A stretch of 64,000 bases of DNA from Macrostomum lignano. Lineage: Eukaryota. The stretch lies in assembly GCA_002269645.1 (NCBI GenBank), contig NIVC01000709.1, positions 1 to 64,000 of the forward strand, given 5' to 3'. The notes beneath the pieces were generated by a model that had not been told where the DNA came from, ran no database searches, and saw only the letters and a program-made list of their open reading frames with translations. Position 1 is the stretch's first letter. Each line of letters begins with the position of its first letter. Below, piece after piece: positions 1 through 64,000 of the stretch. The position numbers were made by a program, and so were the translations under genes.

Positions 1-1182
1 GTTTATCCGGCGTGAGGGCTGTATCGAACCCTTCAGACCTTGTAGGCACCTGTTGGAACGCAGGTAAAAAAACAGAATTATCAGCCACGCGTGCGAACGA
101 AATCGGAATGTCCCAATTCCAGCCGAAATCAATTGATATTTATTTATGGCTTATTCGGGCAAGTCTTCATCATTTCAAGTCTTCAGGCTGAAGCTGCGTC
201 GTCCGCCACCGGAGTTCGTTGTCGTGGTGACGGAAGCTGCCCTTCTCCCTCGACTTTGCCGCATTTGATCGCGTGACTGCGGCAGCAGACGGTGGCTGTG
301 GCCATCCAGCAGTTGCCATGCTCAAGCAGTACTTGGCCGCGGATATCCTACTCCCAGTCTCCTTAGATTTAAAACCCTCCGTCTTGCCGACAATTTACAA
401 CTCCCGCGCTGCACTCGGCAGGTGAGAAAACTGCAGCATGCCTCGCCAAAGCAGTTGTGGCAGGAATTTCCTCTCCCGCAGTCTGCACGCGGTGCAGAAA
501 AAATGCTAAAACTCGGGGCGAGAGAACGGCGCAGGGTAGAGACCGGCCGCGGTCCAGCGCCGATAAGCGCCTATCCGTTGCCATCCCAGTTGCCCGTGGT
601 TGCCAGGTTGCAGGCTCTGGCGGCTCCGGAAGCAATTATGCCATGCCAAGGCTGCAACCGATCACCTTCCCACGCCCAGCACCCCGGGGCGGTACAAGAC
701 AAGTTGACAGAACAGATCCCATCCCGGCCTGATAGATGGCTGATAAAGCCCGCTTACTCGTTGCTAAATTGGGGACTGTGCAGATTTAAGGGGCTGGCAG
801 GGCATTCCCCGAAACAAGGCGGAACACGAGAGTCTGAAGAGGTCCAAGCCGCATGGATTTTCATTGACATCAATATTGCTCCGTGTGTTCCAGAAGTTCA
901 TTGTTTTCCATTTCTCTACCTTTAAAAGCATTGGTTACCTCTGGGTTTCCGCTCTCGCCTCGGCACTGCAGGCCCTCCGAAATGCCCACTGCTGTATGGA
1001 ATCATTGAACTGCATCCAACTCAGCGAGAGAGCGTGGAACTGCACCTGCACCGCCACCCACCGGAATCAAAATATCCTTGGGAGTAATGTAGGGACATTT
1101 CTGCCTTGACCAGCGCCTGTGATTTATCTTGTTTACCTAACCTTTGCCATGGGAACCCGACCAGCACCTCCGCCTCCTCTGG

Positions 1183-1782
<600 letters not shown>

Positions 1783-4684
1783 ACACAACAGCACCACAGA
1801 GCGATCAGTATTCTCATCAGATCACGAGCTTCAGTGGGAAAAAGTTTTAGAAAAAAGCCAGCAAAATCTGCATGACAGAGGCGGGCAGCTTCGATACAAG
1901 CCTAATTGCCAAACTGCGAAATTCGTCAAGCAGAGCAGCCTGGGCTCGCACATCACATGTGTCAGTGGCAGGCAGCCGGGGGGGGCAGCAGTAGTTCTTC
2001 AATTTCACTATCGCAGCTTCCGGGGCTCATTAATCGCTTTTTTCTCATTATCCAAATCGGGGATTTCACGGCAGGCCGGGACTACCACCGCCCTCCTTCC
2101 CAGCCTGCTGTAACCTTCTCCGACACACCACTAGACTTTCTGTGACCGAGGGGAGGGGGGCAGGCGGGGATTGTAAAGGTGTCATTAGCTTAAGGTGGAA
2201 AAGTGGAGCCGAAAGCAGTTCAAGATCGGCCCGCAGTGATTGGAAGCAGAGCTGCTGCAGATTTCTAGGAAATAATGGGATGTTGGGAACCGGGCATGAG
2301 GAATAACAAGGTGGAACAGGGCGGCTTGTGTGCAGTCATAACAGCAGATGACAGCCATGATGCCGACAAGTAGGCGGTCTTCAGCAGGAAACTCTTTCAG
2401 GGGAAGAAGTGGCTGGGATTTGGATTGAGGGGAGATTTTACGGTGAACCGGGCAGGCGCAGGGACACGCGCGGCGGCATCACTTGGGGCTCGGGTTGCGG
2501 GATTCTCTCAGCCTTTAATCATGATTTATCCCGCTCGCCAGCGGAGGCCACCGGCCCGGCAAAGGCGCCTTCCGTGCCAAGAGGAGGGCTGGTGTTGCTG
2601 CTGCTGGAAGCGAAAGAAATCTGCGGAACAAAAATTGGAACACGAAGATGCTGATGATGATGATGCTTATCCAGCGAGAAGGCGGGATTTCTCTCCCAAT
2701 CCTCTCCAACCCCCCCCCACGTCTTGGTCAGCTCGCGCGGCAAGACGCGCAGGGGCTCCCGTCAGGTGCCGCAGCCATCGCTAGATGGCATCAAGATCCC
2801 GCCAGCTGATTGGCAATATAAAAAGAGCCCAGCCGCGGTGCGGGGGGGTCCAGTTGTAGACTGTTAGAGACGCAATCAATTCGGAGGCCGGTGTTGGCCC
2901 CAGAAATTCCGAAGCCGGCCTTCAATCTCTTTTGCTGTTTCCTTGATTTCTTCTCTAATCGCGGGCCGGCCATCACGGTCACTGGGGCCTCTCGGTTCCG
3001 CGCCGGTCGTCTTGTTTTCGCCGCCAGGTTCCCAGGTCTTAATGAGGTCTCCTCGCGGCCACTACAGCACCTTGGCCACGAGTTCGCACCCCCTACCCCC
3101 TACGCATTCCCAGATCCCGCCTGCCCGAGCGGTGGAAAAACTTGTCGGCTCCCTTCTATTTTTCGTTCTGAGGCAGCCACTAGAAGAGAGAGAGGGGATA
3201 AGGCGGGAAACTTGGGGATATTTTCTTTAGGGAAAAGCTTTCGAGCCGCGCAGTCATAAATGTGCAGTTTTTCATAAGCGCCACCCTCCTACTAAATAAG
3301 ACTGGCACGGAGGCCGCGGTTTTTAATATCCGAACGCGACTCTGCGGAGCGCAACCTGTTGCTGAATAATCCGGCCGGTGTCCCCCCGCCTCCGCCTGCC
3401 GCTACTTCAAATTAAAGATTTCGCAATTTGGCTGAACCGCCCCTGGCCTAAGGATAAACTCCCGACTTCTGCTCCTGATTGCGAGGGTTTGCCCTCCGCC
3501 TCATCTGCTGCTCCTCCTTGCCGTCCCACAGACTGAGGGGTGGCGGGGGGGCATAAAAAGTCGAATTTATCATAATATCCCCTGATTGTTATGCGGGACA
3601 GGCCTGCGGGACACCCGGGCCGTGTCTCTCTGAGTTGGGCGCCGGCTCGGTCGTAAAAAACGGCACCGATTCCCAGAGCCAGCGCCAGGGATTGGGAGAA
3701 GGGAGGGAGACGCCAGAATTAAGATGAGGGATTCCCAGAACTGGGGGGAGGAGGCTGGGCCGGAGGAAAATCGAACACTTTCGGTCTCTCAGCCGCAGAT
3801 GGCTGGAGCACTGGCATGACATGCAGCGGCCTGCCGGCCAGTTGGATGAAAAGCCGCGATTTTTTCAGCTCCGGGTGGCGCAAGACGTGAGGCGGCATCA
3901 AGTGGAGGCTGAGCTCCATCTCAAGGTGGCCACTTAGCCGTACAGGAGGGTCTCCCCGCGCCCCCTCCCGCTAAAACAATTAGCGTGAAAGGCGGGTCCT
4001 TAATCTGCTCCCGTCTATGGGAGTATCGGAGGCTGATCCTAGGGATATTTCTCCCACTCTGGGTTTGACATGGCCGTGTCATAGCCGGGCCACCGAGCTG
4101 CTCCCAGATCCCCTTCGGGCTCCGGAGCCCCCGCCACCCCTCAGTCAGGCAAAATTACTCCCAAGAGGCTGGTGCCGGCTGAGACGGGAATTAATCCCGG
4201 CCGGCACCCTCTCCTACATCGCCCAGCCACCAAGCCTCATCAGTCATCCGCGCGGGGTCCGGCTGCCTCATCCTGCAGCAGCCCGCAATGCCCGCCCGAC
4301 AACAATCTGTGCGGCGGCGGAGAAGATCTCCTGACTGATGCCGCGGCTGACCTTGCGACACCGCCGGAGTCAAACATTGATACAGCGGCGGGAAAGTAGA
4401 GAGAAAAAAGCAGAAGCCGCCAGAAGATGCTGCAAGTGGCTTCATCACAAATCTCTTGGCTTAATCCTGCCCGCCCGAACTCCGATCTGGAGAGCGAAGG
4501 CGGTGTTTGCTCAGTTCAATTATCCGGGCAAACACTGCGCCTGCTCAGCCCTCTGCCGGCCACTCAATTGCTTGCATACTTTCGGGTTGAGCAACTGACG
4601 CTGGCAAACAGCGGGGGTGCCAGGGGATTAAGGGCCAGATTGTCAGAATCTGTTAGTTTTTTCTCTCTATCCGAAAATCCGCAG

Positions 4685-6472
4685 GGCCTGCGATGCCAGA
4701 GCGCCGGCTGCGGCTGCGACCGCTTCAGCCCGGACGGCCGGCACCCGAGACAGTGCGACACCTGCCAGCACGGCTGGATCTACCACGGTGAGGCACCGCG
4801 GCCTGCTAGTGTGTCACTGAGCACTGTCATTGAGAAAGTGTGTCACTGATTGAGAAAGTGTGTCACTGATTGAGAGAAAGTGTGTCACTGATTGAGAAAG
4901 TGTGTCACTGATTGAGAAAGTGTGTCACTGATTGAGAGAAAGTTTGTCACTGATTGAGAGAAAGTTTGTCACTGATTGAGAGAAAGTGTGTCACTGCTTG
5001 AGAAAGTGTGTCACTGCTTGAGAAAGTGTGTCACTGATTGAGAGAAAGTGTGTCACTGATTGAGAGAAAGTGTGTCACTGCTTGAGAAAGTGTGTCACTG
5101 ATTGAGAGAGTGTGTCACTGATTGAGAGAAAGTGTGTCACTGATTGAGAGAAAGTGTGTCACTGCTTGAGAAAGTGTGTCACTGATTGAGAGAGTGTGTC
5201 ACTGATTGAGAGAAAGTGTGTCACTGATTGAGAGAAAGTGTGTCACTGATTGAGAGAAAGTGTGTCACTGATTGAGAGAAAGTGTGTCACTGCTTGAGAA
5301 AGTGTGTCACTGATTGAGAGAGTGTGTCACTGATTGAGAAAGTGTGTCACTGATTGAGAAAATGCGTCACTGACTGAGCCATGACGCGAATTGGTGTCAG
5401 GGACAGGCGCACCCAGTCCAGCATTTAATCGGGCACTGAGCTCAGGTAACTTCAAATCAGGCAGCAATTTGCCTGAAAAAAGAATCGCAAACCGCGGCTC
5501 TCGTCAGAAATTGGAAAAATTAGCGCAAAAAATAGTTCAAGCTAAAGAGCGATGCAAATCGGCCGCGTTCCCGAGGAGACACCAGAATGCGATATGCGAG
5601 ATGACGTTTGAAAACATGGGCAGCAGGCAGGAAAGCATTCCAGAGCTGCTTCTGCTGCTAAGAGGGGCCTCGGAGCCCCAAGCCGAGCTTCGGGATTCCA
5701 AAATTTGACAGCCAAAACCGCGGCAGCTGTCAACTTTAACAAAAGATGCGCCGCGGGCCGCTGGGGGACCCTGAGACGCGGAGAGGACTTCTGTTCCCCC
5801 TCCCAGACCGCAAACAAGTGGTGGCCCCGTGGCCGCCCGTCAGTCCCGTTTGATCCGTCAACTCCCGAAGAACGTGCGGGCAAAGTGAAGAAAAATGTCC
5901 TGCGCAGAGACGAGAAGACGCCGTCAGTGGCCGCATGTGGCGTCCCGGCGGACGAGCCCCGGACCGCAGTTGTTGGGGCGGCCACGGGGCTGGCGCGCTG
6001 CAATTAAAAAACCCAAGACGCGCAGCCGAGGGCACAAATGGCTTGGCCAGCGCCCGCCCCCAGCTGAGATAGTTATCTACCTGACGTGTCAGGGACAAGG
6101 CCCCGGACAGAACATGACACCGCCCTGTCACGGATCCCGGACTCCGGGGGCTTCGCCTCCCCTCTGCCCCATCCCCTGGCCCGTCTGTCTGGCCCAGAAT
6201 GTCACTGAGGGCCGGTTGCTGCTGCAGACCATGCAGTCCCCAACAGCGACCCGCATCATCAGCCCCAGCCTCCGCTTGTCAAAAAGAGGCCAGTCGCCAG
6301 CAACAAGGCTTTGCTTGTCTTCTTCTTCTGCTTCTGCTGCTTCTTTTAGAAGAAGTCAGCGGAGTTTGCTAATGTCGTTAGGGGCAATTAACCGCGGCTC
6401 CTCCCCCGGCAGCACCACCTTGCTGAGACGCTGGAAAATATAATTAGGAGAAGCCAGGCAACCAGCGGATCG

Positions 6473-6555
<83 letters not shown>

Positions 6556-9500
6556 CATTGACACCGGGATGACAGCGAATTCCTGCAATATTGCGCAGGT
6601 AGTGAAAGGAACAGTTTTGAACTCGGATGCGCTGCTGCTGCACATTCAAACTGGAAACTGAGTTTTTCGCATTCAGCCCCGGGCAGCTTGGTTGACGCGG
6701 TCCGGCCGCTCACGGGGTCAAGGCAGGCCTAGACGTAAGCGGAACGGATGAGACACCCAGGCCCGATTCGTCCCCTACCTGGGAACTCTCTGGGGACGCC
6801 GGACCCCCGGCTAAGTGGGTGTCCGCGCGGCGGCCAGCCTCTTTATTCTTCGTTAGCTCGGCGAGGTGCTGCTGACGGCCCGCCGGTCGTGTCGAAATGC
6901 CTCCCCAGGGACCGACCTGCTGCCGGCGGCAGGACTGCCGGGAGAGGCAATTGTGAGGAATTCTTCAACTTGGTCGAAGTTTTGAAAGACGAAATAAGTG
7001 AGCGGAGGGGGACTTCCTGGCTCGCCTGGCAACTGGACCTGGTTTTGATAGATGCCGAGAAAACAGAGGACCAGCGTCCCAGCGGGACACTTCCAAGGAG
7101 CAGGACTTGGACACTTCGGTGGACTGGTGAAGGAGGGTGATCGCTGGCTATGGACACCGCCCGCTGATGCTAATCTGGGCCTGCTGGTCCCCGGGAGAGA
7201 CAAAGAGGGCCAGCGTGCGTGCGAAGCCTTGCGTGTATAATGTGGCCGATCTCGCTGCGGGAGGCCTTGGTCAATCAATCAGAATCAGGTGTCCGTGCCA
7301 CCTGGAGCTACCAAACCGGTTTACCATGCTAAGTCAATAATGGGGCTTCGGATTTGCCGAATAACCACCGAATTCGATGCTCGGGCATTAGCTGCACCCA
7401 GTTGGTAGTTGGCGAAGACAATGGTTGCCTGTCGAGCGGTCCGTGCTGCTCACTGAGTCTAGGGTTAGGGTTGGTCACTGAGCTAGGCTGTTTGTCACTG
7501 AGCTAGGCTGTTAGTCACTGAGCTAGGCTGTTAATCACTGAGCTAGGCTGTTGGTCACTGAGCTAGGCTGTTAGTCACTGAGCTAGGCTGTTGGTCACTG
7601 AGCTAGGCTGTTGGTCACTGAGCTAGGCTGTTGGTCACTGAGCTAGGCTGTTGGTCACTGAGCTAGGCTGTTGGTCACTGAGCTAGGCTGTTGGTCACTG
7701 AGCTAGGCTGTTGGTCACCGACAATTCCGCAATCGGCATCCCGCAGTGCTGGACAAGCTGGGCAGCAGCGGCGACCACCAGCAGCAGCAGCAACAGCCGG
7801 CAGCCTCGGTGGAGCTCGCCCGCCCCAGCCTCGTGTTCGACATCGCCAGCCTCGTTCTGTACGGCACCCAGGCCGCTCCAGTCCGCCTGAAGATCCTCCT
7901 GGACCGCCTGTTCTCCGTGCTGCAGCACAGCGAAGTGCTGCGCATCCTGCACGCCTTCGGCTGGCAGTACGAAGACTACGCCAGGGGGTACATCCTGCAG
8001 GTGAGGCGGGGGGTACATCCTGCAGGTGAGGCGGGGGGGGTACATCCTGCAGGTGAGGCAGGGGGTACATCCTGCAGGTGAGGCGGGGGGGGGTACATCC
8101 TGCAGGTGAGGCAGGGGGTACATCCTGCAGGTGAGGCGGGGGGGGGTACATCCTGCAGGTGAGGCGGGGGGTACATCCTGCAGGTGAGGCGGGGGGGGGG
8201 TACATCCTGCAGGTGATATATCCTGCAGGTACATCTATGATATCTGTATCTGTGATATACATCTATATCTGTGATATATCCTGCAGGTACAAGATACATC
8301 CTGCAGGTGAGGCGGGGGGGGGGTACATCCTGCAGGTGAGGCTGGGGGGTACATCCTGCAGGTGAGGCGGGGGGGTACATCTTGCAGCTGAAGCGGAGGT
8401 CTCAGCCAATTTAGCCATCTCCTTCGGATCTATCGATCTCACTTAGATCTATCAGTCCTTTTTACCTGAACCCTAATTTATGTCTGCCTGAACCCCTCTT
8501 TACCTGAACTCCAATGCACCTGAACTCCAATGCACCTGAACTCCAATGCACCTGAACTCCAATGCACCTGAACTCCAATGCACCTGAACTCCAATGCACC
8601 TGAACTCCAATGCACCTGAACTCCAATGCACCTGAACTCCAATGCACCTGAACTCCAATGCACCTGAACTCCAATGCACCTGAACTCCAATGCACCTGAA
8701 CTCCAATGCACCTGAACTCCAATGCACCTGAACTCCAATGCACCTGAACTCCAATGCACCTGAACTCCAATGCACCTGAACTCCAATGCACCTGAACTCC
8801 AATGCACCTGAACTCCAATGCACCTGAACTCCAATGCACCTGAACTCCAATGCACCTGAACCTTCAGGACAGTCGCGGCCGCGTCCTCGACGACTGGCAG
8901 ATGAGCAGCCGCGAGGAGGAGCTGCTCGCCATCCAGCAGCTGCTGCGCTTCGGCGAGACGCGGGTCCTGGCGCAGGCCATGCTGGCCCAGGAGGGCCGGC
9001 TGAGGCAGGAGACTGCTCACGCTGCTGCCGGTCTCATGCAGAGCCTCGCTGCCGCTGCCTCCGCCTATCTGCAGCAGCAGCAACCTCAGCAGCCTCAGCA
9101 GCACCAGCAGCACCTGCTGCACCAGAATCTTCTTCGCCAGCACCATCAGGCTCTCTGCATGCTGCCCAGTCCGAGTGAGTCGAAGCGATCAATAGTCACA
9201 TGGATAATCACACAAATAGCCACATGGATAATCACACAAATAGCCACATGGATAGTCACACAAATAGCCACATGGATAATCACACAAATAGCCACATGGA
9301 TAATCACACAAATAGCCACATGGATAATCACACACATAGTCACATGGATAATCACACAAATAGCCACATGGATGATCACACAAATAGCCACATGGATAAT
9401 CACACAAATAGCCACATGGATAATCACACAAATAGCCACATGGAGAATCACACAAATAGCCACATGGATAATCACACAAATTCATCAGTTGGATAATCAC

Positions 9501-12095
9501 ACAAATAGTCACATGGATAATCACACAAATAGCCACATGGATAATCACACAAATAGCCACATGGATAATCACACAAATAGCCACATGGATAATCACACAA
9601 ATAGCCACATGGATAATCACACAAATTCATCAGTTGGATAATCACACAAATAGTCACATGGATAATCACACAAATAGCCACATGGATAATCACACAAATA
9701 GTCACATGGATAATCACACAAATAGTCACATGGATAATCACACAAATACTCCCATGGATAATCACACAAATAGCCACATGGATAATCACACAAATAGCCA
9801 CATGGATAATCACACAAATTCATCAGTTGGATAATCACACAAATAGTCACATGGATAATCACACAAATAGCCACATGGATAATCACACAAATAGCCACAT
9901 GGATAATCACACAAATAGCCACATGGGTAATCACACAAATAGTCACATGGATAATCACACAAATAGTCACATGGATAATCACACAAATAGCCACATGGAT
10001 AATCACACAAATAGCCACATGGATAATCACACAAATAGCCACATGGGTAATCACACAAATAGTCACATGGATAATCACACAAATAGCCACATGGATAACC
10101 ACACAAATAGTCACATGGATAATCACACAAATAGTCACATGGATAATCACACAATCACTCATCAGCACGGTGGCCACCCAAACCAATCCCGCAGCCATCA
10201 ACTCAGACGTGTCGCCGACGCCGAAGCCGAAGCGCCCAGCAACCGCCGACGTCGCCTCCGCCTCGGCGGCTGGCGCCGACACCGCCAGCTCCGCCGTCGT
10301 GGCTGCAAAGTCGCGCCGCAAGCAGCAGCACCTCGGCTGCTCGCCGACTCCTCGGGAACTCAGCGCCGATGCCGACGAGGACGCCGAAGCTGACGCTCAG
10401 CCGGAGCAGCGATCGGGACATTCAACAGCCGAAGCCGAAGCGGGCACCGGAGACGAGGACTGCGAAGAAAAGTGCATCAACGATCTGGAAGATGCTGAGG
10501 TCGCCGATAACGGCCAGATGAAGCCTCCGGAGGACGCGGGCAGCGACGCCGACGGCCTGGACGAGCGCGACGACCTGCTGGATGGCGAGGACGAAGAGGG
10601 CGAGTACTTGGACGACGGCGAGGAGGTGACGTCAGACATCAACCAGGAGGAGCTGCTGGCACCCGACTGCGGCCTGGAGGTGTCCACCACCCCCACAACT
10701 TTGCTCAGCGGCGGCGGCAGCGGCGGAGTCGCGTCCTCCAGCTCGCTGCTGCAGGGTGGCGGCGGCGTCAGCGGGGGAGTCCGCGGCCGGCCCTGCCTGT
10801 CGCAGAGCAAGCGCCGGGTCCTGTGCACCGTCTGCAACAAAACCTTCTGCGACAAGGGCGCGCTGAAGATCCACTACAGCGCCGTGCACCTGAAGGAGAT
10901 GCACCGCTGCACCATCGCCGGCTGCAGCATGTGGTTCAGCTCGCGCCGCAGCCGCAACCGGCACTCTGCCAACCCCAACCCGCGGCTGCACATGTCACAC
11001 CCAAACCGAAAGCTGCCCGACGGCGCCCGCATCGTTGACGACGGCAGCGGGCGCAGCCTGGCCGGCAAGGCGCCGATGCCCAGCAACATCACCAACCCGC
11101 CGCTGGTGTCGGCGCCGATCCCCTCCCGCCAGCTGGACAGCAACATCGCCAAGGAGATCTTCGAACAGGCCATCCGGTGCGGCAGTCAGCAGCGGCAGCA
11201 GCGCCAGCAGCAGAGCCTGGCTTCCATGTCGGAGGCCTCGGACACCGAGGACGCGGAAGCGGCTCTCGCTGCCAAGCTGGTCTCCGAGGATCCGCCAGCC
11301 AGCGACCTGGACTCGGAGGATGAGCTGCAGAGCCGGGGATCGCAGCAGCACCTGCAGCTTCATCACAGCCTCCTGCAGCAGCAGCCGCCAGCCTGCGGCC
11401 TGGACTCTTCGGCCGAGCCGCAGCACCCATGCGTCATCGAGGGCTGCAACGCCATCTTCCCGTCCAAGCGGAGCCGCGACCGGCACAGCGCCAACCTCAA
11501 CCTGCACCGGAAGCTGCTGTCCACCAGCGGCGGCGGCGGCGGCGGCTCCTTCCAGCAGCTGCAGGGCAAGCCGCAGGCGCAGCACCAGCAGCGGCCTTTC
11601 CAGCAGCCTTCAGCGGCGGAGGCGGCATTCAGCGAGTCAGCAACCGCGCAGCTGCCGCCTCCTCCGCCGGCCTTCCTGTCCGGCTTGTTCCCCTTCGGCG
11701 GCACTGCGGCGGGGCTGCGGACGGCCGCGGCTGGAGAGCGCGGCGGAGTCGGTGGCGGCCTGACGTCGACAACGATGGCGCACCCGGGCGCGCACCCGCC
11801 GCCGCCGCCGCCTCCGCCGCCGCCTCCACCGTTTTTCCCAGCGGCCGCGGCGGCTGCCGCAGCTGCCGCATATTTTCAGCGCCAGCAGCAGCAGCGCCAG
11901 CATCCGGCGTCTGCGGCTGCTGCGGCAGCTGCCGCTGTGTCTGGCGGACAGCCGCTGCTGCCGCCGCCGAGCTTCGGCTTCCCCCTGCCGTCGATGGCGG
12001 CAGCGGCGGCCGCGGCGGCGGCAGCTGCTGGGGGATTCGGCAGCGGTGTTGGCGGCGGGATGCCCGGATCGTCGGAGACCCTCCTGTCACCGTGA
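4685..12095 (+). CDS. BNC2/disco: Basonuclin/disconnected (disco) family C2H2 zinc-finger protein. Exons 4685-4787, 7747-8000, 8868-9174, 10195-12095; start exon not resolved (possibly ATG 4427)
   Basis: Spliced product reads ...[36 protein letters not shown]...[66 protein letters not shown]...[10 protein letters not shown], the basonuclin N-terminal domain. Exon 4 has the disco-type finger pair [52 protein letters not shown] and a further finger [28 protein letters not shown]. Junctions are GT-AG with matching phases (1,0,1); AATAAA near 12175. Confidence 0.93.
4808..5372. repeat. 20-22-bp minisatellite (GTGTCACTGATTGAGAGAAA) just inside the bnc intron-1 donor
   Basis: About 26 visible tandem copies starting ~20 bp after the GT at 4788. 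Confidence 0.95.
6476..6553. repeat. (AG)n microsatellite
   Basis: Pure agagag run. Confidence 0.98.
7452..7717. repeat. 20-bp minisatellite (GTCACTGAGCTAGGCTGTTG) just before the bnc intron-1 acceptor
   Basis: About 13 tandem copies ending ~30 bp before the AG at 7745-7746. Confidence 0.95.
7985..8390 (+). repeat. Tandem repeat made of the bnc exon-2 end plus its splice donor (GGGGTACATCCTGCAG|GTGAGGCGG)
   Basis: True donor at 8001; ten further CAG|GTGAGG copies at ~8026, 8053, 8078, 8106, 8131, 8159, 8184, 8307, 8336, 8362. Confidence 0.93.
8502..8862. repeat. 16-bp minisatellite (ACCTGAACTCCAATGC) abutting the bnc intron-2 acceptor
   Basis: About 22 perfect copies ending at ...ccttcag|GAC (8867/8868). 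Confidence 0.96.
9192..10153. repeat. 24-bp minisatellite (ATAGCCACATGGATAATCACACAA) filling bnc intron 3
   Basis: About 40 copies, with a recurring variant unit TTCATCAGTTGG at ~9481, 9627, 9819; source of the [16 protein letters not shown] ORFs. Confidence 0.96.
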
Positions 12096-12914
12096 GTGAG
12101 CAGTTTATCATTGTGCCCACTTGCACCTGCAAGCCAATCACGAATGTATATAAGTTGATGAAGAGGCTCATTCAATAAACTCAGCATTTCTCTCCCCAAC
12201 AACCCCTTCAAATCCCCGGCAGATTTCGGCTTCCAAAGCTGCTGCCAGTCACCAACGGGCCCAAGGAGCGCGGCATGGAGACCTGACCGAATGCCTCATA
12301 ATGGAGCTTGGAACAACCGTTGTCTGACTGACTGTCAAATACTAAGCATTGCTTCGCTTTGCAAATGTAACAGATTTAATTTGTACACGCGGGCAGCCAC
12401 TTTTTCTCAAGCATGGCTATTATATTCTGTAGCTCTAGGATGACCCAATCTTGCTACTGATATCAGTATTTAATGGATTTGTAGGCAGTGTTTCTATGAT
12501 GTACAGCTTATCTGTGCGGCTCTCGGCATTGCACATGTATTTCGCACTGCATCTGCATCTAAATTATGGCTAATTATGATCAAGTTGGTCGTTAAAAGAC
12601 TTGTCAAACACGGAACGCGCTACTTACGAGCGTATTGTCAGTAGTTAGAAGCAACGGCTTTGTTTTACGCTGATTATTGTCCCTACGTCGGTTGTTTGAT
12701 GTTTTGCTTTCTGCTTTATAGAACAGGCGTGCTGCTAAATGCATATGAAATAAACGAAAAATACTGTAGAGGCTCATCCAGGTTATTTGCGCAACTTCTC
12801 TGCTGATTTATGTGCGAGTTCGCTTGCTTGCTAATAAAATTACACTTGTGAAACAAACACTACATGTGTGTTAATCGTTTGAGTCGTGCTGAGTAGAGAG
12901 ATATGCAACAAAAA

Positions 12915-13772
12915 ACTCTGACAGGGTCTCTAGTAGATGGACTCACAGGGACTCTAGATGGCTTCACAGGGTCTGTAGATGGACTGAAAGGGTCTCTAGA
13001 TGAGCTGACAGGGTCTCTAGATGGACTGACAGGGTCTCTAGATGGACTGACAGGGTCTCTAGATGGGCTGACGGAGTCTCTAGATGAGCTGACAGGGTCT
13101 CTAGATGGACTGACAGGGTCTCTAGATGGACTGACAGGGTCTCTAGATGGACTGACAGGGTCTCTAGATGGACTGACAGGGTCTCTAGATGGACTGACAG
13201 GGTCTCTAGATGGACTGACAGGGTCTCTAGATGGACTGACAGGGTCTCTAGATGGACTGACAGGGTCTCTAGATGGACTGACAGGGTCTCTAGATGGACT
13301 GACAGGGTCTCTAGATGGACTGACAGGGTCTCTAGATGGACTGACAGGGTCTCTAGATGGACTGACAGGGTCTCTAGATGGACTGACAGGGTCTCTAGAT
13401 GGACTGACAGGGTCTCTAGATGGACTGACAGGGTCTCTAGATGGACTGACAGGGTCTCTAGATGGACTGACAGGGTCTCTAGATGGACTGACAGGGTCTC
13501 TAGATGGACTGACAGGGTCTCTAGATGGACTGACAGGGTCTCTAGATGGACTGACAGGGTCTCTAGATGGACTGACAGGGTCTCTAGATGGACTGACAGG
13601 GTCTCTAGATGGACTGACAGGGTCTCTAGATGGACTGACAGGGTCTCTAGATGGACTGACAGGGTCTCTAGATGGACTGACAGGGTCTCTAGATGGACTG
13701 ACAGGGTCTCTAGATGGACTGACAGGGTCTCTAGATGGACTGACAGGGTCTCTAGATGGACTGATGGGGTCT
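12915..13772. repeat. 21-bp minisatellite (GACAGGGTCTCTAGATGGACT)
   Basis: About 40 near-perfect copies; explains ORFs 12903-13796 and 12964-13779. Confidence 0.97.
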
Positions 13773-14501
13773 CTGCCAACTGACGAAACTCAATAGGTAG
13801 GACCTGCTTAATTTCTCCAACGCGACAAACCTGTGTTTGTAGAAGGCGCGCAGCAAATTACCGGCATCGTTGCTATGGGGAAGTGATGCATTCTTCAGGG
13901 GGGGGGGCAGGAAGCTCACACAGTTTGCTAGCGCTAAGGGAGCCCCCGAACCACCTGCGATTTTTGGTCGTCACGCCCCATACTGGCTACTTTCAGTAGC
14001 TGAAATTTCCCAGCCACTCGTCCTCTCTCATTCTATAAATAACTCATGACGACACTATAGACGTGGAGATCTTTGAGTTATTAGCGATTAATTAATATAA
14101 TTAGTTTGATTAAATATTTGTGATCGTTTGTTTATTTCAGAATAAAAAAAAATATATTTCAAAAAAAAAAATCAAAAAATATTTATAAGTACACTCAACA
14201 ACATTGAAAAGTCGCCACCCTTTGTGCCACAAACGAACTTCGATCTCATCGGATCTCCCCTAAAAGTCGCACAACTCGCACTCTACACTGCGGGGCATGC
14301 ATTGCGTAACCACCATGCTGAGCAATGGGCTTTGACACAAAAACAATGATAACATTGTTTGTTTAGTTTTTATAACCCTGACAGCAAAATTTGAATTACA
14401 AAATGGTTAATTTAGAAACATTCCTTAGGTCTTTTCAGGTCCTTTCAATGTTGCTGAAATACATACGGCTGCAAAGGCTGGAGAACGGCTTGGATAGCAG
14501 A

Positions 14502-15032
14502 ACAAGATTAAACAAGATTGAACAAGATTAAACAAGATAAAACAAGAATAAACAAGAATAAACAAGATTAAACAAGATTAAACAAGATTAAACAAGATTA
14601 AACAATATTAAACAATATTAAACAAGATAAAACAAGATTAAACAAGATTAAACAAGAATAAACAAGATTAAACAAGATTAAACAAGATTAAACAAGATTA
14701 AACAAGATTGAACAAGATTAAACAAGATAAAACAAGACTGAACAAGATTAAACAAGATTAAACAAGATTAAACAAGATTGAACAAGATAAAACAAGATAA
14801 AACAAGACTGAACAAGAATAAACAAGATTGAACAAGATTGAACAAGATTAAACAAGAATAAACAAGATTAAACAAGATTAAACAAGAATAAACAAGATTA
14901 AACAAGATTAAACAAGATTAAACAAGATTGAACAAGATTAAACAAGATAAAACAAGACTGAACAAGAATAAACAAGATTGAACAAGACTGAACAAGACTA
15001 AACAAGAATATACAAGATTAAACAAGATAAAC
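14502..15032. repeat. 10-bp minisatellite (AACAAGATTA)
   Basis: About 50 tandem copies with minor variants. Confidence 0.96.
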
Positions 15033-15206
15033 AAAAAAGACTCATTCGGAATGGTAATGTGGATAATTGGTAGCGATATGATTATAACTCATATATTAGA
15101 ATAGTTTTTCCACTCTCTCAACAGATGACAATCAGGAGAGTCCATGCATACCGTCAGTGTCATAGAGTCTATATAGAGTCAGTCAGTGTCAGCTTCAGTG
15201 TCAGTG

Positions 15207-15447
15207 AGCCTCTTCATGGCAATCGGTTCTAGAACCAGAATAAATTCGAGTTCTAGAACCAGAACCGGTGTGAAATGAGGAGCTTCGAACGCATAACGCA
15301 TAAACGGTTCGATAAAATTTCTCGAACCATATTCTAGAACCAGAACCATGTTCCGGAACTGATTCTGTTTTTCGAACCATCGATATGAAGAACGTCGAAC
15401 CGGTTCAAAACCGGTTCCGTTTTTCGAACCGGCGATATGAAGAGGCT
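15207..15447. mobile_element. Small MITE-like element with 11-bp TIRs and GAACCG/CGGTTC subterminal motifs
   Basis: AGCCTCTTCAT at 15207 and ATGAAGAGGCT ending at 15447; interior full of (TC)GAACC(G/A) and GGTTC motifs; target duplication only imperfect (tcagtga/ttagtga). Confidence 0.55.
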
Positions 15448-15827
15448 TAGTGAGGTTTTCTAGAAGAAATTTTGCTGGCTAGAATTTTTCATGCTAAAAT
15501 TAGGCATATTTCCTTAGCAATTATTAATCACATAAAGCTTTTAGTTATGATATGATTGTTAGCACTGCCAGTAACACTGGGACTTAAATTTGTTGTTTAA
15601 TTGCTAAATAATGCATTTTTAACTTAGGCACACTACTTTTGTGAAGTTGTAAAAGCCCATATGCTAAAATTGTTATATTTCGAAGAAAAATAGACTGCTA
15701 AGAAGGCTAATAAGCTTGTATTGTAAAACAGAATTTTTTGTGCTTCAAATAATTGGAAAAGAATTACTCGGTAAAGAATACAACGAAGTTCGCAAAATCC
15801 CAGCTATCAAATTGCAGATAACAAACT

Positions 15828-16488
15828 TCAGCCGGCAGATTTCCTGCTAGCAGCTTTATAGTGCTTATAAGAGAGAAACTCCAAGCAAAAACATAGGTAA
15901 TATCCAAATAAGTCACGGATCCGGATCACCCGAAGGGCTTTCTCACACTGTTTTAAAATTCTTTCCTTGTTGCTCTCGAACGGGTCTTGTCCATCGCGAG
16001 CTGCAGCGATGATCTCTGCAGACTTTTTGGCCTCCTGCAGTAGCTTCGTCCGATTTTCCCAGCCAGGACGTTTCTGGGTGTCTTCCATCTCAATAAGATG
16101 GTCCACGTACTCCCTCACGCTTAACGGGTACTGGCGCAGAGCCATCTGCTCAAGTGACTGCAGGCATTTGTGAATTGTCACAATGTTGTAGGACAGCTCA
16201 TCGAAAGTTGCGTCTATGTCTGCTTTGATTTTTAATAGAAGACCTTCAGTTTTGCAAAATCGTTTTGCAAAATGTTTTGCAATTTTTATTTCATGCATTT
16301 TTACGATTGGTACTACATGCATTACTACTCCATACTCTTTAGCAATTTCCTCCACAGTCACGGTTTTCGCGACTTCGTATTCTTCAAAGCGATATTCGCT
16401 GTTGCGGTGCTCAGACAAAACACAATTTTTCGGACAAACAATGCAGCAGCCGCTAGAGTCCATAACAGAGCACAAGGCGCTGTCCTTC
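15828..16488 (-). CDS. C-terminal part (Cys-rich + coiled-coil) of the stonustoxin-like MACPF-FN3-GTPase gene, separated from the rest by a transposon
   Basis: QKDSALCSVMDSSGCCIVCPKNC...H...LEQMALRQYPLSVREYVDHLIEME...RPGWENR continues the CMTCRRTCHDKCS Cys-rich segment at ~20720 in frame once 16491-20715 and one TG are removed. Confidence 0.85.
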
Positions 16489-16564
16489 TGCCCGAGAAAA
16501 AAAAACAAACCAAACTTGCTAAGTACTTGGTAAGTCAACAATGCAACCTCGTGGCAAGTACCGC

Positions 16565-17262
16565 CTAAGTACTTTCTAAGTTTTCCAAGTACACTCAATA
16601 AGTACTTTCCAAGTATCAAGTATGCAATGTTTTCTCCAGTCACTTCTCAAGTACTTTCCAAGTATGCAATGTTTTCTCTAGTCACTTCTCAAGTACTTTC
16701 CAAGTTTGCAATGTTTTCTCCAGTCACTTCTTAAGTACTTTCCAAGTATGCAATGTTTTCTCCAGTCACTTCTCAAGTACTTTCCAAGTATGTAATGTTT
16801 TCTCTAGTCACTTCTCAAGTACTTTCCAAGTATGCAATGTTTTCTCTAGTCACTTCTCAAGTACTTTCCAAGTTTGCAATGTTTTCTCCAGTCACTTCTT
16901 AAGTACTTTCCAAGTATGCAATGTTTTCTCCAGTCACTTCTCAAGTACTTTCCAAGTATGTAATGTTTTCTCCAGTCACTTCTCAAGTACTTTCCAAGTA
17001 TGCAATGTTTTCTCCAGTCACTTCTCAAGTACTTTCCAAGTATGCAATGTTTTCTCCAATCACTTCTCAAGTACTTTCCAAGTATGCAATGTTTTCTCCA
17101 GTCACTTCTCAAGTACTTTCCAAGTATGCAATGTTTTCTCCAGTCACTTCTCTAGTACTTTCCAAGTATGCAATGTTTTCTCAAGTCACTTCTCAAGTAC
17201 TTTCCAAGTATGCAATGTTTTCTTAAATCACTTTTCAAGTACCTTCCAGGTATGCAATGTTC
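16565..17262. repeat. 42-bp left subterminal tandem array of the transposon
   Basis: AAGTACTTTCCAAGTATGCAATGTTTTCTCCAGTCACTTCTC, ~16 copies. Confidence 0.95.
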
Positions 17263-19414
17263 ACAAGAGCTATAAATACTTATCACATTTCAAAGTGATT
17301 TAGGTGACTTATTTACGAGAAAGTATATGGTTCCAAGTGTGAACCTATTAAATATATAATTTATCTATAGAGCACTTGGCAAAATGTTGATACTCATACT
17401 ATGGACTTGCAAAAGTTACAAAGAACAAAAAATAATTCCATCATACAGAATTTCACTTGTTAAAGAAAAAATTCAACAAGCAATAGGGAGCTTCAAAATA
17501 ATTGTAAAGTGTACTGTTATATTGTATTCAAAGTATTGATACACATAAAAGTTGCAACTTAACAAATTATTCAAATGATCACAGGCAGAAAAAATGCAAG
17601 ACAAAGAAAAAGCAGCATAAAAAATGGACAATTATATAGCTAACAAATCTTCATTGTTTTCAGCAGGTTTTTTAAATATAGATGATGACATTTGTAGATG
17701 GTAGCTAAAATGGAAATTTAAGTGAATATGAATAATTATATTTCACAAAAAATTAAACCATGTAAATTTTACCCAGGTAATAGTTCTTAATCTAAAGAAA
17801 TGCTAAGTAAATGCACTTTATAATATAATTACTATTTTGAGACTAATAGCAGTCTTTTTTTGAATGTAATAAATAAGTCTTTAAATATTTTTATAGAGAT
17901 ATTATAAAATATAGAAAGTATTGAAATCTAAATATATTCCAAACAAAAATATTACTTTGCTTTTGAATAAAAATTTAATTTAGGCCTTGTCCTTAATAGA
18001 CCAATAATATAACATAGTTTATAAATATACTTAAATATTTTTTTATTATAAATTGCTTAATTTTCTGATCTTAAAATCTAAATCATCAAATATACTAAAA
18101 ATAAAAATATTCTATAAACTAAAAATAAAATTTTAAGTCTAAATACTTCTAGGCTTATAATTAAAAACTAACTAGGCTTATATTATATTTCTAATAAGCT
18201 AAAGACAATTTATTAGAATGATTATAATTATAATTGGGCCTAATCAACAAATATCCTAAGACTTAATAAAACAATATTATTACTACCAATCTATTATCAA
18301 TAATAAAAGTAAAAAATTTGCAATCAAAATTATTAACATAGCCTGGATAATTCTAGTCCAGCTATCTAAAAGTAAAAAAACAAAGTATTTTTACTCTGAA
18401 GCATTTCTTGCACTTTTTACAATGACATTAAATCTGAAACTGAAGATTAAAAACAGAAGCTATAAGGCAAAACTATAAACAAGGTCAAGGTTAGATAAGG
18501 AAGGCCAGATGATTTTTCCTATATATATACTAACCATTATGCAGATCAAGACAATAATTCAGATTAAGTCACAACTCACAAAAGTCAGTTTTAAAATTTT
18601 ATCTATATTTATATTCTGAGTCAGTATAAGTAATATACTAAGCCCATATGACTATAATATTAGCCTTCTAAAAAACTTCTAGATCTAGTTAAAGAAGCCA
18701 AGAAGGCAGGCCTATGCCTATAGGGCATAGTGGGTAGGCTGGCCTACTGGGCCATATAAAATGTCAATTACAATAACTATAGTCAGCCAATTGTTGAGCG
18801 ACAAGGTATATCAACTACTATATGAAATAAAATCGGCAACAAATAATTGCTAAAAGGCCTATCTAACTAAAGCCTAAGTTTGAAAAGAAAGATAAAAGGA
18901 CAATTTTACACAAACCTATGCGAAAGCGAAAATTAGAATTTTCGTTTCAAATTTTGACAGTTTAAACAAATTAGATAATAATCATTTGCCCCAAACAATA
19001 TAAGATGTAATATATATTTCATTTGTTAATGAAACAAACACTCAAGAATCAGTAAATACTGATATTTTAGCAAAACTTCCTAAAATTTTTGTCATAATAG
19101 ATTAGTAAAAGAATTAAAGTCTTGCAATGTGCAATTGTGTAAATGTATTTATAGAGTCTTTTCATGTAAATTATGCAATCCAAAAGAATGTTTGCCTTTT
19201 ACGGAACACTAGCTTTGATGATGCAGCTAGCCAAGCTCTTCCCAAAGAAAAATACAGACACCTATAGCTTCGGGATGTATTGCTGTAGCTGTATTCAGCT
19301 GTATTCAGGAATATAAAAATTCCGAGGAATAGCCAAATAATCATTTTTTGTGAGCGGGAGCGATGTCAGCTAAATAAAAGCTGTTATCCTGCTGGTAAAA
19401 AATGTGTATGTACG

Positions 19415-20585
19415 GATTTTGCAAACTTGGAAAGTCAACCAAGTAGGCTCTACTTTGGATACTTTCCAAGTACTTGGATGTAGACATCGGAAGTGTACTT
19501 TGCAAACTTGGAAAGTCGAACCAAGTAGGCTCTACTTTGGATACTTTCTAAGTATTTGGATGTAGACATCGGAAGTGTACTTTGCAAACTTGGAAAGTCG
19601 AACCAAGTAGGCTCTACTTTGGATACTTTCCAAGTACTTGGATGTAGACATCGGAAGTGTACTTTGCAAACTTGGAAAGTCGAACCAAGTAGGCTCTACT
19701 TTGGATACTTTCTAAGTACTTGGATGTAGACATCGGAAGTGTACTTTGCAAACTTGGAAAGTCGAACCAAGTAGGCTCTACTTTGGATACTTTCTAAGTA
19801 CTTGGATGTAGACATCGGAAGTGTACTTTGCAAACTTGGAAAGTCGAACCAAGTAGGCTCTACTTTGGATACTTTCTAAGTACTTGGATGTAGACATCGG
19901 AAGTGTACTTTGCAAACTTGGAAAGTCGAACCAAGTAGGCTCTACTTTGGATACTTTCTAAGTACTTGGATGTAGACATCGGAAGTGTACTTTGCAAACT
20001 TGGAAAGTCGAACCAAGTAGGCTCTACTTTGGATACTTTCTAAGTACTTGGATGTAGACATCGGAAGTGTACTTTGCAAACTTGGAAAGTCGAACCAAGT
20101 AGGCTCTACTTTGGATACTTTCTAAGTACTTGGATGTAGACATCGGAAGTGTACTTTGCAAACTTGGAAAGTCGAACCAAGTAGGCTCTACTTTGGATAC
20201 TTTCTAAGTACTTGGATGTAGACATCGGAAGTGTACTTTGCAAACTTGGAAAGTCGAACCAAGTAGGCTCTACTTTGAATACTTTCTAAGTACTTGGATG
20301 TAGACATCGGAAGTGTACTTTGCAAACTTGTAAAGTCGAACCAAGTAGGCTCTACTTTGGATACTTTCTAAGTACTTAGATATAGACATCGGAAGTGTAC
20401 TTTGCAAACTTGTAAAGTCGAACCAAGTAGGCTCTACTTTGGATACTTTCTAAGTACTTGGATGTAGACATCGGAAGTGTACTTTGCAAACTTGGAAAGT
20501 CGAACCAAGTAGGCTCTACTTTGGATACTTTCTAAGTACTTGGATGTAGACATCGGAAGTGTACTTTGCAAACTTGGAAAGTCGA
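19415..20585. repeat. 82-bp right subterminal tandem array of the transposon
   Basis: TGCAAAC recurs at 19501, 19583, 19665...; ~14 copies; shares AAGTACTT and CCAAGT motifs with the left array. Confidence 0.95.
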
Positions 20586-20715
20586 TTGAAGTTGGGTAAA
20601 AACATTGCATACTTTTTAAGTACATGACAATGATACTTTGCAAACTTGGTAAGTCAACAATGTCATCCAAGTACATGGTTGACTTGGAAAGTTTAGCATG
20701 TTTTTTTTTCCCGGG

Positions 20716-23690
20716 TGACTGCATTTGTCATGACAAGTTCTTCGACATGTCATGCAGTTCGTGGCAAACTGATCATGGGGCAGCTTAACCTCTCGAACTT
20801 CCAAGGACCTAACTTCGCATTTCCTACTAAAATCCGAGCTAAAAAAGAACTTGCCACAAGAGCCAACTAGTTTAACATACTCCGCTAGATTGGTCAGCTT
20901 TTGTAGGTCTGACTGGACACTTAACTTCAGTTTCTCCGCGCAGACTTCCATCGATCTGCGACTTTTCAGAGTCTCTCGGGTGCTGAGCAATGAGACCCCA
21001 TCGTGGCTGCTTTCGAGCTTCTCAAAGAGTTGTTGATAATTGTAATTACATTTTTTCCATTGTGGGGCTTTCAAGTGAAACTGCGAGCTCTTAGACTCTC
21101 CACGGCTCGCTTCGGGGCCCTCAGACTCTGTGTTGTTGGCGTACAACGCAGCATTGTTGAAGCTTAGATACGTTTTGTAAGGCACTTTGTCTTCATCCAA
21201 GGCATCCAGAGCCTCCGGTTCTTCGCTATCGGCGAATGTAAAAAGAGGATAAATGATGGGCTCCACGTCCTTTCCAAAAAGAGATAGTACTTGGTCAAAG
21301 ATGTACCTCTGCGTTGCGTTCAGTCGGTTTTCGGAAGCTCTCACAACGAAACCGATTCCATGCAAAACCCCCGTCACTCCAGGAATATATTGCCCGTCTT
21401 CTCCAAGCACTTTCGCTATTTTCATAATATTAATTTTATCCTGAGCCGGACCCCGAGTGTCCCCGAATCCCGGCGTGTCAATGATGGTGAGAGGACAGTC
21501 CATTGCACTTCTGTGACTGTCCTCCTTGCCTCCTGTGTGCACAGGAAACAGTGTGTACACGGACACGCCAGCGGTCTGCGAATGAGCCTGGCTAGCAGCT
21601 GCACTTTTGTGGCGACTTTCGAGCTGTCGAACTAGTTTCAGTCTAAAATTGTCATCGAACTGTACCCTGTAAAAGGCATTTGCAATGCCATTGATTAGGG
21701 TGCTCTTGCCTGCTCCTGTCTCTCCAATTAGAAGCAGGAACTTCGGTGGCCCTCCGCCTGCATTCCGGTTGCCGACTTCGAAAGAGTTGGGACAGATGCA
21801 ACTCTGAGAGCACTTGCATTCTGGTGATGGAATCTGCCGAACCCTTAACTGAAAAATATTCCCAGCAAAGGTTTCTCTTTTCTGAGCTGGAGTCGGATTG
21901 TCTTCGCAAAAGTTCTGCAGAACAAATTCTGAGCAGTTCAACGCAGGCTCAGTGGTAAAACTGATCTGCTCGCTGGGCTCAGATTCTCCGAGTTCTGTCA
22001 CGGCAGTGACATACGCTTTGTGAGGAGTTCCCGCATACAGAGAGCTTACAGTAATGCTGTTGGTCTCAGTTGATTCTCTGTGATATGGTAGTAAGTCAGC
22101 CTCCCGTTGTCTAAGAACATAGACTACATATCCGTTCGATGCATTTGGTTCGGCTTTCCAAGAAAACTTGGCTGTGTTTTCATCCACTTCTGAGCACTGC
22201 AGCTCAGTTGGTGGTTTTGGCAGTTCCGTTTCAGTCCATGCAAAGTCTTTGTAACACTTTATTTGCAACTTGACAGTTTGTTGGTCATGTGGAGAGCCTT
22301 CAATAACTGCTACCGCAGCCGATCCACGATTTTGTTGAAGAAATCTCACTGCCCTGTCCAAATCTCTCCGGTAGCTGCGGTAATCTTCCGATTCGATCCA
22401 AGTTTTTCCTACTTCCTCCGCACACGTTGGCTGCGGCAAGTACTGTGGAAAATGTGATCTTGGTGCCTGGACCTCAAACAAAAGTTTGTAATCGGATCTG
22501 TTTGCGACGAATAACTCATCCTTTTCTCTTTCATTCAGAACGCGAGCACCGTTGTCTGAGAGAACACGGGCGGAATGCTGCAGCGCCATGCACTCTCTTT
22601 CTCTGTTTCTCAACCACATCAATAGCTGTTGAGGTGAGGCTCCGCATTCGTCTTTCTGACGCGAAATGAGCTCGGAAATCTCTCTACTTACATCTCCTGT
22701 TTGACGCGCCCTGGGCAAAATTGACATCAGCTGGTCTCTAAAGCGGGTCCGGTATGCCTGCACCCGATCTCTAAACGTGGCCAACACTTCGCACTGCATT
22801 CGCCACGGCGTGTCTTCAAGCTCCTTAATCTTGTCATCGGCAGCGTTTATTATGTCGTCTAGCAGCTGGCAGTAATTTCCGGCTTCGTTCAAGCATTCTT
22901 CACTGATGCCTCTCATCAGTTTCTGATCTTTTCCTCCGATTTTGCTGAGAGGCGTGAGATACACCTGGACCGGAGAGCCGGCGTTTTCGCTCTTGAAGCT
23001 CTGCACACAACCGAAGGCCTCCCTGAGTGTGAGCGGAGGCGGTTCCAGCTTGAAGTCGCCATAGTAACGGCATCGAATACTCTCTGTCTCCGTGGCGTCA
23101 TTCTTTGAGTGCTCTGCCTGCAGTTGACCAGAAACTTCGAAAAGGCTCTTCAGTTTAGACACCTGGCCTCTGAATGAGCCTGAAATCCCAGTCTTGCTTT
23201 CACTTTCTTGCTTCTCTCGCTCAAACACAAGAAACGCCCTGCCGCCGTACTGGATCCCGGTCACAACGTGCGTGGCTGATTCGTCATCGAGAAATTGCGG
23301 GTATTCAACTTCAGGACCCAGGTGCAGCTCCTTGAACTCAGTCAAGGTTTTGTATGCAAATACGAGACTCTCTGAGTTGACTCGAGTCAGTTTCTCAGTG
23401 AGGTACTTTCCTGAGCCTTCCACTTCGGCGGAACCGCACAGAAAGCTGAGTTTTAAATCGGCGCTCATCTCTAGCTTTTTTGCTCTGTCGGAAAAGCTGG
23501 ACTGTGATTCAATGCTGATTGCCTGACTCACATTGGGCCTGGTGACGGTCATTTCGTCGGTTGTCTTCCGAGACCAGAGCTTGGGACCCGTCAGGTATTT
23601 GCCTGTTTGAGCATCGTACAGGGTTCCGAGCGATGCAGGTCCTCCTATGTACGGGATTGACAGACTTTGATTCGCAACGTCTGTCGTCAT
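20716..23690 (-). CDS. Stonustoxin/neoverrucotoxin-like MACPF/CDC protein fused to FN3 and a septin/AIG1-type P-loop GTPase (N-terminal ~990 aa; ~1211 aa when rejoined); transposon-interrupted, possibly a null allele
   Basis: ATG at 23690: MTTDVANQSLSIPYIGGPASLGTLYDAQTGKYLTGPKLW resembles the stonustoxin N-terminus (LGxLYDA...LW); ATHVVTGIQYGGRAFLVFE core; FN3 (PPTELQCSEV...FSW...GYVV...VSSLYAGTPHKAYVTAV...GESEPS); G1 GETGAGKS, G3 DTPGFG, G4-like TFAD. No intron in the coding region; a 5' UTR acceptor (ttattgcag) lies at ~23718. Confidence 0.9.
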
Positions 23691-24664
23691 TTCTCGTGAT
23701 GCGAGCGCCGCTCTCTGCAATAATAATATTATGACGAGTTTTTGCTCCAAAGTACCATGCAATCTTATATCAAGGAGCACTAAAAGTTACCGTTGAATCA
23801 GGACGCAACACTTGCAAATATCATTCAAACAATTTCGCAATATGTTGTTTGATCTGTGGCGAGCAGTCCAGGTCCTATAGCTAAGAGAGGGACAGCGAGA
23901 GACGAGAAGGGAGCATTTTGAAGGTAGAGATCAGCTAATCCGCAGATTAACTAACCCGCTGCCACCAGCCCGTGCGTCCTGGCTCACCAAACCGGGACTT
24001 TCGAAATCGGGCTTCCGACTAGAGGGGGCTTTGCACTTACTAGTGTCTTTTTGCTGTCAATCTCGACGTCATAGCCGATGATAAGGGAGGGGACTCTGCT
24101 GGGACTTGATCGCATTGGCCATGCAGGTACAGAGGGGACTTGTGCAGGGGATTCTTGCGGTGGCGAGTCCATTGCAGGGGTGGCTACATGTACTAATACA
24201 TTGCTAAATACGAGGGATTGTACTTTTGACCCTCAACGCGCCAACCAGCCTCTCGTAGCGCTGATGATAGGCTAACTCGAACTTCAGAGAACGCATGATT
24301 CATTAACCCGAGCCGCTTGGCGAATCTAGAGTGCACAGAGTACATGTACATCTCTAGCGTATGATTCTGCACTATTGGCAATATTGCTAACTGATTTGAT
24401 AGACTGATCGACTGAGAACTACAGTTAGTTATTCCAAGGCTACTTCAAGTCCTTATAATAAAAAAATTCGACTTTTCATTGCCTACTTTGGGACAAGACT
24501 GAATATTGCTTAATTGCGCCTTAATTTCATCCTGGCTTAGTCACCCTCCAGAGACCAGCTTCGCCCTTCCAGGCAAGCGGCTATTTTATTGCCTTTACTG
24601 TGTACTTTATGAATTTTATCCAGCACAATGGCACGCATCTACATTGGCTGATGTGTAGCCCCTA

Positions 24665-25228
24665 AATGAGTTGACGAGGTCTCTAGATGAGCTGAGGAGG
24701 TTTCTAGATGAGTTGACGAGGTCTCTAGATGAGCTGACGAGGTTTCTAAATGAGTTTACGAGGTCTCAAGATGAGTTGACGGGGTCTCTAGATGATTTGA
24801 CGGGTCTCTAGATGAGTTGACGAGGTCTCTAGATGAGTTGACGGGGTCTCAAGATGAGTTGACGGGGTCTCTAGATGATTTGACGGGTCTCTAGATGAGT
24901 TGACGAGGTCTCTAGATGAGTTGACAGGTCTCTAGATGAGTTGACGAGGTCTCTAGATGAGTTGGAGTCTCTAGATGAGTTGACGGGGTCTCTAGATGAG
25001 TTGACGGGTCTCTAGATGAGTTGACGGGGTCTCTAGATGACTTGACGAGGTCTCTAGATGAGTTGGCGGTTCTCTAGATGAGTTGACGGGGTCTCTAGAT
25101 GAGTTGACGAGGTCTCTAGATGAGTTGATGGGGTTTCTAGATGAGTTGACGGGGTGTCTAGATGAGCTGACGGGTCTCTAGATGAGTTGACGAGGTCTCT
25201 AGATGAGTTGACGAGGTCTCTAGATGAG
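24665..25228. repeat. 21-bp minisatellite (GACGAGGTCTCTAGATGAGTT), related to the array at 12915-13772
   Basis: About 27 copies sharing TGAC and GGTCTCTAGATG with the 12.9-kb array, same orientation. Confidence 0.93.
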
Positions 25229-27265
25229 ATTAGTTCCATTAGCAGATAGGATTTGGATATTACATTAAATAGGTAAATTAAAGATGTACTTTGCAGAAAT
25301 GTTAACTTACAGAGCAGCTGACTTTTTACTGACGACACGTGCCTGTATGACTGACTTCTTTGACGGCAAAAAATAGCCAAATTTTCCAAATATCAGAACT
25401 TAGTGCTTAGTGCCACGTCCTTCCTATTCTAGCTACGCCCTGCCTTATACAAAGCCTTTAAATAAAACAGTGCATTGTCTCTGGGGGTGGTTGAGGTTCC
25501 TGGTTCTATTATTAGAATTGACGTATGTAGTTCCTAGTTTCCATGACTCATTACTCACTCATAAGGAACAAACGGCCGGGTCTGTAAACTTTAGTTCCCT
25601 GTTTTTGTTTTCAATTCATTTAAGCAGCCTTATAATTTCAGTAACCTTATACTCGTAGTAGCTGTCTGATTGAAAACAAAATGCGAAATCAGTGCCTGAT
25701 TAACATTCGGTACTTTAAAATTTCTACTTGATATGCAAGAACTTTTTGCATGTACTGGGTGTGTTTCTTCACGCACTGGTTTGAATTTATGATCAGGCCC
25801 ACGTCGCGTACAATAGGAGCCTGCTGAGACAATTGGAGGAAGATTTCTGTTGTAAATTTGTCATAGAAGTTGATTTATTAGTAGGTTTAAGTAAGCGGCA
25901 AGTTCGACGTATGATTTCGGAAGATGGCGAACCAAGTAGACCGCAATTTTTACAGATTTCTTTGGAATTTTTACAGATAAATATTTAAATAATGAGATTA
26001 TGGATGAAGTGCATTTTTCCCAAAAGCTCCGTCATGAAAACTGCCCTGAGCGAAATTTGAGGGCTGTGTGAGCTTTCTGTGTGAACTTGTGTGTTACTCA
26101 CGCGATATGATTCATGCCATAAATTTCTGATATGTGCGCTTAAAGGCTCACACAAGGCTCACATTGAGATTTTTTGTACAATAATTATGGACAAAATTAC
26201 TTTGTCCATAATTATTGTGGTCAAATTTTCTTACGAATCAATCATTATATCAATCATTAGAACTTGTAAGGCACACTCGTATAAAATTGGTGACACAATA
26301 AGACTAACAAAGTTGACAATTTTGCTCCATTCTTGGGGTTAGCCGTTATACACGAATTAGATAAGTATTTTATGAATTTATTTTGTGAACCACGACACAT
26401 AAATGTAACATCCTGGTACATTGAATATTAATTTAATACATCAGATACACTCTTGAACTCTGTGTGCAAATTTATACTTATTAGTTAATTGGGCGGTGAA
26501 TTAAGGTGCAAGAGTACAAAACTTCCAACATCGGACAACTCCTAAACCAATTTATAGCTAAGCTTTACATACTACTTATTAATACCAGTAGTGTGAGTTA
26601 GGATCAACAAAAGATGATGAAAAACCTGTGTGACACGGGCTTGACAAAACAGGTGCAGTAGGAAAGTTAACACCTCAGTTGCTAAAGAAACAGCCAACAA
26701 CAAAGTGCATCTGTACCATACTTCTGCAACATCAAAATACAACTAATTAAAAATTTGGGACTACCTGGTTGCCTTAGCAACGATGATTCACCTTGGATAC
26801 AGCATACTGTGCTGGCACATCCACAGCAATCACACAGCAATCCCATGCCTGATGCCAGAGACCGGCCTCACTTTATAGGACAATAATATAATTAATACAC
26901 AATAATACAGCATAATAGATAGAAGCAGAGATGCGACACAAGCGCAGGAAAGAAGCAACCGACATAGTAAAAAAGCAAATTGCACAACAACGATACAGAA
27001 GGGGATGGAGGGTTCGAGATCTTGATGGAAACAGTGATTCACTGATAAAATCTCTTAGCCGAGCGTGTGGAACAGACAAAACGTTTGAAAATGGAAAGCC
27101 AGAGAAAGGATTGCTTTGTAAGCAAAGTCCGCAGCTCTGCGAATATTTAATAAGATCAGTTCATTATAAGTTTTTTGCGTAGCCATGATTTATTTAGAAA
27201 TTCCTGTAGCCATGCCAAGCTGAAATCACAGGGCGGGTCGAAGATTCGAGTGAGTTCAAGGGCGA

Positions 27266-28440
27266 TTCTGAATGATTATTGGGGCCATTCTGAATGATTA
27301 TTGGGGCCATTCTGTATGATTATTGGGGCCATTCTGAATGATTATTGGGGCCATTCTGAATGATTATTGGGGCCATTCTGAATGATTATTGGGGCCATTC
27401 TGAATGATTATTGGGGCCATTCTGAATGATTATTGGGGCCATTCTGAATGATTATTGGGGCCATTCTGAATGATTATTGGGGCCATTCTGAATGATTATT
27501 GGGGCCATTCTGAATGATTATTGATGCCATTCTGAATGATTATTGGGGCCATTCTGAATGATTATTGGGGCCATTCTGAATGATTATTGGGGCCATTCTG
27601 AATGATTATTGGGGCCATTCTGAATGATTATTGGGGCCATTCTGAATGATTATTGGGGCCATTCTGAATGATTATTGATGCCATTCTGAATGATTATTGA
27701 TGCCATTCTGAATGATTATTGGGGCCCTTTCTGAATGATTATTGGTGCCATTCTGAATGATTATTGATGCAATTCTGAATGATTATTGGGGCCATTCTGA
27801 ATGATTATTGGGGCGATTCTGAATGATTATTGGGGCCATTCTGAATGATTATTGGGGCCATTCTGAATGATTATTGGGGCCATTCTGAATGATTATTGGG
27901 GCCATTCTGAATGATTATTGGGGCCATTCTGAATGATTATTGGGGCCATTCTGAATGATTATTGGGGCCATTCTGAATGATTATTGGGGCCATTCTGAAT
28001 GATTATTGGGGCCATTCTGAATGATTATTGGGGCCATTCTGAATGATTATTGGGGCCATTCTGAATGATTATTGGGGCGATTCTGAATGATTATTGGGGC
28101 GATTCTGAATGATTATTGGGGCGATTCTGAATGATTATTAGAGCGATTCTAAATGGTTATTAGGGCGATTCTGAATGATTATTAGAGCGATTCTAAATGG
28201 TTATTAGGGCGATTCTGAATGATTATTTAGGGCGATTCTAAATGGTTATTAGGGCGATTCTGAATGATTATTAGGGTGATTCTGAATGATTATTTAGGGC
28301 GATTCTGAATGATTATTTAGGCGATTCTGAATGATTATAGGGGCCATTCTGAATGATTATTAGGGCGATTCTGAATGGTTATTGGGGCGATTCTGACTGA
28401 TTTTTAGGGCGATTCTGAATGATTATTTAGGCGATTCTAA
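27266..28440. repeat. 22-bp minisatellite (GGGGCCATTCTGAATGATTATT)
   Basis: About 53 copies, drifting to AGGGCGATTC variants at the 3' end; ends ~85 bp from the stop of the minus-strand gene. Confidence 0.96.
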
Positions 28441-28524
28441 ATCTAAAGTGAACCAACAGATAGATTTCTGTAAATAGAATCGGAGCCACAAGGAGCGGTG
28501 ATTCAAATCGAACTCACAGTCCAG

Positions 28525-31500
28525 CTACTGAGCGGGCGGCTGCGGCGGCGGCTGCTGCTGCTGTTGCTGGTTGCCGGCGGGGAACTTCGGCTGCCTCGGC
28601 TGGTAGCCGCCGCGGAACCGCGGCCCGGGACTCCGGTGGTGGAAGCCGGCGCCGAACATTGGCGGCCTGGCGGAATGGTGGTGCGGGTGGTGCTGATGGT
28701 GCGGGTGCGGCGGGCCGCGCGGACCGAACGGTTTCGGCCAGCGCGGGTGCTGCAACGGCAGCGGCGGCGGCCGGTGGTGCGGCTGGTGGCCGTGGAACGG
28801 CGGCCGGGCGGGAGGCGCCGAGTCGTCGTTGACACCGCGGTAGGCGGCCTCCTGTCGGGACAGGTAGTCGTCCAACTCGCGCTCGTCCGCGTCCCCCGGC
28901 CCGCCGCCCGCCTGGCCGCCGCCCAGAAGCTGCCGCTTGGCCGGGGTGGCCTCCGACGCCTCGCCGTCGGCTGCGGCATCGCCTTTCCCGTCGCCATCGT
29001 CTCTGCCGGCGGCGTCGGCCGTGCCGTTCACCCGGCGCCGCTTGACTCCCTGATTGGAAGCGGCGGCAGCGGCAGCTTCAAAAGCGGCCGCGGGGTCTGG
29101 GGCGGCGGCATCGAAGCTGAGCAGGGAGTCGCAGGCGTCAGGCAGGCAGCGCAGGCAGGCACCCGGCCGCAGGCGGTAGGCGGCCAGGGCAGCCGGAGAG
29201 TCGAGCAGTTCGCCTGAGCAGCTGCACGCGGGCCAGTGGATGAAAGCGGAAAGGAGGGGGTGGAGCCCCCGGGGCGCCAGGGGGAGCAGCAGGTGAGAGG
29301 CTGGCCAAGGTGCTGTCCGGCTTTGCTTTTTTATCACCGTTTCTGCTTTTTTATTTTACTCTTGTTCTTTACCATTTCTCTGCTTTTCTAGGCTTGTCTG
29401 CTTCTGTTTTAGTGTGTTTTCAAACTGAATTATCTCTAGCTAACTTATCGATGACTCTTTCTTTCTCTTCTACTCGAAACTTTTATATTATCTTTGTATA
29501 ATAAAAATGCGAGAGATAAAAATGAGAAGTTTTTTTATTTAATGTCACACTAGAAATCAAGCAAGTGGCATCATTCCAGTTAGGATAGAAAAGCTAATTA
29601 ATTGACTACGTTTGGCATATCATTAAACATGATCACAGAGCAGCGGTTATCTAAAACACATATCTGACTGCCGTGCGGTACAGATTGGATTGTGAAACAA
29701 AAAATAAGTATAATAATCAAAATGCCTGCTGCCAAAAATTGGACAAAGGAGGTCCAAAAACACATTAGCAGTTCTAAATGTGTAATGCGCGACACACCAA
29801 AAATGTTTTAAGAAAAAATAAAATTAAACCGGTTGGCAGCTCGCAGTGGGGGATCTGCCAGCTCCAACGGAGGGATGCCAAGCTAATAAGCTGCGAAGCA
29901 CGCCTTCTGGCAGCCTGAGCTCCAGCCACCCTACTCACGCTGCCTACTCAACTCGGCTTGCTCAATTCTATTACTGAGCAGAAGCCCAGCCCGAGAACAG
30001 CCAATCAGATTCATTTATTATCTAGTCACCTCACTCTGTCCGAGCCCAGCCAATCAGAATCATTTACTATCTAGTCACCTCACTCCTTACCCTTAGCCCG
30101 AGCCCAGCCTATTAGAATCATTTACTATCTAGTCACCTCACCCTCAGCCCGAGCCCAGCCAATCAGATTCAGTTTAGTCACCTCACTCTGTCCGAGCCTA
30201 GCCAATCAGAATAATTCACTATCTAGCCACCTCACCCTCAGCCAGAGATCAGCCAATCAGTATAATTCACTATCTAGCCACCTCACCCTCAGCCAGAGAT
30301 CAGCCAATCAGTATAATTTACTATCTAGCCACCTCACCCTCAGCCACAGCCCAGCCAATCATAAACATTTATTATCCAGCAACCTCACCCCAGCCAGAGC
30401 TCAGCCAATCAGTATAATTTACTATCTAGCCACCTCACCCTCAGCCAGAGATCAGCCATTCAGTATAATTTACTATCTAGCCACCTCACCCTCAGCCCGA
30501 GCCCAGCCAATCAGAAACATTTATTATCCAGCAACCTTACCCTCAGCCACAGCCCAGCTAATCAGAAACATTTATTATCCAGCAACCTCACCCTCAGCCA
30601 CAGCCCAGCTAATCAGAAACATTTATTATCCAGCAACCTCACCCTCAGCCACAGCCCAGCCAATCAGAAACATTTATTATCCAGCAACCTCACCCTCAGC
30701 CACAGCCCAGCTAATCAGAAACATTTATTATCCAGCAACCTCACCCTCAGCCACAGCCCAGCCAATCAGAAACATTTATTATCCAGCAACCTCACCCTCA
30801 GCCCGAGCCCAGCCAATCAGAAACATTTATTATCCAGCAACCTCACCCTCAGCCACAGCCCAGCCAATCAGAATAATTTACTATCTAGCAACCTCACCCT
30901 CAGTCCGAGCAAAGCCAATCAGAACTAATTACTACCTAGCCACCTCACTTTGCTCATGGGATAGCTCCATTACAATGATTGGCATTATTTATTAGCCATG
31001 ACAACAAATTTTCGCAGATCATCAGAAGTTTATAAAATCAAAGCTGTTTCTCTAACTAAATCTTTTATACCAACCAGTTGAAATTTTCCAATATCTATAT
31101 TAAAAATCATAAAAGTTATCACTAGTGAGGTAGCTAAAATCAGTAGAAGGGTAAATTTGTTACTTTAGTAGTAAAAAAAGCTACTTAGTGATTTATTGAT
31201 TGCAATATTAAAAGATTATGGTTATATAAGTTGAGTATAGCAGTCTATTGCACAACCTTTTCTTAAACAAAGTTTAGCACTGAGTGACTTACGTTAGCTT
31301 AATATTTTTTCATGAGACTTCTAGACCATCTACATCAGCCCGATAGTTTCACTTCAATATCACTGGTAACACAGATGCATTATAATAATAAGATTCTCAA
31401 CACAACTGTAGAGTTAAAGCACACCGGTACACAGTTAATTTACACTGGCGGGTGGCAACACAAGTCAGTCATCAGCTAACTAAGCGAAGAAATATTTACT

Positions 31501-34500
31501 GATGGGGCAGAGTTCTCGGGTGATTTGAGAACAGTTTTAACGCTTAGACCCTACATTTTCAATATTTCAGTGGATTTTATCACTACTGCAGTTGTTTCGC
31601 TCTGCAAGATGATAATTAATAAAAACCATCAATTGGTCAGATTGTCAGCATGCAGTCAGCTAGTTAAGCCAGTACATAATTGGTTAGTGCAAATGTCAGC
31701 TGGCCTAGAAATTATAGTTAACCAAAAAATCACGTGATGGGATTGGCAATGCGTGGCACTAAGACAGAAGGGAGAGAGAAGGGAGTCAATTGACAGTTAT
31801 ACTCAGCAACATCAAAGAGTCGCCACCCTTTGCCCCAGTGAGCAGTGCTTTTCGACCAGCGTCTATCACCTGGCCAACCATTTTGATATTAACAAAACGC
31901 AAATACTGAGCTGGAATTTGCTGCGCACTCTCATAGGTGGCCACATTTTAATGTTGTTGAGTATTAAGCCTATCCAACCAAGAAGCTCCATTCGCTGCAG
32001 CAGCCACTTGCCACAGAACTGCATTCGGCCATAGACAGTAAAGCCGATCAAACTGTTCAAGGCTCCACTCTATGGTTAAACCCCAAGTAGAGAATTTCAC
32101 CTTACCTATTGCATTAGTCCCAGTTAATTTCTAGCATAATATCGTTAATTAGAAAGCTACACAATAAACAATACCAAGTGCCTGAGCGGGTTAAAGAACT
32201 GCTGTCTGCAGGAGTCTCTATATACAAATCCGAGTGGTGAAGTCAAGAGAGATTAACTACTAAGACAAATGAATTCAATATAAAATATCACAATTAAACC
32301 AAAAATAACAGACTAAAGATATGTATTAACTGACACTCAGTGGGTGCTGCTGTTGTGTGGTTGCGGTGGAGGTTAGGCCGAGAGAGAAGCGACTAAAAGC
32401 TTACATTCTGCTTATAAAATCTTATTATAGTACTTTTATTCATTCATGTTCCACTGGTCTATGCAGCCTAATAGGTGATGGAGAATTTGAGACTGGAATA
32501 GAATACAAAGCAGGCTGACTCAGCTCACAGCTAATATTATCCTCTGCACACTCAAGGTCACTCTCTAATAGAAGTTGTTGTTCCTTAATTATGAATTAAC
32601 TGCTCACATTTGCCAGACTGCAAAAAATGAGAAGAGTGCAAAAGAGAGAAAAGGCAGTAAACATAACGTGACCAACCAGTTTATGCAAGCGGTTATGAAC
32701 AATAAATAAACACGGTACATATACATAGAGTACAAGATTATGCCTTGTTGCTTAGCAGCTGTATTTTATGTTGTTGTTGTTGTTTTAATGAGGCAGGCAA
32801 ACAAATTTCGCGGGACAATTAATTTGGAAACTGAGCACAAAAACTGTCAGTCTAATTTTGAGCCACTGTATGGCCTCTGACCTACCTTTGCGCTGCGGCT
32901 ATGAACCAGCTCACACACTTTCACAGCTCTCCTTCCACTATGCCTGATAACAGCCTTGCTTAAAACTATCGAAATTAACGATTTCGGTAACAAGCCCTAA
33001 AGCAACAGTCAATAGTAAAAATTAATTCCTCAGCTATCAATCATCATACTTAAACGAGTTGAGTGCGCTGTGACCGCACTCTCTCCGCAAATGCTTTTTG
33101 GAACCTGAAATAAAGGAGACAAATGTCAATAAAAATAGGGAGTAAATTTGCGTTACACACTACTAATAAGCATTCCCCCTAGACTAACATTGAATCTATT
33201 CTAGTTATCAATCTCTTAGCAACGGCAGTGTTTACCGTAGCAACGGGATCGATGAAACCTGGACCAATAAATCAATGCAAAGCAATCTTAAATACGCTAA
33301 AAAACACAAATAAATGTAAAGATGTAAGCAGCAATTTGATCCCAAATAGTTGGGGATATTTTCTATCTTTATAAACTGCATCTGGAATAGAAAAGGCTGA
33401 GTTCCCATCATAATGTAACGATGCAATTTCGTTGCTGGGCAAAATGCAGACTGAGCGGCGGCCCTGCAGGTGAGTGAAATGCAATCAATGGATTTGCAAC
33501 ACCGACTCGGTTGATGAGGCACACAGGAAGTCCCCCCCCCCACATCCCGAAACTGGAGTTCTGCCGCCTCACCTGGTGAAAGCCACGGTGCCGTCCTCGC
33601 GGATGAGCCGGCGCCACGGTCCGCTGCACTTTTTGTCGGTGTCGCCGCCGGGGCCCGAAGTCGCTGCCGTCGGCGTCAGCGCGGCACCAGCCGTCGCAGT
33701 CGAAGCCGGAGATGCTGTCGCAGCCGCCGATGAAGCGCCATTGGCGCTGCCGTCTTTGTTGTACAGCACAGGCCGGCGGACTATGGTGCAGTTGGGATCA
33801 TCTTCCTGCTGCTGCTGCTGAGCAGTCTGAGTAGTTGGCTGCTTGCCAGCCTCGGCTGCCGCTGATGCAGCAGACGCTGGCGGCGTATTGTTGGCGTTGG
33901 CAGCCGACACGGCGGCTTCAACAGACACGGCTGGAGCCATCGATGACTGCGGCACTTGCTGGTGAAGCTGCTGCTGTTGCTGCTGCTGCAAAAGCAGCTG
34001 TTGGGCAGCCGCAGCCGCCTGTTGCTGCTGTTGGTGTTGCTGCTGCTGAAGCAGTTGATGCTGCTGCTGCTGCTGAAAATCTTTAGCGATATGCGGCGAC
34101 CTGGCAGCGGCGGCCGCGGCCAGCAATTGCTGCTGCTGCTGCTGCTGAAGAAAATGCTGCGCGTAGGCGCTCTGAGCAGCCATCAATTGATGATGTTGAA
34201 GCAATGCGGCCTGCTGTTGTTGCTGCTGCTGCTGTTGCAGCAGAGCCAGCTGCTGTAACTGCTGCTGCTGCTGTTGTTGTTGCTGCTGATGTTGCTGGAA
34301 CTGAGCAGCGGCAGCAGCCTGCTGAAGGTACTGCTGAAGCTGCAGTTGGCTCTGCAGCATAGCAGGATTAGCGGCGGCAGCAGCGGAAGTCATGGGATAC
34401 AGGGCCTGCTGGGCGGCCGCAGCGCTGACAGCTGGTATGAGCTGAGCCGCCTGGCCTCCGCCCTGTGGCAGCATCACGTACTGAGCCAGAGCCTGCTGCG

Positions 34501-34780
34501 GCAGCGTCGTGGCAGCGGCGGCGGCCATGCGCTGGGCTTGCAGCTGGGCCTGGACCTGCTGCGCCTGGGCGGACAGGCCAAGCTGGGCCAGCTGTGCCGG
34601 GTGCAGTGGAATCCCGGCAGCACCGGCCCCGGCAGCCAGACTGACTGGAACTGACTGGCCCGCAGCTGGGACCGCCTGCTGTGGCTGCTGCTGCTGCTGC
34701 TGGCTGGCAGCGGCGGCATAGAGCTGGGCCAGGTAGGCATCCAGACTGCCAGCCGCAGCACCTGGCGGCTTTGCATTCAT
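28525..34780 (-). CDS. Q/A/P-rich protein with a divergent MBD5/MBD6-type methyl-CpG-binding-like domain. Exons 34780-33573 and 29221-28525
   Basis: Phase-2 splice (acc ag|gtgagg ... pyrimidine tract gtgcag|c tgc) gives GPWRRLIREDGTVAFTSCSGELLDSPAALAAYRLRPGAC...LLSFD. This resembles the MBD5/6 pattern [21 protein letters not shown]...YLLTDGTC...FNFD (recalled, not searched). No PWWP domain seen. Confidence 0.72.
29985..30945. repeat. ~51-bp intronic minisatellite containing CAGCCAATCAG
   Basis: AATCAG spaced 51 bp apart (30611, 30662); ~18 diverged copies. Confidence 0.93.
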
Positions 34781-37700
34781 TACTACTTTTATTAGTACTA
34801 TATGAGTGTTGCAGAGCCAATCAAAAGTCTCAGATGGTGTAACAAGGAATGTATTTAGCTAAGAATGCACAATGTGCATAGCCCAAATTGATTAGCTGGA
34901 CATGCAGTGAATTGAGATGAGTACAATTCTGAGAGTGGCAAATTAGGTTGAATAATAAAATAAGAGAAAAAATAGACAAAGTTGACAGTTGATTTGTTGC
35001 AAAATTTTAATGGGATTTTATAATGGAGTCAAAGAGAACAAACAGATTATATAATCCATTCTTTTTGGTTTATACTTGAATACATAAACAGGATAGGCCA
35101 ATTATATCATCTACAAATCTTTCATTTTATTAATTTATTGTCTTTACATTTATCATATGCTTAAGTTATTCTTAATTAATTGTTCTTTCTAATATATTAT
35201 TTTCTATATTGTATATATTATGTATATTATATCTTTTAAGAGAAGGTAAAGAAATTATTTCAATAAAACATAGAAAATATAAGATTCATTGTAAAAGGTC
35301 AATAAAAGTTCAGATGAAAATTATTGATACTAGTCATATAATTTAAAATACAGATTGACAAGTGCTAGTGCTTTTGGATAAGAAAAATAAAAATAATTAT
35401 ATGAATTAGACATTTTTCTACTTTTTAGACAAACTTCATTTATTAACAAAATGATTTGTAAAAATCAAATGATTTTGGTAAAAACCTATTCAAAAGGTCA
35501 ATACAAATTGACTAATATTTGTTATGATCATTTACTTTATATAATGTCTAAACAAATTGATTAAAGGCCTATATACTTTATAAGGGAATAACTTAAACAA
35601 AAAACTATATAATAAATTAGGTTAAGTAATATGATAGACAAATTTTGTCTATTTATCATATTGTCTACTTTATATACACATAAAATGGTTTGAAATTTAC
35701 AATTTTTAACTAATCATCAAATTTAAAACATAGAAAAAAATCTCAAAATAATCAATTTTATATTTTATCTCGATATACAAAGTAAAACTAATATGTTGTT
35801 CATATGTATATTCAATAACTCTTCCTAATATATAACAAATTCATAGAAGATAAATATATTATATTTTAAATACAATAAAACCTATATGTATTATATATAT
35901 GCCTAAATATGCCCAATATACAAATGTGATCTAAACTAAGGTAGATAAGCACTCATTAAAGTTTGAATATCTTTGTACTATGCTGGGAAATCCTAGCATA
36001 GGCTTTCATGTTGCCTTCCAAACTGCCAAACTATAGCCTATCTTATCTATAGCATAAATGATTAAAGCCTAGGTTAAAGCTAAGCCCAAGCAAGGCCAAG
36101 CCAAGGTAAAGAGCATGAGTTTTGTTTTATGTTTGCACTCTTTAATTAAGAATTGTCAAAATGTTGAAAAGCAAGACCCATTAGTCCTGTCTAGACCTAT
36201 GCCTATCTGGCTATCTCTTAGAAGTAAAACATTTTTTGTATTTGTACTATACAGTAGGCTAGGCCTACATTTTAAAATGCTATGGCCTGGGTGGGTTTAG
36301 ACACATTGTATTTACATAGACATAGTGTGGCAACTTAACACGTTTAGAAAAATTAAATTAGGAAGAAATTGCTGATTGCTGATCAATCGATCATAAAAAA
36401 CCACACTGAAATGACTAAATAGACAAAAAACAAGTCCTGAATAATCAATATTTTTAGCTTATGGCAAATTTTGAAAACTGTCACGAATAAATGTACAATA
36501 GGTAATTTATCTAAGCTAATTTCATTTTCTTAAAATTGAACTAAATTTAACTTTTCCTAGATATATTTTGATGCACCAAATTTAAGATAGGAAGCCTGAT
36601 AATTGACTTGTTAAATCTAGAGCGATTTTTGCAACTTTTTATTTTGAAAGGCAATTTGTCTTTTCTAAGAAAGAAGGTAAAGAAAAACGATGTGTCGATG
36701 TTTTATGATCAGTACGAGGAAATAATAGTAGGTAGGTAGCACTAACACTAATCACTAATAGTTGCGGCGTTGCGTTAAGTAAGCCTAAGTTTTCTTTTTC
36801 ATTGCTGAGATAAAACGCCCAAGTGATTAAGTAATGCTTGAGCGATTCCCATCTCATTTAAATTCGAGAAAAAATCAATTCTAGCGTAGCTAATCGTCGT
36901 CTATAGCGGCATAGCCTAGGTGGTGCCTTAGCCATGTTGATGCCAATCCACCATAGCTATCTGCATATCGTTATTACCTATCATAGACATAGCTAGCGCC
37001 TATGGCTATGTCATGATATTTCAGAATTTCCTATTAATGGCAGTCCTAATTCCTAAATTCATAGGTTTTGAGAATAGTTATTATTATTATTGATATTGTT
37101 CCATGTGTTCTAGTTTTAATTAGTGATACTGATAGTATGTTGATTAAATGATTGTTGTATATAATTGTGGCCAATCTATAATGCAGAATTTTTTGTTGTA
37201 GATAGATAATTTAAGATAAATTGCATATTTACACATTTGTAATAATACTAAATACTTATAATATGATTTTTATATTGAACTTTATGCCATAACTTTTTGC
37301 TATAAATTATCTTCTAGATTTTTTCAAACTTTTAGTCTAAAAACAAAAGTGTAAAGTAACAAGTAAAAGTCACACAGTAAAAGGTCAATGAGTGAGATAG
37401 GATAGGCCTAATATAGTAATCCAAAGCAAGAAAAAGGGCTATCTGGGGTTACTGGTCAAGTCAATGACAACCATTTTGGTGACAAGTTTGGAAACTTTGA
37501 TGACAACCTCAGTCAAATTGGTAATACTACCAAAAATTGTTCATGTAATTTAGAGATTTACTCTACATGTATTGCTTTTTTATAATTATTTTTTGTAGTT
37601 TATTTTGTTTTTCTTCTTGAAGTCAATTGCATTGTTTGATTTTTGACTATATACAATATACTGAATAGTGTACTATATCTTATGCAAAGAGCTTAGCTTC

Positions 37701-38299
37701 TACTTGGATATCTATTGGACATCACAGTTTAATTTACTAATTAAGTAATAATTTAAAGACTTATAATTTTATCTACATTTAGTTTGACTTTCTTCTTAAA
37801 AGTAATATGATCAATGATACAGTACAGTGTATTTGAGACAATTTAGTCAGTATAGTGCAGCTGTAATTACTAGAGTATACCAAATGCATTTATAGTGCAG
37901 ATTGCATTCTAAGAAAAGTGATTTTTTGAGTATACTTTGCTAGTGAAGTGAGTAAATAGAATAACAAAAAACTTCTTAAACTTAAAAAAATAAAATAAAG
38001 ACATGCAACAATAAAAGATTAAAGCTGCAACCTGATTAAAAGCTAATTGATCAATTCTACACGCCACCTAATTAAAATCTAGATAGCTACAGCTAAGCTA
38101 AAAATCACTTTGGAGCAAACAGGCGCAAACAATCCTTCAGCAGACGCAAAGCCAACTGACTGCCATTGTTGTATTCTGCCCAATATTTAAATGCTTGACT
38201 TGCACACTACGATATGCCTGGTGTTGCTTGCGTTACAGAGCTCCGTATGACAAAAGCTGCATCTGAAGTGGCACAAGAGACGCTTCCCTATGAAGCAGT

Positions 38300-40016
38300 T
38301 TAGGAAGAAAGTAAAAGTGTTGATCTCCTTATCCAGCCTTCCTATTTAGCCTGTTGTGCCAGCCTTCCAAGTCATTGTTAGTACAGATCAGCTGCCAATA
38401 AATATAGATGTCTTCTGTGCACCAGTGACTACTGTTAGCTAACCAAGTGCTGTTAACATACTGACACAGATCTAATAGTCTCCGGTTGGCGAATTGATTA
38501 GCAGAGGCTTATAGGTGAAGAAAAGCAGGTGCTATGCAGTCACTCGGCAACTATGGCAAGGACATTAATTTTCTGATGAAGCACTGTATGCCCTCGTCTT
38601 GATTGTATGATGGTTGAAGACTGATAGACTGTACTCTGGGCCATACTGCTTGCATCCAATTAAAGTTGCAGTCCCTGACACATATCTAAAGAAACTTGTG
38701 CCAGATTGCCTTCCATACAGCTTTCTTGAAATCTAGTACAAACTGCGTGGGGTTAGCTATTGGCACCAGAGACTTAATTTTACAAAGAATAGCCTTGTAG
38801 TCACAAGATCAATGCCTGGACATAATGATGCAAGCCAATGGAACCTATATGTACATATAAATATGAACAAGAATTCATTAAAACATTATTAGGATCAGGA
38901 CACAAATTCACTTGCTCAATTGACCTCAACTCACCTGTTTGGCTTGTCTATTAGAGTGCAGAAATGCATGTAGAGAGTAAAGTTGAACAAAAGGGTGTCT
39001 TACAACTTGAAATATACCATCAAGATAGACATCTTTTGCACTGTGAAGAAAATCTAGCTGCTGTTCTATGGCAAAGAGAAATGTCTGCACTCTCCAACAA
39101 CAATGTCGGGTTGTAAGAAGCCATCAGGAATTTCTTCATGGGCTAGTTTAAATTCCAGATCCTGTGGCTCCTCTGGACACTTCCATTCTCAAAATTGGTT
39201 CGCAACTCTAGTAAGATTTGCTGGTTTTGGAAGATTTGCAGCTCTAGATACTTTAAACTTACACAAAAGATGATCTTCTAAAATTTTGGCTGCTAATTCA
39301 AAAAAATCGCAACTGCTGCACTCTTAATGTCCCAAGAAAGTTTGCGTACCTTCGCTGCATCTGATGTCAGCTCATAACAATGCCAGCTCTTTCCAAGTAC
39401 AAACTCTATCAGTACAAATAAGAGTTGTATGGCATGACACTCGGTGACTGCGCTGGGTACTTCGACAATGCTCCTTAATTCCATGCCTTTGATAAAAGCC
39501 ATATGTATAGCCTTTTGATGACACTACAACTGTGCTGCTATGGCTGCTTCCTGCTTCAACGATATCGAACGTTTCTTCTGTAAACTCAAGTTCAGAAACT
39601 AAGCATGGCTTTGGATCATCAATATCAATGTCCTCTGGATCCTGTTGATCCTGGGGATTGTCACTGTGCTGTTTGTCAAAGCCTACTTCTTTGACAATGT
39701 CTTCTGGATCATGTTGAACCTGGCAATCGTCACCATGCTGTTTGCCAAAGTCTACTTCTTGCTCAGCATGGTGCTGGTTGTCATCATGTGCAGCCTAATA
39801 TATATCATAGTCATCATCCAGCTGCTGTACATGTACATTAGGATGGGAGCATTCTGAGCAGTGCCAAGAAAAAGTTCCTAGTTTTTTTAAGTGGAAGTAC
39901 GTCCTTGCATTCATGCCTATTCCATAGACTCTGAGCTGCCAGTGGTGGCAGCTATCACAAAGTAGGCCGTGTTGAAGAAGGCAAACCTCCTTCCCACAAC
40001 TCAAGCACAAATCCAT
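38300..40016 (-). mobile_element. Degenerate Mutator/MULE transposase with N-terminal PHD-like finger
   Basis: Minus-strand fragments with stops and frameshifts: CLSCGKEV...LLCDSCHHW...WHCSEC; LPKPANLTRVANQF*...PEEPQDLEF...FLQPD...RHF; QLDFLHSAKDVYLDGIFQVVRHPFVQLYSLHAF; FVLDFKKAVWKAI...CNFNWMQAVW. These match MULE DG(T)F, DFE and GCxFH motifs. Ends not defined. Confidence 0.78.
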
Positions 40017-41054
40017 GACAAGTCTAAAATAGGCAAATAAAACAGTTTTGTCCTTTTATATTTATTGGCTGGCAATTAATTACTCACTGCACTGTATCTC
40101 TCCCTTGAGTCCCCATTTAGCAGAAAAACTTAATAGCTATTGAGTATGCATGTACACTTGTCATATGAACTAGATCAGCACTTATTTTTCATTCATTGCA
40201 TAAATGCTTTGCAATTTAAATGAGATGAACAACCAGACTAATATTCAAGTAGCCAGAAAAGCTACCTGCATAAAGACAGGGTATACTATTCAGTATAATG
40301 TATATAGTCAAAAATTGATCAATGCAATTGACTTTAGAAGAAAAACAAAATAAACTGCAAAAAATGACTATAAAGGAAAAGCAAGCATGTCAGCTAAAAA
40401 ACGATAAAAAATGCATTTGCTCAAATAAATCTCTAAATTACATAAACAATTTATAGCAATGTCACCGATTTGACTTAGGTTGTCATCAAAATGTCTTGTC
40501 ACTGACTTGACTAGTAATCCTATCTAGTAGTATCCTATAGAATCATTTGTTAAATTATTATTTTTTTATTATTTCCAAAAGTATAAAACAAATGAACAAA
40601 TGAATAGTTAAATATATACTAGCATTAAAATTGTTTGTTATAATCAATTGAGAACTTTAAAGCTAGCTATACCTTTGAAGGTAGCACAATCCAACTTAAG
40701 GCCACTGTTTGTCTAGCTATCTAGAAAGTAGCAGTCCAAAATCAGAAATGTAAGCAATGGCTTGGCTTGAATTCTAGTATTGTAGCTTAGTAGCTAATTT
40801 TTCAATCTCAAATATATTTCCCTTAAGGTTCCCACATTGTCTTAGCCCCCATATGGTTGCCTTTCTCTTTTTAGACAGAGACTAAAAAAATCTAAGGGGG
40901 GCCAAGCAAATTTTTGCCAAAAACTAAGCCACCTATTTGTCCCCTCTCCCAGGTCCTTACCCACCAGAATCTGTCTTCCCTGTTCTAAAAAAATTCTGGT
41001 TGCGCTACTGTAGGATACATTTGATTATTGCTTAAAATAAATTGAAAAATATTA

Positions 41055-42093
41055 CGAGGGGTGTCCCAAAAGTTCCCGGAATGTCTAACGTAGCTCTTCA
41101 ACGGAGCCATGATGTTTCACGCCCAAATGAAAGGAAGTTTTGTCACGAAGAAAATGAAGTTAAAAGCATGTTGATATCTGTTTTTATTCAGGAGCTGCAG
41201 CAAGAAACGTGCGCAAAGGTCAGGGGTACTGTTACACAACCTCACATATCACTGAAAATAATTTTTCATCTTCATTTTTGGATATTTTCATTTTGAATTC
41301 GTGCTACTAACGTCTCAGAAAGACGTGGTAGTGTCTATGGAAAAAAGCAGAAATGCTCATTAAGCTAATCTGAGCTTTTGCGCGAGTGCAGATAATTCTT
41401 ACCAAGTGCTTGCTTTCAACTTGAAATCTCTTTGCCAAATTGGGTTCTCTTCAGAGCCTCGAAAGTCAGCGAAGTCAAGTTTTTGTCCTTTGGTCAGTAG
41501 GATGGAGTGGGGCCAAGATTTCTGACCACTTATTCTCCATCCTGGCATCCATGGTAAGAAAAGCCTGAAAAAACTGCCATTTACGAATGGATCGAACGCT
41601 TTAGAGACGGTCCAGAAAATTCGTAGCCGGTGTTCCAGAACCGCAGTGAACTTGAAGGCTTCACTCGTCGCGTCATCCTGCATCATGAAATGCCTCGAAC
41701 TGTTTTTGCCCAGGCCATCGACGGCATGCTTTCAAAGTGGCAGAGGTGTATTCAGCTGAATGGGGACTACGTGGAGAAGCCGCAGGCTGAGCTTGACGAT
41801 TCGCTTTGAATTTTGAATCGGTGCATGTCCCAAGGATTCATCAACGGTATGAACTGTTCTGTGTTTTATTGTTTAAAATCATTGCCATAGATTTTTGAGG
41901 TTGTGTAACAGTACCCCTGACCTTTGCGCACGTTTCTTGCTGCAGCTCCTGAATAAAAACAGATATCAACATGCTTTTAACTTCATTTTCTTCGTGACAA
42001 AACTTCCTTTCATTTGACACCAAGGGCGTGAAACATCATGGCTCCGTTGAAGAGCTACGTTAGACATTCCGGGAACTTTTGGGACACCCCTCG
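41055..42093 (+). mobile_element. Internally deleted mariner element with ~190-bp inverted repeats
   Basis: TA|CGAGGGGTGTCCCAAAAGTT...AACTTTTGGGACACCCCTCG|TA; repeats 41055-41244 and 41896-42093 differ by an 8-bp indel; interior encodes mariner HTH (KTAIYEWIERFRDG) and C-terminus (AIDGMLSKWQRCIQLNGDYVEK). Confidence 0.92.
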
Positions 42094-42709
42094 TAATAAG
42101 CACAATGCTTACATAGGGGCAAAGAAAGGAATTTTGTTAGGCTAGGGTACTAAGTATAAGCTTGCAATTAGAGGCCTTAAATGCTGAACAAATAAGAGGA
42201 AGGGGATAAGCTTAATGGTTCCAAAAAGAAGTTTGGGGATTCCACTTGAGTATTTAATAGGGATGCAATTCTATTCAAGTTGTCAGGAAAGGACATGCTA
42301 AATAAGGCTCTCAAGTCAAACTCTTAAATGGAGAGTTTTCACATAATCGAAAAGATGGGTGCACTTGGTGGTGGCAATTAAACACCAGGTATATGATGTA
42401 TCACTATTAAATTATAGTGAACCAAAATATAATGGGGTGAGAGTCCTATAGTTATACCAGGGGAGGGAGACGATTTCCATTCAAGGAAAACTTGACATCA
42501 TTGTATGCACAAGAAAATGGTTTACATAGAAAAGAAAAGTTTGGGTGGAAATGGGAGGCTTCAGTCACTGTTGGAGGCCTCACGAGGATTCAAGGTTGTT
42601 AAATATCAGTGTAAAATGTGATAATCCTGTGTGGCTGTACACCCTCAGTACACGTCTGTATGTGTGTATCCTTTTGCCCATGCAAAATAGCTTTTTGTTG
42701 GTATTTCAG

Positions 42710-47666
<4,957 letters not shown>

Positions 47667-47814
47667 GTCGGCCGGTGGCTTTGCCGGGCCGGCGAACCTC
47701 GGACCTTCGACTTCATGCTTGTGTTGTCTGAAAGCTGAATGGTCATTCCGTGTTCAGCTTGAAAACTGCTGTTGTCATTGTCAATCTAGACTTGTTTGGC
47801 CTCTCCGATTTTCC

Positions 47815-48215
47815 CTTATCAGAATCGCCCTACAGAATCGCCCTTGACAAAGCAGTTCTACGGAATCGCCCTACAAAATCGCCCTTGACAGAATCGGCCT
47901 TGACAAAATCGCCCTTGACAGAATCGCCCTTGACAGAATCGCCCTTGACAGCATCACCCTTTACAGAATCGCCCTTGACAGCATCGCCCTTTACAGAATC
48001 GCCCTTGACAAAGCAGTTCTACGGAATCGCCCTACAGAATCGCCCTTGACAAAGCAGCCCTATGGAATCGCCCTACAAAATCGCCTTACATAATCACCCT
48101 ACGAAATCGCTTTTGACAGAATTGCCCTACAAAATCGCCTTTGACAAAATCGCCTTTGACAAAATCGCCCTTGACAAAATCGCCCTTGACAGAATCGCCC
48201 TGACAGAATCGCAAT
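47815..48215. repeat. 15-bp diverged minisatellite (GAATCGCCCTTGACA) downstream of DDX41
   Basis: Repeated aatcgccc(t/c) cores at ~15-bp spacing. Confidence 0.9.
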
Positions 48216-48899
48216 TCACATTGAAATCGCATTCACAGCCTGACGCTTACTGCCATTAAATATTGGGCAGTTGCAAATGTTGGCAAAGTGTAAGTGCATA
48301 TTCTGATTTATGTAAAATATACCGAACGTGTAAATTATGTTACGCCAATAAAAGTGCAAATTAAATTGCATCTCACTGGTCCACCCAGTACTTTGTTTTG
48401 CTCCTTTATTGCATGTACAATTCAGCGCCTGTCTTCTTGTATAGGGAGTTCCGGGGCAGCAGGGAAGCTAGAAGTTTGTCATGCCAAGCAGCCGAGCACC
48501 AATGCAGTGCAAATTGTGAAACCTAGACTAGACTGACTTAGTGTTGCTGAGTTTGATCTAATTTACTATCGGAAAGGCCAACTCAGTCAAGACAGCGAGA
48601 CGCCGGTTGGGTTATAATTTACTACTCGGTGTAACAATTAGTATAACAACAACTTGGAATCGAATTTGCTAAGCGAACAATTTTTTGACGCAGCTGCTCT
48701 CTCGATCGGTTCAACCATGGCTGCCTTGAAGTTCTTCGATTTTGCCTTTGTTGCTATGGTGACCGGGATGCTGATTATTGTATCCGATTATTCCGCTGCT
48801 AAGGAGGCGACGTGTAAGTTTCATGTGCTAATACGATCGGTGCGACATGAGGTATCGGGACTGTGCCTTTAGTCTCGGCTGTGAGGTCTTTAGAAAGTC

Positions 48900-49320
48900 A
48901 CTCCGCTTCGAACTCTTCAAAGCAAGCAATTACTCATCACCCCTGCAGTCAATGCAACGCTGAATTTCCGTCCTGCCATGCCTTGAAGCACTGACGAAAT
49001 TCTTTGATACCCCCGAACGTGGTGGTCCCTGACGCCTGACGACCACGACTTCTTGGAACAGGTCATGACTTAGGTGACGAATCATGTGGTTTCTCAGTAT
49101 GACCCTGAAACAAAAAGCCAGCAGTGGATGGCTATCGCCAGATTTACATATGTAACCTCGATCAGGAAAGGCGCGCACGCCAAAGACGAAGGTTAGTGTC
49201 ATGTTAATCGCTTTTTGACTCCAACGGACTTGTAGTGCCGTCACAAGTCTGTGTCTGAAGGTCAAACTGTTGGCAGTACTTCTACTCGTGCTGCTCCATT
49301 TGGCCCTACAGAATTTCCTG
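48900..49320 (+). mobile_element. Degenerate mariner transposase fragment
   Basis: With a frameshift: GDES...VSQYDPETKSQQW (first catalytic Asp motif), then DSNGLV...VSEGQTV...FY; stops present; TIRs not found. Confidence 0.68.
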
Positions 49321-50624
49321 TAATTTGGGCTCACCTCGTCAGATTTTGGGGCTCCGCATGCTTCAATTCTTATGTTGAATAGTCAGCCTGATGAAGCATG
49401 CAATTGCCAAACTGAACCGCCCTTTCCCAGATGAAGCCGAGATGGACATCATGGAATCCTTCGCTGTGCAGGAAGATGTCCACCACTTGCCGGATATGAA
49501 TCATTTGCATCATCAGCATCATCATCATCGTCACGACGATGAAGACGATCTCGATGAGCACTTGCATCTGGACGCTCCGGCGCCTACGGAGGCGGAGACT
49601 GCGGCGTCGACGACGCCGGCCACCGCAGCGCCCAGCGTCCCGAAATTTCGATCGCGATTCGGTGGTTTCTCCGGCACCGGCAGTTACAAGAAGAAGCTGT
49701 CGCGCAGGTTAGCCGCGACCTTTCACCTGCGAATTCACTACGCTCACGCAGGCCCCTGACTTTCTATAATCGTCAGGCAGATTGAGCCTAATTGGGGTTG
49801 GACCTCATAGATATGATCGAATCCCAGGACAACCTTCTGGCCAACTGTTGTACACACAAGCCCCCCAAATGAATGTGGTTACCTCTGAGCTGTTCCGACC
49901 CTGTGCAAATTCCCTTCATGAGTACGGAGTAATGAATATGCTCGATCGTGAATGTGAAAACCTGACCAGCATCAACATCCGATATCATTCCCGCAGACGC
50001 TGCCGCAAGTACAGGTTCACCGGCCGTAAACTGGTCTGCGTTTCCTACTTCAAAAACTAAACCAACTATCACTAGTGCAGTTGAACTTTTACGAGTATTG
50101 ACAGGAGCTGCTGACTGTGTTCTGAAATGCTTCAAGCTTCAATAAATATACAACACATGTACAATTGCGTTCAAGCATATGCAGCAGTTTTTGTGTAACA
50201 ATATCCTGTCCGAAATTTGTTTTGAGTGCGACCATGCAGTAATAGGACTGTAATTACAAGTCACTAACGCAATTTTGTTAAAAAGAGACGATGTTTTTTT
50301 GCTAAAATGTATAATTTAAACCGTTTTGAGCAGATTGGCCTCATGAAAAAGCGAAACAATGAAATAACTATAAATACCCATGGGTTTCCTCTGCCTAGCA
50401 AGCGGCATCAGATAGCAGAGGAGCGCCATGGGGGCAGCAAAGCGTTCACCAAACGCTTAAAGATGGCTTGAAGAAGATAGCCTGGACTGAACAAGCCGCG
50501 GGTCGGCGTCCTTGATGTTGAGGACTCGGGGGGAAAAAGCGTTGATCAAATCATCGATTTCTGCTGGATTTTCCACGATAGCTTTCCCCATTCATCTTTA
50601 CATAGAGTTTGGCTGTTTGTGACT

Positions 50625-50638
50625 GTTGCCATGGCAAC
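50625..50638. promoter_or_regulatory. Perfect palindromic RFX X-box (GTTGCCATGGCAAC)
   Basis: Exact 14-bp match to the RFX consensus palindrome; function not shown. Confidence 0.45.
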
Positions 50639-50811
50639 TTCTGGATAGAAATGAATACATAAAATACCTGCGGGTCTGAGCTGAAGCCAGCGAATTTTTG
50701 GGACTGAAAGCCTCTGGGAATCTATGCTGATTAAGGACTGGAATTCACGTCGGAATGTTCTGGCTAGCCGGTAAGCAAATGCTGCTGATGTGCCTAACTT
50801 GTCTGTCTTTA

Positions 50812-51506
50812 CCTGCTGACTGCCTGCTGAGTGCCTGCTGACTGCCTGCTGACTGCCTGTTGACTGCCTGTTGACTGCCTGCTGACTGCCTGTTGAGGGT
50901 CTGCTGAGTGCCTGTTGGATGCCTGCATGCAAGGACTTCTTGCAGATGTTCTTGCCTGCATGTTGACTACCTGGGAGGGCCTGCTGAGTGCCTGCTGAGT
51001 GCCTGCTGACCTGCTGACTACCTGCTGACTGCCTGCTGAGTGCCTGCTGACTACCTTCTGAGTGCCTGCTGACTACCTGCTGAGTGCCTGCTGACTACCT
51101 TCTGAGTGCCTGCTGACTACCTTCTGAGTGCCTGCTGACTACCTTCTGAGTGCCTGCTGACTACCTTCTGAGTGCCTGCTGACTACCTTCTGAGTGCCTG
51201 CTGACTACCTGCTGAGTGCCTGCTGAGTGCCTGCTGAGTGCCTGTTGACTGCCTGCTGACTGCCTGCTGACTGCCTGCTGAGTGCCTGCTGACTGCCTGC
51301 TGAGTGCCTGCTGAGTGCCTGCTGACTGCCTGCTGAGTGCCTGCTGACTACCTGCTGAGTGCCTGCTGAGTGCCTGCTGAGTGCCTGCTGACTGCCTGCT
51401 GAGTGCCTGCTGACTACCTGCTGAGTGCCTGCTGAGTGCCTGCTGACTGCCTGCTGAGTGCCTGCTGAGTGCCTGCTGAGTGCCTGCTGAGTGCCTGCTG
51501 ACTGCC
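50812..51506. repeat. 11-bp minisatellite (TGCCTGCTGA[C/G])
   Basis: Tandem copies running directly into the first recognisable exon of the Gly-rich gene. Confidence 0.94.
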
Positions 51507-54112
51507 TTGGCAACGAGCTCATCAATTCACTCTGCGCTACCGCCGCCAGTGCCGCTTTTTCTTCTCCTGGCCGAGTCCGCAAGCCAGCTGCTGGCAGCGG
51601 AAGCCCCAGAGCGGCTGTTCAAACTCTCCAAGCCAGTCCAGCTGGACAACTCAAGCAGCAACGAGCTGCTCAGCTTCTCAGAGCTCAACATGTCGCGCAT
51701 TTACTGCGCCCATCGCTGCAGCCAGCTGTCCGGGTGCGTCGCCGCCGTCCTCAGCGGCAACCGCAGCCTCTGCCGGGTGCTGCGGCTGCTGCAGTCGCCT
51801 GGACCGGCCGGCAGTCACGTGACCAGGCAACTGGGAGCCGAGCCTGGCGATGAGCTGTGGCTGGCAGAAGATTTTGGAGAAAGGATTGAGCAGCTGCGAA
51901 TGGCTGTCGAGCCAAGTGAGATTTTGTAAATTTTATAGACGCTCAGGTTTAAATCTCAGGTTTTATTGCGTTACATGATAAAAAATGTAACCATTGAGAA
52001 CGATTTCTGAACCTACTTCTCTGGAGTTCTGAGAGCAACGGCCAATATGCTTAATCTGAGGTTGGGGAGGATGTGGAGAGCAGCTTGAGGGTGTGTGAGG
52101 GGGCAGAGCAGCAGCTCGATGGTCACAGCCATGAGGGCCAACCCACAAGGCACAGGGAGTGCACATGCCTTAAGATTAGAAAGTCAGGACCGCTGTACAC
52201 CCTGCGTGAGTGTGTGTGTGAGCTGTGGCGCTCAGGACTTTGACTTCGTGTTGCAAATGATATGCGCTCTGTCTGTACACATTATACTACGGAACTGACG
52301 CGAGTTAATTTTCATCGTCATCATTTTCAGCTGCCTCGAGCTCGCTTTTTACGGCGGTGAACGGCTCTGAAATCAAGTTCAATGGTGGGTAAAACGGCTC
52401 TGAAATCAAGTGCAATGATGGGTAAAACAGCTCTGAAATCAAGTGCAATGGTGGGTAAAACGGCTCTGAAATCAAGTGCAATGGTGGGTAAAACAGCTCT
52501 GAAATCAAGTGCAATGGTGGGTAAAACGGCTCTGAAATCAAGTGCAATGGTGGGTAAAACGGCTCTGAAATCAAGTTCAATGGTGGGTAAAACAGCTCTG
52601 AAATCAAATGCAATGGTGGGTAAAACAGCTCTGAAATCAAGTGCAATGGTGGGTAAAACGGCTCTGAAATCAAGTGCAATGGTGGGTTGATGGTGATAAT
52701 TTTCACTTGCAGTGAGCGGCACCGGACGGAACGGCTCTGTCCAGCAGGCCGTGGTGACCGTCGCCGGCTGCTACCGGATCGAAGCGTTGGGCGCCAAGGG
52801 CGGCTCTTCAGGGGGCAAAGCAGCCAACAAAGGCGCCTGGATGGCCGGCAACTTCAGCCTCGCCGCGGGCACGCACCTGTCCATTGTGGTCGGGCAGAGC
52901 GGCCAACCCGGAGTTTCCAATGGCGGTGGGGCCGGGGGCGGCGGCTCCTTCGTTTATGGCACCGGCGACGGGTTTCTGTACCTGGCTGCTGGGGGCAGCG
53001 GCGGCTCGTCTTGTCCTTTCCTTTGTAAGCTGCAGCACACATGCAGACTGCAGCACACATGCAGACTGCAGCACACATGCAGACTGCAGCACACATGCAG
53101 ACTGCAGCACACATGCAGACTGCAGCACACATGCAGACTGCAGCACACATGCAGACTGCAGCAAACATGTAGACTGCAGCACACATGCAGACTGCAGCAC
53201 ACATGCAGACTGCAGCACACATGCAGACTGCAGCACACATGCAGACTACAGCTCACATGCAGACTACAGCACACATGCAGACTGCAGCACACATGCAGAC
53301 TGCAGCACACATGCAGACTGCAGCACACATGCAGACTGCAGCACACATGCAGACTGCAGCACACATGCAGACTGCAGCACACATGCAGACTGCAGCACAC
53401 ATGCAGACTGCAGCACACATGCAGACTGCAGCACACATGCAGACTGCAGCACACATGCAGACTGCAGCACGCACGCAGACCACAACACCCAGCGTACAAA
53501 TGCGATAGCTTTCTCATTGTCAGACAAGTACACACGGTACTTTGAGAGCCATCCCTCTGGAGTTGAGCCTGAGTCCTTCTGGCTCGATTTTTACACTCTG
53601 CCAAGACTCAGGCAACCATGATTGTCCCCTTCGCCCCTGCAGCCTATTCGGGACAAGCTGGAGAGAACGGCACCGGCACGCACCCCGACAAGAACCCTCC
53701 GGGAGGCGTTCTCGGCCAGCCCGGGCCTTCGAACTCTGCTACCAGTGGCTACTACGGCGGCCCAGGTGCCGGCTGGCTGAGCGGCGCCAACTCGACTCGA
53801 CGTGAGGACAGGTGCGGCGAGGGCGGCGGCGGCCGCGCCGAAGGATGGGTCGGCGGCCGCGGCTACGCCGGCACCGACGGCGGCTTTGGTGGTGGCGGCG
53901 GCGGTGCCTTTGGCTTCAAAAGCAGCTGCGGTGCCGGCGGCGGAGGCGGTGGCTACAGCGGCGGAGCGGGGGCTGCGACCTACGAAAACACTGGCGGCGG
54001 CGGCGGCTCGTTCTGCGCCGGCAGTGGCTGCGTTGGCATCTCGAACGACGGGCGCAACGGCGAGGAGGGACTCGTGGCGATCCGGCAGCTGAGCACCGGG
54101 AGCTGCGCCTGA
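51507..54112 (+). CDS. Probably secreted protein: PAN/apple-like Cys domain + ALK/LTK-type glycine-rich domain, no TM or kinase. Exons ~51507-51915, 52713-53024, 53643-54112; start not resolved
   Basis: Hydrophobic PLFLLLAESASQLLAAEA; CAHRCSQLSGCVAAVL...CRVL; GCYRIEALGAKGG...GAWMAGNFSLAAGTHLSIVVGQSG...GGGGSFV...LYLAAGGSGG; GAGW...GGFGGGGGG...GGGGGGYSGG...GGGGGSF...GEEGLVAI. Both introns phase 1 (cca a|gtgag..tgcag|tg; ctt t|gtaag..cctgcag|cc). Confidence 0.8.
52355..52688. repeat. 33-bp minisatellite before the acceptor at 52712
   Basis: GGTGGGTAAAACGGCTCTGAAATCAAGTGCAAT, ~10 copies. Confidence 0.95.
53028..53472. repeat. 18-bp minisatellite directly after the donor at 53025
   Basis: GCAGCACACATGCAGACT, ~24 copies. 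Confidence 0.96.
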
Positions 54113-54805
54113 AGCCGCGGCTGCATGCCAGACTGCTGGCCAGACACGCGAAGATTAATGAGCATAAACCCAACAAAGGTTATGTTAGTTAGCTTGTTTC
54201 TATCGTGCCCATTTTCATTTTTTAGGCGTTTTTTAAAGAGAAGACAACTCATAGAAAGAAAAAATAAACACCATGTCAGCCATAATGTGAAAAATTTCTG
54301 AGATGTCAAGTCTCATGGGGGGATTACTGAAATCCTGCGGCTGTTGGGGGGGGGGAGATGCTGAGATGCCAAGAGTCAAGTGGAAGTTATTGGTTAGGGT
54401 TATGGTTAAGCCATGGCCTATAGAGCGGCTTTTGAAGCCAAAAGCTCACAGGGGATGCTGATGTCTTAGGCTAGACAGCTGGCTTTCGGTGATTGATGCT
54501 TTTTTGCTTTAAACATCATTTTCCATGCATATCTCTCCATGACTCTTAGCATAGTAACAAATCTAGTGTACTACATGTACTAGAAGTAACTTTGAAGTAG
54601 TTATCTTCTTCAGAGAAATACACATTTCAAATTAGTTTATGTATATTTGTTATTTTAATATCTGAACAGCTAAGATGAACGTTGTCCATATTTTATTTGA
54701 AAAATAATTTCAGTGAGAAAACCAAGATAATAAATAATTATATAAGATAATATTTATTACTTATTTTAAGATAATAACAAACTTGTATGACAGAACCCGT
54801 CACTT

Positions 54806-55526
54806 CTAGCTGGAATACTTGGCGCAGTACAAGCCGTGCTTGCCAAACTTGTAGTGCAGGCACCTCCTGAAATCGGCACACGGCAGTTGAAATTTATATT
54901 TATATTTTGATTGCTGTGTTATAAACAAGGAGAAGGGATAATTTTGGCCCTACCTGTGCGGCCCAGAGACGAAGTGACCCTTGCGACCGGCGGCTCCAAA
55001 GCCGCGCTTGTCAATCAGGTCATCCAGCCAGTCGGGCGTGTCCTCGTCTGCAAAACCGCGGTTGAGACTTTCAAGTACATTCAATTTCGAATGCAGTTGT
55101 AGAGGAAAAAATTACTCTTGGGGCAGGGGGTCGGCAAACTGGGAGAGAAAAGAGATAGGAGAAAGGAGAGATGAGGGAAGGTGAAGAGACGAGACGAGAC
55201 GAGAGGAGGAATGAAATCGATGAAGGGAGAGGAGAGCTGAGAAGAGACGCAAACTTTGAGCGGGCCGGATTGCTTTTGTGAAGGTTCATAAGGACCCCGA
55301 GGGCCGGATAGAGAGGCTTTGCGGGTCGCATGCGGCATTGAAGACCTGGAATTCGTTTCCAGGTGGAATCGTAAAAGAGGTCCTTAGCTTCAGCTTCCAT
55401 TTGTTAGAGCTATCATTATGTCTCAGACTCACCGTCGGAGCTCTCGGCATCGTCGTAAGCCGGAGCAGCGAGTGTGGCTGCTACCAGCGCCAGAAGCAGC
55501 AGACCGTAGAGTGGCAGTTTGCTCAT
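54806..55526 (-). CDS. 82-aa secreted prepropeptide (signal + acidic pro-piece + KR + 36-aa cationic peptide with one Cys pair). Exons 55526-55433, 55047-54954, 54866-54806
   Basis: Spliced: MSKLPLYGLLLLALVAATLAAPAYDDAESSDDEDTPDWLDDLIDKR|GFGAAGRKGHFVSGPHRRCLHYKFGKHGLYCAKYSS*. Junctions gac g|gtgagt..ttttgcag|ac and cac ag|gtaggg..atttcag|g keep frame; TATA motifs upstream; AATAAA at 54753-54758 (minus strand). Confidence 0.8.
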
Positions 55527-55623
55527 TTTGTGCGGAGTGCGTTGAAATTGTTAATCTGCCTTCAGCTTATAGAGCAGGTCTGAGAAGGGCCTCGCCTCAT
55601 TTCTCAGCTAGAAACTGGAAGGC

Positions 55624-55639
55624 TTTTATATTTTATATA
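55624..55639 (-). promoter_or_regulatory. Tandem TATA boxes ~100 bp upstream of the prepropeptide ATG
   Basis: Minus strand reads TATATAAAATATAAAA. Confidence 0.55.
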
Positions 55640-56374
55640 TTTGAGTAGGGCAGAAATTAGCCTTGCCTCAGACACGTGAATAGAGAAGAGAGCTGCTACG
55701 GCACGTGCTTCTGAAGGAGAGGCTGCTTGTTGTCAAGCCAAGTTCTCTTCTGTGTATTCAAGCTATTCGGCGTATTGTCAGCCTCTCTCCCTCATCACCC
55801 ATAGAGCCTTCATGCATAGACAATGGCTGGCCTGTCATAAGCAATTCTGCAGGCGACCAATGTGCTCAACCGAGTTTAGAATAATTATTAAACTCACGCA
55901 GGGCCCGAACTCCATAGTCTCTGGTTGTTATTTTTTCATCTCGCTTCGATTGCGGCCCCCATCATTGTAGGGGGCTGCATCTCACCTGCAGAGTTTGCAT
56001 TGAGGTGGCTGCTGCTTGAGCAGTGATCTTGTACAGAGCTATAACGATTGCTCCTTTTTTTAGCAGCAGAGTTTCGCATGAAGAAAACTGTTATGGCTCG
56101 CGATTCGTAAGTTATCGAATAGAATCAAGTAAAAGGGGCCTCCCGTCATTTTGTTGCTGAGTCATTCCCTGATTTATATGTACATTTAAATTAAAAAACG
56201 TTCTATCATATTTGTACATGTGCTTCCAATTTGAAGCTTTATGGGCAGACAAACTAAAACGCAAAAATTGATTTAAAAAGCAAATCATTCTCTGATTTAT
56301 TTTTTTAAAGTTTGGCTAAAATTGAATTTGAATTTTGGCTAAAATTTCGACTTTCATAGACATCCCTCGATTGT

Positions 56375-56516
56375 TGCAAGCCGGATGCCCTCCCATGCAC
56401 TTTGTCTCCTAATCCTGTGGCATAGAGCTAGGAGACCACGGTGCATCACAGGTCCACCTTCTGCCCTACTTAAATAAGGCGCGGCACAAACTCCTGACCT
56501 ACATGTAACTGCAGGA
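56375..56516 (+). repeat. Direct repeat copy A (~142 bp)
   Basis: TGCAAGCCGGA(T/C)GCCCTCCCATGC...GGTCCACCTTCTGCCCTACTT...TACATGTAACTGCAGGA, matching 59793-59947 apart from a few substitutions and small indels. Confidence 0.9.
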
Positions 56517-57955
56517 CATGCGTCCTACATGCAGTACTTAAACAGTGATGGGCACCGCTAAATTTATTTTTAGCGCCGCTAATTAGCGCTGTCGTTAACT
56601 GATAGAAGAAAAAAATTAGCGATCGCTGATAGCGGGCGCTATTTCTATTTTGAATTTAGCGCAATTAGCGCCGCTAATTTTGAAATGCGCTAATTAATAA
56701 ATATATTTAATATAAACGGAGCTGTTTGCCTTGAAAAACGTCAAGGGCCATTGCTACTGGGGCCATGGCCTTCTTATACTCAAGAAGGAAGGCGAGATCA
56801 TCAGAAACGGTGGTACGGCATTTCTAAACCCCCCATCACCCTGTTGATAGCCTGTCGCTTCGCATCATCGCTTAGAATATCAACTGAGTTGTTGAACGTT
56901 GAATTCTTTGATTAAATGGTTAAATGAAATGAAATTAATCAATAACTTTTTTGCCAACGAATTAAAAGTAGTTTATAAACTTGATAAAGCCACGTTAAAG
57001 CGAGCGTTAAAGTGTCAACCCCAGCCTGTATATGGACATTCAATGTTATCCTGCCGAGTGCATTAATGTGGGCCATAGAGAGTGCGTGAATGCGGTTGCG
57101 GCCATAGACAAAAAAGAGACTGAATACGAGCTATATTATGACTGACAGGTGGTGTATACGACAATAACAAACGAAGCAATTATATAGAAAAAGAGTAGCA
57201 CAATTGCGGCAGTGTGCGTAGCATAATTCCCTATAAAGAGTATATAGATAAAGCTATGTACCTGTAGTACTTATAAAAATGGCTGGCTGGCTGGCTGGAA
57301 GGCTAGATTGGCTATATTTTAAGGACATTGTGTTTAGCACAATTCCCAAATATTGCGCGACATACCAGCTAGATAGATAGCAAGCAGCAAGTAAAAATTA
57401 TCAATCTGCAATTGTACAGCTATTTCACTAGTTATAAATGCCATGCAACATTGAGCGCTAGAAATATTTTAATGCGCTTTGAACCCTTCAACCTGCAGCC
57501 ATGTCCAACCAACCAGCCGACGAACTATAGCAGCTACTGCAAATATTAAAACCAACACTATACTACTAGTCTAATAAACGCTAGCAAAAATGTTATAACA
57601 ATGGGTGTAAGCAATAAAAAGGGATAGAACGCACAACAACGCGCGCAATATGAGGCGCAGATGCATTGTAATTATGAGATGAAAATATTGAAAAATATTG
57701 GGGCCTACATACACATAAAGGAGAGATGAGACAGTTACATCTGACAAGAGCGACGTAAATCTTGTCTTAATTTTCTTTTGTGTCGTGTCTCCTATTTTTT
57801 CTTTTCGTCTATGATCTGGTCCCACATATTGTGACTTAAAAATTAGCCCCCATTTTGTGCCAGTTCTGGTCTGTATACATAGAGCGTTTCAATGGGTTCA
57901 ATTTTATAATAATATTTTCTATAGTTTATGTTCAAAGTTATCAATCAATTAAGTT

Positions 57956-59560
57956 CTACGACCGCTGATGTCGAGCAACAACAAACCTCGACGATCTAGA
58001 TGATGGCGATGGGGACATCTGCTCGATGCAGCTGGATGCCACGATTGCTGCCTGCCGACACCGCCGCGTCTGATCCGCATAGGTTGTCGGCTGCGAAAGC
58101 GAAAGAAACGTCGACGCTGCACCGCTTTCATCTGGCCTGTCAACAACAGTAGTAGCGAGCTGCTGATCATCGGCGGCGGCGGCGGCTTCATCCTCCGCCG
58201 AGCTAGACTTTTGTGGCAGCGGCCTTCGACGTCTACTACCGGGTGGTGGCTGCTGACGACGCTCAGATTGCTTTTGTTGTTGTTGTTGTTGTTGTTGTCT
58301 AGATACAGAACTGGCTTCAGCAGCAGCATCACCGGCGGCGGCGGCGGCACGTCCAGCCACCAAAGCAGCAATCGTCGCCTGCATATTGATCTTATTGGAC
58401 AACATAGAGTCCGTGGCATAATGCCTAAACAGCATGGCCTCCGACGTCTCCATCAGGCTGGCTAGTGATCTTGTCAGCTCAGGATGACTGGCAGTCAAGA
58501 TGGTCGTTTTGGAGCTGCGGAACACTGTCGGCCCTACGCCTCTGCGATTTAACAGGCGGGCAGCGTGCGATTCCACCGCGTGGCTGTATGTGCTGACTGA
58601 CATCTTGTTGCCAGTGCGCGTACAAAATACAAACGGAGATGCTGCGGCGGCAGCGGCGAATGCAGACGAAGAAGCAGCGGCTGTCAACGAATCGCGCCAT
58701 GACCGCAGCAACTTAACGAATGCAGTCGACACGCAGAGGACGCTACATCCGATGGTCTTACGCTTCTTGTGACTAACCCGTCTACCCGGCAGGCTGATGG
58801 TCGAATAGTTGTTCTCCGGATTGTCCATCCGGTAGACACTGTCGGGTTGGATGTAATCCCAGCGCAGTCCAATCCATGGTCGAATGCGTTGCGGATGCTG
58901 CATAGTCGCATGCATGACCAATCCGTTGCGCTGGCTGCTGTTGCTGCTTTGCGCGAGCAGATAACGTATAGTCAGCTAGGATAATGCGCCATTCGCCATC
59001 AGTCAGCCGCTTCTTGCGCTTTTTGGCGCGATGCTCTGGTGCGTCGAGCTTGTAGCGAAAGTCGTGCGCCTGCCGCAGTGTGCGCATTCGTTTCAAAAAC
59101 ATGGCACACCGCTCGCTCAGCACGACAGTCAGCTCGACCGGCAGCTGCATCCAACCGCCGATTTAGTGGCGATGTTTGCCGGGATCATACTCGATGAACA
59201 TTTCGATAAACTTCATGCACTTTAGCTCGTATCAGTGCCTCGGCACGGTTGCGCACAGTCCCGCTGCTCGTACTGGTGCGCGACAGCTCGGCGGCAGCCT
59301 CCGACGGCTTGGCCAGACAATACTCAAAGTCGCGCCGATGGTGAAGCTGACGCGCTCGAGAGATGTTGCCCTGCAGGTCGTCAGCGTCGACATCGACAGC
59401 GGCCGCCGCCACAGTTTCAGCAGATGCCACCGACGCAATTTTGTCAAACAGGGACACTAACAGGCGCAGCAGGGCGTCCAGCGCATCGCAGTAGCCGTCA
59501 ATATTGAGATCCCGGATGCCGCGGTGGATGGGTGCCAGTAAAGATATTCTATTACCTTTA
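57956..59560 (-). pseudogene. Decayed tyrosine recombinase (lambda-integrase fold) gene, probably from a mobile element
   Basis: ORF 57956-58921: PQRIRPWIGLRWDYI (box I RxxExxxLxWxD-like), KKRKT, FVFCTRTGNKM, GPTVFRSSKTT (HxxR-like), LASLMETSEAMLFRHY (box II with terminal Tyr). Upstream pieces in other frames are broken by an in-frame TAA (~59164) and frameshifts. Confidence 0.62.
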
Positions 59561-59632
59561 ACTGGCACAATAGACGCCTGTTGTCGCCGCAGTAAGCCGA
59601 CAGCACGAGGGATGCCCGTTTGACTCGGGGAA

Positions 59633-59666
<34 letters not shown>

Positions 59667-59792
59667 GATAGCGGATAATGCAGGCGTAGCCGCCGCCAAA
59701 GCCGAAGAGGGCGCAGGTGGGGCCGCTGACTGAGGCGCAGGTGGAGCTGCTGACTGAGGCGCAGGTGGAGCCGCTGACTGAGGCACAGGTGG

Positions 59793-59947
59793 TGCAAGCC
59801 GGACGCCCTCCCATGCGCTTTGTTTCCTAATCCTATAGGAGCATAGGAGCTAGGAGACCACGGTGTGCATCACATATGTAGGTCCACCTTCTGCCCTACT
59901 TCAATAAGGCGCGGCACAAGCTCCTGACCTTACATGTAACTGCAGGA
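59793..59947 (+). repeat. Direct repeat copy B (~155 bp)
   Basis: Same orientation and sequence as 56375-56516. Confidence 0.9.
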
Positions 59948-60707
59948 ACACCCCAGATAACATTCGTGACCTTCGCGCCTTTGTCTGAGATAACGGCCAA
60001 ATGAAGGTTAAACAGTGCCTCCTTCTGCGAACCTGCCGACTATAACTGGCGTGGGCTGGGCGCACCATTTCATCCCAATTTACTGTACATTTACATGTAG
60101 CTAATGCACATGATGTACAAAGCAAAGATACATGCATAGAGTCGTGCTCACTAGAAAAACCCTACAATACAAGACCTTTAATTAAAATAGGCTATAATTT
60201 GTAAAGTCGATCTCCTACATGCATATATCTTCAGTGAATGAAATCATGGCGTTATGAATTAAGCCATACACTTCCGACTTTGTAAAATTTCGGGTTTGTC
60301 AAGCAAACCTTTTTATTATCTCCTAAAGCTGCTTCAGTCTAGCTGCCGTATGATCTACATTGCTGCGCGCGCAGCCCTTGTGGGTTTTTGCTGAGACCCC
60401 ACCCCATTTTTATAGCCAAGATCATGCATGGTGCGCAGCGCGCGGTCCTGTCGAAATATACATGTACATGTGCATCCCGTGCAACAATTTATTCTGACGG
60501 CCGCCGTTACCTGGGCGGACCTAGACGTCGATAGATGTTATTTATCGTGATGGCAGTGTACATTGGATCATGCAGCTATACATCTACATGTATGTACGTA
60601 TACAATACAAATTCTTTTAAAAAAATGACTAATAAATTTATAGAAAAAACAAAAAACAAAATTAAAAAAATAAAAAAGTTGGGACAAAATTTTAACATAT
60701 GTACGTA

Positions 60708-61776
60708 CAAGGACTTCTAGACTAACAGGACGTAAAACTCAAAAATCGTGTAATTTTTTGGAGGCCACGATTTCCTGGAAAAAATACACTGCGAAGATAG
60801 GAAAAAATCAGTTTTTCGTCACAAAATCTGTGATTGTATTTGATCTGGGGCAGTGAAGACTACCATTCTTTTAATTTAACATGCACAACATGTTACTCTA
60901 TTATATTTTCATATAGCTGTGTAGTGAAGTTTTCATTTTCATATTGTTTTCACTTTATTTCATAAGCCCAAAGTTGCAAACTCACAAGTGGCATTAGCCA
61001 AACTTTTTGTGTTGTTCTTTTTAAAATAAAGTATAAAAACATTGCATGTAGGTACTCTTAGTCTTAAGCTATTATTGTAGGTTTAGTAACTATACTAATT
61101 CCTAGGCCTACTAGAACTAGACCTATCAGTATCACTACACTATCTAGCCTAATAAGTAATTAAATTTAGACAATGACTTAGAGATTAGGCCCTAGTATAT
61201 TTAGATTTTTTTATTATATATAGATTACCAATAAATAGTTTCATATGGTTGGTTACCTTGGCTTGAGAAAGCTGTATTATCAGTTTTTAAGCCAAGCCTA
61301 TATTTAGGACTAAGATTTAAGAAGAATAGACTTAATCACAAAAATAGGCCCTAACCATTTTTACTAGGTATCTATAAGAAAAAACATTGATTAGTTTTTA
61401 ATAATTTTTATTTTAAAGGCTAAAAAAATTATTATATTACAAATTTGAATAGCTTTTCTTTTCTTGAATTTGATATTTGGCTAGGCCTAATGCCACTTGT
61501 GAGTTTGCAACTTTGGGCTTATGAAATAAAGTGAAAACAATATGAAAATGAAAACTTCATTACACAGCTATATGAAAATATAATAGAGTAACATGTTGTG
61601 CATGTTAAATTAAAAGAATGGTAGTCTTCACTGCCCCAGATCAAATACAATCACAGATTTTGTGACGAAAAACTGATTTTTTCCTATCTTCGCAGTGTAT
61701 TTTTTTCAGGAAATCGTGGCCTCCAAAAAATTACACGATCTTTGAGTTTTACGTCCTGTTAGTCTAGAAGTCCTTG
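60708..61776. mobile_element. Foldback/MITE-like element with ~290-bp terminal inverted repeats
   Basis: 60708-60997 (CAAGGACTTCTAGACTAACAGGACG...GTGGCATTAG) is the near-perfect reverse complement of 61487-61776; ~490-bp AT-rich non-coding spacer. Confidence 0.9.
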
Positions 61777-64000
61777 TGTACGTAACTGTAGGGCGTTTTG
61801 CCATGGGTTTTATGGTTGGTGCGGATAAAGGTGCGGATAAAAGCCAGAATATCCAAGAAGAAAATTACCTAACTTTCATTTTGAAAATCAGGTTCGCTTT
61901 TTGCCCTAAGACCTGTGTGAACTAACCTTAACAGGTAGTTATATCATAGGTAGGATACTAAAATGCCTAGCATTTCCATGATTTATAACCAGTCCAAACT
62001 TTATATTTTAAGCGAAAAAGCTTCAGATTTATCACGAAAAATTCCCACCAGTCAATCATAGCTTAGGTTTTTTAACTACTAAAGAAAGCACGATGCATCT
62101 ATTAAGGTTTTCATTAAAACTCTAAATTTCGAGTACGTTTAAAGATTTGTTAATTTACGAGCATCTTTGACGTACTTCGTGCGGCATGCATACAAAAAAT
62201 CAAATTTTATAAATTCTCTATTTTCCAAGAAAAAATTGCTTTCCAGTTTGAACAGTGAACCATAAAAAATAGATAGATTTGGAATTGGTATATAGGATAT
62301 TTCTATTTCTATATTTCTACGACTACAAGTCTAAAATTGGTTAAAATTAAATGATTTCTGATTACTAGGCCTATTGCAGTTATTAGTGCCAAGTTTTTAA
62401 AATGTAATTGTAGGTCTAGGACTCTTGGACTAGTCTATTTCTTATGTCTATTAATTTAAGTATAATTCCAGTATTTAATCTGTATTTGTTGTAGGCAGAG
62501 GCGGATTTATGAGGGCTGTTAAAAAAATTAGTGTTACTTTTCATTATATCTCTTGTCTTGTTCTGCTGATTCAAATAATGAAGAGCTTGCGTGCCATATT
62601 GCGGAAGGAGGGGTATACGCTGGAATTTTCCGGCGTACACTTGAGTTCTGTGGCGTACACTGGCCTATATTTCTTGGCTGTGTACAATGTGGCATACAGT
62701 GTGGCGTACACAACTGGCGTACAAATTAGGCCTAATATAGAAAATTTTTTGTGCATTTTTCTGTGTTAAGTTATTTCAAAAACCATTTTTTCTGCTACTA
62801 TTTTCTCATTTACTAATCATTTTAATTACTGGAATCGTCATAACAATCCTCATGTTGTTAAATTGTTATCATTTTTTTGTCATTTAAATTTAAATATTTG
62901 TTGTTTTTTGGCATACATTTAGCGTTAAAGAAAGTTGGCATACATTTAAAATTTGTTGGCGTACAATTAAAAATTCAATCAAAATATGTCCGGCGTACAC
63001 AGAAAACCTTCTGCAATATGGCTTGCGTGCATGGCAGCCATTCATGTAAGCTCAGAATTGCGTGCACAGCTGTCAGCAGCTATATATCTTAATAACAGTA
63101 AGTCATATACTGTTCAAATTAGTATTCAAATTAACAAAAAATAGCAATGAATTGAGCTTACATTTGGCATACATGGTGTACATGTGATAAAACATAAAGC
63201 AATATAGTAACAATAATTTTTAATTACGTTTAGTTAGTAGCAACGTGCAGATTAGGCCTATATTGTGGCTAACTGCCAGCTGCCGTGCATGCAATTTAAA
63301 CACTAGGTGAATGGCTGCCATGCAAGCAAATAAAGCACTAGGGCCTAGGTAGATAGCTGCCATGCGTGCGATTCTAAGCTTATGTAAATGGCTGCCATGT
63401 ATGCAAGATCTTTGTTCAAATAATATCATTTTGCATAGATTTATAGTGGCAACTCTCTTCTTTATGTTAACTTTAACATCATTAAAAACAAACAATGGAA
63501 AAAAAGTTATAAATTAAAATATAGCAGGACCTTGACAATAGACTTACAATAAATAAACAAGTTAACAAAAATTTGAAATGGTAGCTGACAAATAGGTAAC
63601 TGGCCACAGTGAATACTGCAAAATGATTACAGTAAATGACTGCAATAGACCTATGAGCCAATGAAAGTTGAGCATGAATCTTGGCTCAGTTGTCCCCCAT
63701 CCCCCAAAGGGTATATATCATACTCCTTTGAGCAACACTTGAATGCATATCTAGGAATTTTGGTGCAGCAAAAGGAGAGAACAAACAGCAATATAGTTGA
63801 AGCCTAGTGTGAAATATTTTGTTGCTTTAAAAGCCATATGCTTTTCCAATTTTTGGGAGAACTTTTCCAAATTTTTTAATTACAACTAGCAATCTAGTGC
63901 CCCCTTTGCTTTAGATTGTGCAATAAACAGAGCAAAAATTACAAATAAATCCATTAAAAATAACATTTTCTTAAGAACCAATTCTTTCTTTAGTTTTATA

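Follow-up and report, generated by a model that had tools for sequence, protein, structure and literature searches.

A stonustoxin-like MACPF domain and a septin/GIMAP-like GTPase in one Macrostomum lignano protein, encoded by a gene copy with a transposon-like insertion

Introduction

Can a perforin-like domain and a GTPase share one polypeptide in the flatworm Macrostomum lignano, and if so, what might such a protein do? The question is raised by a locus in a 64,000-nucleotide stretch of contig NIVC01000709.1 (positions 1 to 64,000, hereafter the window, to which all coordinates refer). An initial annotation, based on the letters of the DNA, had described here an intronless coding region for a protein of about 1,211 amino acids, with a stonustoxin-type N-terminus, a fibronectin type III (FN3) domain, a septin/AIG1-like GTPase and a Cys/His-rich tail, and had proposed that it is a pore-forming immune effector. 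We have followed up this description with profile searches, structure models and comparison with homologues.

The window copy is split by a transposon-like insertion

In the open reading frame (ORF) listing of the window, one long ORF begins on the minus strand with the ATG at 23690, and a second ORF ends with a stop at 15828. Minus-strand positions 23690-20716 and 16490-15828 are two coding pieces of one M. lignano gene, and the 1,211-aa product is obtained only by skipping the 4,225 bp between them (16491-20715):

20716..23690, minus strand: coding piece 1 (aa 1-991), from the ATG at 23690 to the insertion, encoding all domains from MACPF to GTPase, then the stalk and the first half of the Cys/His cluster
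16491..20715, no strand assigned: insertion of 4,225 bp with 32.5% GC, recognised by terminal inverted repeats (TIRs), a flanking duplication and an empty site elsewhere
15828..16490, minus strand: coding piece 2 (220 aa plus stop codon), with the rest of the Cys/His cluster, followed by the C-terminal helical region

The insertion interrupts the gene within the Cys/His cluster, and the ORF of the first piece reads past aa 991 into transposon sequence, where it meets a stop at 20616. Its TIRs are 34 nt long and 82% complementary, and lie exactly at the ends of the segment (16491-16524 and 20682-20715). A 17-nt end motif is confined, within the window, to these two sites, and a 2-bp CA duplication flanks the insertion (minus strand 20717-20716 and 16490-16489). 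Inside, there are two tandem arrays (42-bp x15 and 82-bp x14), and no transposase-like ORF was found between 16491 and 20715. No further copies were detected in the rest of the window or at three other M. lignano loci (about 69 kb in all), and the junction sequences contain no canonical GT..AG pair that would restore the uninterrupted junction. The corresponding empty site is found in a second genomic copy on contig NIVC01000573.1, in which the whole 1,211-codon ORF is continuous, and an uninterrupted copy that is 99.3% identical is publicly available as BOX15_Mlig032689g1. Relative to the intact copy, the window coding pieces differ at 24 of 3,633 nt, and both are still open.

The insertion is recent, and we read it, from its sequence features, as a non-autonomous TIR element. 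Since it interrupts the Cys/His domain, the window copy is probably inactive or truncated, and its annotation as an intact single-exon gene is unwarranted. For the same reason the term "intronless" fails for this copy, and the protein of about 1,211 aa, although continuous on NIVC01000573.1, exists in the window only if 16491-20715 is skipped. The low GC content that had been pointed out earlier was found again: the two coding pieces have 49% and 45% GC with a GC3 of about 0.5, compared to 60-70% GC and a GC3 of 0.84 in neighbouring genes.

The N-terminal half is stonustoxin-like

From N- to C-terminus, the protein consists of an SNTX-type MACPF/CDC domain, a probable helical FAT-like domain, a putative thioredoxin-like region, an FN3 domain, the GTPase, a long helical stalk, the Cys/His cluster and a helical tail. 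The N-terminal half contains the following features:

22911..23663, minus strand: SNTX-type MACPF/CDC domain, aa 10-260 (PF24674, match to PDB 4wvm, AF2 model with Foldseek, invariant residues)
22554..22901, minus strand: helical (FAT-like) stonustoxin domain, aa 264-379 (PF21109, four long helices in the model)
22221..22532, minus strand: alpha/beta region at the SNTX thioredoxin-like position, aa 387-490 (secondary structure of the model)
21951..22214, minus strand: FN3 domain, aa 493-580 (PF00041, E=5e-10; Foldseek FN3)
21771..21935, minus strand: Cys-rich linker (CSEF...CEDN...CKCSQSCICP), aa 586-640 (alignment of homologues)

The Pfam MACPF_SNTX model (PF24674) matched aa 12-188 with 33.4 bits (cut-off 27), and a phmmer search against the PDB returned stonustoxin beta (4wvm_B) with E=1e-37 over aa 10-380. 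The AF2 model of the N-terminus (pLDDT 85.9) adopts a MACPF/CDC fold, for which Foldseek found stonustoxin 4wvm_B (E=1.3e-25, TM 0.59) and the MACPF domain of TgPLP1 (2e-6). The MACPF signature (S/T)-H-x7-G-G is present as ATHVVTGIQYGG at aa 139-150 (T140-H141-x7-G149-G150); in 21 homologues T140, H141 and G149 do not vary, and in 60 the same holds for T140 and G149. The domain contains two helical clusters, TMH1 (aa ~62-100) and TMH2 (aa ~160-205). Period-2 hydrophobicity reaches its maximum of the first 600 aa in TMH1 (aa 73-86, z=3.5), with a z of about 2.1 for TMH2, and TMH1, the site of this strongest beta-hairpin-like alternation, is modelled as helices.

Downstream, Stonustoxin_helical (PF21109) matched aa 302-367 with 27.3 bits, barely reaching the cut-off of 27. 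At the thioredoxin-like position the window protein gave no Pfam match to PF18078, which homologues match strongly at the position corresponding to aa 387-490. The FN3 domain was matched by PF00041 (aa 493-578, 39.8 bits, cut-off 25), with target-normalised TM scores of 0.8-0.9 in Foldseek. The window protein has no match to SPRY or PRY (PRYSPRY, B30.2), and that position is filled by the FN3 domain and the GTPase module. Among the aligned homologues, the Cys-rich linker is common only to the Macrostomum paralogues. No stretch of the window protein resembles a signal peptide or a transmembrane segment; its highest Kyte-Doolittle mean over 19 residues is 1.2.

The C-terminal half combines a GTPase with a stalk and a Cys/His domain

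The features of the C-terminal half are:

21111..21758, minus strand: septin/GIMAP-clade GTPase domain, aa 645-860 (weak Pfam AIG1/Septin, profile against PDB, Foldseek, invariant residues)
21702-21725, minus strand: G1 motif GETGAGKS, aa 656-663
21468-21479, minus strand: G3 motif DTPG, aa 738-741
21228-21239, minus strand: G4-like motif TFAD, aa 818-821
20721..20756, minus strand: first half of the Cys/His cluster (C979, C982, C986, H987, C990; conserved columns)
16407-16472, minus strand: second half of the Cys/His cluster (C..CC..C...C....H; conserved columns)
15834-16292, minus strand: C-terminal helical region (model)

In alignments of homologues the GTPase residues G656, G661, K662, T706 (the switch-I Thr), D738, T739, P740, T818 and D821 are invariant. 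The guanine-specificity position, NKxD or AKAD in other families, reads TFAD, which retains the Asp but has no Lys. The window protein scores below the Pfam gathering cut-offs for Septin (PF00735, 19.1 versus 26.2) and AIG1 (PF04548, 21.1 versus 27), which we counted against the mechanism discussed below. Its paralogue P0003 and fish homologues pass these cut-offs (e.g. AIG1 41.5, Septin 38.1). The septin match is limited to roughly the first 75 to 125 of 280 model positions, so that the C-terminal part of the model is left unmatched. When a family profile was compared with the PDB, septins came out on top (E=1e-7). The model of the module from the GTPase onward (pLDDT 81.5) retrieved GIMAP7 (3zjc, E=1.8e-6, TMt 0.53), Toc34 (TMt 0.52-0.60) and septins 2, 3 and 9 in Foldseek. 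By these profile and model comparisons, the GTPase belongs to the septin/GIMAP/Toc clade. Over the full length of the module, Foldseek listed the dynamin-like structures 5oxf, 4aur, 6j73 and 5a3f with a probability of 0.98-1.0, but with a TM of about 0.2 and an rmsd >27 A; a full-length resemblance at this low TM also counted against the mechanism.

The C-terminal half is a self-contained module, with the GTPase, an outgoing helix of roughly 45 residues, a beta-rich Cys/His domain and a returning helical bundle. Within the cluster, eight Cys and two His are invariant or >90% conserved across homologues, and the cluster is modelled well, as a beta region between two long helices. Judged solely from conservation and the order of secondary-structure elements, the Cys/His domain probably binds metal and is predicted to sit at the tip of the stalk.

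The architecture is shared by a pan-metazoan family

We considered whether the architecture is unique to the window protein, and rejected this, as the MACPF domain and the GTPase are combined in at least 111 retrieved proteins. Named carriers of both modules, each entered as "uncharacterized", include a soft coral, crayfish, shrimp, rays, bowfin, reedfish, carp and Xenopus, and the fusion architecture spans Cnidaria to Amphibia. There are several paralogues in M. lignano, and Macrostomum paralogues contain introns. A probably fungal MACPF_SNTX-DUF7656-GTPase protein was also found. A literature search yielded no paper describing a MACPF-GTPase fusion.

The C-terminal GTPase module also occurs as a stand-alone protein in animals, cyanobacteria and Chloroflexi; a search for the stand-alone module gave 974 matches, some of them bacterial. 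Bacterial and animal modules are 50-56% identical, and because of this level of identity we suggest that horizontal transfer may have occurred somewhere in the history of the family, for the GTPase module only. With this identity, the animal and cyanobacterial/Chloroflexi modules may be an example of immune-type genes exchanged between animals and multicellular bacteria. The bacterial genes adjoin NB-ARC/HTH_VMAP, CHAT (caspase-like) and FGE-sulfatase genes, neighbours that are typical of abortive-infection-type conflict systems of multicellular bacteria (PMC7159879).

The initial annotation agrees in part with these data: the stonustoxin-type N-terminus, its MACPF/CDC fold, the FN3 domain, the septin/AIG1-like GTPase, the G1, G3 and TFAD motifs and the Cys/His cluster, with key residues invariant or nearly so, and the lack of a signal peptide were all recovered, and its guess that similar architectures exist as uncharacterised database entries was borne out. 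Its further suggestion, that the gene as a whole arose by retroposition or came from a horizontal source, is unneeded, since the architecture extends from Cnidaria to Amphibia and Macrostomum paralogues have introns. The gene is one copy belonging to a family of large soluble proteins that extends across the Metazoa and has so far remained uncharacterised, and we regard gene anatomy, family membership and insertion, taken together, as near certain.

A possible nucleotide-switched pore-former

What could the GTPase contribute to a perforin-like protein? We lean mildly towards a nucleotide-switched pore-former. As in GIMAP, septin, Toc and dynamin-like proteins, the GTPase module would be a switch whose dimerisation or oligomerisation depends on nucleotide, and would gather and orient the MACPF domains on a target membrane, after which the two MACPF helical clusters would unfurl into beta-hairpins and perforate it. 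The Cys/His domain at the predicted stalk tip would be the best candidate for recognition of a membrane or ligand. The role of such a protein would likely lie in defence, innate immunity or other inter-organism conflict, and we infer, as the initial annotation did, a GTP-gated pore-forming immune effector. Stonustoxin-like proteins of non-venomous fish have been discussed as defence proteins (bioRxiv 10.1101/2024.12.17.628919), and in carp skin mucus one FN3-bearing SNTX-like protein was up 3.5-fold after infection with a ciliate parasite (PMC5910588); as evidence for a defence role this is circumstantial. A wider claim is possible though doubtful, namely that, from corals to amphibians, these proteins form an undescribed class of cytosolic innate-immune effectors in which a septin/GIMAP-like GTPase, 50-56% identical to proteins encoded in conflict-gene neighbourhoods of multicellular bacteria, directly gates a perforin-like pore in the same polypeptide; this would be a single-chain equivalent of resistosomes or of GTPase coats with lytic effectors.

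The same architecture could be read as that of an NLR/resistosome-like executioner, in which the GTPase and C-terminal region sense cytosolic danger and a nucleotide-driven oligomer lets the MACPF domain perforate the host's own membranes, a pyroptosis-like suicide with no attack on pathogen membranes. The order of an N-terminal effector, a central NTPase and a variable C-terminal region would suit this, as would the missing signal peptide, the probably fungal relative and the abortive-infection-type neighbours of the bacterial modules (PMC7159879). However, the GTPase is not a STAND (NACHT or NB-ARC) ATPase, the protein has no repeat-type sensor domains, and the present data do not separate a self from a non-self target; we consider this reading rather unlikely. 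Less likely again is a defensive or predatory cytolysin that is exported without a signal peptide (e.g. from epidermal or rhabdite glands, or in mucus) against predators, prey or ectoparasites, the GTPase region serving storage, assembly or autoinhibition. The homologous stonustoxin likewise has no signal peptide, M. lignano has several paralogues, and the carp mucus protein (PMC5910588) would be a parallel, but GTP is scarce outside cells, which makes it hard to see why an extracellular protein would have a conserved GTPase in which all catalytic motifs are intact, and the family is present in many non-venomous animals, including frogs and carp.

Several metazoan MACPF proteins, such as astrotactins, are not pore-formers (astrotactin-2, PMC4892435), which we counted against the pore-former mechanism, and scaffold building is common among septin-clade GTPases. 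The MACPF domain might accordingly be a protein-protein or membrane-binding scaffold (astrotactin/BRINP-like) on a septin-like cytoskeletal or trafficking GTPase; with the MACPF signature and the amphipathic TMH pattern conserved across the family, and a proven cytolysin as the nearest relative, we find such a non-lytic role improbable. That the fusion or insertion is an error of gene model or assembly is hardly credible: the window is rich in tandem repeats, which can mislead assemblers, but MACPF domain to GTPase is a single unbroken 991-codon ORF in the window itself, the 1,211-codon ORF is continuous on an independent contig, the architecture recurs in >100 proteins from many assemblies, and TIRs lie exactly at the ends of the insertion, next to a 2-bp duplication.

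For the nucleotide-switched pore-former, the GTPase fusion offers a concrete handle on the role of stonustoxin-like perforin relatives in non-venomous animals, by asking whether GTP controls pore formation. If it does, this would be a new mode of MACPF pore regulation, and the septin/GIMAP GTPase clade, for which the molecular mechanisms have yet to be clarified (PMC3804274), would gain a new class of effector.

Comparison with known systems

The closest known system is stonustoxin/neoverrucotoxin (PDB 4WVM), to which the N-terminal ~490 aa are homologous and have the same fold, with the MACPF domain, probable FAT-like helices and a putative thioredoxin-like region. The MACPF signature and helical TMH clusters are kept, and both lack a signal peptide. 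In contrast, where the fish toxins have a C-terminal PRYSPRY the window protein has FN3 and a module of 620 aa with GTPase, stalk and Cys/His domain; identity amounts to only some 27%, and there is no sign of venom use or alpha/beta heterodimers. GIMAP/AIG1, Toc34 and septins (the 'paraseptin' clade of TRAFAC GTPases) undergo nucleotide-dependent dimerisation or polymerisation on membranes. The window protein shares with them a septin-like G1 and DTPGFGD-type G3, its best profile matches being septins and its best fold matches GIMAP7 and Toc34; it differs in a G4 that reads TFAD instead of AKAD and in its Pfam scores below cut-off, and those families have no counterpart of the long stalk with the Cys/His domain. 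In the model, the overall plan may resemble that of dynamin-like proteins (the bacterial LeoA and IniA, dynamin, mitofusin), in which a GTPase leads into a long antiparallel helical stalk that bears a distinct domain at its far end, but the TM is about 0.2, the GTPase is not dynamin-type, and the predicted tip is a Cys/His beta domain and not a paddle or PH domain.

Perforin-2/MPEG1 is an ancient metazoan MACPF protein of intracellular defence (PMC7593815), and differs in having a signal peptide, a membrane anchor and a low-pH trigger, in lacking a GTPase and in belonging to another MACPF branch. With plant CC-NLR resistosomes, and with GBP/IRG coats that recruit lytic effectors, there is no homology; by analogy, the proposed logic would be shared, in that an NTPase-driven oligomer would bring a perforating element to a membrane, here with switch and perforin-like effector in one polypeptide.

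The MACPF-GTPase gene and its domains

The protein encoded on the minus strand between 23690 and 15828 is 99% identical to P0001 (BOX15_Mlig032689g1), a 1,211-aa 'hypothetical protein' at NCBI. This value was obtained with the joined sequence of the initial annotation; in later analyses, piece 1 (23690-20716, aa 1-991) and piece 2 (16490-15828, the C-terminus and stop codon) were treated separately, and for the whole C-terminal module public uninterrupted relatives were used instead of joined window pieces.

Reading frames and Pfam domains of the window gene (all minus strand; aa numbers of the reconstructed protein)
23780-20616: ORF 1, 1,054 codons, contains the start ATG at 23690
16643-15828: ORF 2, source of the C-terminus and stop codon
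aa 12-188: MACPF_SNTX, 33.4 bits (cut-off 27)
aa 302-367: Stonustoxin_helical, 27.3 bits (cut-off 27)
aa 493-578: fn3, 39.8 bits (cut-off 25)
around aa 646-834: AIG1, Septin and MMR_HSR1, all sub-threshold

A phmmer search against all PDB sequences matched stonustoxin beta (E=1e-37) and stonustoxin alpha (E=2.8e-32) over aa 10-400, and GETGAGKS, DTPG, TFAD, and the Cys/His cluster were each found in the encoded protein. On the strength of the Pfam and PDB matches and these motifs, the domain content and coordinates proposed in the initial annotation are correct, far beyond chance. Judged from its sequence, the chain is a soluble multidomain protein without a signal peptide or transmembrane segment.

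Two details at the ends of the gene are worth recording. At 23715-23720 (minus strand), 25 nt upstream of the ATG at 23690, the pyrimidine-rich motif ttattattgcag resembles a 3' splice acceptor, and could mark a 5'-UTR intron or a spliced-leader trans-splice site. The C-terminal ~30 aa (15831-15920, minus strand) contain an aromatic, hydrophobic patch, LFGYYLCFCLEFLSY, and Trp-rich segments terminate many homologues. Although not long enough to form a transmembrane helix, this patch could be a membrane-associating tail like that of some GIMAPs.

A transposon-like insertion interrupts the window copy

An uninterrupted copy of the gene exists, since the P0001 coding sequence is a single 3,636-bp ORF on contig NIVC01000573.1 (L001). 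Using blastn, L001 8476-12975 aligned to window 25228-20716 (97.2%), and L001 12974-14964 to window 16490-14500 (97.4%), with a two-base (CA) overlap at the junctions. L001 lacks window 16491-20715 (4,225 bp), and the two loci are otherwise collinear. The extra segment is terminated by 34-nt inverted repeats (16491-16524 and 20682-20715, 82% complementary), and a 17-nt terminal motif occurs within the window only at both of its ends, the chance expectation being 0.04 matches. It is AT-rich (GC 32.5%) and carries tandem arrays of 42 bp (x15) and 82 bp (x14). A transposase was not found among its ORFs, the longest of which are repeat-derived and at most 105 aa, and neither the rest of the window nor the other M. 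lignano loci compared contained a further copy of the element. By these sequence features, 16491-20715 is built like a non-autonomous TIR DNA transposon.

The segment might instead be taken for an intron. This reading was rejected because a collinear copy lacks the segment (97% identity in the flanks, 99.3% in the CDS), and it is also opposed by the inverted-repeat ends and by the M. lignano paralogues P0003 and P0002, neither of which has an intron at this site. Furthermore, reading of the junction sequences gave no canonical GT..AG pair that restores the uninterrupted junction. The description of the gene as intronless therefore does not hold for the window, where the copy is broken by a transposon-like insertion. 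The insertion is recent: piece 1 differs from the L001 copy at 20 of 2,973 nt and piece 2 at 4 of 660 nt, and both are still open.

The insertion point lies inside the Cys/His domain: of the conserved ligands, the fifth (C990 of P0001) precedes the element and the sixth (C998) follows it. From the fifth ligand the reading frame of piece 1 runs into transposon sequence and reaches a stop after 33 more codons, at 20616, so that the predicted window product would lack half of the Cys/His domain and the conserved tail. The window copy is probably non-functional unless rescued by unusual splicing. The window and public copies differ at 13 amino acids; 12 of these lie in aa 688-981 (window 20718-21629), within the GTPase and stalk, and only one in the first 687 residues. 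The dN/dS in the GTPase domain is 0.89, a value from 12 substitutions, which are too few for a selection test; with only 24 differences between the two copies, dN/dS is uninformative as a sign of relaxed constraint after insertion. A second structural difference lies upstream of the uninterrupted copy, where a ~1.4-kb unit with a 21-bp minisatellite occurs in ~6 tandem copies (L001 42-8981), compared to roughly one in the window (24662-26259).

Other features of the window

Long and very regular minisatellites occur throughout the window. Their periods are 10-26 bp and their copy numbers reach 54, and one array has 22.5 copies at 100% identity. Many of these give rise to spurious long ORFs on both strands.

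Minisatellites and other reading frames
4829-5378, 7470-7718, 7984-8216, 8502-8861, 9191-10154: minisatellites
12918-13774, 14501-15034, 24662-25228, 27260-28442: minisatellites, with more beyond 42 kb
10170-12095, plus strand: 641-aa ORF with C2H2-like zinc-finger motifs and long stretches of Ala, Gln, and Pro; no Pfam match at E<=1e-3
44771-45331 and 45728-46564, plus strand: DEAD-box helicase exons (DEAD, Helicase_C), with minisatellite-filled introns between and around them
52712-54112, plus strand: ORF with an ALK/LTK glycine-rich-domain match, broken by short tandem repeats translating as CRLQHT repeats

The 641-aa ORF has a GC content of 70% and a GC3 of 0.84, in striking contrast to the MACPF-GTPase gene, whose GC3 is about 0.5.

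The N-terminal perforin-like half

An AlphaFold2 model of aa 1-600, based on a 60-sequence alignment, had a mean pLDDT of 85.9 and a pTM of 0.81. Foldseek matched this model to stonustoxin beta (E=1.3e-25, TM 0.59) and alpha (E=4e-24, TM 0.55) over ~680 aligned columns, to the MACPF domain of Toxoplasma PLP1 (E=2e-6), and to many FN3 domains. The N-terminus thus models as MACPF/CDC, as the stonustoxin-type assignment had anticipated.

Features of the AlphaFold2 model
central sheet; two clusters of helices, aa 66-98 and 166-204
aa 264-379: four long helices; aa 387-490: alpha/beta region
seven-strand FN3

The MACPF signature T-H-x7-G-G includes T140, H141, and G149, none of which varies among the homologues. 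In MACPF/CDC proteins, the segments of the transmembrane hairpins show a beta-hairpin pattern even though they are helices in the soluble form. Averaged over the 60 sequences, the period-2 hydrophobic alternation was strongest in the first helical cluster, where aa 73-86 gave the maximum of all 600 residues (z=3.5), and two more period-2 peaks were located in the second (z about 2.1). In the model, the perforin-like unit is structurally intact in the chain, and helical clusters with a beta-hairpin pattern are support, not proof, for retained pore-forming competence.

The C-terminal GTPase module

A search with aa 590-991 alone gave 974 proteins at E<=1e-3, the majority of which are stand-alone proteins of 500-700 aa, found in sponge (Amphimedon), sea anemone (Actinia), ostracod, crabs, and shrimp. 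Bacterial stand-alone members, annotated merely as 'GTPase', came from Cyanobacteriota, Microcoleus anatoxicus, and Caldilineaceae. The stand-alone members have a common plan, and the module recurs C-terminal to FN3 in the fused proteins.

Parts of the module
part 1: GTPase with GATGAGKSTLING, SQT, DTPGFGDT, and TFAD
part 2: long helix
part 3: pattern CxxCxxxCHxxC...C...CxxCxxxC...H
part 4: conserved helical tail, RLxEIALKPNPL...YIDLLIxSEK

Across an alignment of 104 sequences, the invariant positions are the Gly and Lys of the P-loop, the switch-I Thr, DTPG, the Thr and Asp of TFAD, seven Cys, and one His; two more Cys and one more His are conserved at >90%. At the sequence level, every nucleotide-binding motif of the GTPase has been conserved across hundreds of millions of years. 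NCBIfam and PADLOC hold no model for the module and gave generic P-loop matches only. Searching the PDB with the alignment profile ranked septins first (E=1e-7, covering G1 to G3).

The module was modelled from aa 586-1211 of P0001, the public uninterrupted copy, with a mean pLDDT of 81.5. The best Foldseek matches of the G domain were GIMAP7, Toc34, and septins, which agrees with its earlier designation as septin/AIG1-like. For the full-length module model, Foldseek gave high probability but a low TM of ~0.2 against bacterial dynamin-like proteins, LeoA, IniA, dynamin, Drp1, and mitofusin. In the model, the G domain is followed by a 46-residue helix, a beta-rich region, a 50-residue helix, and more helices, and the beta-rich region (pLDDT about 87-96) holds every conserved Cys and His. 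Because of this modelled order, we infer that the Cys/His domain forms the far end of a predicted stalk.

Distribution and origin of the fusion

With piece 1 as the query, exhaustive HMMER searching of 1.84 billion representative proteins yielded 3,661 matches at E<=1e-3, 693 of them at E<=1e-30, and many aligned in a single stretch over aa ~8-990. The SNTX-type MACPF domain and the GTPase occurred together in 111 of 276 retrieved proteins, bearing out the earlier expectation that similar architectures exist as uncharacterised database entries. The named members are labelled 'uncharacterized' or 'Fibronectin type-III domain-containing', and for several of them Pfam confirmed MACPF_SNTX, Stonustoxin_helical, Thioredoxin_11, fn3, and AIG1/Septin.

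Named members of the fusion family
soft coral: Dendronephthya gigantea
crustaceans: Palaemon carinicauda, Cherax quadricarinatus
rays: Narcine bancroftii, Hemitrygon akajei
ray-finned fishes: Erpetoichthys calabaricus, Amia ocellicauda, Cyprinus carpio, Gouania willdenowi, Pholidichthys leucotaenia
frog: Xenopus tropicalis

Since the named members run from soft coral to Xenopus, the architecture is old and widespread, and no Macrostomum invention. Retroposition or a horizontal origin of the whole gene, which the initial annotation had raised, is not needed for a pan-metazoan architecture, and this distribution led us to reject whole-gene horizontal origin. Related combinations were also found: the sponge-like protein P0026 has Thioredoxin_11, FN3, and the GTPase, and a probably fungal protein has MACPF_SNTX, DUF7656, and a related GTPase. 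M. lignano has at least three divergent paralogue groups. P0002 has one intron, after aa 22, and P0003 has one of 2.4 kb exactly at the FN3/GTPase boundary (aa 588; L009 11764-14155), which fits a joining of the two halves as separate units. Each half is a member of a known superfamily, and public databases already contain the fused proteins; literature searches on the fusion, the locus tags, and 'paraseptin' relatives turned up no paper on either the fusion or the stand-alone GTPase family.

Bacterial members of the GTPase module

The bacterial stand-alone modules share 50-56% identity over about 360-550 aa with anemone, sponge, and fused animal modules. The window GTPase is the most diverged among those compared (33-38% identity to non-Macrostomum members). 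The contig of the cyanobacterial gene contains TPR/WD40, NB-ARC with HTH_VMAP-M9, DUF4351, and transglutaminase genes, and that of the Caldilineaceae gene contains FGE-sulfatase and CHAT genes. Both sets of genes are typically bacterial and so speak against eukaryotic contamination. The level of identity suggests that the module was transferred horizontally at some time, in either direction.

At the cyanobacterial loci, a conserved 532-aa ORF (L006 4369-5967 and L007 800-2398, from two independent assemblies) lies upstream of the stand-alone GTPase gene, with a gap of 34 nt between them. This ORF has no Pfam match, and may be an operon partner of the GTPase. As a hidden MACPF partner it was rejected, given an hhalign probability of 0.3% and no detectable similarity to the MACPF half.

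Proposed function and comparison with known systems

On membranes, the nucleotide-bound forms of GIMAP, septin, Toc, and dynamin-like GTPases assemble into dimers or polymers, and MACPF/CDC proteins require membrane oligomerisation before a beta-barrel can arise from the unfurling of their helical clusters. The joining of the two in one chain suggests that nucleotide-dependent assembly of the C-terminal module might gate or template pore assembly, with the predicted Cys/His tip domain as a candidate recognition element. The target could be a pathogen membrane or, in an NLR-like suicide, the animal's own cell. Stonustoxin-like proteins in non-venomous fish are regarded as defence proteins (10.1101/2024.12.17.628919), and in carp skin mucus one FN3-bearing stonustoxin-like member was up 3.5-fold after Ichthyophthirius infection (PMC5910588). 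Together with the bacterial gene neighbourhoods and the paralogue expansion, these reports suggest a defence role for the fusion family. We consider the window locus itself of moderate interest, and the fusion family of higher interest.

The neighbourhoods of the bacterial modules recall the NTPase-centred conflict systems that Kaur et al. described in multicellular bacteria (PMC7159879). Compared to dynamin, which has a PH domain at the far end of its stalk, the module is predicted to carry the Cys/His domain at that position, and where fish SNTX toxins have a PRYSPRY domain, the window protein has the GTPase module in its place.

Follow-up and report, generated by a model that had tools for sequence, protein, structure and literature searches.

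What does a short, three-exon open reading frame on the minus strand of a Macrostomum lignano contig encode, and is it a gene at all? The window, that is, the whole 64-kb stretch analysed here (NIVC01000709.1, positions 1-64000), carries on its minus strand a three-exon gene whose spliced coding sequence (CDS) gives an 82-aa product, MSKLPLYGLLLLALVAATLAAPAYDDAESSDDEDTPDWLDDLIDKRGFGAAGRKGHFVSGPHRRCLHYKFGKHGLYCAKYSS. The first-pass annotation had taken this gene to be unannotated. However, it is already present in GenBank as "hypothetical protein" (PAA54900.1/PAA78047.1, BOX15_Mlig024524g1/g2). The exact window protein is BOX15_Mlig024524g2, and the identical 82-aa protein is annotated over the same 721 nt on both NIVC01000709.1 and NIVC01002845.1. 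The M. lignano annotation was derived solely from RNA-seq, de novo transcript assemblies, and TransDecoder (PMC5730564). The exon/intron model proposed earlier was exact to the base, and all its coordinates and counts could be reproduced. The parts of the gene are as follows.

55623 to 55638, minus strand: two overlapping TATA-like boxes, TATATAAAA and TATAAAAG, read directly from the sequence; putative core promoter
55526-55524, minus strand: start codon ATG
55433 to 55526, minus strand: coding part of exon 1 (94 nt), Met1-Asp31 and base 1 of codon 32
55048 to 55432, minus strand: intron 1 (385 nt, phase 1), GTGAGT...TTTTGCAG
54954 to 55047, minus strand: exon 2 (94 nt)
54867 to 54953, minus strand: intron 2 (87 nt, phase 2), GTAGGG...GATTTCAG
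54806 to 54866, minus strand: coding part of exon 3, 58 nt coding and the TAG stop (54808-54806)
54753 to 54758, minus strand: AATAAA, putative poly(A) signal of this copy, 48 nt 3′ of the stop

Exon 1 encodes the predicted signal peptide (aa 1-20, 55526-55467) and then the beginning of an acidic pro-piece. Exon 2 supplies the remaining pro-piece (ending at 55010), a KR site (55009-55004), and residues 1-17 of the 36-residue peptide that follows (the 36-mer), with a G-RK motif and the beginning of an RR pair. Exon 3 encodes RCLHYKFGKHGLYCAKYSS, the initial R codon of which is begun in exon 2, and contains both cysteines (C65 and C77 of the precursor, corresponding to Cys19 and Cys31 of the 36-mer). 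Intron 1 includes a CT-rich stretch, and the TATA-like boxes lie 97-112 nt 5′ of the ATG. An alternative start at the upstream ATG at 55600 was rejected, as the 12-codon uORF that it opens is out of frame and stops 5′ of the main ATG; this uORF is also missing from the diverged gene copy described below. An Rfam scan of the 64-kb window returned no RNA family.

The coding signal of the spliced exons is strong. The spliced CDS has a GC3 of 0.76, as against an intron GC of 0.49 and 0.36 and a flank GC of 0.46 and 0.26, and the difference between GC3 and GC2 places the CDS in the top 1.9% among 249-nt windows. Besides, stops interrupt the two alternative frames and either reading with a retained intron. 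The gene is present at two further loci, one near-identical (L002) and one diverged (L003), with one gene per (sub)genome copy. L002 is identical over the gene and is therefore uninformative on selection. L003 (BOX15_Mlig024363g1, PAA80608.1, contig NIVC01000573.1) retains both GT-AG introns and the reading frame. Its protein is 98% identical to that of the window and differs only by P5A and P36A; thus, the 36-mer is invariant between the copies. The CDS changes comprise four synonymous and two non-synonymous substitutions (pN/pS 0.16, binomial P 0.033), a selection test based on six substitutions only. Divergence from L003 is 2.4% in the exons versus 8.6% in the introns and 300-nt flanks (Fisher P 0.0004). 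Exon 2 has one difference, the non-synonymous P36A at 55036, and exon 3 has two (54845 and 54832), both synonymous. In L003, intron 1 is 393 nt long (11/381 mismatches, plus indels) and intron 2 is 85 nt long (13/85 mismatches), and GT-AG is kept in each.

The promoter and polyadenylation elements require a more qualified statement. The two TATA boxes and the AATAAA are indeed present in the window as claimed earlier, but of these elements the diverged copy shares only TATAAAA at 55630-55624. The conserved stretch upstream of the ATG measures some 430 bp (55527-55960). The upstream TATA-like box of L003 reads TATATCAAA, and the AATAAA is not conserved, because the 3′ UTR cannot be aligned with that of L003 from about 8 nt past the stop. 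Nevertheless, the transcript-only annotation, the codon periodicity, and a diverged copy with introns and frame kept all bear out the earlier view of a real spliced gene. Thus, this three-exon M. lignano gene is genuine and transcribed.

Could the locus instead hold a young orphan ORF in transcribed DNA, with no selected peptide function and with prepropeptide-like features that are fortuitous? The ORF is very short, our searches returned no homologue, the selection signal amounts to the six substitutions, and the 3′ UTR and poly(A) signal differ between copies, all of which speak for such an explanation. On the other hand, the frame, the splice sites, and 36 of the 36 mature residues have been kept, despite differences of 3-18% in the nearby introns and flanks of L003, and the GC3 periodicity is strong. 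Furthermore, a signal peptide, an acidic spacer, a KR site, and a Cys pair within 82 residues are improbable by chance. We consider a fortuitous ORF quite improbable, and the gene is probably a real secreted, convertase-processed prepropeptide gene.

The layout of the product agrees with the earlier description: a signal peptide, an acidic pro-piece, KR, and a cationic two-Cys peptide. The predicted signal peptide has K3 in its n-region and an h-region at L9-L19, where the 9-residue Kyte-Doolittle maximum reaches 3.18, and its T-L-A|A end meets the -3/-1 rule. The 36-mer has the composition reported for it, namely 7 K/R, 4 His, zero acidic residues, and Cys19 and Cys31, with a net charge of +7. 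Dibasic sites occur at KR 45-46, G-RK 52-54, and RR 63-64, and the Gly before RK constitutes an amidation motif. The precursor C-terminus consists of RR, then C-X11-C with the 11-residue loop LHYKFGKHGLY, and then AKYSS and the stop. Secretion, cleavage, and disulfide formation are what we infer for the product from these features.

A processing route can be proposed on this basis. The N-terminal signal peptide (approximately residues 1-20) would direct the product into the ER, and a Cys65-Cys77 disulfide would close the 11-residue loop to give a β-hairpin. A subtilisin-like proprotein convertase would cleave after Lys45-Arg46 in the secretory pathway, removing the acidic pro-piece and leaving the basic C-terminal 36-mer (monoisotopic mass 3976.97 Da, oxidised). 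Extra cuts at G-RK and RR may yield GFGAA-amide (420.21 Da), GHFVSGPH, and a cyclic 18-mer (2101.99 Da). The predicted monoisotopic masses further include 3232.57 Da for a 28-mer, 2682.06 Da for the pro-piece, and the values 1580.80 and 836.39 Da. RK sites are rarely used in invertebrate precursors, and the GFGAA-amide product is therefore doubtful. The product would be secreted and act extracellularly, and a lineage-restricted signalling role (neuropeptide- or peptide-hormone-like) is our best guess for that action. We give the whole statement, signalling role included, a probability of about 0.4, and we favour a signalling peptide over a host-defence peptide or another gland secretion.

Database searches return the precursor as an orphan without detectable relatives. 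A word-indexed search of 5.8 billion clusters returned only the protein itself and its sister copy, and a full HMMER scan of 1.84 billion representative proteins gave only self and the 98%-identical sister copy. Neither Pfam, at E values up to 10 for the precursor, the 36-mer, and the pro-region, nor NCBIfam produced a match. A PDB sequence search gave a single chance match (E 3) and none to a solved antimicrobial peptide (AMP) or toxin of at least 20 residues. The first-pass annotation had recognised no homologue, and the representatives, Pfam, NCBIfam, and the PDB contain no detected relative. As for the literature, Mlig024524 and Mlig024363 were not found in main text across the searchable literature, nor were expression records for either; the peptide fragments of the precursor are quoted nowhere in it. 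In the covered portions of the supplements of PMC5730564, PMC5816591, PMC7336406, PMC5946080, PMC12896417, and PMC12732829, both identifiers are absent; this absence is weak evidence, because several of the tables were covered in part.

The first-pass annotation had read the product as a new AMP or toxin family and had mentioned a neuropeptide precursor as the alternative. According to this host-defence explanation, the acidic pro-piece offsets the +7 charge of a His/Gly-rich, disulfide-stapled hairpin until KR cleavage, and the freed peptide binds and damages microbial envelopes. The charges do balance, with -11 in the pro-piece against +9 for KR and the 36-mer together, and the 36-mer has a pI of 10.15. 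M. lignano also lives in bacteria-rich sediment. A +7 charge offset by a pro-piece of -11 is a classic host-defence layout and counts against signalling. However, an acidic pro-piece before KR does not discriminate between the two readings, since it is also ordinary in neuropeptide precursors.

The properties of the peptide itself speak less for membrane damage. We observed no amphipathicity. The 36-mer has a hydrophobic moment (μH), helical or β, that does not exceed the shuffle mean: the fraction of composition-matched shuffles reaching the observed value is 0.55 (100 degrees) and 0.96 (170 degrees). For the 18-mer, these fractions are 0.18 (100 degrees; above the mean, not significant) and 0.71 (170 degrees). 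A linear hydrophobic moment tests a hairpin only imperfectly. The peptide is also hydrophilic, with GRAVY values of -0.61 (36-mer) and -0.40 (18-mer) and a mean Eisenberg hydrophobicity of about 0. The hydrophilic character and the hydrophobic moment not above shuffles were both counted for signalling.

Gene-family evidence points in the same direction. When the precursor and its individual exons were used as queries in a permissive tblastn of the 64-kb window, only the gene itself was recovered; thus, the paralogues that had been suggested as a check do not form a family within the 64 kb, and none is found among the 1.84 billion representatives. The expected pattern of a conserved prepro and a variable mature region is the opposite of what is seen, as L003 has the same mature peptide and changes occur only in the signal and pro regions (two changes only). 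A host-defence origin would lead one to look for a multigene family with variable mature peptides, whereas a single gene with an unchanged mature peptide and both amino-acid changes in the prepro is in keeping with signalling. We found no specific support for a new AMP or toxin family, and each test run leans against it; our search of the literature likewise returned no report on antimicrobial peptides of Macrostomum. Therefore, we consider the host-defence explanation unlikely. Its more specific form, in which the 36-mer founds a flatworm-specific host-defence class of non-amphipathic, cationic, His/Gly-rich mini-sheets, each stapled by a single disulfide and held inactive by an anionic pro-piece, appears likewise unlikely.

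The predicted structure bears on the longer form. The AlphaFold2 (AF2) model, a single-sequence prediction of moderate confidence (mean pLDDT 61), has a helix at residues 5-19 in the signal peptide region, strands at 63-70 and 72-79 with a turn at G71, and a third strand at 55-59 (block-mean pLDDT 66-74, and about 73-74 for strands 63-70 and 72-79). The two cysteines are placed on the paired strands of a hairpin, in agreement, within this moderate-confidence model, with the Cys-Cys hairpin proposed earlier. Residues 55-59, 63-70, and 72-79 form a single three-stranded sheet across the RR site, and the modelled sheet thus suggests that a 28- to 36-mer may be a single folding unit and that the long form may be the functional one, as a host-defence peptide would have it. 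Such a unit, if formed as modelled, argues for a small defence- or toxin-like mini-protein more than for a set of short neuropeptides. A Foldseek search of the PDB with the model returned nothing at E ≤0.001, and the model is therefore uninformative on family; the lack of a meaningful fold match, like that of a sequence match to solved AMPs and toxins, is counted against host defence.

A signalling peptide fits the precursor at least as well as an AMP does, as the earlier alternative had allowed. Somatostatin, allatostatin-C, and urotensin-type precursors carry a cyclic peptide at the extreme C-terminus, right after a dibasic site, and the same C-terminal layout in the 82-aa precursor was counted for signalling. 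Planarian prohormones have been found by their signal sequence and multiple dibasic sites (PMC2953531), and a PC2 homologue is expressed in the nervous system of M. lignano (PMC4490696). No similarity to described neuropeptide families was detected among the 1.84 billion representatives or in Pfam at E 10. The precursor may represent a new family of disulfide-cyclised neuropeptides that has a receptor of its own.

As an exocrine gland product, the peptide might be passed on at mating with the seminal fluid (from the prostate glands) or might belong to the adhesive, releasing, rhabdite, or mucus secretions; the active part could be either the acidic pro-piece or the basic cyclic peptide. An orphan, small, secreted, lineage-restricted protein is of the kind expected here, and Drosophila sex peptide has the same geometry, a C-terminal Cys-X11-Cys loop, which serves as a lead only. 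The expression sites of planarian prohormone-like genes also include adhesive glands, the copulatory apparatus, the gut, and sub-epidermal cells (PMC2953531), and one study reports dozens of uncharacterised, prostate-limited secreted transcripts in M. lignano (PMC5977470). However, neither gene ID occurs in the full list of genes whose in situ patterns have been published, in which the prostate candidates of Weber 2018 are included (PMC7336406 file 16). A Gly-RK motif together with several dibasic sites is found more typically in prohormones of the regulated pathway, and the precursor lacks the repeats or low complexity seen in adhesive proteins. A gland product is likewise unlikely, and we continue to prefer a signalling peptide.

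A local resemblance raises one further possibility, namely a divergent precursor of the pedal-peptide/orcokinin type, with DWLDDLIDKRGFGAAG corresponding to a NFDEIDRSGFGFN-type motif and KR lying inside the peptide. DLIDKRGFG is identical to crayfish orcokinin DEIDRSGFG at 6 of 9 positions, a score reached by 6 of 5000 composition-preserving shuffles, and the crayfish sequence is confirmed in PMC5656890. FGKHGLY similarly resembles FGKGGAY of the starfish myorelaxant peptide, at a score that 189 of 5000 shuffles reach. As the orcokinin comparison was picked post hoc from hundreds of peptides, its nominal P of 0.001 does not survive correction. Moreover, there is one copy only, the KR is internal, and no cleavage site lies upstream, whereas pedal-peptide/orcokinin precursors hold many peptide copies with dibasic sites flanking rather than within them (PMC5656890). 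Planarians also have separate pedal-peptide-like genes. Such an origin is thus highly improbable.

Regeneration and sexual selection are studied in M. lignano as a model open to transgenesis and RNAi, and hardly any of its innate-immune effectors or its peptide signalling has been characterised. The gene is a clean and readily testable candidate, being short and present in three near-identical copies with a CDS identity above 97%. If it encodes a neuropeptide, an orphan ligand would be added to the flatworm repertoire; if an antimicrobial peptide, it would be a new scaffold and the first such peptide described from Macrostomorpha. As it stands, it joins the numerous small secreted proteins that are lineage-restricted and labelled "hypothetical". 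In practical terms, the chief lesson lies in the fact that transcript-based annotation had already captured the gene.

Among known systems, the dermaseptin superfamily and many invertebrate AMPs share with the precursor a signal peptide, an anionic pro-piece ending in KR, a cationic peptide, and approximate charge neutralisation. Unlike the dermaseptin type, its prepro has no homologues, and there is neither a family expansion nor a hypervariable mature region. The predicted hairpin closed by one disulfide resembles thanatin and arenicin, yet searches of the PDB by sequence and by fold yielded no match, and the peptide lacks amphipathicity and is hydrophilic. With pedal peptide/orcokinin it has in common a local D-x-I-D-x-x-G-F-G motif, noticed post hoc, but the precursor is single-copy and the motif is broken by the KR cleavage site. 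The CL-Y..G-H..C pattern is reminiscent of CCHamide, as a lead only.

The somatostatin, allatostatin-C, urotensin II, and MCH precursors have the same order of signal peptide, spacer, dibasic site, and terminal Cys-loop peptide. The Cys ring has 10 residues in somatostatin-14 and 6 in allatostatin-C, and the core motifs are FWKT and YFNPISCF. In contrast, the ring here has 11 residues and a five-residue tail, AKYSS, without FWKT or YFNPISCF, and no Pfam match appears even at E 10. From the flatworm prohormones the precursor differs in having no sequence similarity to any annotated protein, and its putative products are unlike the known flatworm FLP or NPF peptides. At the same time, like the Schmidtea mediterranea spp/npp prohormones (PMC2953531), it is small, with a signal sequence and several dibasic sites; both have a Gly-dibasic amidation motif, and PC2 is present in M. 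lignano.

Reading the minus strand across 54500-55900 and splicing the proposed exons recovered the gene model of the first-pass annotation exactly, and its exons, introns, phases, stop, TATA boxes and AATAAA all agreed with what was read:

55638-55623, minus strand: TATA-like boxes (direct reading)
55526, minus strand: start codon ATG (direct reading)
55526-55433, minus strand: exon 1 (splicing of the proposed exons)
Between exons 1 and 2, minus strand: intron 1, GTGAGT...TTTTGCAG, 385 nt, phase 1
55047-54954, minus strand: exon 2 (splicing of the proposed exons)
Between exons 2 and 3, minus strand: intron 2, GTAGGG...GATTTCAG, 87 nt, phase 2
54866-54806, minus strand: exon 3, with TAG at its end (splicing of the proposed exons)
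54758-54753, minus strand: AATAAA (direct reading)

The spliced coding sequence (CDS) translates into 82 amino acids, MSKLPLYGLLLLALVAATLAAPAYDDAESSDDEDTPDWLDDLIDKRGFGAAGRKGHFVSGPHRRCLHYKFGKHGLYCAKYSS. Its GC3 is 0.76, as against a GC of 0.49 and 0.36 for the two introns and of 0.46 and 0.26 for the flanks, and its GC3 minus GC2 falls in the top 1.9% among 249-nt windows of this repeat-rich 64-kb window. Stops interrupt both other frames and both intron-retention readings. The single match among 5.8 billion protein clusters was 'hypothetical protein BOX15_Mlig024524g2 [Macrostomum lignano]' (100% identity, 82/82 residues), encoded on contigs NIVC01000709.1 and NIVC01002845.1 of assembly GCA_002269645.1. 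The window matches NIVC01000709.1:1-64000 at 100% identity with coordinates unchanged, and the deposited gene span of 721 nt equals the model exactly from ATG to stop. Transcript assemblies, genome-guided and de novo (StringTie/TACO plus MLRNA150904), were the sole source of the GenBank annotation; trans-splicing and poly(A) reads fixed its gene boundaries, and TransDecoder supplied its ORFs (PMC5730564). Therefore, the deposited CDS implies that a transcript joining both predicted junctions was assembled, as judged from the annotation record. Since this transcript-derived CDS is identical to the model, the earlier description of the gene as unannotated was wrong for the public record, where it is already known as a hypothetical protein. 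Composition, public annotation, window identity and annotation method are four lines of evidence that the gene is real; a fortuitous orphan ORF is improbable.

The 90% cluster comprises three GenBank proteins: PAA54900.1 and PAA78047.1, which are Mlig024524 g1 and g2 and mutually identical, and PAA80608.1 (BOX15_Mlig024363g1), encoded on NIVC01000573.1. As the M. lignano genome is neopolyploid with much duplicated sequence (PMC5730564), the three gene copies are alleles or homeologues. The NIVC01002845.1 copy shows no difference across the gene and is hence uninformative on selection. The diverged NIVC01000573.1 copy has an intact frame and both GT-AG introns (393 and 85 nt), and two replacements, P5A in the signal peptide and P36A in the pro-piece, are the sole changes in its protein. 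Coding DNA differs at 6/249 bases, 4 synonymous and 2 non-synonymous (pN/pS 0.16); with six substitutions, a neutral binomial model would yield so few non-synonymous ones with probability 0.033. Differences number 24/466 bases in the introns, which also carry indels, and 67/595 in the 300-nt flanks, so that exons contrast with introns and flanks at a Fisher P of 0.0004. Within the part coding for the 36-mer, the predicted C-terminal basic peptide, there are two synonymous changes and no replacement. Small as the numbers are, the comparison suggests that the peptide is under purifying selection.

TATAAAA at 55630-55624 is conserved in the NIVC01000573.1 copy, and AATAAA is not. The diverged copies are 95-97% identical from ~430 bp upstream through intron 1, with upstream homology stopping near 55960-55970, and are unalignable in the middle of intron 2 and from ~8 nt past the stop codon (window 54724-54798 compared with 10735-10830 of L003, the diverged gene copy). 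The 3' UTR, together with its poly(A) signal, has therefore been replaced in one of the two. Between the TATA boxes and the main ATG, a 12-codon uORF (MRRGPSQTCSIS, 55600-55562, minus strand) opens at an upstream ATG; since this ATG at 55600 reads ACTG in the NIVC01000573.1 copy, the uORF is probably non-functional.

The surrounding window is crowded with minisatellite arrays, ~25 to 30 in number and typically 0.3-1.2 kb long, with periods mostly of 10-84 bp and one of 4 bp. Many long mechanical ORFs and odd Pfam matches are such arrays read in frame. Examples, and the annotated neighbouring genes, are:

1183-1782, 9191-10154, 12918-13774, 27260-28442, 29987-30948: minisatellite arrays (examples)
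44147-44770, 46567-47335, 50812-51507, 53030-53480: minisatellite arrays (further examples)
12903-13796: array-derived ORF, Baculo_PEP_C and antifreeze matches
52712-53545: array-derived ORF, ALK_LTK glycine-rich match
44806-47666, plus strand: annotated neighbour downstream of the peptide gene, 642-aa DEAD/Helicase_C protein, span including two minisatellite arrays
48648-50060, plus strand: annotated neighbour downstream of the peptide gene, 168-aa protein, no Pfam match

The annotation calls no gene in the 8.5 kb upstream of the peptide gene (55527-64000). On the minus strand, 20616-23780 is an uninterrupted 1054-aa ORF with stonustoxin-type MACPF/CDC-like, stonustoxin helical and fibronectin type III domains and, from weak AIG1, septin and AAA_16 matches, a region resembling P-loop GTPases; from its domains, it looks like an intronless gene for a pore-forming, immune-type protein. 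Directly downstream of it, at 19418-20585, an 82-bp unit is repeated in tandem 14.3 times with great regularity (98% matches).

The prepropeptide architecture of the product is well supported. Residues 1-20 have K3 in a basic n-region and a hydrophobic core whose Kyte-Doolittle score peaks at 3.18 over 9 residues, and signal cleavage would fall within T-L-A|A; net charge is -11 across residues 21-44, and KR comes next. The 36-mer after KR has a net charge of +7 and a pI of 10.15, and its residue counts were given correctly (7 K/R, 4 His, zero acidic, Cys19 and Cys31). Within it lie G-RK, a potential amidation and cleavage signal, and RR directly before the first Cys. The proposed disulfide hairpin is supported by a modest single-sequence AlphaFold2 model (mean pLDDT 61), where the leader is a helix, strands span 55-59, 63-70 and 72-79 (block-mean pLDDT 66-74), the hairpin turns at G71 and is closed by the two Cys, and GHFVS supplies the third strand. 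This model hints that the longer form, and not the 18-mer alone (the predicted cyclic peptide after RR), may be the folded unit.

HMMER, run in full against 1.84 billion representative proteins, returned nothing besides the query's own cluster. Pfam, up to E 10 with precursor, 36-mer and pro-region as queries, and NCBIfam gave no match, a PDB sequence search with the 36-mer gave a lone chance match (E 3), Foldseek of the model against PDB gave no meaningful match, and no paralogue was found within the window. Thus, as far as searches of deposited proteins and of the window can see, the family would be a single gene for each genome copy, confined to one species, short ORFs often being unpredicted in other assemblies. 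The kind of gene is familiar, and this one is an orphan within it. In the literature, Mlig024524 and Mlig024363 are mentioned neither in searchable main texts nor in the partly covered supplementary data of M. lignano papers, so this absence does not mean no expression, and both are missing from the full PMC7336406 table, which lists genes whose in situ patterns are published. The gene is of modest interest pending expression or peptidomic data, and is easy to test in M. lignano, a model organism.

Signal, acidic spacer, KR and basic peptide form a layout common to antimicrobial and neuropeptide precursors, and it therefore does not discriminate between them. The host-defence reading of the first-pass annotation is possible but gained no support. 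Hydrophobic moments of the 36-mer and 18-mer, helical and beta, do not exceed those of composition-matched shuffles; both peptides are hydrophilic (GRAVY -0.61 and -0.40); and neither the representative proteins nor the window show an expanded, diversifying gene family. Furthermore, where conserved prepro and variable mature regions had been proposed as a test, the diverged copies show the reverse, both amino-acid changes being confined to the prepro part and the mature part being fixed. Taken together, the tests lean away from a classical membrane-active AMP, and an antimicrobial role is unlikely. In planarians, glands, gut, sub-epidermal cells and copulatory organs are further sites where prohormone-like genes are expressed (PMC2953531), which keeps an exocrine, including seminal-fluid, product in view, though another gland secretion is likewise a doubtful reading. 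Kinship with pedal peptide/orcokinin-type (PP/OK) peptides is very improbable: DLIDKRGFG aligns with crayfish orcokinin DEIDRSGFG (sequence confirmed, PMC5656890) at a score reached by 6/5000 shuffles, but the comparison was chosen post hoc after the resemblance was noticed, the motif here has the KR site inside, and precursors of the PP/OK type hold many copies of their peptide.

A signalling peptide is at least as likely as an antimicrobial one, and from the sequence we would tentatively give it a probability of about 0.4. Against it stand the lack of homology to any neuropeptide family in the HMMER and Pfam searches and the predicted sheet, which extends across the RR site. In its favor, the M. 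lignano PC2 homologue is expressed in the nervous system (PMC4490696), which fits a regulated-pathway signalling peptide. Planarian prohormones were found by looking for small precursors that combine several dibasic sites with a Gly-dibasic motif (PMC2953531), and the 82-aa precursor has all of these features. The Cys-loop peptide here also immediately follows a dibasic site and forms the very C-terminal end of the precursor, which fits signalling; somatostatin, allatostatin-C and urotensin have this architecture.
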